64,000 bases of DNA from Eutreptiella sp. 'Long Island Sound 2002' (Eukaryota; Protista; Euglenida). How positions within the stretch are numbered: the stretch's first letter is position 1; the number at the start of each line of letters is the position of its first letter. Shown here one piece after another: positions 1-64,000 of the stretch. The translations under genes were made by a program, and so were the position numbers. The notes beneath the pieces were generated by a model that was given only the letters and a program-made list of their open reading frames with translations, was not told where the DNA came from and ran no database searches. The stretch covers positions 31,310,001-31,374,000 of the forward strand of contig OZ038379.1 of the NCBI GenBank assembly GCA_964036045.1, in the 5' to 3' direction.

Positions 1-415
1 CACCTGAGAAGCCGTGGGCACCCGAAGGCAAAGACATCGGAGTCCTCCGTGATCACAGCCCAGCACTTGCCTCCCTTCACCAGCTCCGCGCATTGGGCCT
101 CTGCTTCCCCTGGGGCTGCAAACAAGGGCACACAGTAAAGGCACCCATTGCACACACGTACCCATGGACCCCCGGTTGTCTTGGGTTGCAAGACTTCCGG
201 CACCCTCTGTTGTCATTGGCCTGACCTGGCCCTTGCTGCAAGAAACACACAGAACACATCATCGGGCGCCACCCCCCTCCCTCCCCCACACGTGCTTGAC
301 ATGGCACTCCACATGCGGCAGTTCTTTGTGCACTGCACGTGCACATATTCAGAATTACACACGGCCAAGCGCCATACGTCCACAAAATACAAGCCTCTCA
401 GCACCGTCAGCTCAC

Positions 416-635
416 CTGCCCTCCTCGTTTGTGGCCGTTCAGCGAAATCCACGTGGGAATAGTCATGCGGCCCGGGACTGACCGCAGGACCTCCTTTCGG
501 AAATGTTGCTTGGTCCTGGTGGGGCTGGGGGTTGTGCTCTCCTTGGCGGCGGTGGGATGGGGCCGCACCCACTGCAATCCTCGGTGAAACTGAAATATGA
601 AACTCCCATGCCCGTCGTCCACTGGACCATTGAGA
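416..635 (-). CDS. Possible internal exon of an unidentified gene
   Basis: Pyrimidine-rich acceptor (cccgcccctgcag|) and strong donor (cag|gtgagc) enclose a ~220-nt stretch open in at least two frames (e.g. LNGPVDDGHGSFIFQFHRGLQW...NGHKRGGQ). No domain recognised. Confidence 0.3.
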
Positions 636-1285
636 CTGCAGGGGCGGGAGAAGGGGCGCAATCAAGGATTGGCGTGTATGGGCTGCGTGTTTTGGAGCTG
701 ATGGTTGCCACCATTCAGGGGCTGAGGCATCCAGAGCGAGCGCCAGGACCCTCATTGGAGAGCTTTGGGTCGAAGACTAGTCGGGTTTCCACATATCATG
801 CAACAATACTGTCTGTTCCATCCTCCACTGCTACTGTGTCCAAGCACTCCTCTGGCTCTCAGTCGCTGTGGGCGTCCGACTGCAGATTGTGTGTGTGGTT
901 GTGGCCGTGTAAGGAAAACTGCGTGTGTGATATATTCACGGGGGCGGCCGCCAGCCAATGTGTGACCCCGAGGGGTGTTCGACAGTTTGGGGGGCTGTAG
1001 GGGGGGGGGACCCCACCCCCCCCCTTCGTTGACCCAAACCCAGCACCTTTTCCGGCAGGCCCCGTCCAAGCGCGCAAACACACAAAGCTAACAAGATGCA
1101 CTGTGAATGGTGATTGTTTTGCTGCACTGCAACACTTTCAGAGCAGTATTGAATGTTGCCTTAGGTTCGCCCAAAGGCCTTTCCTTCCCCTTGTCACAAA
1201 CCACAGACATATATGTAGAGAAGCAAAGGGAGCCACAGACATATATATAGAGAAGCGAAGGGAGGGGAGGGGCCTTGTGGGCAAT

Positions 1286-1895
1286 GTGGCTACTTAACCC
1301 CTGCCGTCTCGGGGAGCCCCACCGCTTCAAAGCGGGGGACTAAATCAGAAGTGGCCCACAAAGTGGGCGAGGTGGCTACTTAACCCCTGCCGTCTCGGGG
1401 AGCCCCACCGCTTCAAAGCGGGGGACTAAATCAGAAGTGGCCCACAAAGTGGGCAAGGTGGCTACTTAACCCCTGCCGTCTCGGGGAGCCCCTCCGCTTC
1501 AAAGCGGGGGACTAAATCAGAAGTGGCCCACAAAGTGGGCAAGGTGGCTACTTAACCCCTGCCGTCTCGGGGAGCCCCTCCGCTTCAAAGCGGGGGACTA
1601 AATCAGAAGTGGCCCACAAAGTGGGCAAGGTGGCTACTTAACCCCTGCCGTCTCGGGGAGCCCCTCCGCTTCAAAGCGGGGGACTAAATCAGAAGTGGCC
1701 CACAAAGTGGGCAAGGTGGCTACTTAACCCCTGCCGTCTCGGGGAGCCCCTCCGCCTCAGAGCGGGGGACTAAATCAGAAGTGGCCCACAAAGTGGGCGA
1801 GGTGGCTACTTAACCCCTGCCGTCTCAGGGAGCCCCTCCGCCTCAGAGCGGGGGACTAAATCAGAAGTGGCCCACTTGTGGGCGAGGTGGCTACA
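1286..1895 (+). repeat. Tandem array of an 86-bp satellite (7 near-identical units plus a partial unit)
   Basis: Unit gtggctacttaacccctgccgtctcggggagcccc(t/a)ccgcttcaaagcgggggactaaatcagaagtggcccacaaagtgggc(a/g)ag starts at 1286, 1372, 1458, 1544, 1630, 1716, 1802. Confidence 0.97.
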
Positions 1896-2714
1896 TTGTG
1901 CTTTTTCGCCATTTTTGAATTCTCCACAAAATTCTGAGTATTTTGAGTATAGACACATAGGGTGGAACAAGAAAAATTACCCCTGCCGTAAGCCTAAAAC
2001 AAAATCTCCGGCGCCTCCGGCGCCGACAAAGCACCTTGTTCCGTGCGACAATTTTGGGGTCCGTAGAGCCCCCCCCCCCCCCCCTTTGGGGTCGGGACCT
2101 GACCAGGAGCGCCCCCCGTGGATATATTACGACTTAAGTCGTCTACGTTTTCTGCGTATTGAGACTGCTGCGCTTGTAGAGGAGGCCGAAGAGACCCCCA
2201 TGGAGAAAGTAGTGCTCTGATCAGAGTCACTGGCAAAAAGGCATTTGTCTGTGTCGGAGTCGAAAAGCCGTAGAATGTTAGGGGCTGTTAGGGGCTGGAG
2301 CGGGGGGTGCTACGGACTACCTGTTTTCCCAGGGGCCCAGGACATGGCAAGTACAGTTGGGACAGACCAAAATCGGCTCAACCTGCTCCACCGCCTTGAA
2401 GATAGGCAAAGCGTTGCCCCACTTGCTTACTGGAAAATACTCATGGGTGCCTGACGCCCGATTCTGAACCAGTAAGGTGTGGGTGCATCTTTTCATGGAG
2501 TGGGCCAGAACCATGAAACATCAAATTCAAAATGATGCATCAATGCTTAATTTACTTGGGAGAGCATTGTACACTGGGACATTGCAAGGAAAAAAAAGCA
2601 GCAGCATGGGGAATTGCAATGTGCATGCAGCCATCATAATAGGAGCAGAGTGTCAACAGCTCAAACGCATGACCTGCAGCAAATGTGACAACATATGAGG
2701 GTACGTTTGCCCGG

Positions 2715-2800
2715 CTGCTTGGGGTCCCTGTGGTGGGGAGAAATCTATATGGCTACATCACCCCTGCCTTCTCAAGGTCCCCATGGTGGGGAGAAATCGA
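2715..2800 (+). repeat. Degenerate relic of the 86-bp satellite family
   Basis: ggctacatcacccctgccttctcaaggtcccc...ggggagaaatc resembles the array unit. Confidence 0.5.
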
Positions 2801-3029
2801 TCTACAAAGGAGCGGATGTGGTGGAAATGAGCATAAGATGTGTGGGTGAAATTTGGTGAAACTGGGCATTCGTCTTTTAGCATCCACTGGAATATGTATA
2901 GAGGCCGAGGGGCGGGGAGGTGGGCCGAGTCGAGTTCAGGCGCCCGTGTCCTCCCCTACAAGCCCCCCGCCTGAGTCTGCACGGCAGACAAGAGGGACGA
3001 GCTAGAGGGGACTAGGTCTCTTCCGTACT

Positions 3030-6000
3030 TGCCCTGCCGTGCTCAGTGTGGACTGAGGTGGCGAAGGCGCCGATGGCGCGTTCGCCACGGGGTCAGGGGA
3101 GCCCCCCCTCGCGTCGCCGGCTGCGAAGCGGGGGGGGGGGGGGGCAGAGCATGTCCGCTATGGACCCGGTGGCCTCCGGCTGCGGCCGCCTGCGTCCCCG
3201 AGGCGGGGATCGACGCCGCGGCACAGTGCGGCTACTTAGGGCCGCTGAGATGCGGCTGAAAACATTGGGGAGCGACGCCGGAGGCTCAGCCGCCGGTAGG
3301 GGGGGTTGCTCTGCAGTGGAGGGAGAGGGGGGGGGGCAGGGGAGCCCTGCGGCGTAGGGAGTGCCCTTGGCGGGTCGGCAGCAGTTTGGGCGCTCGCTTG
3401 CGCCGGCCCGGAGTTGTCTCTGGCGGTTGGCGAAGGGGAGAACGGGTCAGTATCCCCTCCTCCCGGTTGTGCTGGCCCCACACTCACTGCCCTCCCTCGG
3501 TCAGCCGGGAGGTCAGGTTTGGGGCGCTTCGGGGATCGGGAGTCCCCGGGCCCCAGGGCCGAGGAGGGGCGAGTCCCCAGTGCCTTGGGGGGGGGGGGGG
3601 CGGTACCGGCGAGACGTAGGGGGGCCCGAGGCTAGGAAGGCTTGGGAGGCGGGGTGCGCCCGGCCGAGCAAGGAGGATAGCGCCGCCGCCCCAGCACGCC
3701 GGTCATGGGGCACTAGCACTTGGTGGCCCGGTGCAACCCGAGGCGGGGCCGCCGGGCACTGCGGGTCTGCTGCGGAGCCACCTCCTGGACGAGTTCCTGC
3801 ACCACCTGTATGGCATGGACCTGACGGTCCTTGCCGCCCGCATGGCCGCAGGCCGCGGGGATTAGGCAGGCCACGGGGACTCCCTGTTCCCAGGCTACCC
3901 GCAACCCCTTCCCATGGCATGGGACGACTTTGTCGCCCCCCTCCCGGGAGATGCCGTCCGCAACCAACCGCGCCTCCGGCTTGGGGCCCTGCCGGGCAGT
4001 TGCCCCAGGATTTTGTCGAGGACTTGGTCAGGTGGACGGGCACTGGCGTGGATGCTGGAGTGTGCTGGGCTGAGCTGTCCTTGGACTACAAGGCCTTTGT
4101 GGGGAGGGCGCTCCCGGCCTCCCCTGATCACCGCCTGCGGGGCATGCGCCTCCCGCTGGGGGAAAGGGCCCAGGACTTGCGCAAAGCAGCGGGGTTGGTC
4201 GAGCACCACCTAGTGGCAGGCACACTGTTGTGCGGAGCCCCCCTGGGGGGTGCCGCTCCCTTCTCCCCCTTGGGGGCCGCCTGTTCTTCGCGGCTCACCA
4301 CGAGGTGGTGCTGCAGCTTATGCGCCTAGCGACTCACTACCGGGACACGTGGCTACGGCGCTTGTGGGCGCCGACCCGGATACGTCCGCAGCTAGGCGAC
4401 CGTTTTCTCATGGACTACTACCCCCACCCCCTCGGGGGTGGGCCACCGCTCCTGCCATACGCAAGGAGGCCCCCCCGGGCACCGCCCAAGAGTGTTCTGC
4501 TCGCGGCTCCACAGAGCAGTCGCCCGCCAGGGGTAGGCAGCGGCACTCAGGGCGCGCTCTGCCTGGGGCATGGTACCCCATTGTGCCCCAGGTGCAGAAG
4601 CCCGGGCTGGGCATCAGCCGCTGCTGCCGTGTGGGACACGAGGTACATGTCCCCGTTCCACCCCCTGCGCCAGCCGGAGGGGGAAGAGGCCCGTCCTCCG
4701 CAAGCAAGCTCACCACTAGTCGGGCGGCCCAAGCTGGGGGAAGGCTCCCGCCGCGTCCCGCAGCCAGGGTCTCCAAGTCTCCCTGGCTTGCTCCCACTCC
4801 GGGCAGTCCTAGAGGACGTGGACCTCGTCCTCGTGCGCCGCCCCGCAGTGGAGGTACGCGGAGTCGGTCTGCATGCCATGGCCGGAGACCCTCGCCGCCG
4901 TCCACAGGGTCCCAGCTAGGAGGCCGCGCAGCAACAACTTCTCTAGCTCCGTGGAGGTGACACGTAGAGCCGCGCGGCAGGCCGGGCCGTCAGCCCCGTT
5001 GCCCAGCCCCCCGAAGGTGACTAGACGCCCCGCCTCCAGCTGGCGCGAGGAGTGGCAGCGGAGGCTGTCCCGCACCCGGTGTTGGACCTGGCGGAGGGGC
5101 TCTTACACAAAGTGCAGCGGGTACTCTTGCCCCGGGACGTCCCAGCACCACCAGCCCTCACGGGGACTCTAGCCTAGGGTGGCCACCGTTTGGAGCGCGC
5201 ACCCAATTGGGCCCGTCCCGGGTGGGCGGCCGCTCGATTCCCAGATGGCCTGGGTGAATACCTAGGCGGCCCCCGGCCGCCGGGCCACCCGGGCCAGAGA
5301 GAGCAGTCGCTCGTACTGCGTGTGCATCACCGGAGAGACGCGGTGGCCCTTAGATAGGACCGAGAAGAAAATCTCCTTGGCCCGGGATAGGCGCGTAGCT
5401 CCCCACAGGGCCCGCATGACCGCGGTCTCCAGTCCCCGCAAGTCGGGGTCCGTCACACAGGCGACTACCACTCCATGGAGTGCCAGCGGGGTGACTAGCG
5501 TGTTCATGGCCCGCTCCTGGCTAGGTGGAGAGATGGGGGAGACGGCGGAGGGCGCTCCGACCCGCTTCCAAGCGCCGGGAAAGCACCGGCCCCGTCACCC
5601 TGGAGCCCCGAATAGCCACGTCCACGCCAAGTTGGCGGAAGGTGGCCGCCAACGGGATCGGGACACCCCGGAGCAGGACCGCTAGGGTACCTTGTTCTCC
5701 CTGAATCCAAGAGCAAGACTTGTCCACGCGCATGTCTTGGCCCGTGACTTGCAGCCACTCCTCCGTCGTGGGGACCGTCCCGTGCAGGGAGGCTGCCCCC
5801 ATGGCTACCGCCTGGGTGTCGTCTGCATAGCCCGACTAACCCAGCGCGGCGTAGCCGGAACCCGCGTCCTTGAAAGGGAGGGGGGCCCCCACCTCCAGGT
5901 CGGCCGCTGCTTCCTCGTCCAGAGCGGGGGGGAGGGCGGCCGTCCGCGGGCACACCTGTTGGCGCAGGGAGTCCACCTCCCACTTCCACATCATGATGAG

Positions 6001-8304
6001 GACATTCACGAGGATCACCGACAAGGGGCGGCCCTGGAGGATGCCGTTGGTGGCCTGCCACCATCTGCCAAGGGGCCCGGCGATCTTGAAGGCCCGGCGG
6101 AGCTGCTTGTACATGCCCCAAGGGCACGGCACGTGCCCGGGTCCATGCCCAGCTCCAACGCCAGGGCCAACACAACCGCCTGGGGGATGAGATTGAAGCA
6201 CTTGACGTAGTCGATACTCATCCCCGCCACTGCCCATCCTCGGAGGTGACACAGTTCCAAGAGGACCTATGTCACCGCCGCCCCATCCAGGGCGCTCCTG
6301 GCCGGGCGGAAGCCGAAGGCCGCTAGGTAGGCCCAGTACTCGTGCCACGCGATGGCGTCCGCGAGGCGCACGCCCGCCCAAAGCCTGTAGACCATGGACA
6401 GGACTGTGAGCAGGCGGGTGTTCAGGGGCCCCAGCAGGCCCTCCTTGGGGATGAGGGCGCAGTAGCCCTCGGCCAGGCGGGCCGGCCACCTGCCGAGGCG
6501 CTCGACTTCCTGAGGGAGGTCTACCAGCTAGCCCAGCAGCCTGTCGCGGGGGGAGCGGAGGTTGGCTAGGCTCCACCCGTCTAGCCCCAGAGCCGAGGGC
6601 TTCATGCGGGAGAGTCCCTTGCGAAGGCGGGAGCCATCCAGCCGCGAGGCAATTATGGGGACCCGCCGGACGTGGTGCCCGTATTGGCGGAGGAAGGCCG
6701 CGGGATCCGGCTCGGGGTTTGCCGCATAGTTGCGGCTTATTGGCCGCTAGGCGTCCTGTAGGAGGCCATCCATTTCTGCCAAGTCGGCCGTGGCTGAGCC
6801 ATCCGGCCTAGAGAGGAAGGTGAACGGCGGGGCGTAGGACTCATCCTTGAGCCATCGGTACACCACTCCTTGGTCGGAGGTCCAGGCCTCCTCCAGCCAG
6901 GCGCGCCACTCTTGCAGGCGGCCCTTGTACTCTGCCCGCAGCGTGGCCCGCACCTTGCCCGCAAGGTTCGAATGGAGGCGGCGCAGCACCTCCGGCGGGC
7001 CCGCCGGTCGTGTGTGCCACCCGGCTCCAAGCCAGCATACGCCGGGCCCAGAGCGCAGAGCTTGTCGAGGCGGCGCCGGAGCGCCGCCAACGCCTGCTGC
7101 ACCCTGCGTGGTGTGGCGCCCACTCCGTGCGCCGGTCGCTCCAGCCAGCGGAGGACTCCCCAGAGGGGGCCTTGGGCGGCCTGGATGCGCGCCAGGGGGC
7201 AAGTGAGCGGTCCCCCAGTGTCCCTGCGCTGCTTTGGGCACACACGCACCTCACCAAGCAGCTGCTGAGTCCCCCTGCCCCGGGGCAGGTGCGGCGGGGC
7301 CGGCGGCAAGGCGGCCCTTGCCGGAAGGGAGTCCGGGGCAATATCCAAGCAGGCGAGGGCGAGGAGGGTTTCCTCTGCCTCCGTGGTCCAAAAGGCCCGG
7401 GAGTGGTCCAAGTCACCCATGGATAGGGACACTCGCCAGCCAGCCTCCACGGGGTCCAAGAGGCGATTCACGAGGATGAGCCGCTCATGTTCCTCCCGCG
7501 GCACCAACTCAATTGGCTTGGGGCGGACGCACTTCACCACCCGCTGGGAGGCCCCCTTTAGGTGCAAGTCGAAGCGCACCGGGGTGTGGCCCGGGATGGC
7601 CCCACGCGGGAGCCGTTCCGCTGTGTGGAGGAGCGCCGCCAACCGCGTGTCGACCAGCAGCCCATCGATGCGCCAGGGGCGTGTACCCTCCGGGCCCTGG
7701 TACGAGCAGAGGGGGTCCCGCCCGAAGGCGGACGCCGGCTCAAGGTCCGCGTCCACCAACCGGCGGACTAGGAGGGCCGTCGGGACGGATGTAGGGGCCC
7801 GGAGCAGGCGGTCGAGGTCGAAGTTCAGATCCCTCCCCACCGGCTGAGGGGCCGCCCCGTGGCACGCCACGTATTGCGCGGCCTAGTCCCAGATGGCTCG
7901 GTTGAGGGTCGGCTGCCAGGAGACGCCGTAGGCCGCCTGGGCGTGCAGGGACTCCGACCCCCGCCCTAGGCCCACCAAGACATGGCACCATCGGGTGGAG
8001 TGCCACAGGGCCTAGGCGAGTGAGTCCGCCTCGCTCCGGGGCGCTCCCTTGGGGGGGAGCACGTGTCTCGCGGGAATGCCCTGGTGCACCACGATCCCCA
8101 GCCCCCCCCCGGCCCGCACATCCCAGATTGCTTGCCACCCCCCGGGATTCCAGGGGGGCGCCCTAGAAAGCTTGCCACCCCGAGGCCCCGGCCTGGGTGC
8201 GCATCACTTGCTGCGCGACCGCTGTGAGGTGGGTCTCGGAGATTAGAACCACGTCTACCTGCCGTTCAGCGTAGGGACGTGACATTGGCTTGCGCCACGC
8301 GTAG
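3030..8304 (-). pseudogene. Copy A ORF2: APE endonuclease, reverse transcriptase, zf-RVT-like CCHC finger and C-terminal extension
   Basis: APE (~7555-8304): AQANVTSL, VVLISET, GILV, GRDLNF, RIDGLL, IPGHTPVRFDL. RT (~5600-6600): ALIPKEG, FGFRP, IDYVKCFNLIP, GILQGRPLS, GYADD (5818-5829). Zn finger C-x2-C-x5-E-x2-H-VL-x-DC (~4790-4870). Many in-frame TAG stops and frameshifts. Confidence 0.92.
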
Positions 8305-8343
8305 TGGCCCCGGGTGGGGGTGGACGCCACCGCAACGCAGCAG
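8305..8343 (-). other. 2A/StopGo-like peptide motif (LLRCGGVHPHPGP) immediately before APE, copy A
   Basis: Direct translation; same position as in copy B. 2A-like D(V/I)ExNPGP motifs are known upstream of APE in L1Tc and other LINEs. Confidence 0.55.
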
Positions 8344-11300
8344 CGGGAGGGGGGGGGGGGGGTTCCGTCGCCATCCTATCAGGGGGGGGGGAGAGGCAGA
8401 GCCACAGTCAGCCCAGCGGGGGGAGGGGGCGGAGAGGGGGGAGTCCTCGACCCACCCACGAACACAACTACCGGCGGTCAGAGGGCGTGAGGGGAGGGGT
8501 CAGAGGGAGGGCAACCTCACATGCCTGCAAGTCAGCTGTTGCTCCTCGGCCACACGGGCCCACTGCACCGAGGCCGGGTAGGCGGTGGAGGTCACCAGCC
8601 CAAGGTAGGCGCGCCAGGAGGTGGAGGGGTCGGCGTGGGGGGAGGCGGCGGCCCACCGGCGGCGGGCGGTAGAGGGGGGGGGGGGGCTGAGGTGCGCGAG
8701 GGGCGACTTTGCTCCCATCCCTCGGCGAGGCGATCGGCCTCTCGGGCCACCTCGTGCAGGAGGTCCCGATGGGGGCCGGGGGGACGCGGCGGAGGACGTC
8801 TAGCCACCGGGCGGTGGCCCAGACCTCGCCCAGCTCCGGCAGTCGGTCCACCGGATGTCAGTGAGCCGGGGGAGGAGAGTGTGCACCTCGGCGCCCACCT
8901 CCCGCCAGGTCGCTAAGGGATCGGGGTCCGGAGGGGCGAGCGGGCGGGGTCGTTGTCCCACACCCGGTGCCACCACTCGACGGCCACGGCGTGGGGCCTA
9001 CCGGCGGCCGTCTCCCCCTCGAAGAGGGTGAGGCGGCGGCACGGGTGGAGGTGCCAGCAGTGGCGCCAGGTACCAGCGCCACGTGTAGAAGAGACCGGCG
9101 CTCTGGTCGTCGGGGCGGGGGGGGGGGGGCGCAAAGAGGACGTTGGGGTACCTCCATTGCAGCGCCCGGGTGATGGTGGCCCTCTTGGACGGCCAGACGG
9201 GGCCGTCCGCGCGCTGGTGGTGGGTGTGCCACCCATTCCACACCCCGGCGAGGAGGTCCCGGAGGCGCAGGACCCCAGGGCACAGCCCTTCGAGGGAGGC
9301 GAGGACACAAGTGGTGCTGGCCCACCCTCGCCGCTGGCGGGGAGCGGGGAACACCACCAAGCAGGGCAAGGCCGTGGTGCCGCCGCCGGTGCCAGAGGAG
9401 TTGGGGGGGGGGGGGCGTGGTGCCCGCGCCCTCGCCCTCGGCCGTGGTCCTCGTGCAATGAGCAAAAGAAATTGGTGGCAGTCTGCAGGGCGGCTAGCGG
9501 AGGGGGTAGAGGGGGGGGGGTCGTGCCCATGTGCCCCACACCTCCTCCCGGCCATTCCCCAGTTAGGCGGTACTTTCCGTCAGCCCAGACTACGGTCACT
9601 GCCCTTCCCGGGGGGGGGGGGGGCTGACACGTTCCCGGCCGCTCCCAACGCGAGGGACAACCGTAGCGGTGCGGCGGGTGGGTCCCTTGCCACCCCGCCA
9701 CCGCCCCACCTTGGAGTGGGACCCCGTGCCACCACCCGAACATGACCCCCCCCCCCCCGGAGGGATTCAGGGCCATCACCTCGCCGCCGGGCGCCCTCGT
9801 GGGCTGTGGGCGTATCGACACCCTCCTACCGCATAGAGGGTCCGGTTCCTGAGCCCGCCCCGGGGGGAAGTCCACCGGTGCTTTAACCGCCGCCATTACC
9901 ACCACCACCAACCCTGGGCGCAGCCGGTGAGGTATCAGGGGGAGTGCCCTTGGTGACAGCCCACCCAAGGTCTCCACTCGGGCCCCTGTCGGCCATTGCG
10001 GGCATGCCGCCATCCACAAGCAGAGGGTCAGGACGCAGAGGGATAAGTGTATTAAAGGATGTCCTCGTCCTCCTCATTCACGTCGACCGCCACCGACTCT
10101 CCGTTTGCCATGGCCAGGTCCCCCGTGTGGTCCGGGGCCTCCACCGCCGCTGCAGGCTGCTGCTGCCCCCCCCCCCCCCAACCCCTCCGGGCGCGTCATT
10201 CGGGCCCTCGGGCCCACGGGCTGGTAATGCCCCAGGCGGCAGCTGCGGGTTGTCCGCTCCCAAAGGCGGTCGAGGAGGCGGTGTCGGTTGCGCCCAGCCG
10301 GACCCCCTGCGAGTCTTCAGGCACCCCCTCCAGCTCGAGGTCAAAGACCGGCCAGTCAAGTGTGCTGTGGGCCAGCTAGGGGCAGCGGTGGAGACGGATG
10401 TTCACCTCCGACCCAAAGGCCTCCTTGGCGTAGCGCCAGAGCTGCGCATACTCGTCCACCGGCAGACCCAGTTGTGCCGGGTAGCCCCGGACGCGCACAG
10501 AGGTCGGCTAGGACGGGGTTAGCGCACCCAGCAGGCTGGCGATATGCGCCACAACCGCGGAGCTCGCCAGCTTAGTCCCCCAGGGGCGTACCCCCACGTT
10601 GCCGGGGGCACCTCCGTCCACTAGCCCGACGAATAGCGTCTGGAGCTTCTAATCCTCGGCGAGGGTCTCCCACACCTCCGGGGAGGGCCCGCGATGCTCC
10701 GGCGGCTGCTTGAACCACAACACATACGCGGGGTGCTGGCAGGCAGAGCCTGTGACTATCCACGGCCAGAAGTGGACACCCCGGGCTTTGCCAATGCCGC
10801 GCATAACCAGCAGCACCACCTCGGTCGGGAGGTCCGCACAGAACTCGACCTTCAACCCTCTGACCGCCGCCTGCATGGGTGGGGGGTGCGGCAAGGCTGC
10901 CTCCATTAGTGGCTTGAGGTGCCGCTAGGCGTGGTCCTTGCCGAAAGAACCCACATGGAGCCGGCGCAAGTCGGCGTCTGCCAGAACTGCCGGGTCCGGG
11001 ATGCAAACGACCCGGACCGCGGACGGCAGGGGGTCCAGCGGCGCGGGGTCTACATCCGGGAGCTCGGCCGCCTCCCGCTTGTCATCCTCCGGGAGACACT
11101 CCCGGACGAGCTGCAGTACGTGCCCCGGTGGAGCAGGGTCCACCACCTCTGGGTTTGCCATCTCCTAGGGCCGGTGCTCGGTCCGAACCACGCCCTGCAG
11201 AGACATGCCCGGCACCGCGAGGCTGGTCTTCGAGCGGCACAGGGCTTGCAGCAGGGTCACCACTGTGGGGGCCGCTTTGCTACCCCCCTGGACGTGTGAC

Positions 11301-12395
11301 CCGCTGGAGGCCGTCGTGCGCCGCGATGGCGGCCGCAGCCGCAAGGTGGGCCTTGTGGACCGTGTAGCCCACCAGGGCCACACACCGCAGGGCCCCCTCC
11401 TGGGGGGGCTGCTTCCACTCCGCCGGGTGGCGCCCCGGCGTGATTTGGGTGATGCCGCACTCCCGGACCGTGTCCCGGGACTCACCCTGGTAAAGGCGGT
11501 GCAGCTGCACCGCCGTCGCCGAAGGCAACAGGGCCAGAGGGCAGTCATTGTGGGCTGTACCAGCGGGGGCGCTGCTTTAGCGCGGCCAGCGGCCGCCACC
11601 ACCCGCACCGCGCCCGGCCAGGATCCCAAAGCCGCGGACCACGTCGCCAAGGCGTAGCTCACGCCGTCTGGGCCCGTTGGGGGGGGGGGGGGCTCCTTGA
11701 CGCCCCCCACCCCCTAGAGGACGATATTGCCCCGGGCGACTTTGATGTCCTCGTGCGCCCAGCCAGGCTGCGAAGAGGCGAAGGGGTGGGTGGGGAGGTG
11801 TCCTGACCGGCAGATGCACCCATCGCGGTGCTCCAGGCTCCGCTGGCTGCTACCCTTCCCCGTCCACACGCACGGGGACCGGGGAGGAGAGGGGGGGGAA
11901 TGCTGGGGGGAAGCCGCAGCTTGTTGCGCCTAAGCGTTCCGGGGGCGCCGGTTGGGTCCCCGTCCCGCTAGCTGCCAGCCGGGCGCCGCCCGGGTCGTGG
12001 GGGCAGTGTTCTTGGTGGCCGCCGCCGTTTTCGTCGTCACCGCCGCGGCGGCCGGCGCCGCTAGGGCCGCCGGGCTCTAGGCCGGGGTTGGTTCGCCCCG
12101 TGACTGACCCACCTCACGGCAGAGGGTGTTGATTACGCCCTCGAGGGACACAGTTTGGCGTTGTAGCGATGCGATCATTGCTTGCTCGGCGGTAGGGGGG
12201 GGGGGGCTGGGCGGGCCTACCACCCCCCTTTCTCCCCTTGGAGCGGGAGCGGCTACGCGCCGCCCCCTCGTCAATGGCTGTGAGCAGGGTGCCCACAAGG
12301 AAAGGAGCCAGCGCCGTGCCTATGGCCGTAAGGACCGCGGGGCGCTGTTGGAGGGCAGCCAGCTGGGTGGCCACCCCCTCTTGATCACCCATCAT
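8344..12395 (-). pseudogene. Copy A ORF1 / pre-APE coding region (~4 kb, disrupted, no recognised domain)
   Basis: ATG ATG at 12395 (MMGDQEGVATQLAALQQRP...), then a coiled-coil-like stretch (AEQAMIASLQRQTVSLEGVINTLCRE). Blocks from ~11200 to 8350 translate to similar peptides in copy B. Confidence 0.7.
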
Positions 12396-12457
12396 GCTCA
12401 AGGCGCTCGGGCGAAGGAAAAGGGAGATGCAGAAGCGCCAAAATAAGAGACAAGAGA

Positions 12458-12509
12458 GTTGTAGCTCAGCTAGGCAGCTTCACTGCGTGTAGGTTCACAA
12501 CAAGAGGCC
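12458..12509 (-). ncRNA. Degenerate minimal HDV-like ribozyme at the 5' end of LINE copy A
   Basis: GGCCUC-UU-GUUGUG-A-ACC-UACACGC-AGU-GAAGCU-GC-CUAG-CUGA-GC-UACAAC has the same layout as the intact copy at 61733, with three mismatches (P1, P1.1, P3). Begins exactly at the TSD boundary. Confidence 0.6.
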
Positions 12510-12909
12510 TGAAATTTGGTGAAATTGGGTGAAAAAAAAATCCAAATGTGCCCTATCCCCAATGCGAAAGAAGCATCGCAGTACCCGTTTTCGAACAACA
12601 ACGGGTCCCCAACCCACGGACAAAAAATGGGGAAAGAGGGGGAGAACTGGCGGAAAATATGAGAAAACTTTGCCTGGTGCGTCTGGCGCGCTAACATACT
12701 CTCTATGTCCATGGGTAGGGTAACCCCCACTCACCCTTGTCCTAACACAGGCCAGGTTCAGTAAAACCGCGGAAACATGGGGTCGTCGTGGTAGAACAAA
12801 GGCATGTTAGGACAAGGTGGACGGGGGTATGTGGCTGTGATTCAGCAAGTCGGGGACAACAGTCTGCATAAGATGAAGACGGCATAACACAAGCCTTACA
12901 ACTGCAGAC

Positions 12910-13337
12910 CTTGCACGAAGGGCAAACCCATGAGCTTCAGCAAGCGTTTCGCGTCGTGTTCCCACTGGAATCGGATGGCTTGGGCACCTGGTTGACGTGA
13001 CTTTTCAACAGGAGCCTTGCCATCAAAGACGAAAACAGGAGTGACACCTGCACAATGCATGCATTTTTCCAAAATCACCAACGAGCACTAACAAACAAAA
13101 CAAACATCGATTGGGGCATTGCTCGCAAGTGCAGAAGGAGGCATAATGACAACAAGCACGGCATTCGCTCGTCACCAACCCTTGACCGCAAAAAGGCACA
13201 CCTTTCACACCAACCAATTCTCACAGCATACTTTATATCACAACATTTGCTCACTTTCAGCAGATCCTCTGCATCAGCAGAAAACGCCCGACACTCACCA
13301 CCTCTCCACTAGATTTTGGTTCATCTCCCTCAACAGA

Positions 13338-13369
<32 letters not shown>

Positions 13370-14466
13370 AATCATCATCTACTGCCAGACTCCAAGACAA
13401 AGAAGGCCTCTCTCACAACTCTTCATACCCACAGCTCCTCCATCAGTAGAATGTATTTCTGCTCATAACCAGCACATCTGCGCCAATTGCTCCACTGGCA
13501 AAGCATCAGCTCATCGTCATTGGGTTTTCAACCTTGGGGTGAGGGTTGTTGGAGCCCTGTGACTAGCACCCCCACCCCCTGCCCAAAAAAACATAAAGGG
13601 CTCCAATGTTGGAGCCTGCTATACCAAGGCCAGAACTGCCATGGATTCAAAGGGGGGAGGGCGGGGGGGGGGGGGGTCTGAGGCAACAGAGGCCCTTGAG
13701 CAGTAAGGGATACATCTCTTTCCTTTGAGTAGTCTCCAGTGGGCCTTGGGCCAAATTCCAGCCGCGAACACCAAAAGCATCCCTTGGGAGTACCAGAGGT
13801 AGTAGAAGGGGCGCTGGGGCCATGCTGATGGCCCACACTAGCAGAATAGTACATGCCGGCATGGTGACCCTGAGGGCCTTCCCCGTCTTAGCATCATGGC
13901 AGCACCTCTTTCCCAATAGTCTCCCCTACAGGAACCCCACCAATCAACCTTGGGCCTGGAAAGAGTGTGGTGCCATGTGGCAGTGTACTGAAGGAGACCC
14001 ACTGCCCACTGCCCCGAATAGTGCGGTATTTTACTGCAAGAGTCCCACTGCCTGGTCCCCCCTGCAGTGAAGCAGTGAACTGAGGGAGCACCGCTGCCCA
14101 CAATGCTATGTCCGCTGAGACTAGCTGCATGCCAGCTGCCCAACCATGCACAAAAACAACGCGACTCTGCCCCATCTGCTCAGCGTCAACTTCGACCATA
14201 CAGACTGGACAGGATGAGGCAGGTGGTAGGGATGTTGTGCACAACCTATCCCGATTACCAAAAGGCAGACCTCGGTGTAAGAGCCCAATGGCCTTTTGCC
14301 AGACACCCCAGATGTGTTGACCGCCAGAGTTGCGTGCATGGGCGATTTGGTAGAAGCACACGGAAGCGTCAATGGCCACGGTGCGACCGTAGAGCGACAC
14401 GTGTGAAGAATTAGCGGCATTCGGCAACTTACTCAATAGTAATGGAAAAAGCCCTTGAACCCCCAT
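12910..14466 (-). CDS. XPG/FEN1-family 5' nuclease, exons 1-2 (14466-14271, 13047-12910); downstream exons not found
   Basis: Spliced: MGVQGLFPLL...GRTVAIDASVCFYQI...LLHRG|VTPVFVFDGKAPVEK...HDAKRLLKLMGLPFVQ. Both donors are G|gtctgc, acceptor tgtgcag|, phases 1/1 consistent. MGxxGL, AIDAS, VFDG and LMGxP are XPG-N/I motifs. Confidence 0.8.
13338..13370. repeat. (AC)n microsatellite
   Basis: Visible dinucleotide run inside intron 1 of the XPG-like gene. Confidence 0.95.
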
Positions 14467-15499
14467 TGCAAAACCATCCTAAGCATTGAAGGAAGGTGAT
14501 AAGGAAGGAAGGTGACAAATGGGAGCAAACGCTGTTCGCTTGTAAAATCATGGATCACAAACGAATGCAAATGCAAGCAAATTTCGGTGTTGCTCGCAGA
14601 CTTGTAAGATTCTTCCTGTGGCCCACGCAGCACGCAGGTCGGGTGGGGATGCCCACATCAATTGCCAATGCAGTCTGTGCCTTGCGGATCATATGACAGG
14701 CTGGCATTGAAGAACATATGGACGTGCTTCGGGGGGGGGGGGGGCACATTGGGTGAAACCGAAAGAAGATGAGCACCACATCCAACGTCCAAAAAGGGAA
14801 TCTCGGTGGGCTTTATGTCAGCGGCCAACAAATCACGCAAATGCGCCGCGTTTCAATGGCAGCTGTCAGGATCGGGTCATTGCGCAAGCGAATGCGAAGG
14901 CAGGGAACACAATGGACCCTTCACCGCGTGCATAATTCCTTTAAGGATTTACCCGCACAATAGAGTGATTTCCTCCTTTTCTTCAGTGGTGGTCAATGCA
15001 TTCGGGGTTGAGCAGAATAGTTGTGAGGACAGCTCTTTCATGACATGTGGTAAGCATCAATGAGGACAACAAGCACAGCACCAATGGGGCAGGACATGGT
15101 ATTTTGGACCAAACGCAGTGGATGAGGTCCCTTGTCTGCTACTGACGACAAGACCTTCTTTGTGATCCATCACATGTGCTGTCACGTTTTTCAGTCTGGG
15201 GGGGGGGGGGTTAAGTGCTCACAGTGGGAGGCTATTTGCAAAAAAAACCGGCTCCTCTTTCTGAGGGAATACTCCTCATCACCCAAAGACATGAAAAGCC
15301 TCCCTTGAAACATAAATTGAAAAATAGTGCCACACAGAGGGAGCAACCAAGGAAAACTCTGGAAGCAAAAGCACCAGCACCACATTAGCATATATCCCGG
15401 AGCTGAAACAGTACGGCTGATCGAAGCTCCCACCCCTGAGAAAACCGATCAATTCCCAAGCTCAAACAATAATCACACAACAATCAGGAAGTGAGCTCA

Positions 15500-15680
15500 T
15501 TGACAACAATCGGGAGTGGGGGTTGGGGGGGGTACTCAGTGACGACAATGGGGGAGGACACTCAGTAACGACAATCAGCCAGGGAACTCAGTGGCAACAA
15601 TGACGAAGGGAACTTAGCAACAACAACAGGCGAGGGAACTCAAGGAAAGCAATCAGGGAGGGAACTCAGCCACAATAAAC
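15500..15680 (+). repeat. Degenerate ~25-bp minisatellite
   Basis: Recurring ggaactcag..r.caacaat.. units, about 6-7 copies. Confidence 0.7.
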
Positions 15681-18600
15681 AGGTGTGCAACCAGGGAGGG
15701 AAGACGATGACGTTGTGGTTGGTTTCTTATTATTATTACCCCTCCCTAAGATATTGTCTGTTTGCGAGGACCGGGCCTGCTGACAGCTCTCTCTGCATGT
15801 CTGACCGTCCCTTGCAGGCCTTTTGGGGCTTGACCTCCAATTATGGGAATGCAACTGACGGTCACACGTGCCTTATTGATTGTGGGTGCGGATATGTAGA
15901 TGGTGGACAACTTCAAAGTGTCGCACTGTCCATGAAGAGCCCGAAGCTTTTTGTCTTGACAGAAGGCTGGCCAAGTCTTTGCCACAATGCTCAGGTGCTA
16001 CATTGAGGTGCATAGCCGAACTGCTCACTACACACTTACCAGCACAGTGTGTCAGGCTGTCACCTTCCTTGACCCCTTTTCTCTTGCTGTCTTCTCTAAT
16101 CACACCTTTGGCAAATCCTGCTCCAACAAACCATGGTAATATGCCACTTTGCATTTTCAATCTTCTCAGCACCTTCAACAAAAGACCCGCGGTTGTTTTG
16201 TATTTCTTAAGTGTTGGGAGCGCTGTTCTTGTCGTGCTTTACCCTTGCCCTGCTGGACCCAGGCTTCATATCCATCTCAAGCCTTGGAGACCACAACCTC
16301 ACGTCCATATGGCCACCACCTTTGTACAACAAGCAAAACCAGCACCCGAAAAGGAACTCACCAAAGCAAAAAACAACAATCATCGTTCCAATGGGCCTCA
16401 GGTGCCTAGCAAATCCGCATCCTTGGAGGGCTGGCGCTGATCAGCAAAAATGATAATGCAACTGCACATCATGGGCACAAAGCAACCTTTGCAGATAAGA
16501 AACCAGGAGAACAAAAGCGGCAGCAGGCCAATGGTTTAGAAGCTTTAAAGGCTGGCGATCATTTGGAACTAAGAGGCCCCACTTTCTTAAGAAAATTTTA
16601 AAAATGTGGAAGCGGCGGGATAAAAACGCTTTTTGTACGATATGATCGTCGCAATCCTGTGTATCAATGTTTCCTATAACAGAAAAAACACCCTTTGCAT
16701 GATGCACTTCCGTTCACTGCCCTTCGTAGCCCACATATCAGACAGCCGTCGTCCATGCACACCATTTGCAGTGCACACCAAACCAGCAATATGACATGCA
16801 AGCGGGCCTAGAACATCCCGTGAGCAAACCGAGGACAACTACCACCAGACAACTAACCAAGCAACCTGATAATTAGTGACATCCGTGCCCACAAGAGACA
16901 AAACAGTACGGCAGTCTGAAAGCAGTCAAGTCACCTCCGACACAGATGGAGATGCGAAACGTGATGGCTGAGTGGAGATATGGAGGTATCTCAGGATGCA
17001 GGCGGGGATGTCGGGGGAATGGAGATAGTGATAGGGGGCGTTTGTGCACAGCGCGCGCGCAGCGCGGGCAGAGCACGCACAGCGCACATTAAAGGGATAA
17101 ATTGGGGTTTTTGTTTTTTGCTACCATTGACAATATTGTTGCCTCTGTGGACCATACTTTACCCCAACAACCTGATGTTTGACGCCAACCCACAGTCATG
17201 GGCGGAACCCATCCAAATGTCTTCAATGACCTTCCAATGCCATAGACGGGCAAATCGGTGGAACGGTAGTGTTGCGCTCCTTCTCATATTGACAGGCTTG
17301 TGCCGTAGTCTTTGAAGCGCGCCCTCTTTTGGGCCTAGGCTTTGATGTTGGGCGTGAAGGGGATCTGCCCCATGAGCAAGAATGTCCCAACCCCGGTGCC
17401 GACCGCGAATGTGACATTTGCTGCACCGGTAGAGATGGACTACCGGTGGTCGAAGCAGGGGGGACTGTGCGAGCTGGCTTGCCGCGCGTGGTTGTGACAC
17501 CGACGTAGACGGTGTATTCGACTGCCGCGATGGCGGGGGATTCGCCGCTTAGCCTCTAGCGATGCGAGGAGACTACGGCCGGGCTGACTGGGAGAGGGTG
17601 GCGGTGATGGTGACTGCACCCCGTACTCCCTGGGCTCATTGTTATTGATACTAGGCACTACAATGCAGGTTGGGTATGGTACTGTACATACTTTGTGCAC
17701 AGCGCGGGCAGAGCGTGCAATACGCCCCAATAGTATTGGAGTAGAGATGGTGCCGCTAAATGAAAGCGGTGACGGGGGGGTTGCCACGGCCTCAATGGGT
17801 TGCGCTAGAGTGTGGCTCATGGACTCGAAGATGGAAGGAGAGCGGGCTGGAGGGAGCGGCTGCAAAAGTGAGGGCAAGGCTGGTGGTGATGGAGATGGCA
17901 ACGGCAACACAATGCATCGATTGTTGGACGGCACGGTGCCATGCCCATGGTGTATTTCATCCTCCTGGTCGCCATGTAATCAGCTTTACCATCACTACAT
18001 GCATTGCAGTCCTCGTGGCTCATTGCCACTGCTATCGCACCCCCTCTACCGTCTACGTTCTTGAGTTAACCCCTCCACTGCCCTCCCAAACTAGCATCAC
18101 CCGCACCACCTTCATTGTTGCCTACATCTCAAACCCTAGCACCCCTTGCCACCACCCCCATCAGCATTTCGCAGCCACATCCTCATCACCAACACCCTCA
18201 CCACATCCATCATAGCCATCATGCTCCCTGTACTTCTCCCTATCTTCTTCTACATCCACGTGACGATCCTTCTCTCCATCACCCTTTACATGTTTAAGCC
18301 TGTCAACACCATCAAACCTATGAACCTCGGCACACCCTCATTCTTGTCGCCAACACTATTCCCCATTGAATTTCCTTTCCTTATCTATCTATCATCCCTA
18401 TCTACACACGCATCGCCACCACCATGTCCAGCCCTACCTCCTCACATGGTCTGTATGAGCATGCGCACTATCAGCCGCGTGCACATGGTACTGGCTTGTG
18501 CCATACTAGGGATTACGTGATTTTAGATGTTCTCTATTTCAAATTTCTAGAAGTTGGGTATGCTCAGCAAATTGCCGATAACAAACTTCTACACATCCAA

Positions 18601-18898
18601 TTTTAGGAGCCACGGTAGAGATTCTGAATTGCAAGTGATACTAGTGTGACACTATGCGTAGGGCGAAACGAAGTACATTGGCAAACAAACAAAAACATGC
18701 AGGGGAACCTTTTGGAAAACAATTACGCAAAAAGGAACCGGGCAGAGAGACAGCTTTTTTTGTGTTTCCAAGTCACCAGGTACGACCCCCCCCAATGCCA
18801 TTGGCCCGGACCATGATTCTCACTTCCGAAGGGGGGGGGGGGGCGGCTAGGGGGGCCATGTTTCTTTGTTCTAGGTGGGGGGGGGGGGGCAGCGACAT

Positions 18899-18988
18899 GC
18901 CATTGCGGAGGTACTCAATACTCATGGTGCCATCTTGGTTCACCTTCAAGATTTTGCACGGCACCACCTCACCGGTACTGCACTTGTA
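18899..18988 (-). pseudogene. Small beta-barrel (Tudor/SH3-like) coding fragment, copy 1
   Basis: YKCSTGEVVPCKILKVNQDGTMSIEYLRNG aligns by eye with the peptide at 20161-20280. Confidence 0.35.
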
Positions 18989-20160
18989 GGTCGGCATTGA
19001 TACACAAACAAAGAGACAATGGAGAAAATTGCATGCGCAAAGGAGAAGCAGCAAAAGAGAGCGCAATAAAGATGAAACCTTGCAGATTTGGTGCAGCACC
19101 ATTCCAAGGCCTTTCAAAGGTTTACAACCATGGGCCTCTAAGAATTAACACCTAGCATCTCAAACTCTCAACAAGACACTTCTACGCATTAAGTATCAAT
19201 TGTACGAGCAAAATAGTTTTGCATGCGCATCCTCTAACTGTATGGAGCCAAGAAATGCACGGCATTGCCTTCTTTTAGGCAAAAAGCCGGGGGGGGGGGG
19301 AGGATTCTCACTTCTGAATGGGGGTGGCCAACGGCTAGGGGGGGCATGTTTCTTTGTTCTGCAAGGGGCGGGGGGCAGCGACATGGGGGGGGGGGTATGT
19401 GTCCAATAGGGGATCAATGGTCGGTATTGATTGACTAAATGTCCCCGCCATAGACACTCTCAGCCATTAGTTTGCAGGTTCTCGCACAAATGCATGTGTC
19501 CCCTTCTTGGTTGCGGTGCTCCACCATGTGTCCAATAAAGGGGGGGGGGGGGGCTTCCGGACAAAAACCTGGGTGCTCCAAGTCTGAAAAATTTTTTTGG
19601 TTCACACCTTGGTAAGCCGGCAAAGCCGTCTCGCCAGACGGTAATTGAGAGAATTCTCAAAATCAGAACCAGAGCTCTCCAGTGCTACAATTGTCCGACA
19701 GCTCAGTGTGGTAGCGGACATGACACATAGTTAGGGTGAGCAAAATCTGAAACCAGGGTGCTACCTCGTATGAAATTCCCTGTGTAGAACATGCTTCACT
19801 GGAGCCTGTTCCAAATTCCAAAAGTTGAAATTGCGTGCCCCTCTTCCCTATTGGTCATATCAAGACCGGTCCTTCTTGCCTTCCTTGCCACTATGTTTGC
19901 CCTACGCGCGCCACTTTTATTATTACTTTCCCAGTTTCGGTCCCCAAGGTCACCATTACCCAATGAAGCCTCGGGCTGGGGAATGTATTGACGGTCGTGT
20001 TGGGGAGCGACCGCGAACGGGGCTTCCATCAACAAGGGGGTCCAAAAGAACTTCCGGAGGGACGTCAATTGCGGGGATTGATGGGGATGGTGGTGGAGAC
20101 CCGAGACTAGGGTTACCGAACGAGATGGAGTCCATGGGGCATCAATGATTGACGACCTGC

Positions 20161-20280
20161 ACCACCTTGATCATACTCCAACTCCACATGCCGATCGTGC
20201 AAAAGGCCAACCACCTTCGCGGGTACCCGAAGCCCAGTAGACCTAGTGTAGAACACCTCGTCCCCAATGCTCAACTCCAT
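20161..20280 (-). pseudogene. Small beta-barrel (Tudor/SH3-like) coding fragment, copy 2
   Basis: MELSIGDEVFYTRSTGLRVPAKVVGLLHDRHVELEYDQGG shows a GD-V-Y...V-A-V....G..V.LEY pattern; frameshifted downstream. Confidence 0.4.
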
Positions 20281-20449
20281 AACAAATAGCAAAAGGTATG
20301 AGGACACGAGGGGCAAAAAGTGATGCTCCGCGGCAGACACACTAAATGTATCACCGTGCACCCAGCTTAGCGTGCCTGTTTCACAATACACATAGATGCA
20401 CCTTGTAGCCTTGAAACGGTGGGTGGGTGGTATGGGGCGATTTGGGAAG

Positions 20450-20570
20450 ATTTCTCCTCGTGGACTTGCCCCTTTCCGGTTGCGGATATGGACCGGCCCC
20501 TTTCCACTTGGGGATAATATGGATTGACCCCTTTCCGGTTGGGGATATGGATCGGCCCCTTTCCCTCACT
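20450..20570 (+). repeat. Short ~28-bp tandem repeat
   Basis: ccctttccggttg(c/g)ggatatgga(c/t)cggcc repeated 3-4 times. Confidence 0.75.
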
Positions 20571-20739
20571 TGTTGTCCCCCAGTTCGCCCAGTTTGATGC
20601 GCGATAATGCTATGTTGTACAGCAGGGAAACACATGTATTTCACTCAGAAACAGGTGGTCAGCCATACAAAAGCACCCCAATACATGCACCGCGCGCGAA
20701 CCGTGCGCGCACCGTGTGTAGTACTCCCTCTGGGAATCA

Positions 20740-23700
20740 AAAGTAGCCCAAAAAGTTGCCCTGCGCACTAACGCGCCTCACTAACCTTGTTTGGCAAATG
20801 TGATAATGCATTGATGCACAAGCAATACACATAGGCCTACACATATTCAATGATTTCTGACGCTTTTGGGGGTTTTCCATCAAAACTCCAGTGTAATCGC
20901 TCCCTAGTGCATCGTGAGAAAGTGCCAATTCCCGACTAACCAAAATCACCTTAATTTTTGCAAGGCTGTAACAACGGAGGACCATCACCAAACTCATGGG
21001 GTGGTGACCCATACCAAGTCACCACCCCATGTACAGCACTAGAACAACCTGCGACTTGAGCAAAGCGGTTTGCCGACCTCTTGACGTGTTTCACGTTGAT
21101 ACGCATGTTGACTGCGCTCATGATATGTATATCCCTGCCGTGATATGTGATATGCCCCCCTTGCGCCTCCCAAAAAGGTTCCAAATCCGTATTAACATCG
21201 AACCTGTGCTAAGCCCCCCCCCGCACTTTCACCCAAAACGGACCACACATAGTCAAGGTCAACATGCAACAGAGGATCCTCAAATGGCTCCAGCATGGAG
21301 CAACAGGCAGAGTCTATGTAAAGTGCCTGAGGCCGCAAGCCGCGAACTATGGTCAAAGCGGATTCTACCGCGCGCTGGCACACCAAGGGAATAGCAACAC
21401 AAGAGATATCCATCTCAACGGTGTAGTGCCTAGGTTGTATCGGTTCTATAGGAGTGAAGAGCGACCGCATCAATTGTTAGGTCAGGTGCCGGGCATAGAT
21501 GGTTGCAACAACTAGTGCCACGGACGGCCAAACTACGCACTCGGCAATGGAAGAGCTGCAATCAACCACTACGGTGTGGACACGGGAGAAGCCATCCTTT
21601 GCTTGCTGGTTGCCAACAAGTGAGGGATAGAAGTATTTGGGGGCATGGCCCTCTCTTGCCAACCGCTTGAGGGTGGTTGCAACGTTCACAAATGCCTGGA
21701 TAGTACGTGCAAAATGCAAGTACCAAGCATCCTAAACGGGCTGACAACGCAGATGTACTAGGTAGATGATGCATCTTACCTCGTATACTTGTTGCAAGGA
21801 GACTGTGGGGGGATGCTTGGTGTCATAGATTCCATCCAAAAAAACGTTGTATGCCGTGCCAAGCACAACGACATGCTTGGCTACATGGGTCATAGGAGAC
21901 GCCAGGGCAGGGTTACATAGAGTAGCTTACCCTACTAGGGGCGAAACCTTTAGCAGGTCAACCATGGCCTCCACGTCCTGCTTGTCTTGTAGGTATCATG
22001 GCAACTCTGTCGTGTGGTCATCACAGTAGTTGTGCAGCTCCTGTGGAACCCCATAGGACACCTCCCCTTGCATGACAAAGGCATCCTTCTCAAGCAGATG
22101 GGATGACCTGTTCATCATGTGGGGCCGGTCCAAATTTCCGCACGTTCCTAGCTCATTAGTCTGGTGGTGAAGATGGGGAACTTTTGGCATCCACGAGGTG
22201 GTGATTGCTGCAACCGCATACAGGGCAACCTGCAACTAACGTGAGCGCCGGCAATCGCCGTCCGTGTCCACCGACACGAGGATGCCATGGGACTCCCGGA
22301 AGGCCGCTGCGGTTGCATAACGTGGACATGCCCTGTCATTCGGCACGGCAATGCTCGGCCTTGAAACTTCAGCATGTAGGAATCACCCATTCGGGAATGA
22401 TTGCGTTGGCCTCTGCGGTGTGGCGGGCCATGGAGACCATGGTGGCTTGCGTGGCCGAATGGTACTGGGCGGAACGCCGGTCAAGGCGTTCCCGCAGAGC
22501 CTCTGTATTCTCCCCGCTGCAGAGTATGGCTGCCCCTATGCAGCCAGTGGCGCATAAACCAACCGCGCCGGCTTCATGCAAGACCGTGATAAGGCCCTCC
22601 ACGTGAAGCTCATCGATCAAGAGGTGCCACATCCGCACACCCTCAACATGCTTCACACTCTCCAACAGGGAATCGAGGGTGGGGACCTCATTTGGAAGCA
22701 CCTGAGGTGCACACACTATGTGTCGCCGTCCATTGGCATAGCCGGGTAGGCACGCGGCCTTTTGGAAATTAGAAAGCCTTCGGCGAAAATACCCTCCATG
22801 GTTCAGGAAATTGGTGATCGCATTGCATTGCTTCCCGTGGGCTTGTATTGCTTCCTGTGGGTGTGAATTGAGGTCTTGAGGCTTCTTCCTGAACCATAGA
22901 GGGTATTTTTGCCGAAGGCTTTCTAATTTCCAAAAGGTAGGCACGCGGCCTCATTCAACGCATACAACACCTTGGGGCCTCCCACCCCCAAGGAAGCAAG
23001 GGCTACAGCATCCCTCTCCTAGGCATCCCGTGACCACACCTTGCCAAACTTCACATAGCTGCGCAAGTACCTTCGACGGCGTCCGACTAGCTTGCAGCAA
23101 GCCGCTGGCACTACGGCCTACCAAGGGGCGGTCGTCCTTGGCAAGCGCAACCGCCAAGGCCTCAAAGGTGTCGCACCGCTGCCAAAAGCAATGAACGTCC
23201 TCCTGTAGGCGGCTTGGTGCCTCCTAGGCCAGCCACTTGGTGTCGTTGGCCTCAGCAAGACGAGGAGGACTGCCGGAGCAATAAGGGAGTGGGGCTCGGT
23301 GGGAGTGGGGTGCATGGATGTGCCCATCCAAGCCTTCAACTTGCCGGGTCTCCGCACCAGGCACGACAGGCACGGGCCATACGTGTTGGCAACCACGTGC
23401 CATGGGCCCTCACCCGGCATCCGCGAGAACGGCCCCCTGGCATCACGGAACTCCAACGGAAGTTATTCGTAGGTGCTGCGCATAATGGGGTACATCGTCC
23501 TGAGATGGGGCAGCATGTTGACTTGCCTTTGCATCACGCCAGGACATGAGTGGCCTATCGGGACTCGATGGTCCTAATTTGAATTCGGCATCCAACCAAC
23601 CATCCAATGTAGGGGGTGGTTCGAGGTGGGCAAGGTCAGCCGGGGCGGTTGCTGCCGATGCTCCCCCAGCACTTGTGGCGGCCTGGAGTTTCAACTTTCT

Positions 23701-23844
23701 ATTCGCGCAGATCATCATGTTCGGGAATGTGGCGGGACGGATTTGCAAAACACACAACGCAACCACGAAGAACATTGCAGTACTATATGTATCTCTATCT
23801 TCAGCAAGAACGGAGCTACCGCCTTGAAAATTCAATGCTTTCAT
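20740..23844 (-). pseudogene. Decayed, apparently intronless superfamily-2 (DExH) helicase-like ORF
   Basis: After removing the 22760-22935 insert and one TSD copy, one frame reads SLGVGGPKV (degenerate motif I), RHIVCAPQ (Ia), LLIDELH (II, 22603-22614) and VGLCATG (III, 22546-22560). Later VVVLGTAYNVFLDGI is motif-V-like. Multiple stops and frameshifts. Confidence 0.55.
22760..22935. mobile_element. 176-bp MITE with 50-bp TIRs and a 15-16-bp TSD
   Basis: TIRs ttttggaaattagaaagccttcggc(g/a)aaaataccctc(c/t)atggttcaggaa match 48/50. ggtaggcacgcggcc is directly repeated at 22745-22759 and 22936-22950. Confidence 0.92.
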
Positions 23845-26800
23845 ATTGGCTGCCGCTTGCTGTCAACCCCATGGCAAATTATCTAATTTCGGTGGCATTT
23901 GATGAACAGTGGGGATTGATTTTTGAACTAGGCTTACGAGACTTGAACACCCCACCCTCGAGTTAACTTTTCAAGTGTCTCCGCATCCAATCAGACGAAA
24001 ACAACATTTGGCCTTGTAATGATACTATTTTCATCAATTTTGTCTTAGCTTTTTAAAAGCTCTTTTGAATCGAGCAAAAAATGAAGAAAAGCCAAATAGG
24101 TTTGTCGCACGGCCGTTTTTGCTTATTTTTTTGCTTGTTGTCATCCTGTCGGCTCCTTGGGCTGTTGCACCTCCTGGATACGGAATCCTACCTCTTAACA
24201 TGTTCAAAAAAATTGCTGATGTGTTTGGAGAGAACCGTGAAGATATATTCCTTTGGCTACCAAATGGGATGGACGACCGGTATGGTGTTTTGTGTAAAAT
24301 CATCACATTTGGGGAAAGGAATGCGCCAAGGGTTGTTGAAGGTGGCGGAAATGATGGCTTTGGTGATTTTGTTACATTCAACAACATTAAGAGAAAAAAT
24401 AGCAAGACCAACTTCAAGCAAGACCAACTTCAAAGACAGGTGAGTCCAATCTTTGTTTTCCCAAACACCTCATAGCACTTTGCAGAAGTTTGGAGCACTT
24501 TGTGACACTTCCGTGCAATACCTACCTTTTTCCGCCCATTTATGCAGTTCAACCCATCGGAGTTAATCTTGGGAGAGCCGGGGAGGGGGGTTGGAGCTGC
24601 AGAGAGCCAGGCACCATGTATGTTCATGGCCCCGTTCACAAACAACACATGTATTTCTGGTGAATGTTCCGGAGGAGCTGGACGATGGTTTTCACAACGC
24701 CAGACAACGACATGTGAGAAAATTGGGTAGCAAATGGTTTGAAGATTGTTCATGAACATACATGTCGAGGTGCACAGCGGAAAGGTATGTTTGCAATACT
24801 CCTGATTGAAACCTAGCAAGCAAAACACATATGAAAAAACACCGACCAGCTGTTTCGCCGGATCCGGTGAAATCGACCATAGATAACGAACATACAAATT
24901 TCGAGGACCATTGGTCCCCCCTTTTACTCCAAAAATGAAGTGTCCTACCTGTTGCGAAGTGTGAGGTCTTCAAACAATATCAACAACACATGAAACAATT
25001 GTCTGACACAACAATCCGGGTGTGTACTCGGGATGAAAAGAGGGTATTTATAGGTTGAGGTCATGCACTTCATGTACTGGGTACGCATATTTTAGTCCAA
25101 GTGTACGACAAGCACATTGGGGCATGCAAACACATTTTGCGGGATCCGGCTAAACTCAATTTGAAAGAAATTTTGGGAGATGTTTGCGGCCAAGATTGTA
25201 GAAAATCAGAAAAACAGGTTTTTATCCGGTTCCGCCGCACGGCTAAACATCCGTTGAAAGAAGAGGCTTGTTGCTAGCCGGGGTACCCCGAGGTGCATGT
25301 ACACATTAACGTCCCAAAGCGCTAGGAGCCGAGAAGTTGGAAGTTGAGATGAGTCACTAAGGATGCGAATTTCTATTGCAATTGCTTTTATGCTTTGTTT
25401 GGATAATTGTGTGCAGTGACAAATTACTCAGAAAAAAAAGGATAATGGAGCACACCGTCTCATGCAATGACACCCGTAGCATTGAGCACCAACTCGGTCA
25501 TCTAGGAATATCATGGGCACATTTTTTTGTGGTGCCATTGCATTGATCGTGCAGCACAACTAGAAAGAAGTGAATTTCAAATGGTAATTTGAGACTGAAA
25601 ACAACAAATGTGGAATTCAAGATATCGCTTTCAAATCTGAGTGAGATCAAAATGAATACAACAACAAGCAAAAAGCTACAACAGACTCTCAGGCGGTCAT
25701 CGCATTGGCGCGGAATGTACCAAATTCTGAGTGCATCTGGTCCTTCTTGTATACCGCACGAGAAACACATGTATGCACCTTTAATAGGCAATATTTGTGT
25801 GTGTATATCCCTTATTATGGCACACGGCACCAATGGATCAAATGCACGTACGATGTGCATGGGTTCATACATGGAAGCACCTCGATGTGCCATCTATTGA
25901 AATTTGTGACTCGGGGTGTTAATGCTCGGTTTGCTTGGAGAAAACACCGAGAGATGGTGCAAGAGAACACGTGCTCACAAATGCATCAATAGGCCGTACA
26001 GGACCAAACCGGATCCCTGTATGAAGCTTGCCATGGACCGTATGTCATAAGGGGCTCTGTTCTTTGTGTTGAACGCATGCTTTCGTGCATTGTGCATCAC
26101 TCACTAGATCTTCATAATAACGGATAAATAAATTTTTTCGATCTTGAAAATCCAATCCCTGTTACCTATGTATTTTGTGCTTGCCCTATGTGATTTGCAC
26201 CAAGGAAAAAATGAGAAGGACGTGCAAAGAATGTAATGCGATATAATGTAATGTGATACGATGAAGGAATGCTAGGGTTGGGGTATGGGCCATGAGATCA
26301 AGTTCAACATGCAGCTTTCCTTGCTATCCAACGCCTAATGTTGTTGTTGTGGTGAGCAGCCGCTGCAAGGTCACGGCCCCTTCCAATGCGAAAGAAACTA
26401 CTCGTGATTTGGGCTTTGCCAAGAGATCATGAAACACATGGTGGTGCCAAAATAGCTAATTTTGATGGCCAGGATACCCAGCACAAGAGAGCTCGTAAAA
26501 GCAACGGGGCATGCGGAAAAAGTGGCAAACAACAGGCACACGGTTGGGGAAGTTTTGTGTGTGCATGGACTGGTATGTATTGAACATAAGAAGCCCCAAG
26601 CTTAGAAAATGCATTGGGTAACATCCAATCCTTCCACACGACGCGTACAAGCATGGTCGCAAAAAATTTTCAACGCTTTTAAATGGGTGACGTTGTTGCA
26701 CCACACACTACCATCTTCTGGATACCATGAGCGGATTCATGACACGACACACCAAACCGCTCACCAATAAGTCGTAGAACTTGTAGGAGCTCCGTGGTAA

Positions 26801-29661
26801 TACACAAAGTCATATGAATTCAAAAGAAAACATGATTATGAACAAGGTTGTAAAAGCAAGAGCAAAAAGCACCATGAGCTTGATTTCGCGGTCATAGTTT
26901 TGGATATCTACTAAAGATGCTCTTGCTTGCCAACATACGTTATGCGTTGTCCACCTCCAACCTTGATTTCCGTTGGAGTGCTTACTGAGCACAGCTACCC
27001 TGCTTACCATGCACGTGACTTGTAACGACATGATGTTCATCAAATCACCCTGGTCAAGTCGAGGAGGCCATCATTGGTTGACCCGTGGGCTACCAACACG
27101 ATACCGCCAAGCAAAGTGCCATGGGGACTGCAAATGGTGTGGTTGCATCTCTTCAACTCTTGTGCTTTTCAAGGCTGATTTTGGCCATTTCTGATCCCAT
27201 AAAAAAGGTGCTTGAGGCCACTAGTTGGGTGCTAAAGTGAATACTTGCTGTCCCAATGTGATTGTTCATCATCGAGATTGGTTCTGATGCAAAATGGCCC
27301 CCTCCATGGACATCCTAGATACCCAAAATGCCGAAAACGTGGCACTTTTTTTGCCATTTGTGACAGACACTTGTCTGCCACTTGTGATGCCCGTTCCTGG
27401 CCGCCACTGTTGACTTTCTTGCTCAAACTTTGTGGATTGTTCTGCATACCAGTGGGTGCCATCTATCAAATTTTCAGCTGAATCCCAGCCACCACAACGG
27501 AGTTGTGATTTTTGCTGGTTTCGTGCATGCTTGCTTCTTGCCGCTTGCTGTTATTGCTGCTTGCTGCTGCTAAAAGGGGTAGCTGTACCCTAGACCCTGA
27601 AGAGGGTTATATAATCCCATTACACCCAATCCCAAGGCATGCACCTGTAAGCAAAGGCAGAGTTTCTTCAGAGAACAAGTATGTGGGCAAGTATCGCATG
27701 TTCCTTCTTACACTCGCACGTTCCTTCTCACACAAAATCCCGAAACGGTTGTCCCATGCATGGCTGGAGGACCAATGGGACCAAAAACAGGCAGGTGCAG
27801 AGGGGATGTGGTGAGAAACCAGCTGTGCCATTGGAGGGATTGATACCATCATTTGTACGCTTCAAGAGCCTGGCATGGCCCCAGGCAGCACACCGGCGTT
27901 TCCCAGTCACCCTGGCAGTCGTGTATCCCCAAGAGTCTGCAGCCCAGAAAGCGTGGAACGATCGAACGATCAAGGTCAAGCTTGTAATGCAGAGAAAGAT
28001 GCCAAGCTGGAGCCCACCCAGCCATCCCACATGAACTCTTCCCAACCTACTCCGAGGCCACTCCACTGCCCCGTGGCCTCTGTTGTCAGAGAAATCCGAA
28101 CTATTTCAAATCATCAACTCATTGAGCCTTGACATTTTGTCTGGCAGCCCGGCAACATAAGTGTTTAGCGGTCACTCAGCGTCCTATGCCGTGACCGAGG
28201 ATGCATGGCATCGTTGTCCCTGATTCAAAATACACACATCCTGTCACATGCACAAGAACAAAGCCCACGGAAATGGAAATGAAAGGTCGGATATCACACG
28301 CAGGCACTTCCTGCGGACACACACATACAAAAGATTTCTTTGTTGCTGCCCTCCATGCACCAGAACACGCATCGCTTCCAGCCAATGCGATACATTATGT
28401 TCCAAGTGGGGCTACATGCGCCGGAAAGGAAGGAACGGAGATGGACAATAGAAACGTGCAGGTTTTGGGGGCCGAAAGAAGACTTCAGCTGGTGACAAGA
28501 AGGCGCCAAGGGTGCACACCCCCTCCTTGAATGCGGGAAAGGATAACAAAATTCCACAACCAGCAACTTCTGCTGGCAGCAGTGGGTCATCCATTGTCAC
28601 GAGATCCCCCAGGGATTGCGGGGGAATCCACTATAAACATTCCCGTGCAATCCTGCAGTCGCTGCAACTTAACTGTACAAATGCACGTGAAAAGCAAAAG
28701 GTGCTGCAGTTCTGCCACATGCACAGATGTGTCGAAATGGAGTGGATTCCCAACCAGGATACCCAGACTATAGTGCAAAACCCATGCCCTGGCCCCTGAC
28801 ACTGGGTGGGGCATGTTGCAACACCGAGGGCCAGTCTTCAAAACTAACTCCGTCTGGCGGCCCTGATGACCCCTCAAAGGGCAAGGACTGCAAAATCAAA
28901 GTGGGCGGATGCAGATCAACCCCTTTTCCAGTGGGACGCATGACGCTTTTTTGTTGGTCAAGCTCAATCAGAGTGCCGACTCCACAAATGCACGTGCGTA
29001 CGTGGGTGCAACACCTGCCCTCCTGTCTTCCCACCATGATGCGCAAATTGATATGCGCACAAAATACTCGGCATCTGCACAAACGCAGGGATGTTCTGTT
29101 GGGGCTTGTCAGCAGCAGAGTTCTTGAGGCTGGTTAATGGCAAGTTAGGAGAGTGAACTGTAGACCAAAGCACCTAATCCAGGTGATCAAGTCAAGGTGC
29201 ATATCACCAAATGTTACCCATCAGTGGCACGCTGCATTTCAAGCAACGCCCTGAGAAGGTGTTGCACTGTCCCTTCAAGTTTCATTGTCCTCATCCCAGA
29301 GTCTCCATTGGACCCCTTGAGCCTCCTTCAGACCCCCTTCAGACCCTTCTCCCCTGCGTCTTCGTGTCTAATCACGCTAACTTGAGGTGTACACTTGACG
29401 GCTGGCGAGATTGCACGGACAATGCTGGCCATCAAACACCGCCATAGCCACAAGAACATACCACACAACTAAAAAATAGCCCCATTCGAAGACTAAAAAG
29501 CTTGCCCTTGTGCCCCAAAATTTGGGTGCCATTTTCACCACGACTGCCTAAGCGCCCACGGGATAAGACCGAGGCATTTTGGCGCGTATCGGGGCCCGTC
29601 CTGCTGGCAATATTGCTACACCCAAAGTTTACGCAAGCGTATCCGACAAGTTCGCCTACCC

Positions 29662-31978
29662 CTAGCCATCGGTGTCTGACCCTATATCCAGTGCCATCAT
29701 GTCCGAGGTAAACGCGCCGCCGGGCTTGCGCCACTCCGGTGTGTCGCTGGCCCATTGCGACTGCCCATTGTCCATGCCTCCCACCATATCCAGCTCCATT
29801 CCAGCTGCATCCCCAGGGTCACTGCAGTCGCTGCTGCGCTTGGGATGGATCCCTTGAAGGCCATTCAGAGATAGGCCGAAAGTAGACATATTGTAGCGCG
29901 CGCGCTGTCGCATGAAGAAGAAGACACGGCCAGCGCGAGCGGTGTAGCGGAGGGTAATGATCAACACGTCGGCCCATTCATACGTCTGGAGGAAGGCGGT
30001 TCGCAGGATGCGGGAGCACGGTAAAGGGGCGGATGGCATGGGCACTCACGGACTGGTTGTGCTGCCGCACCTGCCAAATTAACTTCCACAACAAAGCAAT
30101 GGGGACGGCGCAAATCGGAGAACAAAAAGCTGGTGCCAACATAGCACTCACTTGAGAAACCTGTTTTGCCCACTCACTGTTTCATTCATTGTACCTTGCA
30201 ACCTTTGTCCTTGGGGGATTGAGTAATGAAGGGACGGTGCTTCGCAGGTAGGTAGAGGGAGGGTGGCACTAAGGGATACGAAATTGCACTCCTCTAGCAG
30301 ACACTGCCTCCGGCACACACTACGTTGATTTGCATAGCAACGCCATGGGGATGGGGCGCAGTTGTTCCTTGTGCCCTTCAAACCCCATGGTCCTTAGGAA
30401 ATGAGCAACCGAAGCACTTCAAACGCGACCTATCCAGCGCCGGGCTCAATGCTTGCACACGTCGGCTCATCGGAATGTTGACGTTTTTGGTTTCATCGCA
30501 GTACTTTGGGAATTGAGCCCCGATGTTTTGGACAAATGGGACCAAAACGAAAAACTTCGTTGTTTCAGTCCGAAGGCATCTCTTGGACTTCAATTTTGGG
30601 GAGCGCACGCACATCTTCGAACAGAGACATATACGTGATTGGAACACCGATGTTCTTCAAAGGTTTTGCTTGTGGTGTTGTCATTTGGCCAACATGTGGT
30701 GTGTTCCCGGCGGAATTGAACGACGGCCATTTCGGAAGTGCACTCGTGCTTGGGATTGATCCGGTGCCGGTGCACCTACCTTGCTCGGGGTTTTCGTCGT
30801 GACGCGACATGCGAACCAAAGCCCACGGAATCCAAAATTCTTGGACCACGGTGATAAGGGGGCGAGAATCGGCCCATGAAAGGGTCAAGTGGGTCATGAT
30901 CGGCTCTGTCATGGCTAGATCAGGGTCGGATGGGTCCTAGTCTAGTGGCTTTTGGCCACTCGCTGATTCACGCAACACACGACCTGTACATTCAACTTGC
31001 CCAAGACTTCCACGTAGGCCACCATACTCGCCACACAGAGAGCAAATTCCACGTTGTTGAACATGCTTGATCGAAAATACATGCCCTTTTGGACCGCAAT
31101 CTAAAGGTGTAAAAGAGCATCTTGGAGGGGTGCTCGATGTATGTGGGGTGTGGGGCACGGAGGTCAGACACGAAGTTTAGAGCGAGGTGTTAAAAAGGCC
31201 TACGAGATTCGCCCGTCGCCCTAGTATATATTAGGTGCTTCAAGTTTCCCGGGTCGGATGGGAAGTGCGCAGGCCCCACTCCTATGTGCCTGCAAGGCAT
31301 GTGATTCCGGTTTTTGACGTATGGCGTGGCGGCAACGTCCTACCGCCCCGAGACGGGATCCCGAGACGGGAAATGGAGGGACGGGCGATCACTAGGGTTT
31401 TCAACTCGACCTTACCCCAACACTCCCTCGTGGGACGTCGGAAAGCAACGTTACCGGACCGGTGTGTTTGACGAACCCCCAAAGTAGTGACCCTATTGAT
31501 GGTTTTCGTGCACATTGATTTCCATTCGAAAAATTGCTCTCCAAGGTAGCGGGTAGCGCAAAAAAGCACTCGGTCATCCTAGAAATACAGGTCTAACCCA
31601 CGTGGCAAGAAGCAATTGTTCAAACGAATGAATTCATCAACAAAAGGACTCGAAAGTGAAAGCGCAAGTGGGTAACTTGGGGTTTTGCACGGCACAAATG
31701 GTGTCACCTCCACATACCCAACCTCCCACATTATGTAAGATGGCAAACCTTCTCCGGGTACATGGCTAACATACTTGCAAGAAAATCTCGGTCGAAAATA
31801 GCATGGTCAAAATGCCTTCCAATGCTATAAACCAGAACGGATGGGGATGTCGAAGTCGAAAGCTAAGAAAGATCACCACCAAGCTCAAGAGGACCATAAC
31901 ACCGTAGAAGTATCCATAAGCCCGAGAAAAGCGGACAATGCTTAAGTAGTCTTTCAACGTCAACACGTCATGTGACAT
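29662..31978 (-). CDS. Stand-alone voltage-sensor-domain (Ion_trans S1-S4) membrane protein, ~221 aa
   Basis: Exons 31978-31775, 31100-30984, probable micro-exon 30070-30050, and 29985-29662; all GT-AG and phase 0. Four TM segments: S1 YGYFYGVMVLLSLVVIFLSF, S2 WFIALEGILTMLFSTEIFL, S3 FNNVEFALCVASMVAY, S4 ADVLIITLRYTARAGRVFFFMRQR. No pore segments follow. Confidence 0.82.
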
Positions 31979-32423
31979 GACGAGTCATGCAACAAAGGAC
32001 TTGACCGAAGGAGGAACCGACGGAACACGCACTCAAGTACACTGCTAGGTGGTCACCTATGGTGTCGTGATATTATCGACACAGCAACGAAGACGCAACA
32101 CATGGCGTTTTCGGGTGCAGGAGAAAGTGATGTACGATGTACCAAAGCACAATCGAGTCCGCAATTCGTACATACGGGTTCTCAAAAGAGCAACGGGATG
32201 ACGGGCACTGTGGGTTAGCTTTCCGCTTCCTTGTGCACCACTGCTCAAGTGGCGGGCCTGCCCGTTGCCCCCCTCCCTCCCTCATCTCGGCGTGATCAGT
32301 AGGCCCGCCTGCGGCGCTGTGCTTGGCTATCATAGTGTGGCAACACCCCATGTTTTGTGCCACGCTTGCCTTCGCTTGCTTCCCTCTCGAATGTGAACGG
32401 CGGCCCGCGCACAACATTTTTCA

Positions 32424-33000
32424 TGTACCCACCCATATACTAAGGATGTGTGTCATTTTTGTGTGGCCGCCTCCTGTTCTACCTCCTGTCGTGCCTCCTG
32501 TTGGACAGGAGGCAACCTCCTGTCTGGATAGGAGGCAAGCTGTCCAGACTAGAGGATGCCTCCTGTCTAACAGGAGGCAAAACAGGAGGCAGGAACAGGA
32601 GGCAGTTAGCCTCCTGTTAAACAGGAAGTGCCTCCTACTTGCCATGTGAGCAAAAAAAACAAGATAATCTTTGATGCATTCATTGGACATGTCAAAACCC
32701 ATGATGTATGATACAAGTTTCATGTTGTCACTCACTATCTTGTGCCACGTGTGCATTCTTGCATACATACCATGCAAAACGCATGTGGCCTCCTGCTTTG
32801 CATGGTACATGTCTCCGACCTGCTTCTTGTTTCGCAGGAGGCTGCCTCTTGTTTGATGGGATGCCGCCTCCTCTCCAAACACACAGTAGCCTCCTATTAA
32901 ACAGGAGGCAGGTATCCGTCCAAACAGGAGGCACCTTCTGTTTGACAGGAGGTGCCTCTGCCTCCTGTTCTGAAAAATGACACACATATGGGTGGGTACA
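32424..33000. mobile_element. Non-autonomous TIR element packed with CAGGAGGC/GCCTCCTG repeats
   Basis: Left end tgtacccacccatat[9-nt insertion]gtgtgtcattttt is the reverse complement of right end aaaaatgacacacatatgggtgggtaca. The interior has more than 20 copies of the 8-mer in both orientations. Confidence 0.75.
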
Positions 33001-33004
33001 CAAT

Positions 33005-34284
33005 TTGTCAAAAACGACCTCTCCTCGTCAGGTGGCAAGTTAACGGGCAATTGTGCGTGCACTAGTCCAGGAGCTTGATCAACAAAGCATAGAAGACAAA
33101 GAATACACAACCCGGTTGCACGGCCTCGGCATTCTCCTTGGGGAGTGCCTCCAGGCACGCCTCGACAAAAGCGACCTGAAGGCGGCCGATGGCCATGCAG
33201 CATTGCCAGCAATGGAGGATGCATAGGGTGATTTGCCGATAAGCCAGCTGTTGCCAAATGACGTGCCCAGAGCTGCGCGGGTCACGGTCAAGCTTAGTGA
33301 GTGATGTCACTGATTAGTTGGCAAAATCTAAACATATGTACGCGTAGGGCTTGACCCAGGCTACTCAGAAATGCCTTCATTGGTTTGTTTTGACACGATT
33401 TACCCCATGGAGGGAGAGGGTTTTGCTAAAGAGTTCACTGCCCAACAGCAGTTCTTTGCTGATTTCTGTTCAGTACCGGTCACGGTCGCGCTTCGGGAGA
33501 GGGTTCGCGCAAAAATTAAGTTGGTCATCTTGTAGAGGATGATCCACCCTACTCATATATACCAATTCTTCATGAAATGGACACATCTACCCCAAACTAT
33601 GAGGCACGCCTCATAGCTCAACACAAGCCCGGGAAGAGGCAGCCTCCCTGGCTGCGACCAAGTATTGAGCCACCCCAAGTGAGGCAGCCCGCACCGGTCG
33701 ACCACTACGATTTACGGATGCATCTTCCAGATTTTTGAGAGGAGAATGGTCATGATGACTCATCCCCTCCCCTCATCAGAATCTGGTCGTGAGCAAGGAA
33801 CAAAGTCTAGAACCGCGTCTAGATTTGCGTTCTTTTCTTTGTAGCTTTCTTCTTCATTATCCGACTCTTCAACGTCACTTGCAGAAAACAGCAGTCCCTC
33901 TGAATTGCTTGACTGCTCCCTGCTCAAACCCACACTACTCTCCGTTTCATCGAGTAGAGCAGCCGCAAAAAGGATCTTTTTGACCCAACTGGAGACTCGT
34001 GGAATCTGTCCACTTGAAGGACAAAGAAAACTGTCCTTCATCAAGACCAGGGTGGCTGTTTTCCATGGACACTGTTGAGAAAAACAAGAAAACCGTAGTG
34101 AAAAGCACGAGGTACCAGCAGTGCCAAAGGCAGAAAAAGAGCCCAACCTGAAAAACCCACAGGAATCGTCCCTCCTACCTAGCCTGGGTCCGTAGCTACC
34201 CGTAGAACCACAATTTACAAAATTTGGTGCTATGTAGCGCTCAAACGAGCCGTCACTATGACCTGCGGCGAATATGCTCGCCAT
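33005..34284 (-). pseudogene. Decayed coding sequence of unknown family (probably transposon-derived)
   Basis: 174-codon open stretch with an acidic tract (ASDVEESDNEEES), followed by protein-like frames broken by stops. No motif confidently assigned. Confidence 0.3.
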
Positions 34285-37200
34285 TTGGCAAATGCCGCAT
34301 TTAGCTCACCCCCCCGAGGGCGCTCTGTGGCCAGCGGTACATCTGGCGATTTTTACCACCAAATCTGGATTTTTTACATCAATCGAGAGCCTGGCTCTCA
34401 ATCTGTAGATCCATCCAGAAAAATCCTGCAGATCCCAAAACAATCTTGAGAAATCGACGCGACTGTGACCCACGGGCGGCAAATGCTCGGAAATTTCGGC
34501 AAATCACCCTAGGAAAACCCGACACCGGTCAACCACGATGTGAGGTTCCGGCACTGCTTCACTACCGCTACCAGCGGGCTGGTAAGGGAAAACCCCGCTA
34601 ACTTGGACTGAACCGCGACGCGCAGAGTTTTGAGATTTTCTCGAAATTTTTGGCAGATGAAAGGTTGAGACGCTGGGAATGTCTTTTTCAGGTGTCTGTT
34701 TACCAGGTGAGCTATCTGTAATGTCGTCGAGTCGTCGATTTCGCAGTGTAATTTGGTCAAACTTTTAGACACTTAGAGGACCACTTTTTACCCCAACCCC
34801 ACTAACTTGGACTGAGTTGTATGTAGACGCATTTGAATAACTTTGTGCCACTGTTTGCGTTCGAAGTGGTGTTTTTTGCATTGGACAGCTTGCAGCTGTC
34901 TAGTCATGTCGAAAACGTGGTTTGAGTTGTCTTTTGGTTGGTCCTGTGTTGTACTTGTTGGGGGTTTGTTCCCTTAAAGTGAAACTTTGGTCATTGGTCA
35001 TGTACTCTGAGCATGCCATGTCCTTGAGACATGATGGGTTGGATCTCGACATGTCCCATGTTTCGAGTTTAGAAGTTCGTTTTTGGGTGTTTGGCCACAG
35101 GGTGATGTACGTTTTATGGGTTTAACTCGTGGTTAGGGTCCCTTTCCATAGGTCACAAGTTCGTTGTTCGGCCGTTGGGGTGTTTGGACCAATTCTGCAC
35201 ATGTTGGTTGGGAGGGAGATGTGCAATTGTGAAGATTGTTTGCTTTTGCCACCAAAATGTGGCTTGCATCTGCCTGCACAAGAGTCATAGAGTACAAGTT
35301 AGTGTCAACCTATATTGGTTACCATTGCACTTCAATATCTCTGCATAATAGCTCACGGGGCTTTAACATCAACCTACAAGCTTTCCAAGCTATCCTTTCC
35401 TTATGCACCCAAACACTTTTTATTGTACGATATAGCACTCTTGAGTTGGTACTCTAGGGTGCCACTTTTCTACCCCCCCACTCTTGTGGTAAGATGTACT
35501 CTTGTGGTAAGGTGTGATATGGGGTGTTCTTTTTGTGTTCAAGAGGTCTTTGTAGCACCAAAAGGCACCGGTGACCAAGGAAGGCTCACACTAAGGCCCA
35601 CACAAAAGTCCTTGGAGGTCTTGGAGTGGCACACTTTGGGAACAACAAACCACCTCAAAAAGTGGCCACTCCGAGCTACACCAACGACTACAAACAAGTG
35701 CCAACCTTACTTGGTCACCATTTTTGTTTGATACCTTTCCTTGTTATGGAAAGGGGCGTCAATATGGAAAACAAGCTTTCCAAAGGTGCACACTATCCTT
35801 ACTTTGTGTTGCCAAACACTTGTTGCCACCAAGAAGTAGCCATTCAAAAGAGCTTCACTTTTCTACCCCTCCACCCTTAGGCTAAGGTCTGACCATCCCT
35901 AGGGCTGTGACGGATAGGGTGTGTTCTTTTTGTGTTAAGAAGGTCTTCCGAACTCAAAAAAGTTCCAAGGAAAACTCACCTTTGGGGCAAAGTTTTGGCC
36001 CAAGCACCTCTTTGGCCCCTCCCTTCACCATTAGGCTCAATGATGGAAATGGGCCAATGATTGTGCACAATGTGACCGAAAGTGGTCAAGTTTGTAACTC
36101 AACCGAGGTGCCCGAGGGGCCCAGGGGCCGTCGACAACCTCGGCGCATGGCTCGGAAAAGCCAGCAGCCGCCGGCTTCGGCCGGTGGCTTGGTTTTTTTT
36201 AAAAAATTTCGTCGGAGGGACCAAATCAATAAATGATATTTTCGGGCGACGTCGCAGGCGAACCAAAGGTTCAATGGGTAAAGCCGGGAGTATTATGTGT
36301 AGGAGGGAGTACTGTGGCGGTTCGAGTCACGCCGACTCCCATTTTTTGCGTTTGGGGGGACTGGCGCGCAGTCAGATTTCGGCGCGCATCGGCGCGCGCC
36401 AGTCCAACAGGCGGGGTAGGCTAATCTAAGTCGCGGGGTTTTCCCTTATGCACCCATTATGCAAGCGTGTGACATTATACTTAATTTGTGCATACCAAAA
36501 AATTGCTTACGTGATCAAGGACCCATATCACGCTCTTCTGTTGTGTGATGTAGCTATGGCTGTGCTTTTCATGTCGTGCCACTGACGAGTCCTGCGCGTT
36601 GCCTCACAAACCTAGTCACGGAGATTGCCTTTGAGCATCGTCCAAGATATTCACTCATCTTGTTGCCCGTTCGTCGCATCATCGGCTTATCATTGGTGGG
36701 TGCTACCCTTGGTCCCCCTTCAAAGCACTTCTGTGCCCTCCCACCATCATTGTCATTAGCCCGCAGACCTACCCCTTGTGGACCCCTCCCCCTTGTGGAC
36801 CGACAAAACGGAGGGTGTCGGACAAACAAGCCCGAATTTCAACTTTACGACGTGGTCACATCACATTCGCAGGTTAATGGCCGTTTGCTCTTGTGTCTCA
36901 TTTGCTCTTGTTAGTCTCTATGAAGTATGACTTCAATTGTTGCAAAGCATCTTGAGCATTAAGGGGGGTCTGGAGTTCAATTGCAGGCAACTACTTTCAT
37001 CGTCTCATATCTTTGCTAGCAAAACGCAAAACTAGTTCCTCGATGAAGATTACCTCCCGGAGACTTAGCATCAATTTCTCTCATTGTAGCCTCTCTCTCC
37101 GCAAAGTTACGCCTCTCAAAAGAGATCACCACCTAGACGTGCGTTCACTCACTTACGGAAGAGCAACACAAGAATCAAGGTGTGGTGTATTGCAAAAATG

Positions 37201-38169
37201 CACGTTGGACGTTCTTCCTTTGTGAGGCTTGCACACGAATCTTCCGAGAACAGTTCGCATGTGTTCGGACGATTTAGGCTTGCGGATACTGCTACCAGCT
37301 AATTCTTTTGAAACGCACTTCAAACTTCAATGTTTCTTGTAGATGCAAAGCATGGTGCACTTTTTTGTCATTCACGTTTGTGAAGGCCGAGAATGCGCAC
37401 GTCATCACACTGTTTCTTTATAGTGGCATCCCGTATGCATTGAACAACCATCAAGGATCTCTTCCTTTTCACACTTGTCACCCATGCGAGCCTTGGCTGG
37501 TCATTGACGATTTGTTTTGCTTGTGCTTGACTATAAAAGCTCCGAACCTCATCAACTAGCCTTTGAGGTATTTGGATAATTACATTTTCTTGAAACAAAG
37601 TTCGTCACTATCCAAAGTTCTTTGGGGTGCGCGTGTGCACATGAAGAATTGTGCGCTAGCGGCGAAAGTTGCGATGGGAGGACAATGGTGGGAACAGAAG
37701 TGAGAAAAATTCCGTATCACCTTGGGTTTTGTGGCATGACGGAAAGGGCTACAGGCCAATCATTGGCGTCCCCGAGAGCCGTGGCATACCTCAACCCAAC
37801 AACCTTTATCTAATCTCAAGGGTACCGAACACGGCCAAAATTTGATTAATATTATTGGTCTTCGTCTAAACGGCAACCCATGTCGTGGCTCATCACAAGT
37901 GAGTGTTGTCGTTAGATTGATCAATGGCTAAGCGTTGAAGTCGAACATTTTGACTTGGTTTTCGCAGTGTCGTGCAATTGCAATTGCGGTATCTTTGGAA
38001 GTGGGTGATGGAAGCAATCGTGACACACCACGAAGAGCCACACATGTTTTGATGCACCTTTTTAGATCCTTCCTGCGCCTTTTGTGGCATCGTCTGCCCG
38101 TGACACGACAAGGCCTCGGAACAGAAGCCAAGCAACAGAACGTGCAAGGCGCGTGTTTGTGTTGTGTAC

Positions 38170-38897
38170 TCCCCCCGACAGTAGACCCATTTAGCAAATG
38201 ACTATTTAAGAGACCCACCCCCATTTCAGAGCCCCTTTGGAAAAAGTCGATAAGAGACCCACTTGGAAACATACACTTTAAGAGACCCACCTGCAAAAGG
38301 GGACAAAATTGAACCTTAACTAAAGTCCAAGCCCTAATGTGACAAGACAGCTGTAACCGGATGCTTCGACATTGAATGGTACGGGTATTGTCTCACACAC
38401 TCCAAGAAATGGGCCGTTAATTGACATAGCCTTGGTGAACATGTTGTGGGACAACACAAAGTGTCCTGCTTCTTCCGGATTTACATCTTGTTGTGGCTCA
38501 CATTGCTCCATAATGGTGGTCAACACAATATGTTGCAGTAACATATTAAAAACCCGGGGGGGAAACCACATGAAAAACTAACAAAAGATGATTCTCAAAT
38601 TTTTGATTTGAAATTTGAAAAAATGCTTCATCTAATGTGTTGCATGTAGTAATGCTGATGTCATGATGCCACCAAATGATGTTGTCATCACCCACAAAGC
38701 GAATTTTTCAGTAAAAAAATGAAAATCAACAGAAGTGGGCTCGGTGCGTACAGCTTGTTTCGGCGGGTCCAAAAAGAGGTCACAACGTGTCCCAGAATTC
38801 AAATATAAGAGACCCACTTGGAAAAGTACACTTTTAGAGACCCAGACCTTTGGCTCCGGTGAAAAAATTCAGAGACCCGGGTCTACTGTCCGGGGGA
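38170..38897. mobile_element. MITE-like element with ~19-bp TIRs and subterminal AGAGACCC repeats
   Basis: tccccc(c/g)gacagtagaccc at 38170-38188, inverted at 38879-38897. agagaccc recurs near both ends (~38209-38290 and 38808-38878). No clean TSD. Confidence 0.65.
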
Positions 38898-39230
38898 CTT
38901 GAGTAGCCATCCTCCACGTCGACGTCCTACATGCACGATTTCAAGGAAGGGGCGGTTAGGGACACCATGCGTTGCGATACCATCGTTGCTTTAGATTGGG
39001 CGAATCAAGGCATCAACCGCATCTCGCATGTGGACGACCATGGAGGTAAGGCGTTAAGAACCGTGCTTTTTTCAGGATAATTGTTAGATGACGGAAGAAG
39101 GCCTGCGAGAAAAGCGACGAAATATCAAGGATGGAAAATCTTGGAAATTGGAGATGTTGTTTGGACATGAGCCAAAGAACTCAAGCGGTACGGGCGAGGC
39201 TCACCGCACCGTTTTCTTCAATTTTTAGGA

Positions 39231-42200
39231 ATGTGGAGCCTTGTGGTTCTATCTTGGTTGTTTTGCACGTACGGGGGTGAAACCACCCCGGCATCGAGCC
39301 CCGTCGTGCCTGGCGTGCCCCCGTTGCAGCGCTCCAATTACCAGGGCCCGCAATTTGAGTGTGATCGCTCGGCTCGTGTCATGCCCATCGAACATGTAAA
39401 CGATGACTACTGCGATTGTGCGGACGGTTCCGACGAGCCGGGCACCAGCGCGTGCAGCGGGAGTAGTACTCCGTTTTGGTGCGCCAATGTGGGGCACAAG
39501 GCAACCACCATCCCAAGCTCGCGCGTGCGTGACGGAATTTGCGACTGCTGCGACGGGTCCGATGAGGTTGGGAAGACTGGGGAAGGGCCGTGCCACGACG
39601 CTTGTGCAAAGGAGGCGCAAGAAGCGGCGCGACTTCGGGAGGAGAAGGCTGAGCGCATCCAAAGGGCAAAGGGCGCGCGACTGGAAGCTATGGCCATCGG
39701 GAGGGAGGCCCGTGCCCAGCGGCAAGCGCGAGTGGACCAACTAACACGCGAAATCGCGGAGCGCGAAACCACGCTAGAGACCGTTCTTGCCCAGAAGGAG
39801 CACGAGGAGGAGCTGGAGCGACACGAGCGCGCGCAGCAGCGGGACGAGGCCGCGCGGCAGTTTAGTATTGCCGTGCTTCCGCACTTGAACGCTCTGCCGC
39901 CGGACCATCTCCGGGATATCATTGTGTCGCTTTGCGCCAAAGACCCCTCTGTCGCAACCAAGTTGGCAACACAGGCATTGAAGGCGCCTTTGGACGGGCA
40001 AGTCACGCTCAATCATTCGGAAGTGGAGTCCATTGCCGGTGACTTGCACCACCTCCTGAAACCAGAGGACCGCGAGCCAGAGGAAGTGCACTACGATGAC
40101 GATGACGATGACGATGACGAAGATTCTGGAAGTTACGAGCACGACGACGACCACTATGACTCCGAATACCCCTCGGAATACGACCCAGAGTACGACTCCG
40201 AGTTTGCCTCCGAGTACGACCACGATTACGATGGTTCCGAGTACGACCAGTACAACCCCGAGCACAATCCTGACCACGAGTTTGTGCCAGAAGATGTGTT
40301 AGCTGGACCACGAGAACCGGTGAGCTTTCCCCATTCTCCCATTGAGCCCATTCATGGGATCGCTGAGTTAGCCATACGTTGAAGGAAAGTTTGTCCCCCG
40401 AAAGGATTGAAAGGACTGAAGCAAATGTTCGGTGCCAATTGAACGGCAATCAGAGACTGGATAACAGGTGGTGTGCTGGTGTTGAGACCGGCATTCTTCA
40501 GTCAACGGTGTGCAGAATGGTACCCGGGCTGCATTCAGATCCGTCCCGTGCTGCAGTCGCGTGTTTACGCCACATGGCTGTTTGCATGCCCTCCCAAAGG
40601 TACTGCGCTCAGGGTAGTCCGATCGCCACCGGAATTCAGAACAACCCAATCACCTACAGGCTGTCTGAACACCGCCCTGCTGGGGAAGGGGTCGTCACCG
40701 GACCGACTGATAGTTACACTGCAACGACACTGCACTACACCAACGGTTTCCTGCCTGCCCACCAAGGTCATAACCGATGGTGGCCTAACCTGATACCTGC
40801 ACCTGCACCAGTGCTGTGGGTGCAGTGGGCCCCGTTGCCTTCTTTCATGCCCTTCTGCATTTGGAGGATGGGCAATCACAGTACATCAAGGCCCCTATCC
40901 CCCGTTGCCGTCAGTGCATGGTATGCATAGCACGCATGGCCAGTTTGTGTGCAGAGGGGCAGGGGCCCATCAAGCTCTCTGCCTGGTCTGGTATGGCGGG
41001 TAACGGATGGCGGTTGGGGTACTGGTATGGCGGGGTAACAGATAGCGGTTGGGGGTAACCGACGGCAGTTGGGGGGTAACCGACGGGGATTGGAGGGTGA
41101 CTGTGCACATTCTATTTTGTAAGTGACATATATCCCATCCCACCCCTGCGGACGGCCGGGGATAGATGGCCAAGTGTTGACAGGCCCGCGGACGCATGGA
41201 CACACACTCCTTTTCACGAAGCGCCAGGCAAACGGATGGGTAGACAGACCAACAGACAGACGGATGGAAAGACAAAGTGATGATATTAATGATGGCGGGA
41301 TTTTGACAGACCTACAGCCCTGGGCTGGGCTGGGCTGGGATCCCCTTTTTTGCAAATGCTCCGAAGCTGATTCGATTTGCACGATTGTCTGCTTGGTTGC
41401 GTTGGGACACTCGCATCATCAAGTGCAGACGGGCTTGCGGCACCCGCATCATTTCTGCACATCAGGACCCTGTGGGTGAAGACGGGTGGATGGCCTGGGG
41501 CTGTGACGCGGTGGTCGTCACGCGGGCAGCGTGGATAACGACCAGTAAGACGGGCGAGACCGAACGGTCATGCAAGGCTTTGTGCCTTGAAAATGAGGAG
41601 TGTAACAGCATCAACTTCCGGGGAGACGTAGGAGAATGTGCGCTTTGGCACGCCCATGAACCCCGGCAGCCTGAGGTGACGCGTGAAGGGTACGCAGGGT
41701 GGTGCACGTGGTCCTTGCCACCCACTGACTTTGACGGATTTGACGAATTTGAGGAGGGCCATGTCGAGCACGGCCCCGATGGCGATGCAGAAGCTCGCGA
41801 CGGCAAAGATGAGGGCGGTCGTGCAGGTCTGGAACCCGAAGCCAACCCCGAAGGCAGCGATTTAAGGGCGGACGAGGAGGGAGCGCCCGCTCCCAGTGCG
41901 CCCGGCGACGGCCAGGACGACTCTGATGTGCCGCGCCACGAAGGGGACATGCCAGCCGGCGATGCGGCGGTGCCATTGGGGTCGGAATTGGAACGTCAGG
42001 CCACCGAAGGCAAGCAGCGGCTGGTGGAAGCGCTGCATTTGGAAAAGGTGTCGGGGGAGGAGCTTGCGCCCCTGGCGCTGGCGCTGGCACGCAACGCGTC
42101 CCGGTACGCTGCGCTCTTGCGGCTGATGGCGCAGGAGATCCCGGTGCAGGTTTCTTCCCTCTGTGGCCCTACGCTACTAGACCCTGTTGCCTACCTCCCC

Positions 42201-43489
42201 CTGCCTCTGAGGCTTGCAGGGGACGAATGAGCCTGAAGCGGGTGGTAAGCCCCATGATCCTTGGGCACCATCCGTTGGCCTGTGCTTCGGTGACAAAGGG
42301 CCAGTGCGTGTTGTGCATATCGGATGCGTATTGGATGTGCTTCGGTTGCTTTTGGTGCTGTCCGCATACGACTGCCACCCTTCTTCTGGCTGGGGAAGCT
42401 GGCGGGGCGAGGGGCGACTCTCTGGGGGGGATGGGGGTGCAGGGTGGGGGGACGCGGGCAGCTTTGTAAGATCCCGTCGCTCTGCCGCTTTCGAGGGACT
42501 TGTATGCTGCATGAACGAGCAGCAAGCCTTTGCTTTAGGTGAGTCCCATCCCACGAGACGCATTCGGGGGGGGGGTCCACAGCCTTGAAGACGGGAACCC
42601 CAAGCCCTCAGCAAGTGCCTTAAGTGCAGCAGCACAGGCATTGTGAAACGAAAACGCAGTCCGTCGTGTGGACACCAGAGGCTGGGCCCAGAACAGTTTT
42701 GCACACGCCGGCAGTCTTCAATCTATGGATCAATACCCGACACGCCAGAGTCTGGAATGGGTCTGCCGTGGTCGCGAAGCATGAAGGCAAGTTGCAGGTG
42801 CAGAGCCAAGGCGGGGCCAACGTAGGCGCGGCAAAGGCAGCGGCAGGCACCTCAGGGCAGGGGGCGGCAACCAGGGGATACAAGCAGCAGAAGGGGCGAC
42901 GAGTAGCAAGACAGGGACTAAGAGGACGGGCGTACAACGAAGCGTGCGCAGCAGTGGAGAGTCCCTGGGATGTGAACAGTTGACCGCAGCCCTCCTTTTG
43001 CCCCCACCCCCTCTGCAGGCCCCAGAGCAGGTTCGGCACACGAGGCCGGAGGCAGAGGCGGCGCGGTCGGCGCAGAAGGAGGCGCAGCGGACCAAGCGCG
43101 ACCTCGACAAACAGCTGCGGGACGTCCGTGAGGAGGCCGAGCTGGACTTCGGCCCAGAGGACGAGTTCTACCGAATGAAGGGCCGGTGCTTCACGCGGGA
43201 TTCGGGGGGCGAGACGTACCACCTGTGCCCGTTCGGTGAGTCTCGGCAGGGCCACCGTTCCATCGGCCGGTGGGAGGGCTGGGTGGCTCAGACCGAGTGG
43301 CACTCCAAGTACCGCATGATGCGGTTCACGGGTGGAGACTCGTTGGGCTGTCCACAGCCGCGGGCGCTGGACGTGCAAGTGGACTGCGGGGTGGAGGAGC
43401 AGATCGTCAGAGTCGAGGAGCTGGAGATGTGCAAGTACTCGATGTTGTTTCTGTGCCCGGCCGCGTGCACCGACGATCTGCTGCAGTGA
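39231..43489 (+). CDS. PRKCSH: Glucosidase II beta subunit (PRKCSH/GTB1-like), 3 exons, ~747 aa
   Basis: Exons 39231-40319, 41466-42149 (alternative donor 42143) and 43019-43489; GT-AG, all phase 0. Signal peptide; N-terminal NDDYCDCADGSDEPGTSAC and DGICDCCDGSDE; coiled coil; D/E/Y-rich tract; C-terminal MRH (FGPEDEFY..KGRCF..YHLCPF..Q..IGRWEGW...R..V.VDCG...E..MCKY..CPAAC). Confidence 0.92.
41005..41095 (+). repeat. Short GC-rich minisatellite in PRKCSH intron 1
   Basis: ggggtaac(c/a/g)ga(c/t)ggc(a/g)gttggg repeated about 4 times. Confidence 0.7.
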
Positions 43490-44591
43490 AACGGGCGAGA
43501 CGGCGACGGCGCGACAGGGCAGGCCCCGTAAGCTGGGCAACTCAAGGGTGATTGAGTGACAGGCTGGATGGGGGGCAGCGAAGGCTGGCAAGAGATGAAA
43601 GAAGTGCACGTACTTGAAATTGTTCTGCTGCGTGCGACAACCAGCGATGTGCTTAGTGGTTAGCCTACCCGAGAGGGGGGGGAGGGGGTATTTGGGAAAT
43701 TCTGAGTGGGTGGGTATTGGAAGACCCGCCCATGGGGCAGGTTCATTGTGAAGGGTTTGAACCGCGCCAAAGGCGCCGGAAGCCTAAATTTTCCATATCT
43801 TGCTTTTGGCTCAGGTTGGGTGATGGGTGAGTCCCCAACAGCCCCCCCTGCCCAGGGCCTCCTTCCTGCTCCATTCCGCGCCGGTCCCTGCAAAGTGGTC
43901 CCCGCCCTGCGGACACTTTGCACGGGCCCATAGCGCCAGCAGCGTCCCTGACCCCCATATTGGCCCACAGTCGCGCACCGCTGTCCGCACCGCGCGCACT
44001 GCTGTCCAGCCTAGTCTTGTGCTCATGGTGCTGCCCCTGACCCTCGGAGGCCTTGTCCTCCGGCGGCGCAGCCCCCCCATTGACGTCCATTACCCCGCAG
44101 CACTCTGCCACAGTGGACCATGGCATCAGAAGAGGCGTTGGACGCGCACGACGAACTGCAGGCATAAAGCTATTGTTACACCTACCACAGGGGTACCCTA
44201 TCAGGCCCGATGTCTTTGCAGATTTGTAACCCCACCCTCCCTCCCTCCTCAATCATGTTATTTCTGGCCCCTACCCCCTGCTACCCCTCCTGGCTGGTGT
44301 ATACACCAACATGCTGGCGCCCAGAGCGCATATACACAGCGGCTGCTGTTCAGGGCAACCGTCATCGTGATGCCCTGCTGATGGGCCAGCACACTGATAC
44401 CCAGATTCGTGGCGTGCCCTGCGCCTCTCTTCCCTGCCCCACCTTGTATTAGGCGGCGACAGCAACGGCATAGACGCGACAGCTCGGGGGTTTTGAGTAG
44501 AGCCCCTCCCCTTTGGCTTGTGCCAAGTGAGACACCTCGGTCCTCCCCTGCTGTGGTGCATTCCCCCCACCATGTGCGTCCCCCGCATGAC

Positions 44592-44791
44592 NNNNNNNNN
44601 NNNNNNNNNNNNNNNNNNNNNNNNNNNNNNNNNNNNNNNNNNNNNNNNNNNNNNNNNNNNNNNNNNNNNNNNNNNNNNNNNNNNNNNNNNNNNNNNNNNN
44701 NNNNNNNNNNNNNNNNNNNNNNNNNNNNNNNNNNNNNNNNNNNNNNNNNNNNNNNNNNNNNNNNNNNNNNNNNNNNNNNNNNNNNNNNNNN
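44592..44791. other. Assembly gap (200 N)
   Basis: Run of N characters. Confidence 1.
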
Positions 44792-45329
44792 CCGATTTTG
44801 TGTATTTGTTCGTTAACATATGCCCTCCCCAAATCCAGAGTCTGAGCCAAAAAAGCAACAATGGCAGTCCAGGGGGTAGGAGCCAAGTTGGGTAGGTTGA
44901 GTTCAGTCCAATTGAGATCTTCAAGGGATGCCCAATTCTAATGAGAACACCTGAAAAAGTTATGTAGCAGAGGTGCTGCTAACCGACTGTGGGAAACAGT
45001 TAATCGACGGCAGTTGACAGCTCAACATGGCACCGCATTCCGTTGGTTTGGATGTACTAGAGACCAACACAATTTGTTATCCCCCCTCTCCCCCCCACAC
45101 ACATTGATAACAACCCTGTATAATGGGGCTCTGCATTTCTGCCAACGAGGGAGCGTTAGCATGCCGGGCGCGCGCCGGGCATCTTTTTTGACCTGTGTCC
45201 CACCGGTGACCTTTTAGGGGGTGAACTAAGGGGGTGCACTTAGTGCAGTGCAACTATTTGGGCGTCTGGCCATACTAGAGACCCATACTTTGAGATACCA
45301 GGGGCATCATTGTTACCCCTAGCGTAGGT

Positions 45330-45500
45330 TTTGACTTCTGATTTTGCCACCCCTTTGTTTGGGGACCCCCGAGAATGCATGGGTGACGTCGCATTTCCAC
45401 CCTCTTTTGGGCCCCCGAGAAGGTAAGGGTGAGGCAGCCAATTCTGATTTTGTCCCCCTTTTTTTTGGGACCCCCGAGAATGCAGTGGTGGCGTAGCATT
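45330..45500 (-). repeat. Diverged relative of the 86-bp satellite family, reverse orientation
   Basis: Reverse complement contains ctcgggggtccc...gggggacaaaatcagaa(t/g)t(g/c), shared with the arrays. Confidence 0.55.
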
Positions 45501-48339
45501 TCCGCCCTCTTTTGCTGTTGATATGTTGGGCAGCATTATATGGATTTGCCCCTTGGCCCCCGGGACATCAGCTGATGTTTCTATTTGGGATGGGTATGGA
45601 CCTTCTCGTACCCGAGGTGATTTCTTTGATTTCCAAGTTGGGGGCCATGATGGTGCTTATAAGGGCCGGATTCATGTCATTGTGCCATTCATTGGAAGAA
45701 AGAATGGCACTTTGATAGCCCGCCAACAAACTTGCAATGACGTGCACGGGTGGTATAGGGCACGCATTGAGCAGCTGTTTGCTTGGTTGTGGCATTGGGG
45801 TTTGGTTAGGAACATCTAGGGCGGCGGCCCCAATGAGTTGCACCAGTCAGTCCGTATTTTGTTGCATTTTACGCAATTTTGCATTTGCAGGCAAGTCCGT
45901 CACCACCCCCCCCCCCCTCCCCTATGGACCATGGGACCATGTCCCGCCTCATGTTTGGACTGACCAAAGCAACTCGGCCGCCACGCAAGATGAGGCAGAG
46001 GATGAGGCACAAGTGTGTGTGTGTTGTGCTGTCAGAAGCGCTCCACCGTCACAGTTTGTGATGAGTGTAAGGAGCACTATTGTGCTGAATGTATTGACAC
46101 CCACAATTGTGGGAGCAATGTTGTTTGTTAAGTACAATACAAATGACAGTTGGAGTGGTTGACTTCACAGCTATTGCTTTATTATGCAACGTGCTTTGTA
46201 GGGAAGGTGTGCAATGCAACGTGGTCTACTCGGGGGCCTTATCCATGAGAGGGTAAATCTGGGGCTGAAGTGGGGATAGTTAATAGAAAAGTAGCGCGCC
46301 AGGCACGCACCGGGCAAACATTCCCCCAGAGGGATGAGGAAGGCATCCGATTCTGATGTACACAACACCACACACAACATGCAGCACAACGTTTTTAACT
46401 GCGGTGTTTCTCTGACCTGCACTCGGAACCTCCTGCCTTCCCCTGGCACCACGGGACACTGCCAAAGCATGCAGAGAACTTGCAAGCTTGCCTGCCATGC
46501 CATCAGCTGCCACACAGGCCACCTTGTCCGAGCATCATGTCTTCGGATCGGATCACGGGGATCTGTGAGTGATCAGTGCCCAGATTTGTGCCCTCACAGG
46601 TGCGTGCATGGCATTGCGCCTAGGTTTGAGCCTGAATAGAAGCAGCACGTCTTGTGAATGGGTGTGCATTGATTTGTGCATGGTGGCAGGGTGATCTGCA
46701 TGACCCTGGTTCACCACATGAGCGGCAGCCATCGCCTCACCGTGGCTGCCTGGGGCTCGCCGCGGTCCAATTTCTGCACAACACATGCACCATGGGCGCG
46801 TCCTGTCCAGTGCTCCCCCATACTGCCAAAACAATCAACAAGACTCTCTGTGCGTTTTCTACTTTCTTGCGCACTGTACCTGGGCGCCTACATTACCAAT
46901 TCATTTGAAAGTTTAATCTCCCAGCGCGCCAGCACGTCCAGAACCAGGTTTGAAGATGTGAAAGTGGTGCTCCAGAATTGAAACTGCATTACTGGGTTCT
47001 GCAATGGCCACATAGCCATCCCCGCTGGTGCCTCCACCGAGGGCCTCTTGGATACAGCATGTAATGCGGAGGGCATGGAAAGACACTAAGAAACAGCAAC
47101 TGCACACATGCTCAGCAGCTTGGCCATGCTAATGTGGAGTCAGGCAATATTGCATTGCAAAAAATTAGGAAGGTCCACATATCTACAAAACACAAGCACA
47201 ATGCAAAAAGCCATGCGAACCGTTTGGGGAGGTGGGTATGCATAGCAAATTTGTGCGGGTCTGAACCACAGCCTGGACTCTGTTGTGGTTCGGCTCTTTT
47301 CATGCATGGGACATGGGACCGTTTTCCAGTGAAATAGTCTGCACGCTGTGCAGGCACAGTGCAAAGTGACCCCCCCCCAGTGTGCTGTGGTGCCACGTCT
47401 GCTATGACACCCTGGCGAGCCTTGCTTTTTGCAGTAACGATAGGCCACCAAGTGTGACCCCGCTTCTCGTTGCATTTCACTGAGTGCAGATCGTACAAGA
47501 CCTGCCAGCACGTCTTGACACAGGTTTTCTGGGTTGCCATCATAGATACACCGCTTTCAAGGGTTCTTGTTGTAGTTGAAATGCAGGTGATATCCAGGAC
47601 ACAACAATAAGGCTTTTTTTTGCAAGTCCCTTCTAGTAGCCCCCCCCCCCCCTATGTCAATGGCCCGGGCTGTGTTTCTTCTTTCAAGAGGGGGGGGGGG
47701 CATTCACAAGGGGGTCCATGTTTTTTCTTTCGAAGGGGGGGGTCCATTTACATGCGCACGGGGGGATTGACTCGAATTCTCATCAAAAATCCAAAAAAAA
47801 CTCTTTGTGTACGCATTTTCTAGCATGTGCCATCCGTGTAAACGTGGTGGGGACCAATGCTTGGTACCTCTTGCATCTTTGTGGTGGTTGTGGAGCTCAC
47901 GTAGGCCACCTTTGTGCAAAATTTTCATGCTTTTACACAATTTTTCTTGTGGTGCTCGACATTTGTTTCCCATGCCTTTCCTTCTTCACACATACAAGCA
48001 CACAATAGCAAACATGAAGAACACACACAACTGCGACTTTTGAAACAATGATGGTTGAAACTGATGACCCCAGGCCTGCTTCAAAAAGTTTCAGCACCAT
48101 AGAGCAGGGGGGGGGGGGGGGGCATTGGCATGGGGGGTCCATTGGCATAGGGGGGGGGGGGGTACAAACGGGAACGGTGCTGGTGTAGAGTGTGCATCGA
48201 AAAGTGCAACTGAGTGGTATCCCCCGCACAAGCCAAGAAACAGAAGTTGGTAGGTGAAACAGAGGTATATGAGGCAGTTTTTCACACAAAGATGATGGCA
48301 GGTTGGGAGCACTGGAAACAAATCAGGCTCAAGAAAAAG

Positions 48340-48610
48340 AGTCCTTATGGAGCCATGGCCAACGCTTGTGCCACCATCATACGCCACCAAGGCACTGGTA
48401 TGGGGCCATTATAACATAGTTTCACATGGTGTCATTGGCAGTAGACACAAAATCAGGCCCAAGGAAAGAGTCCTTACACGGCCATGGCCAACATCCAATG
48501 TGCCAGCACTGGGAACAAAATTGGGCTCAAGAAAAACAGTCCTAATAGGGCCATGGCCAACACTAGTGCCACCACTATAGGCCACCAAGGCACTGGTATG
48601 GGGCCAATAT
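48340..48610 (+). repeat. Dispersed repeat with internal duplication; inverted partner at 51742-51837
   Basis: ggccatggccaac...gccaccaaggcactggtatggggcca occurs twice. 48411-48508 is the reverse complement of 51742-51837. Confidence 0.75.
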
Positions 48611-50243
48611 AATATCACGCTTATGTGCCCCACCATTGTTACACCATTTGGGCGCAGGGAAATTCGTCCCACAAAACATGCACCCGCCACAAGTAGTTGC
48701 GGAATGCACGCTTGTAGATCGAGTCCGTTTTTGTGTGCTGGACTTGGGCTTTGCACCAAGTTTGGGGTTAAATTGACAAGCGCCGCGCAACTCTGCTACT
48801 AGTTGCTTGGACAGGTCATTGATGAAAAGCCGTTCACACTCTAGACGGCCAGATGCATCTGTTGGGTAGCCATCCGGCACCTTGCGCCACTCTCCGCGGA
48901 TGAGGACCTTGGGACAGATGTCCTCCTTTTGGGAGTGGCCATGGAAAGTTGCGTCCTAGCCTCCGGGCTTTTGACGCTTTGCTTGGCGGAGGCCTCCTTG
49001 CCTTCGAGTGGGGTGGGGGTGGCCTGAACACTCTCCTTGATCGCCGAAAGTGCACCTTCAACTTGGGTGCTTGGGGGGGGGCGGGGGCTCAGGAGGGCAC
49101 GGAAGCTCGGTCACGCCCTCCACATCATCATTAGGCGCTTCAACGACCCACATAGTGTGATCAGCATTAACAATGCCGAGCACTTAGTCCACAAAACCGG
49201 GACCCATTGGGACAAGGGGCACAGCGAAAAAAGAACCTCGGTGATCCACCACCAGCTTTGGGATGTTCAAGCTTCCAAGGCCACAAGACCAACCGTGCTT
49301 TTGGAATCCCAAGGCGCGGTGCTTGGTGGTTAGCGAAAGCTTCTTCATGGCTGTCAAGAAAAAACGGATCAAATGAATGGAGCTTAGGGGTTCCCAAAAC
49401 CAAATAATGAAAAGCTCCAGCGGGACACGACAATCGAAGGCACACACAAACCAGTGCGCCCCTTGTTTGTCATCAGTATGAACCACAGAAATGTGGCGGC
49501 GGCACCAAGCCATGTTGTCCAGTGTTGTGCTGGGTTAAACTATCCGCATGCACTTGGATAGTCGTTTAATACATAGAACCGCTGGAGTCCACGCATGTGG
49601 TTCATCGATTTCCATGTGGCAGAGCTCTTGGTTCAGCCAACAAAAGATATCCGAGATATCCAAGATATATAAACTTTCCGAATGTATTTTGCGTAGCCCG
49701 CTTTACAAGGGGGTTGAGCGTCGCGACACCACACTGATGAGGAGCCCCCGGTGTCTTTGGTCATCAGTTTTTTCTTTTCCCACCTCTGCGGCTAGAAAAA
49801 TAAAGATCACTCGAGACGGAGTAGCCATCGCTTGGCCAAAGAAAATTATTGTGCTGTGTTACCGGGTGGCGGGTGGTGTGGCATCACAATCACACCCAAA
49901 ATTTGCTTCGCAGCAAACGTTGCCACCCGTACCCCACACTAGGGTATGTGGGGGGGGGCGGGATACAAGGTTGCGGCCAACAGCCCCCACTAGCATTTTT
50001 GCACCCGGGCTTGCTCAGCTGTGCTTCCGAACATACAGAAATACAACACTTACATGCCCATAACCAAAACAGCTGTCTTGGGTCAACCCCCAATATATAC
50101 ACCAAAACTGCATGTAGTGCTCCCTTCAATTTCCACATTTGAATCCCTTCCATGTACGTTGATGGTTGTGGGCGCGCCTTGGGGGTTGGGGTCTTGGGGG
50201 CAAACATAGTTGAAAATGATAAAAATCAATCCAAAGTGCGACA

Positions 50244-51295
50244 AAATCAGAAGTGGCCCACAAGTGGGCCAAGCGGCTAGATAACACCTCCCGCCTCGGC
50301 GTTCCCCAACGGTTCAGAGCGGGGAACACACTCAGCAGTGGCTCACAAGTGGGCCGGATGGCTACATAACCCCGCAACCATGGGGGTCCCCAACACTTCA
50401 GAGCGGAAGACCCAATCAGCAGTGGCCCACAAGTGGGCCGGGTGGCTACATAACACTTGCCGCCTCGGGGGTCCCCAACGCTTTAGAGCGGGGGACAAAA
50501 TCATAAGCGGCCCACAAGTGGGCCGGGTGGCTACATAACCCCTGCCGCCTCACGGGTCCCCAACGCTTCAGAGGAGGGAATAGAATCAGCGGTGGCCCAC
50601 AAGTGGGCCGGGTGGCTACAGACACCCTACCGCCTGGGGGTCCCCACCGCTTCCGTGCGGGGGACAGACGCAGCAGTGGCCCACAAGTGGGCCGGGTGGC
50701 TACAGAACCCTTGCCGCTTGGGGGGTCCGAAACACTTCAGAGCGGGTGACAAAATCAGTGGGCTGGATGGCTACATAGCCCTTGCCACCTTGGGGGTCCC
50801 CAACGCTTTAGGGCGGGGGACACAATCAATAGTGGCCCATAAGTGGGCAGGGTGGCTACATAACCCGTGCAGCTTGGGGGGTCCCCAATGCCGGACAGCG
50901 GAAGACAGAATCAGCAGTGGCCCACAAATGGGCCGCTTGGCTACAAAACCCCTGCAGGCTGGGGGGGTCCCGAACGCTTTAGAGCGGGGGATGGATTTAG
51001 CAGTGGCCCACAAGTGGGCCGGTTGGTTACATAACCCCTGCCGCCCGGGGGAGCGGGGGGGGGGGGGAACTAAGGCTTCAGGGCGGGAGGTAGCCCACAA
51101 GTGGGCAAGGCGGCTACAGAACCCTTGCCGCCCGGGGGATCCCCAACACTTCAGAGCGGGCGACAGAATCAGCAGTGGCCCACAAGTGGGCCACGTGGCT
51201 ACACAATCCCTGCTGCTTGTGTGTGGGGGGGGGGGGGGGGGGCAACGCTTCACGGCGGGGGATAGAATCAACAGTGGCCCACAAGTGGGCCGGCA
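50244..51295 (+). repeat. Second, more diverged tandem array of the 86-bp satellite (~12 units of 83-86 bp)
   Basis: About 12 copies of the palindrome g(g)cccacaagtgggc, each followed by ggctac(a/t)taacccctgccgc.tcgggggtcccc. Same strand as array 1. Confidence 0.93.
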
Positions 51296-52079
51296 AAGAA
51301 CACTGCTGCCCCCTTTCCAATTTAGTCGGACTGGTTGGTGACGCAGAGAAAAGGACCAAGAAAGAAGGAATAACACAAGCAGGGTTACCGTGTGCTGGGG
51401 AGTGGCATTCCACAATTGTGGGGGAAAGAATTGAAAAGGGGACGATACCACAGGAGGGCCAACCTGCCATGGGTTGGTGAAAAAATAGTCACTGGCACGC
51501 AGCCGACACCATTGTCAAGTGTAAGGGTCAAGTGTCAAATGCCAAGTCTGTGGAGGGCGAAGTCCCTGTGGCTATTCTCCACCCACGCTGCCTCCAGCCC
51601 TCCACCAACTCCGTACTCCCATTGTACACTGATTCTCATCCACCCCCCAACACAAAAGACCTATTTCTTTTGTCCCCAATCCCATACCGCATCCCATGCC
51701 CGATTGCTTACTGTTGATACGCGATCTTTGAAGGCCCGTCTTGCTGCCACACTGGATGTTGGCCATGGCTCTGTTAGGACTCTTTTCTTGGGATTATTTG
51801 TGTCTAGTGCCAATGACACCATGTGAAACTATGTTATATTGGCTAAGTCCCAACCATTTGGTGCCCACACGGAGTACTAGGTGCACTGTGGACCCGGTGT
51901 CCCGGGACACCGTTAAGGTCGCTATGGGGTGCCGTATGGAACCGGCAGCTGTACATATTGCGCATGTATTGCAAAGGTTGCATTTCTTTCAATTTTTTTT
52001 AAATATTTTTCATAACTTAGCCTAAAAAACAATTACACGTGTTGACCGCAACAAAAAATTCAAGTTTTTTATAACCCGC

Positions 52080-52390
52080 GCAACTTACCGCAAAAAAAAA
52101 ACAACAACACACATTTACCGCAAAAAAAATTACACCACTCCACGATTTTTTTGTACATGAGTTACATTTTTAGCTGCAAGAACCCCGTCTAGCCTCCTGT
52201 TCCCAGAGTCCGGGGTGTCCAGGTGAAAAGGGAGGAGGATGGAAGGCAGTCTGATAAGTGTATGTTGTAATTCGTCTCATTTTGTTTTACGGGAAATGCG
52301 TGTAACAAAAAAATCGTCTAGCCGTATAATTTTTTTTGCGGTAAGTCGTGTAAACCCGTCACACGCATTACCGCAAAAAAAAATTACATG
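52080..52390. repeat. AT-rich block with repeated taccgcaaaaaaaa(a)ttaca motifs in both orientations
   Basis: Direct copies near 52086, 52115 and 52368; inverted copy near 52327. Confidence 0.6.
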
Positions 52391-55300
52391 ACTAGACAAT
52401 TTTTTTGTACACGCGGGCACGTCTAGGCAGGGTGTGGTTCGGAATGAGCGCCAACCCTCGGGGGCAGCCAGACCGGAGGTGGTGAACCCCGCTCCGCCGG
52501 GGCACGTGCTGCAACTCGTCTGGGAGCCTCTCCCGGAAGATGACGAGCGGGAGGCGGCCAAGCTCCCGGATGTGGACCCCGCGCCGCTGGACCCCCTGCC
52601 GTCCACGTTCCAGGCCGTCTGCGTCCTGGACCCGGAAGTTTTGGCGGACGCCAACTTGCGCTGGCTCCATGTGGGTTCTTTCGGCAAGGACCATGCCTAG
52701 CGGCACCTCAAGCCGCTAATGGGGGCGGCCTTGCCTCACCCCCCGCCCATGCGGGTGGTGGTCAGAGGGTCGAAGGTTGAGGTCTCTGCGGACCTCGCTA
52801 AAGAGGTGGCGCTGCTGGTTATTCGTGCCAGTGCCACAGGCCGGGGAGTCCACTTCCGGCCGTGGATAGTCACGGGCTCCACCTGCCACCATCCCGCGTA
52901 TGTGTTGTGGTACAAGCAGCCGCCGGAGCGCCGCGGGCCCTCCCCGGAGGTATGGAAGACCCTCGCCGAGGATCAAGAGCTCCAGGTGCTGTTCGCGGGG
53001 CTTGTGGACGGGGGTGCCCCTGGCAACGTGTGGGGGCACAGATCTGGGGAACCAAGCTGGCGAGCCACGCGGTTGTGGCGCACATCGCCAGCCTGTTGGG
53101 TGCGCCGGCCCCGTCACGGACGCCCTCTGTGCGGGTCCACGGCTACCTGGCACAACTGGGTTTGGCTGCGGATCCGTATGCGCAGCTCCGGTGCTACGCC
53201 AAAGAGGCCTTTGGGTCAGAGGTGAACGTCCGCGTCCACCGCTGCACCCAGGTGGCCCACAGCACCCTCAACCGGCCGGTCTTTGACCCCGAGCTAGAGG
53301 GGGTGCCTGAGGACTGGCAGGGAGTCCGGCTGGGCGCGCCCGATACCCGCCTCCCCGACCGCCTCTGGCAGTGCACAACCCGCAGCTCCTGCCGCGGGCA
53401 CTACCAGGAGGGTGTCTGTGCGCCCAAAGCCCACGAGGGCGCCCCGGGGTGAGGCGATGGCCCTGTGTCCCCACCGGTCGGGGGGGGGGGGTTGCCCGGG
53501 CGGTGGCAGGGGGCCCCATGCCCAAGTGGGGCGGTGGCGGTATGGCAGGGGGCATAGCCGCCGCGGCACTCCGGCTGCCCCTCGCACCGAGCGTGACTGG
53601 GAACGTGCCAAGGGGCTCCTCCCCTCTCCCCCCCCCTCCCCCTTGGTGGGATAGTGTTAGCAGGCCAGGTAGTCAGCGAGCGCCGCCTAACCGGGAAGCC
53701 ACTAGGGTGGCATGCGCAACGTCTGTGGGCGGTAGCTTGCCCGCGGGGGCCGACGGCAGCGCCGGCGGCGCCTAGGCACGAGGACGTGGAGAGGGCGGCA
53801 CCACGAGCAAACTCCTTGGCGACCCGCCGGCTGCGCTCAAGGCTGGTGGTGGTGGTGGTGATGGCGGCGGTCCCGGCACCGGTGGATTTCCCCATTGGAT
53901 GGGCTCAGGAACCGGACCCTCCATGCGGCAGGAGGCTGTCTATACGCCCACAGCCCACGAGGGCGCCCTGCGGCGAGGTGGTGGCCCTGGGTCCCTCTCG
54001 GGCGGGGGATCACACCCGGGTGGTGGTAGGTGGCCCAAGTTCAGGGTGGGGAAGTGGCGGGATGGCACGGGACCCAGCCGCCGTAGCGCTGCGGCTGTCC
54101 TTCGCGCTAGGCGTCGCCAGGGGGGTGTCAGGGACCCCCCCTTGCCTAGGAACGGTAGTGGCCGCAGTCCGGGCCAACGGTGTGCACCACCTAACCAGGG
54201 AATGGCAGGGAGGGAGCATGGGGCAGCTGGGCGCAACCCCCCCCCCCCCCCACCATCCCCCCACCCCCTTGCCCCCTGCGCTAGCCGCCCTGCGGCGTGC
54301 CACCAGTTTCTTTTGCCCATGGCACAAGGACCACGTGGTCGGGGCTAAGGGTGAGGGCGCGGGCACCCCGGCCTGCCCCCCCCACTCCCCTGGAACCGGC
54401 GGCGGCACCACAGCCTCGCCCTGCTGCGGTGGTGGTACGGCCAGGCTGCCCGGGTGTTCCCCGCCCGCCATTAGCGAATAGGGTGGGCCAGCACCACTTG
54501 TGCCCTTGCCCCCCTCGAAGGGCTGTGCCCTGGGGTCCTGCGCCTCCGGGACCTCCTCGCCGGGGCGTGGAATGGGTGGTGGCACACCCACCACCAGCGT
54601 GCGGACGGCCCCGTCTAGTTATCCGCCTTCCACGGCCCCGGTGGCCCCGAGTTTGGGACCAATGGGGCCACCGTCGGCCGGGCGCTGCAATGGAGGTACC
54701 CCTGCGCGCTCTTTGCGCGCTCCGGCCGCCCCGACGACCGGAGGGCCAGTCTCTTCGACACGTGGCCCTGGTACAAGGCGACACAGTTGTAGGAGGAGAC
54801 CGGCGCGTTGATGTGGTGGCCGACCCGCCATGGCCGGGTGGAGCATCAGGACCCCCCGACTGCTAGCACCTCCACCCACGCCGCCGCCTCACTATCTTCA
54901 AAGGAGACGGCCGCCGGCAGGCCCCACACCACGGTGGTGGACGGGTGGGGACGGGTGTGGCACAACGATCCTGCCCGCCAGTCACCCCCCCTCCAACCCC
55001 TACCCCTTGGCGAACTGGCGGGAGGTGGCCGCCGAGGTGCACGCCCACCTCCTCCGCCTCACCGACATCCGGTGGGCCGCCCTACCGGAGCTGGGAGAGG
55101 TCCGGGCCACCGTCCGGTGGCCAAACGACCTCCGCCGCGTTCCCCCCGGCCCCTATCGGGGCCTCTTGCACGAGGTTCCCAGAGAGGCCGATCGCCTCGC
55201 CGAGGGATGGGAGCACGGTCGCCCCCCGCGCACACCAGCTTCCCCCCTGCCGCCTGTCTCCGGTGGACCGCCGCCTCCTACCACGCAACCCCCCCCCCCC

Positions 55301-55580
55301 CCCCGCCTCCCTGCGCGCCCACCTTGGGCCAGTGACCTATGTCGCCTGCCTGGCCTCGGTGGAGCGGGGCCGTCCAGCCCAGGAGCAATAGCTGACGTGC
55401 AGGCATGCGATGTTGCCCTCCCTTTGACTCCTCCCCTCACGCCTCCTAAACGCCAGCATTGAGTTTGTGTGTGGGCCGGGTACTCCCCCCCCTTCCCCCC
55501 CTCCCCCCGCTGGGGTGACCGTGGCTCTGCCTCTTCCACCCCCTTGATGGGATGGCGATGGGACCCCCCCCCCCCTCCCA

Positions 55581-55619
55581 CTGCTGTGTGGCGGTGATGT
55601 GCACCCCCACCCAGGGCCG
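55581..55619 (+). other. 2A/StopGo-like peptide motif (LLCGGDVHPHPGP) immediately before APE, copy B
   Basis: ctg ctg tgt ggc ggt gat gtg cac ccc cac cca ggg ccg, then LRAAQAYVMSL (start of APE). Confidence 0.6.
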
Positions 55620-58600
55620 TTGCGCGCGGCACAAGCCTACGTCATGTCCCTGCGCATGCACTGGCACACGGTCGCTGAGTGGCAGGTGGACGTGGTTCTG
55701 CGCTCCGAGACCCGTCTCACGGCAGTCGCGCAGCCAGTGATGCGCGCCCAGGCCGGGGCCTCGGGGTGGCAAGCTTTCTGGGGTGCCCCCCCGGAATCCG
55801 GGAGGGGCGGGGGGGCATGTGGGATGCGCCGGCCAGGGGGTGGGGATCATGGTGCGCTAGGGCATTCCCGTGAGACAGCTCCTTCCCCCCAAAGGGGCGC
55901 CCCGGGGCGAGGAAGACTCAGTCGCCCAGACCCTGTGGCACTCCACCCGATGGTGCCATGTTTTGGTGGGCTTGGGGCGGGGATCGGAGCCACTACATGC
56001 CCAGGCGGCCTACGGCGTCTCCTCGCAGCCGGTCCTCAACCTGGCCTTGTGGGACTAGGCCACGCAGTGAGTGGCGCGCCACGGGGTGGCCCCTTGGCCG
56101 GCGGGGGGGGGGGACCTAAACTTCGACCTCGAACGCCTACTGCGGGCCCCCCCATCCGTCCTGGCGTTCCTCCTGGTCCGCTGGCTGGTGGACGCAGACC
56201 TTGAAGTGGCGTCCGCCTTCGGGCGGCACCCCCTTTGCTCGTACCAGGGCCCGGAGGGTACGAGCCTCTCGCGCATTGATGGGCGCTGGTCGTCACACGG
56301 CGCTGCTCCACGCAGCGGAACTGCTCCCGCGCTGGGCCATCCCGGGCCACACCCCGGTGCGATCCGACTTGCACCTGAAGGGTGCATCTTAGCGGGTGGT
56401 GAAGTTCATCTGCCCCAAGCCCACTGAGTTGGCGCCACGGGAGGAACATGAGCGGCCCCTCCTCGTGCATCGCCTCGTGGAGCCCATGGAGGCCGGCTAG
56501 CGAGCGGCCCTATCCAGGAGTGGGATGGACCCGGCCTGGGCCTTTTGGACCATGACGGCAGAGGAAACCCTCCTCGTCCTCTCCTGCCTGGGCATTGCCC
56601 CGGACTCCCTTCCGGCGGAGGCCGCCTTGCCGCTTGCCCCGCCGCACCTGCCCCGGGGTAGGGGGACCGACCAGCTGCTTTGTGAGGTGTGCCTGTGCCC
56701 AAAGCAGCGCAGGGACACCGGGGGGCCGCTCACTTGCCCCGTGGTGCGCATCCAGGCGGCCCACGGCCCCCTCCGGGACGTCCTCCGCTTGCGGGAGCGA
56801 CCGGCTCACGGCGTGGGCACCAGCCGCGCAGGGTGCAGCAGGCGTGGGCAGCGCTCCGGCGCCGCCTCGAAAAACTCTGCGCACTCGGCCCGGAGTATGC
56901 CGGCCGGGAAACGGGCCGCACACATGACCGGCTGGCCCCGCTGGAGTCGCTGTGCCGCCTCCTTATGAGGGTGGCAGGCAAGGTTTGGGCCACGCTGTGC
57001 ACGGAGGACCAGAGCCTCCTGCGCGAATGGCGCGTCTAGCTGGAGGAGGTTTGGACTTCCGACTAGGGGGCAGTGTACCGGTGGCTCAAGGATGAGTCCT
57101 GCGCCCCGCCGGTCACCTTCCTCTCCAGGCCGACTTGGCGGAAATGGATGGCCTCCTACAGGACGCGTGGCAGCCAATAAACCGCCAAAAAAGACCCCGA
57201 CCCGGATCCCACAGTCTTCCTCCGCCGGTATGGGCACCATGTTTGGCGGGTCCCCATGATTGCCTCGCGGCTAGATGGCCCCCGCCTGCGCAAGAGACTC
57301 TCCCGCATGAACCCCTCGGCTCTGGGATTGCAGGTGGCCGACCTCCGCTCCCTCCCCAACATGCTGCTCGGTTGGCTGGCAGACCTCCTGTGGGAAGTGG
57401 AACGCGGTGGCCGGCCCGCCTGGCCGAGGGCTACACTGCCCTCATCCCCAAGGAGAGCCCGCCTGAACCCTTGAACACCCGCCCGCCCACGGTTGTGTCC
57501 ATGGTCTACAGGATGTGGGCGCATGTGCGCTTGGCGGACGCCATCGCGTGGCAGGAGTCTTGGGCCCACTCAGCGGCCTTTGGCTTCCGCCCGGCCAGGA
57601 GCGCCGTGGACGGGGCGGCGGTGACACACATCCTTTTGGAATTGTGTTGTCTCCGGGGGTGGGCGGTGGCAGGGATGAGTACCAACTGCGTCCAGTGTTT
57701 CAATCTCATCCCCCAAGCGGTCGTGGTGGCCCTGGCGTTGGAGCTGCGCATGGACTCGGGCACATGCCGTGCCCTCAAGGCCATGTACAAGCATCTCCGC
57801 CGGGCCTTCAAGGTCGCCGGGGCCCTTGGCCAATGGTGGCAAGCCACCACTGGCATCCTCCAGGGCTGTCCCCTGTCGGTGATCCTCGTGAATGTCCTCA
57901 CCACAATCTAGAAGTGGGAGGTGGACTCCCTACGCCGACAGGTGTGCTCGCGGACAGCTGCCCTCCCCCCCACTCTTGACGAGGACGCGGTGGCCGACCT
58001 GGAGGCGGGGGCCCAACTCCCCCTCAAGGACGCGGGTCCGGGCTACGCCGCGTTAGGGTCGTCGGGCTATGCGGACGACACCCAAGCGGTGGCCCTAGGC
58101 GCGGCCTCCCTGCAAGGGACGGTCCCCATGACGGCGGAGGTCACGGGTCAAGTTGTGCGCGTGGACAAGTCTTGCTCGTGGGTCGAGGGGGAAGAGGGCC
58201 CCCCAGCGGTCCTCCTCCGGGGTGTCCCAATCCCGCTGGCGGAAACTTTCCGCCAACTTGGCGTGGACGTCGCCATTGGGGGCTCCAGGATAACAGGGCC
58301 GGTGCTTTCCCGGCGCTTGGAGGCGGGCCGGAGTGCCCTCCGCCGCCTCCCCCATCTCTCCACCTACGACCGCCGGGAACGGGCCATCAGCACGCTGGTC
58401 ACCCCTCTGGCACTCCATGGAGTGGCCGTCGCGTTGGTGAAGGACTCCAACTTGCGGGGACTGGAGACTGCAGTTGTGCTGGCCCTGTGGGGAGCTACGT
58501 GTCTGTCCCGGGCCAAGGAGATTGTCTTCTCGGTTCGTTTCCAAGGGACACAACATCTCCCCGGTGATGCACACACGGTGCGAACGGCTACTGTGGTTGG

Positions 58601-60915
58601 CCCATGTGGCCCGGAGACTGGGGGTCACCCAGGTTTTCACCTAGGCCATCTGGGAGTCGGGCGGCCACCCGCCTCGGGCGGACACCCACCCTGGACGGGG
58701 ACGGTGGGGCGTGTGCTCCAAACGGCGGTTACCCTGGGGTGGAGCCCACACGAGGGCTAGTGGTGCTGGGACGTCCTGGGGCAAGAGTACCAGCTGCACT
58801 TTGTGCAGGAGCCCCTCCACCAGGTGCAACACCGGGTGCGGGACAGCCTTCGCTGCCATTCCTCACGCCAGCTGGAGGTGCGGCGCCCGGTCACCTTTGG
58901 GGGGATGGGCGACAGGGCAGATGGCTGACCTGCCGCGCGGTCATCGCGTTGCCTCCACGGAGCTGGAGAAGTTGCTGCTGCACGGCCTCATGCTGGAGCC
59001 TTGTGGGCGGCAGTGAGGGTGTCGGGCCACGGCACGCGGACCAACTCCGCGTGCCCCCAGTGCGGGGTGGCGCACGAGGACGAGGTCCACGTCCTATGGG
59101 ACTGCCCGGAGTGGGAGTAGGACAGGGAGACATGGCGTCCCTGGCTGCGTGACGCGGCGGCGGCCATCCCCCAGCTTGGGCCGCCAGACTAGTGGCCGGC
59201 CTGCTTGCCGAGGGCGGGCCTCTCCCCCCTCCGACTGGCGCGGGGGGTGGAGCGGGAACTTCTTGACGAGTTCCTGCACCGCCTGTACGGCATGTACCTG
59301 GCGGTCTTCGCCGCCCGCATGGCCGCGAGCCGCGGGGACCAGGCAGGCCACACGGACTCCGTGTTCTCGGACCAGCCGCGGCCGCGGCCCCGCAACCCTT
59401 TCCTCTGGGACGACTTCGTCAGCCCCCTCCCGGGGGATGCAATCCGCAACTAGCCGAGCCTTTGGCCGGGGTCCCTGCCGGGCTGGCGGTCGCCCCAGGA
59501 CTTCGTCTAGGACTTGGTGAGGTGGGCAAGGGCGCTGGCCTGGATGCTGGGGCCAGCGAAAGTATCCTGGGCTGGGCTAGCCCTGGACTACGAGGCCTTT
59601 GCGGGGCGGGCGCTCCCAGCCTTCCCGGATCACCCTCTGCTGGGTACGCGCCTGCCGCTCGCCCAAATCCTGCGCAAGGCGGCAGGGCTGGTCGAGCACC
59701 ACCTAGTGGCGGACACACTATGCGGGGCCCCCCTCGGGCTTTCTCGCTCCCTCCTCCCCCTCGGAGGCCGCGTGTGCGCTGGTCTGTCGGCCCGTCCGTT
59801 TTTGCGGCATGCCACGATTCGATGCTGCAGCTTATGCACCCGGCGACACACTGCCGGGACACGTGGATCCGGCGCCTGCAAGCGCCGGCCCGCATGCGGC
59901 CGCCAGTAGGTGACCGTTTTCTCATGGACGACTACCCCCGCCCCCTCGAGGGGGGGCTACCGCTTCTGCCGTACGCCAGGAGGCCCCCGCGGGCGCCGCC
60001 CAAGAGCGTTCCGCTCGCGGCCCCGCAGCGCAGCCGCCCACCGGCAGCGGGCATTGGCACTCAGGGCGCGCTCTGCTTGGAGCATGGGGCACCATTGTGC
60101 CGCAGGTGCAGAAGCCTAGGCTGGGGCATCAGCCGCTGCTGCCGTCCCGGACACAAGGGGCACACCGACCCTGCGGCGGGCTCGCGTTGCCCGAAGGCCG
60201 CGCCTCGGGTCACACCGGGCCGCCAGGTGCTTGTGCCCCAGGACCGGCGCGCTGGGGCGGCGGCGCTGTCCTCCTGGCTCGCCTCCCAAGCCCTCCCAGT
60301 CTCGGCCCCCCCGGCCTCTCGCCGGTGCACGCCCCCCCCCCCCCCCAGACGCCGGGGGCTCGCGCTCCCTCTGCCCTGGGTCTTGAGGGCTCCAGACCCC
60401 CGAAACGCGCCAAACCCAACCTCCTTGCTGACCAAGGGAGGACAGTGAGTGTGGGACCAGCGCAACCGGGAGGTGGGGCAGCCAACCCGTTCTCCCCCCA
60501 ACAACTGCTGGAGGCAACTGCGGTCTGGCGCCAACAAGCGCCCATCCAGAGGTTGGCCTGCCAAGGGCGCCACCGCCGCCACAGGGCTCACCCCCAGCAC
60601 AGCAACCCCCCCCCCCCCGCCGGCGGCTGAGCCTCCGGCATCGCTCCCCGATGTTTTTGGCTGCATCTCGGCGGCCCAAAGTAGCCGCGCCGTACTGCGG
60701 CGTCGATCCCCACACTGGGGACGCAGGCGGCCGCAGCCGAAGGCCACCGGGTCCATCGCGGACATGCTCTGCGCGCCCCCTCCCCGCCCCGTACCCGGCG
60801 ACACGAGGGGGGCCCCCTCTGACCCCATGGCGAACGCGCCCCCCACGCCTTCGCCACCTCAGTGCACACTGCCGCAGCGGCGGCAGCATGGCAGGGCAAG
60901 CACAGAAGAGACTTA
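55620..60915 (+). pseudogene. Copy B ORF2: APE, RT, Zn finger and C-terminal extension
   Basis: VDVVLRSETRL, GGDLNF, RIDG, IPGHTPVRSDL; FGFRPARS, QCFNLIP, GILQGCPLS, GYADD (58068-58079); C-x2-C-x4-EDEVHVLWDC. Numerous TAG stops and frameshifts. Confidence 0.92.
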
Positions 60916-61061
60916 GTCCCCTCTGGCGCGTCCCTCGTGGCCGCCGTGCAGACCTAGGCGGGGGGCTTGTACAGGAGGCCACGGGCGCCTGAACTCCACT
61001 CGGCCCACCTCCCCGCCCCTCTGCCTCTGTATATATTCCAGTGGATGCTAAAAGACGAATG

Positions 61062-61732
61062 CCCTCTTTATGTGTTTTTCACCCTATTTGGGTGTTGGGT
61101 GGGGATGGGATGGGATGGGAATGTGTCCAACACCAGTATTGACGTGGCCTGAAGCGCTGCGCTTTGAGACCCTGTGGCTGACCTGTCAGAGCGGCGCAGG
61201 CTCCCCCGCGTTGGACTCGGTTGTAACAGGACACCGCTGACCCTGGGCGACCCAGGCGCAGTGAATCCCGACACACTCGTGTGGGGGGGGGGGGGGTCCC
61301 AATGGGGCCGGGGCACAACCTGCTTATGCAGTTTTGCAGCCTTGGCAGCTCAAAAATGGAAATTTCCAAAACTGATTTTTTTTGATATTATGACCATCCA
61401 CAATGATCAAATATCCTATGCAAAGCCTCTAGGGAAGGACACGGGCGCCTAAACTGGACTCGGCCCACCTCCCCGCCCCTCTGTCTCTGTACATAGACCA
61501 GTGGACGTTAATCGACGAATGCCCTCTTTATGTGTTTTTCACCCTATTTGGGTGTTTTGGGGTGAGAGGGGGATCCCAAAGGGGTTGGGGCACAACCTGC
61601 GCATGCAGTCTTCCAGCCTCGGCAGCTCAAAAATGGAAATTTCCAAAACTGATTTTTTTGATACTATGACCATCCACAATGATCAAATATCTGATATAAA
61701 GCATGTTTTAGCCCCTCTTTATGTGTTTTTCA
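61062..61732 (+). repeat. Tandem units of a ~190-bp-core repeat that serves as the LINE target
   Basis: ccctctttatgtgtttttca at 61062, 61522 and 61713. gggcacaacctgc..atgcagt..cagcct.ggcagctcaaaaatggaaatttccaaaactgatttttttgata.tatgaccatccacaatgatcaaatatc at ~61310-61415 and ~61588-61692. Confidence 0.9.
61427..61521 (+). mobile_element. ~95-bp 3'-terminal LINE fragment (severely 5'-truncated insertion)
   Basis: ggacacgggcgcctaaactggactcggcccacctccccgcccctc...ccagtggacgttaatcgacgaatg matches the 3' ends of A and B and is followed by the same 20-bp target. Confidence 0.85.
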
Positions 61733-61785
61733 GGCTTCTTGTTGTGAGCCTGCTCGAGGCGAAGCTGCACTAGCCGAGCCGCAAC
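61733..61785 (+). ncRNA. Minimal (P4-less) HDV-like self-cleaving ribozyme at the 5' end of element C
   Basis: P1 GGCUUC/GAAGCU with G1-U wobble; P2 GUUGUG/CGCAAC; P3 GCC/GGC; 7-nt L3 UGCUCGA (U..G reverse-wobble positions kept); 2-bp P1.1 GC/GC; J4/2 C-C-G-A. G1 is the first base after the 20-bp target. Confidence 0.72.
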
Positions 61786-61786
61786 C

Positions 61787-63919
61787 ATGTTTCTGTCGAG
61801 GGGGGCCTCCCAGGCTGCGGGGAGGGCTCCCCTTGGCGCTCTTGCTCCCCGGGAGCTACCCGAGAGGCACTGGCCCTCTCTGCCGCTAGCGGCGACGGCC
61901 GCGCCTGCCGCCCCGCCCTCACGCCGAGGCCGACAGCGCCGGAGCGAAGACCGGAGGAGACCGCTAGCGGGGGGCACAACGCGTCCCCTCGCAGCAGCGG
62001 TCGCAACAGCCATCGCGGCGACGGCTGTGGCGGCGAGCTCGTCGTCGATGCGTGCAGATTCGGGCGCAAGCGTGGAGCCGAGCGCGGCCCAGGTGGCGGC
62101 ATGGGCAGCGGCAGCGGCAGCCCGCGGCGCCTTTTACGACGAGTACGTTGACTTCTTCTACGCCGAGGACGACGAGGAGTGCCCGTTTTGCTGTGGGCAG
62201 CTGGGCAGCTGCTACTGCCACGCGGAGCCTCTCGAGGAGGACATTACCGTGGGGCAGTTTCTGGAGCGGTACGTTACTGCACCTGCAGTGCGGGCCGCCT
62301 CTGTGGCTGCCGTGGCCGCGGGTGTTGTCGCTGGCAGCCAGCCCGCTGCCTTGGCCTTGGACGCTGCTGACGGTCCAGTGGAGCAGATCGCCGAGAAGGC
62401 TGTGCAGACCCCCGTGGAGCGCGTGATCGAGAAGGTCGTGCAGGCCCAGTCAGTGCAGAAGATCGTCGAGCGCCGTGTCGACGTCCCTTTCGAGGTTAAG
62501 GTCCGCCCGGAGGTCCGCGTCCCGCACCCTGTCCAGAAGGTTGCGGAGCGCCCTGAGCCATACCCGGTTGACAAGGTCGCTGAGGTTCCTCAGCCATACC
62601 CTGTCCAGAAGGTCGTCGAGCACCCTATGGCTGCTCCCGGTACGGCCATCGCTGGCTCCCAGGCCTCTGCCTTGGCCTTGGACGCCGCTGAGAGCCGCAT
62701 TGACGGCGAGTACTTTGGTGCTCAACCTGTGGCCCCTGCTGATTGGGCCACACTGCAGGCCGACCCCCTGCAGCTGTGGGGGCCACCGGAGGCATCTTGG
62801 GCAGCTGCAGTCAGCGCGCTGCCAGCTAACCCCCTTGCCCTGACCCAACCATGTGGATTCCCTAGGGGGAGGGGGGTGGAGGAGGTCCTAACCAGCCCCC
62901 CCTCCCCCCCTAAGGATGATTTCCCGCCTTTTTCACTGCCGGACCTCGTGGGGGCAGTGGTACAGGCGGAGGCGGAGGTCCGCTTTTTAATACAGCAGCA
63001 CAGGGCTGCGTGGCTGGAGCTGGAGTCTTCAAAACTCCAATGCTGCCTGGAGGCGACGCCCCGGGGTCCGCCGAAGCCGCGAAGGGCCCCCGCCGCCCCC
63101 CTGCAGCCACCAGCGCTGCCATTGCTGCAGGGCACCGCAAGTTCATTGCTGGCAGGCCCCGTCGCCTACCTGCAGGATGTGGCGCTCAACGGCGGGGCGC
63201 TGCCCCAAGGAGATGCGGGCCCTCCGCAGAAGGGGCCCTCAGGCCTACCTCCTCACCCTACCCCTAACCTTGTCTCAGGGCAGGGCAGGGCAGAGAGCTG
63301 GGAGGGGGCAGGGTTTGGGAACCCCCCTCCCTCCCCTCCCCTCAAGAAGACGGCGGGGGCTGGTTTTAACGGCTCCCTGCTGGCTGCAGGGTGCCCCAAT
63401 GGCGGGGCGTCCCGTTGGCTGCCCCCCCCCCCTATGGCGGCGGTGGGGGAAGACCACAACTTCCCCGTGCCGGATAGGCAGGCGCGTGCAGCGGCACAGT
63501 GCTGGGAGCCAAGGGCCTCCACAGGGCTGCCACAGGGGGCCAGCAGGTCGAGGCGGGGCAGGGCCAGGGCCAGGGCACCGGGCGACAGCGATGGGGGCCC
63601 ACGGGGCTTCACGGGAAGCAAAGGCGATGGGGGGTCCTGTCACAGGCTCCCGCTGACGGGAGCGCCCCCCGGGGCGATGGGAACCCCACCCCACAGATGG
63701 TCAGGGATCCAGCGGGTCAGGGCAGGGCATGGCTCGGGACAGGGCTCAGAAGGCAGGTGGAGGGGGCCCGTGGGGCTGCCCAGGGAGCAGAGGAGGAGGG
63801 GGTATGGCGGCGACCCCCCACTGACGGGAGCGTCCTCCGGGGCGCCGGGTAACCCGTCCCGTAAGGGCCCAGCACCGCCCCGGCGGCTGCACGGACGGGC
63901 GAGCTGGGAAGTGACTTAG
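61787..63919 (+). CDS. 710-aa ORF1-like protein of element C containing an articulin-like VPV-repeat block
   Basis: Uninterrupted ORF with ATG 2 nt after the ribozyme P2. Acidic/Cys patch (YDEYVDFFYAEDDEECPFCCGQLGSCYCH). 62378-62626 encodes VERVIEKVV...IVERRVDVPFEV.VRPEVRVPHPVQKVAERPEPYPVDKVAEVPQPYPVQKVVEHP. Confidence 0.7.
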   Translation: MFLSRGASQAAGRAPLGALAPRELPERHWPSLPLAATAAPAAPPSRRGRQRRSEDRRRPLAGGTTRPLAAAVATAIAATAVAASSSSMRADSGASVEPSAAQVAAWAAAAAARGAFYDEYVDFFYAEDDEECPFCCGQLGSCYCHAEPLEEDITVGQFLERYVTAPAVRAASVAAVAAGVVAGSQPAALALDAADGPVEQIAEKAVQTPVERVIEKVVQAQSVQKIVERRVDVPFEVKVRPEVRVPHPVQKVAERPEPYPVDKVAEVPQPYPVQKVVEHPMAAPGTAIAGSQASALALDAAESRIDGEYFGAQPVAPADWATLQADPLQLWGPPEASWAAAVSALPANPLALTQPCGFPRGRGVEEVLTSPPSPPKDDFPPFSLPDLVGAVVQAEAEVRFLIQQHRAAWLELESSKLQCCLEATPRGPPKPRRAPAAPLQPPALPLLQGTASSLLAGPVAYLQDVALNGGALPQGDAGPPQKGPSGLPPHPTPNLVSGQGRAESWEGAGFGNPPPSPPLKKTAGAGFNGSLLAAGCPNGGASRWLPPPPMAAVGEDHNFPVPDRQARAAAQCWEPRASTGLPQGASRSRRGRARARAPGDSDGGPRGFTGSKGDGGSCHRLPLTGAPPGAMGTPPHRWSGIQRVRAGHGSGQGSEGRWRGPVGLPREQRRRGYGGDPPLTGASSGAPGNPSRKGPAPPRRLHGRASWEVT

Positions 63920-64000
63920 TCATGACCAGCTCGTCCCTCTGTTCCGCCGTGCACCACAGGCGGGGGGCATTCAGCCCGGGGGGAGGGCGCAGAACTCTGA

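Follow-up and report, generated by a model that had tools for sequence, protein, structure and literature searches.

The window, by which we mean the whole 64,000-nt stretch of Eutreptiella DNA that was analyzed, contains two long copies of one LINE family (A and B), a short tail fragment of this family, a smaller element (C), and units of a satellite. LINE A (2867 to 12509, minus strand) was delimited by self-comparison and end-matching. It is full length (9.64 kb) and degenerate, with an AP-endonuclease-like region at about element nt 4180 to 5180 and a reverse transcriptase (RT) at about 5480 to 7860. A 20-bp target-site duplication flanks it in non-satellite DNA: read on the minus strand, the 3' copy, CCCAGTTTCACCAAATTTCA (2847 to 2866), is 19/20 identical to the 5' copy, CCCAATTTCACCAAATTTCA (12510 to 12529), which was located by end-matching. 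One segment of A (3782 to 4643) runs in the opposite orientation to its counterpart in B and in the copies of four other loci (L002, L003, L007, and L009), and other internal inversions are present in the L002 and L007 copies. These inversions are either genuine rearrangements or errors of assembly within GC-rich repeats.

LINE B (52414 to 61061, plus strand; self-comparison) is about 82% identical to A and is 5'-truncated at about nt 1299 of A, so that the first 1.3 kb or so is missing. The RT motifs LIPK, RPxT, GFRPxRS, GILQGCPLS, and YADD fall within 57096 to 58757 and share one reading frame, which is interrupted by a single stop. The upstream flank of B is not satellite, and given this flank the locus has been rearranged or has lost target DNA. 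The stretch directly upstream, where satellite would be expected (52040 to 52413), is AT-rich and rich in inverted repeats, and may be a later insertion or rearrangement. Two mutually inverted copies of a sequence of about 620 nt (88% identical; 48308 to 48927 versus 12946 to 13566 of locus L010) also bracket the cluster from B to C and lie about 16 kb apart.

The window has several further features. Tandem arrays of an 85- to 86-bp unit occur at 1191 to 1964 and 50178 to 51293, outside the LINEs; they are 72 to 79% identical and have the same orientation. A host gene at 39231 to 40382 encodes a protein similar to the glucosidase II beta subunit (PRKCSH-like; E 4e-35), whose best named relatives are only about 39% identical, so that no near relative of the host has been sequenced. 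There is a scaffold gap of 200 N at 44592 to 44791, and contig ctg10676 of ENA assembly ERZ25074135 begins about 116 nt after it; the window therefore derives from a scaffolded form of that assembly.

A 20-mer at the element junctions

The 64-kb window contains exactly three copies of the 20-mer CCCTCTTTATGTGTTTTTCA, here called T: 61062 to 61081, 61522 to 61541, and 61713 to 61732, each an exact match on the plus strand. The expected count is 0.01, and none of 100 shuffled sequences reached three matches. The first copy directly follows the tail of LINE B, which ends ...gacgaatg at 61061. The second directly follows a 92-nt, 5'-truncated, tail-only LINE insertion (61430 to 61521, plus strand), identified by junction alignment and tail comparison, which also ends ...gacgaatg and belongs to a subfamily other than that of B. 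The third adjoins the 5' head of element C, which starts with ggcttcttgttg at 61733 (the head is also read ggcttcttgttgtga...), and comparison with L010 identifies it as the upstream copy of C's target-site duplication. The original prediction, that a single 20-mer abuts the 3' end of B, the fragment, and the 5' end of C, was correct in its coordinates and its description. It had read all three as LINE insertions at one base; this holds for B and the fragment, which meet T with their 3' ends, and needs amendment for C, which meets the third copy with its 5' end. A scan of metagenome contigs for T gave a single match, AT-rich, unrelated, and attributable to chance. Since A is flanked by its own 20-bp duplication in DNA that is not this repeat, T is the target-site duplication of the LINE family, more than a flank that the copies happen to share.

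Two satellite units separate the three junctions. Unit 1 (61082 to 61429, plus strand; self-comparison and junction alignment) lacks the last 9 nt or so of the unit and the T that would follow, and has an extra piece of 186 nt (61097 to 61282) at a poly-G tract. Most contigs of sequencing run X2 skip this piece (joints skip 61098 to 61304), which is itself repeated (depth about 7,000). Unit 2 (61542 to 61712, plus strand) is complete, as judged by junction alignment and monomer comparison. T and the next 15 nt are identical between the units (35/35), and the remainder is 87.5% identical. Because the units were collected by matching T, we set monomer conservation aside as evidence of constraint on T. 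Monomers measure 157 to 205 nt, mostly 189 to 200 nt, and form LINE-free arrays of at least 10 units in L009 (5723 to 7589) and at least 17 in L012 (656 to 4451). Most sites are unoccupied: about 33 of the 35 occasions on which a unit end meets T in the fetched loci are empty. In run X2, contig depth summed over satellite units is 100 to 1000 times that over the body of C, and the commonest loose ends listed at the borders of T are a unit end before it and a unit start after it, which therefore represent empty sites.

The original prediction also held that the target is no recognized RNA gene, and the searches agree. Rfam at the gathering threshold found no family anywhere in the window, ARAGORN found no tRNA, and a diplonemid spliced-leader exon motif had no match in the window. 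At low stringency (E of at most 10), Rfam matches between 60900 and 61900 were at chance level; the best, a miRNA model, lies inside C (E 0.23), and a weak C/D-snoRNA-like match in a satellite unit (E 6.4) was rejected as chance. We infer that the satellite serves the LINE system as a harmless landing place, or safe harbor.

Element C continues past the window. Locus L010, from ENA assembly ERZ25074135, matches the window without a difference over 12,214 nt before extending beyond its end, placing the 3' junction of C at window-equivalent 64065/64066 (L010 12279/12280). C is thus 2,333 bp long (61733 to 64000 in the window, plus strand), ends 65 nt past the window with ...aaaagcgcaaca, and directly abuts a fourth exact T, followed by another satellite unit. 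The element is complete and flanked by a perfect 20-bp duplication. Nearly its whole length is filled by an open reading frame of 710 aa (61787 to 63919), also recorded in that assembly, in which we found neither RT nor endonuclease, no Pfam family, and nothing resembling the 5' region of A or B; when C was compared with the window by tblastx, low-complexity noise was all that appeared. The likeness to the LINE is confined to the two ends: the first 53 nt are 79% identical to the 5' head of A, and the tail is homologous to that of A and B from 63889 (match 63889 to 63968). C had been predicted to be a LINE with a different ORF1. Having only head and tail in common with the LINE, and neither RT nor endonuclease, it is instead a nonautonomous partner.

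Copies of C have heads identical at 59 of 60 positions and bodies that are 82 to 86% identical. One pair is 98% identical, and C has therefore been mobile more recently; the A/B-family copies seen are all degenerate. One segment of C, the valine/proline-rich repeat region of its reading frame (62284 to 62779), is matched at about 95% by a 1,300-nt contig from runs X5 (RNA) and X6 (marked only as probably RNA) that matches no other part of C. The depth of this contig in X6 is 2,449, versus about 17 to 20 for the remainder of the element. The segment seems to be part of a highly expressed host gene that C captured.

Insertion sites in other loci

Further copies of the LINE and of C were fetched from the same assembly by means of RT fragments or relatives of the C reading frame, with their flanks ignored. 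This is a small sample, comprising 13 loci and about 230 kb of a single assembly. Within it, 8 of 10 independent 3' junctions lie at the identical satellite base. They are distributed over six contigs and three satellite subtypes, in which T begins CCCTCTTTATG, CCGTATTTACG, or CCGTATTTTTG. These eight are the junctions of B, the fragment, and C (window and L010); LINE tails at L002 9974 (minus strand), L003 13692, and L009 17385 (minus strand); and C copies at L012 6805 and L013 8072. The two junctions in non-satellite DNA are those of LINE A and of a LINE tail at L007 11875 (minus strand). With eight junctions at one position of a monomer of about 195 nt, chance is not a serious option. The original prediction of a sequence-specific LINE using this repeat is thus upheld, also by loci chosen without regard to flanks. 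Had most copies lain in unrelated sequence, the prediction would have fallen; in this sample, which is not genome-wide, most lie in the satellite. Targeting is strong and at the same time not absolute, given that A and the L007 copy sit in other DNA with a motif resembling T.

The C copies decide the matter: all three have perfect 20/20 duplications, and these differ between copies (CCCTCTTTATG..., CCCTCTTGATG..., and CCCTATTTACG...), each matching its local array, so each copy duplicated its own local target. In five cases the 5' junction falls exactly after T or its equivalent: C, the L012 and L013 copies, A, and a LINE at L009 1513 (minus strand) that is truncated at about nt 6008 of A. Upstream target DNA was lost in two 5'-truncated copies, one near L009 17800 and the other the window fragment, whose 5' junction lacks about 29 nt of target and has no duplication. 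Such a pattern is usual among site-specific LINEs, in which the first nick is fixed and the 5' join varies.

Could the window junctions descend from one insertion, multiplied by local tandem duplication or unequal crossing-over of a block of tail, T, and unit? The fragment differs from B by 16%, similar to the 12.5% that separates unit 1 from unit 2, and unit 1 is truncated where a duplication junction would fall. However, over its 92 nt the fragment is 84% identical to B, 87% to A, and 90% to the L003 and L009 copies, with which it shares subfamily-diagnostic bases. A tail nearer to distant copies than to its neighbor excludes a local duplication as its source, and the original prediction that the fragment is no duplicate of B's junction stands. 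The accompanying claim that it shares diagnostic bases with A rather than B was right for three sites; two others it has in common with B. C, moreover, is another element altogether, flanked by a perfect duplication of its own, and the same junction recurs on five other contigs and in three satellite subtypes. We give local duplication very little credence.

Nor is the satellite likely to be a passenger of the LINE, carried along by 3' transduction or derived from the element itself, such that adjacency would reflect co-mobilization. Read-through transcripts of a copy in an array would contain T and a unit, and LINE tails are always followed by T. This account is extremely improbable in view of the long LINE-free arrays in L009 and L012, the perfect 20-bp duplications of the local T variant on both sides of elements inside arrays, and the absence of any similarity found between the satellite unit and the LINE body. 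We conclude that the LINE system is real and sequence-specific, and that its target, a satellite monomer in a poorly studied lineage, is new. Repeated insertion at one base of a repeated target is a known strategy, of which the system is a new example.

The two non-satellite copies indicate what is recognized. The DNA around A's duplication is unrelated to the satellite. It is part of a different dispersed repeat, which contains a TTTCACCCA-like stretch with 10-bp periodicity, and the site has empty paralogues at L010 14240 to 14300 and 17100 to 17170. A's target reads CCCAGTTTCACCAAATTTCA then CCCA, and that of L007 reads CCCTATTTTCCCCCATTTCC then CCCT. Both match T at CC (positions 1 and 2), TTT (6 to 8), TTTC (16 to 19), and CCC(T/A) (21 to 24). 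The resulting motif, CCSNNTTT-N7-TTTCM/CCCW (the slash marks the junction), has three matches in the window against 0.01 expected, all directly 3' of a LINE tail, a count to be read with the knowledge that the motif was derived afterwards from the very sites on which it is counted. Satellite units are related by descent, and the motif thus draws on three independent target types: the satellite, A's repeat, and the L007 flank. Since two of ten copies lie outside the satellite, the specificity is, as far as target comparison can tell, for a sequence motif and not for the satellite as such. The satellite is by far the commonest carrier of the recognized sequence.

A weaker form of specificity would be a preference for a short nick site only (about TTTCA/CCC), comparable to the TTTT/AA site preferred by L1, with the satellite hit often through abundance. 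It would accommodate the insertions of A and L007 outside the satellite, the extreme abundance of the satellite, and the variability of T positions 9 to 15 between targets. Against it, all eight satellite insertions use one base of the monomer of about 195 nt, and no insertion was seen at a second TTTTTCACCCC stretch at monomer consensus positions 101 to 111. The non-satellite targets also share about 13 fixed positions over 24 nt, beyond the nick motif of a TTTCACCC-type site. We regard a short preference as unlikely, and favor recognition of the longer motif.

Enzymes and a proposed route of insertion

Pfam searches of the longest open stretches of A and B yielded almost nothing, these being spurious GC-rich frames; the true frames were found by tblastn with intact relatives. 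The RVT_1 match of B is weak (E 0.001, below the Pfam cut-off). A phmmer search found 1,989 relatives, of which the long ones carry RVT_1 above the cut-off. Named relatives come from the transcriptomes of Diplonema ambulator, D. japonicum, and Flectonema neradi, with D. papillatum at about 31% identity. Two intact relatives, P0012 and P0165, carry both Exo_endo_phos and RVT_1 domains, and A and B align through both regions. Specifically, A nt 4176 to 5182 and B nt 3162 to 4369 align to residues 44 to 427 of P0012 and 297 to 734 of P0165, spanning the Exo_endo_phos domains. These alignments mark the family as an AP-endonuclease-type LINE by domain prediction, in agreement with the original prediction. 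The endonuclease region is frameshifted in the window copies, and by sequence it had no match among solved structures. For the RT, the nearest PDB entry is human L1 ORF2p (E 1e-23), versus E 6e-12 for R2. No RNase H family was detected in the pieces of A and B or in P0012 and P0165; PF00075 is present in some more distant relatives. Tails of the A/B family all end ...GAATG without an A-run. Every A/B-family copy seen in the 13 loci of this one assembly is degenerate, and no active master was found among them.

We are confident that the best explanation is target-primed reverse transcription, by which AP-endonuclease LINEs (A, B, and the fragment), and C, integrate at a defined sequence. On the bottom strand, the nick would fall opposite the base that precedes CC(C/G), at position 1 of T; this putative nick, at GGG^YNAAAA (top strand ...TTTTAG/CCC...), would prime reverse transcription. 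The top-strand nick would lie exactly 20 bp downstream, between TTTC(A/C) and CCC(T/A), where the same half-site appears to recur two helical turns away. A 20-bp stagger of this kind would generate the exact 20-bp target-site duplication. The motif may be read by the endonuclease, possibly together with an N-terminal DNA-binding part. C is presumably mobilized in trans by the LINE through the common head and tail.

The 5' ends of full-length copies are precise at GGCYTCTTG. We infer that the elements are co-transcribed from the array and that G61733 is where the 5' end becomes fixed, an HDV-like ribozyme being perhaps responsible. The C head can be drawn as a nested double pseudoknot with 94.7% of cells paired and one compensatory pair, in a drawing that was derived from the sequence itself; no HDV-like Rfam family matched the C head. 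In run X6, which is marked in its record only as probably RNA, a contig of 944 nt has its end precisely at 61733. This contig end and the near-invariance of the C head fit co-transcription from the array and processing at the first base, and are not proof of them.

Related families and known target-specific LINEs

Other LINEs in the surveyed loci are related to the A/B family. L011 (about 6471 to 16911) holds a member of a related family with an intact ORF2 of 2,058 aa (P0165, in a cluster of 126 members); the element terminates in ...cccagaatg and is flanked on either side by (CA)n (6452 to 6470 and 16912 to 16945). This family may be microsatellite-specific and currently active. A second related family has 3' ends reading ...aaaaggcgaatg then CC (L004 14776, L005 20618, and L006 15867). 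The L005 and L006 copies have a common 25-nt flank, CCTCCTCTCTTC..ATACAT.CCTG, and diverge thereafter, which suggests another specific target.

Taken jointly, these observations allow a broader reading that we put forward only tentatively, and consider possible though doubtful: in this genome, AP-endonuclease LINEs outside the classical R1 and Tx1 clades would have undergone a lineage-specific radiation, each family with its own long target (T for A/B and C, CCTCCTCTCTTC... for the L005/L006 family, and (CA)n for the intact L011 family). The enzyme would read two short copies of a motif two helical turns apart and nick one strand at each, thereby fixing the 20-bp duplication. Diplonemid transposons are essentially undescribed. 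We found no description of diplonemid LINEs in the literature searched, and the authors of the D. papillatum genome paper, who list LINE-like genes, explicitly left the analysis of transposons for later (PMC10161547).

Within the R1 and Tx1 clades, AP-endonuclease LINEs with specific targets include R1, TRAS/SART, Tx1L, Kibi/Koshi, Dong, Mino, Keno, and Mutsu; they are reportedly reviewed by Fujiwara (2015), a work cited in PMC12278014. Like them, the present family is of the predicted AP-endonuclease type, uses one nucleotide of a repeated target, and makes a target-site duplication of fixed length. In its 5'-truncated copies the 3' junction is retained and the 5' junction is variable, and several related families apparently have different targets. 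Unlike theirs, its target is a satellite monomer of about 195 bp in a euglenozoan-like protist, rather than rDNA, telomere, snRNA gene, microsatellite, or DNA transposon. The duplication here is 20 bp, and the likeness is one of behavior; the nearest relatives are diplonemid elements.

The ingi and RIME elements insert at one position of RHS genes. More broadly, the INGI clade of trypanosomatids comprises ingi and L1Tc with their partners RIME, NARTc, and SIDER (PMC12278014). The resemblance to the present family lies in the Euglenozoa host, the combination of AP-endonuclease (here predicted) and RT, repeated insertion at one position of a multicopy sequence, short nonautonomous partners with the 5' and 3' ends of the autonomous element, and a conserved 5' leader, which in L1Tc is a ribozyme. 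In contrast to INGI, neither RNase H nor a poly(A) tail was seen here (ends are ...GAATG or ...GCAAYA), the duplication is 20 bp, and the partner C carries its own 710-aa reading frame. The parallel is one of organization, and not of demonstrated sequence relationship.

Genie 1 of Giardia inserts in a 771-bp tandem repeat. CRE-clade elements (SLACS, CZAR, and CRE1/2) occupy spliced-leader RNA gene arrays (PMC12278014). These too are site-specific LINEs in tandem arrays, at the same relative position of the unit. They differ in having a restriction-enzyme-like endonuclease, whereas the domain predicted here is AP-endonuclease-like, and unlike the CRE target the satellite matches no known RNA gene family.

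Sequence-specific LINEs are natural models for aiming a retrotransposon endonuclease at a long DNA site and starting points for site-directed insertion tools. The present system adds a new target class, a long-monomer satellite with an exact 20-bp stagger between two similar half-sites. The target variants that are tolerated already map the positions that matter, and the nonautonomous C would show which RNA ends suffice for mobilization. Within the genome, the LINE/satellite system explains part of the long repeat-region architecture between gene clusters. If the reading as a radiation is true, it would in addition provide a natural series of re-targeted endonucleases, along with nonautonomous passengers that carry reading frames and have a ribozyme-defined 5' end fed by transcription of the array.

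Follow-up and report, generated by a model that had tools for sequence, protein, structure and literature searches.

The window (the whole stretch of 64,000 nucleotides that was analysed) holds two LINEs of one group, ordinary host genes between them (open frames at 39231-40382 and 41385-42230, with a glucosidase II beta-subunit-like domain, E = 3.6e-35, and a PAN domain) and, at its right-hand end, a shorter element set in a satellite. This element occupies 61733-64065 on the forward strand, is 2,333 bp long and runs 65 bp past the window end (to position 3065 of locus L031). Satellite monomers of ~191 bp, which are the insertion target, fill 61062-61712 (+) with an interruption at 61427-61520, and the end of a monomer supplies the 5' copy (61713-61732, +) of a 20-bp target-site duplication (TSD), CCCTCTTTATGTGTTTTTCA; the second copy lies at 64066-64085, past the window end (L031 3066-3085). 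The interruption was left by a member of the same LINE group, severely truncated at its 5' side: the insert of ~94 bp consists of the LINE 3' tail only and shows a small target deletion in place of a full duplication.

The ends of the element are defined by comparison of its copies. In 17 of the 18 copies examined, the flanking 20-bp repeats are equal to each other, including variants private to individual copies (CTTGATG, TTTGTGCG, CCTGTTCATGTC), and in these 17 G61733 is the first base as delimited by the TSD; the eighteenth copy is without a recognisable 3' end. Young copies are 98-100% identical within 61733-64065 as against 76-92% in the monomers on either side, and identity falls exactly at 61713-61733 and 64066-64085. 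The insertion point is one fixed nucleotide of the ~191-bp monomer, TTTTTCA^CCC, with duplication of 20 bp, and 5'-truncated insertions of related elements are also placed after the target nucleotide TTTTTCA^. The drop in identity, the TSDs with private variants and the truncated insertions at the same nucleotide show that the target duplication is genuine and that the element has sharp boundaries. Elements of the group have no sequence of their own upstream of the 53-nt module with which they open.

Other origins of the upstream sequence were considered and rejected. The monomers are not a mouse-L1-like 5' UTR, an LTR or a hammerhead 'retrozyme' repeat, given the fall in identity at the TSD, the private variants of the TSDs and the lack of a hammerhead match in an Rfam scan of 60000-64000 (E <= 10), and the 20-mer is not a spliced-leader relic: it behaves as target sequence, and we take its resemblance to the Euglena spliced leader to be a loose one only. 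The junction itself, TTTTTCA|GG at 61726-61734, reads as a consensus polypyrimidine-AG 3' splice (or trans-splice) acceptor, and does so in all three families of the module. A spliced leader is carried by no copy of the element, so the template for transposition is not trans-spliced. The RNA data consist of assembled contigs only, in which neither a 5' end nor a coverage step is readable at 61733; metatranscriptome contigs from relatives abut or span 61732-61738 and diverge upstream of it, and the points at which such contigs start or end are not interpretable.

A full-length LINE of the same group, 9,643 bp long, lies at 2867-12509 on the reverse strand between 20-bp TSD copies (12529-12510 and 2866-2847) and opens with a diverged copy of the module, of type D (12509-12458). 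It is inserted elsewhere than in the satellite, at CCCA(A/G)TTTCACCAAATTTCA^CCC, a target similar to the monomer site; the likeness suggests an endonuclease recognising roughly TTTCA^CCC. The second LINE, at 52414-61061 (+), is a 5'-truncated autonomous relative that matches RVT_1 weakly at 57096-57908 and adjoins the same target motif with its 3' end. Directly upstream of it, 52320-52400 is occupied by an AT-rich inverted repeat (…TTTTTTTTGCGGTAA…TTACCGCAAAAAAAAA…). The parent LINE forms a very large family, whose 5' region is present in hundreds of copies. RVT_1 and RNase H occur at a related locus, RT and RNase H being found only in the related 9-10 kb elements. To assign an endonuclease type and a clade to the parent LINE, the open frames were compared with Pfam and PDB sequences, which yielded nothing beyond a weak RVT_1 and, in L050, RNase H.

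The element at 61733, referred to here as element C, shares with the parent LINE only nt 1-53 and the last ~170 nt. The start of this common 3' tail lies at 63870-64000 (+), and the element end at 64065 falls outside the window. Because the match at the 5' side covers just nt 1-53, homology there ends exactly at the last base of helix P2 of the module. The copy at 61733 has no RT and is therefore not itself a LINE; since only nt 1-53 and the ~170-nt tail are shared with the RT-bearing LINE, it is a 2.3-kb non-autonomous derivative of a 9.6-kb RT/RNase H LINE. A sequence-only reading of this DNA had spoken of a "LINE 5' end", and that description needs to be divided: the module does mark the exact 5' end of an element of a retrotransposon group, and the name LINE does not apply to this copy. 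At L048 5162-5900, a decayed D-type LINE 5' end follows a copy of C head to tail at the next target site, with a short coiled-coil-like open frame downstream of its module.

Element C also contains a 710-aa ORF (61787-63919, +) that matches no Pfam family and lacks RT. Of 19 copies, 16 have an open frame that runs for 530 aa or more from the conserved ATG, and a rough dN/dS between subfamilies amounts to 0.4-0.5. Homologues of the 710-aa protein are limited to five unnamed ENA proteins from one assembly. Within the ORF, 62326-62721 (+) is an articulin-like segment of V/P-rich repeats with 90-95% identity to a highly expressed host mRNA, which appears as a very abundant mRNA contig in four RNA runs. 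The resemblance points to capture of a host gene segment by the element, in agreement with a separate earlier reading that had proposed a captured articulin-like repeat.

The module itself comprises the first 53 nt of the element (61733-61785, +) and is predicted to be a minimal P4-less HDV-like ribozyme that cleaves 5' of G61733. All its parts lie on the forward strand. P1 pairs GGCUUC (61733-61738) with GAAGCU (61761-61766), with a G61733-U61766 wobble. J1/2, UU, separates the 5' strand of P1 from that of P2, GUUGUG (61741-61746), whose partner CGCAAC (61780-61785) includes the last base of the module and makes the pseudoknot. A61747 is unpaired at the P2/P3 junction, and P3 (61748-61760) pairs GCC (61748-61750) with GGC (61758-61760) around L3, UGCUCGA (61751-61757). 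The 3' strand of P1 is followed by J1/4, GC (61767-61768; together 61761-61768), which provides the partners for P1.1, where G61752 and C61753 (L3 positions 2-3) pair with C61768 and G61767. A 5-nt linker, ACUAG (61769-61773), stands where P4 would be, and measures 4-6 nt in all families. J4/2 (61774-61779) is made up of CCGA (61774-61777) and GC, and C61774 is the candidate catalytic cytosine. All four helices of the nested double pseudoknot can form, P1 and P3 being nested, P2 crossing them and P1.1 linking L3 to J1/4.

Direct reading of the sequence recovered every helix and junction listed by the sequence-only reading, as well as its ATG 2 nt after P2: the ORF starts at 61787, two positions past the last P2 base at 61785, with one base between. 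That reading had left out G61778 and C61779, which lie between CCGA and the 3' strand of P2. In an alternative layout, J4/2 is the 5-nt CCGAG and P2 has seven positions with one A-C mismatch; both layouts are seen among published theta ribozymes (PMC10879173). Most described members have a J4/2 shorter by 1-2 nt.

Copies of element C are nearly invariant within the module. Pattern searches anchored on the target identified two further module families, D and E, at the same target nucleotide, and about 140 modules of the genome are placed exactly at this target; family sequences were taken from the matched strings of these searches and joined by coordinates, and those of the D2 and Dg subvariants cover the module only to position 40. 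Family D reads GGCCUC UU (G/A)UUGUG N ACC UGCACGU GGU GAGGCU GC CUAG CUGA NC C(G/A)CAA(C/U). Family E (GGUGCUGUGUGGUGCGCCUACCCGAGGCUGCACU...), with about 20-25 near-identical copies genome-wide (e.g. G000:C4:5926576, C1:134496...), reads GGUGCU GU GUGGUG C GCC UACCCGA GGC UGCACU GU UYUUA CUGA GC CCCACC.

Eight representative modules, hand-picked as intact, form alignment A1, in which the structure derived from one of them pairs 96.8% of cells, compared with 36-59% for slid partners. Both sides change in 6 of 17 pairs of A1, with at least one such pair in each of P1, P2, P3 and P1.1, a count to be read in light of the few rows and of the common descent of families C, D and E. Three of the six P1 pairs change on both sides between families: relative to family C, E has compensatory changes at pairs 3-32, 4-31 and 5-30, and D has one at 4-31. 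In P3, pair 16-28 goes from the G-C of family C to A-U and is G-C again in one D subvariant, while P1.1 pair 20-36, which is G-C in family C, is A-U in family E and the D2 subvariant. Among the D subfamilies, the coordinate-joined copies show P2 pair 9-53 as A-U (19), G-C (13) or G-U (4) and never as A-C, with one or two single-copy mismatches besides. P2 of family E is 4 bp only, in a register shifted by 2 nt.

The unpaired positions follow an equally narrow pattern. L3 is U-N-C-N-C-G-N in all families (UGCUCGA, UGCACGU or UACCCGA) and J4/2 is C-N-R-A (CCGA, CUGA, CGAA or CGGA), so that the unpaired core is invariant across families in the U, C, C and G of L3, the G of J1/4 and C61774. Position 61774 is unchanged in 30 of 30 copies, 20 of which have T at the adjacent 61775, and the G61733-U61766 wobble is likewise invariant across all families, which, with the TSD-defined start at G61733, is the footprint to be expected of cleavage at this point. 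A reservation is that conservation among the subfamilies of element C extends beyond the 53-nt module, over the first ~220 nt. The predicted fold is kept through compensation across three element families with the same target, and the covariation to which the sequence-only reading had looked is found between families C, D and E in all four helices.

A descriptor scan was modelled on the part-split minimal HDV-like ribozymes in the theta-ribozyme supplementary data (PMC10879173): P1 of 6-7 bp opening with G, J1/2 of 0-3 nt, P2 of 6-7 positions (one mismatch allowed), P3 of three Watson-Crick pairs, L3 TNCNCGN, J1/4 opening with G, a linker of 3-17 nt and C-N-R-A plus 0-1 nt. On both strands of the window (128 kb of strand), the scan returned a single match, at 61733. 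No match was obtained in the window when the catalytic C was required to be A, G or U, nor on 300 dinucleotide-preserving shuffles of the window, and across 250 kb of loci the matches were copies of the 61733 element family only. A chance origin of the fold at 61733 is excluded. A covariance model matched the window only at 61733(+) and 12509(-), both TSD-defined 5' ends, with a score of 63 bits for the module at 12509(-).

An Rfam scan of 60000-64000 (E <= 10) returned no HDV-type or other ribozyme family, hammerheads included, and only weak miRNA-like noise. The missing HDV-type match counts as weak evidence, since the curated Rfam models of the family (HDV_ribozyme, CPEB3, drz-Agam and others) contain a P4 and are not known to score pseudoknots. 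Folded singly and without pseudoknots, the sequence takes a different nested structure at minimum free energy, one that scores no better than its shuffles (z = 0.18) and is uninformative for a pseudoknot; RNAalifold on the eight-module alignment recovered P1 and P3 unaided.

Taken together, we consider it highly probable that 61733-61785 is a minimal P4-less HDV-like self-cleaving ribozyme, as predicted, and that it makes up nt 1-53 of the members of a site-specific group of non-LTR retrotransposons. The sequence-only reading had proposed that such a ribozyme sits precisely where a eukaryotic retrotransposon begins, with its cleavage site at the TSD-defined start, and would free the element from read-through transcripts. 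This reading gains from the present comparisons: the helices covary, the core is invariant, 17 of the 18 copies have a TSD-defined start at G61733 and homology to the parent LINE ends with P2. We hypothesize that the element is transcribed within a longer transcript starting in the flanking repeats, in which P1, P1.1, P2 and P3 would then fold into the nested double pseudoknot. C61774 in J4/2 would catalyse scission 5' of G61733 and release a unit-length RNA with a 5'-OH, which may in turn be the template for target-primed reverse transcription into new insertions. Full-length copies would all start at the same G because the cleaved RNA is the template. In addition, the nearness of the ATG, seen in family C only, may point to a role in translation.

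Covariation is proof of a structure and not of catalysis, and the module could instead be a non-cleaving structural RNA, such as a binding site for the element's protein or a platform for cap-independent translation, with the 5' end set in another way, e.g. by a fixed transcription start. The R2 protein binds the 5' RNA of its element, Ruminski and co-workers are said to have reported in 2011 that HDV-like folds promote R2 translation, and an ATG one base after the module, as in family C, would suit such a role. This alternative is nevertheless improbable, since the unpaired positions that do not vary coincide exactly with the catalytic core of HDV (U-N-C-N-C-G-N in L3, the G of P1.1, C-N-R-A and the G-U where cleavage is predicted) and the layout equals that of validated self-cleaving theta ribozymes part by part. 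Moreover, a fixed transcription start would have no element sequence upstream of G1 to hold a promoter, and a translation platform does not agree with family D, where the ORF does not directly follow the module.

Lower still in probability, and in our view very unlikely, is that the 53 bp work chiefly as DNA, in the manner of Pr77: they would be an internal promoter from which transcription starts at +1, with the RNA fold secondary. Like Pr77, the module is common to autonomous and non-autonomous elements. In PMC3383444, the first 77 nt of L1Tc are described as both internal promoter and ribozyme, so a dual role is possible for the module as well, and a promoter reading is compatible with a ribozyme. 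Compensatory changes in four RNA helices, however, are not predicted by a DNA promoter. There is next to no chance that the fold is fortuitous, at a GC-rich end, and that the upstream repeats belong to the element, like the monomeric 5' UTR of mouse L1, instead of being a target duplication: tandem ~191-bp monomers do lie on both sides and BLAST alignments between copies do continue into the upstream monomer, but the fall in identity from 98-100% to 76-92% exactly at the element edges, the copy-private variants shared by the flanking 20-mers, the use of the same target nucleotide by 5'-truncated insertions, the covariation and the 0 descriptor matches in 300 shuffles refute this reading.

Beyond the ribozyme reading of this one module, P4-less minimal ribozymes might routinely process the 5' ends of several Euglena LINE families, and in the non-autonomous element the fold, one base ahead of the ATG, might also drive translation of an uncapped 5'-OH RNA, an extension that we put forward tentatively and hold to be rather doubtful. 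Euglena-type mRNAs are normally capped through spliced-leader trans-splicing. If the extension were true, a protein with a captured cytoskeletal segment would be translated from an uncapped 5'-OH RNA in a spliced-leader organism.

In its predicted structure, the module falls within the definition of HDV-like ribozymes and of their minimal P4-less subgroup. drz-Mtgn (Riccitelli et al. 2014) and the phage theta ribozymes (Kienbeck et al. 2024, PMC10879173) have the same layout part by part and ~53 nt in total: a 6-bp P1 closed by G-U, a J1/2 of 1-3 nt, a 3-bp P3, an L3 of the form U-NC-NCGN, a 2-nt J1/4 forming P1.1, a short linker for P4 and C-N-R-A in J4/2. Unlike these, the module at 61733 has an A-C mismatch in P2 besides 6 good pairs (or else a J4/2 of 6 nt). 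The minimal drz and theta ribozymes come from metagenomes and Caudoviricetes phages, mostly beside tRNA genes, whereas the present modules sit at the 5' ends of eukaryotic retrotransposons; because a tRNA-gene or phage context is absent, the module is not a theta ribozyme in the strict sense. Self-cleavage has been demonstrated for theta ribozymes and is predicted for the module at 61733. How minimal drzs arose and what they do is, according to the theta-ribozyme paper (PMC10879173), still to be settled. If the ribozyme reading is true, the smallest HDV-like ribozymes would be placed in a eukaryotic nuclear genome with a clear job, and a 53-nt natural ribozyme candidate with several covarying variants would offer a test set for structure-function work.

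The closest parallel in strategy is the 5' ribozyme of R2. As described in PMC3414825, R2 is likewise a site-specific non-LTR element in a tandemly repeated, transcribed target, its ribozyme frees the exact 5' end from a co-transcript, as proposed here for the 61733 group, and its SIDE derivatives keep the 5' ribozyme and the 3' end, as the element at 61733 does. The R2 ribozyme is larger and has P4, which the module lacks, and the R2 target is 28S rDNA in place of a 191-bp satellite. Compared with R2 SIDEs, the derivative at 61733 differs in its long, constrained-looking ORF with a captured host segment.

The closest parallel in phylogeny is L1TcRz/Pr77 of the Trypanosoma cruzi elements L1Tc and NARTc (PMC3185411), from the same supergroup, Euglenozoa. 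L1TcRz is HDV-like, forms the first nucleotides of a LINE, is common to the LINE and its non-autonomous partner and cleaves at +1 (PMC3185411); the module at 61733 is placed alike, with cleavage predicted. L1TcRz has been proposed to release its element from long transcripts without a spliced leader (PMC3185411). Conversely, L1TcRz has 77 nt, starts with C, includes P4 and doubles as a promoter, while the module has 53 nt and starts with G; L1Tc is not strictly site-specific and NARTc is non-coding, whereas the element at 61733 is site-specific and carries a 710-aa ORF. No sequence homology is detectable between L1TcRz and the module. More generally, the 5'-processing role is already known from R2, RTE and L1Tc and involves no new principle; the P4-less form and this organism are new for it, and no paper in the literature library searched connects HDV-like ribozymes to Euglena. 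If the ribozyme reading holds, the group would provide a second euglenozoan example beside L1Tc, and its combination of a site-specific LINE with a 5' ribozyme would be an R2-like strategy aimed at a satellite repeat.
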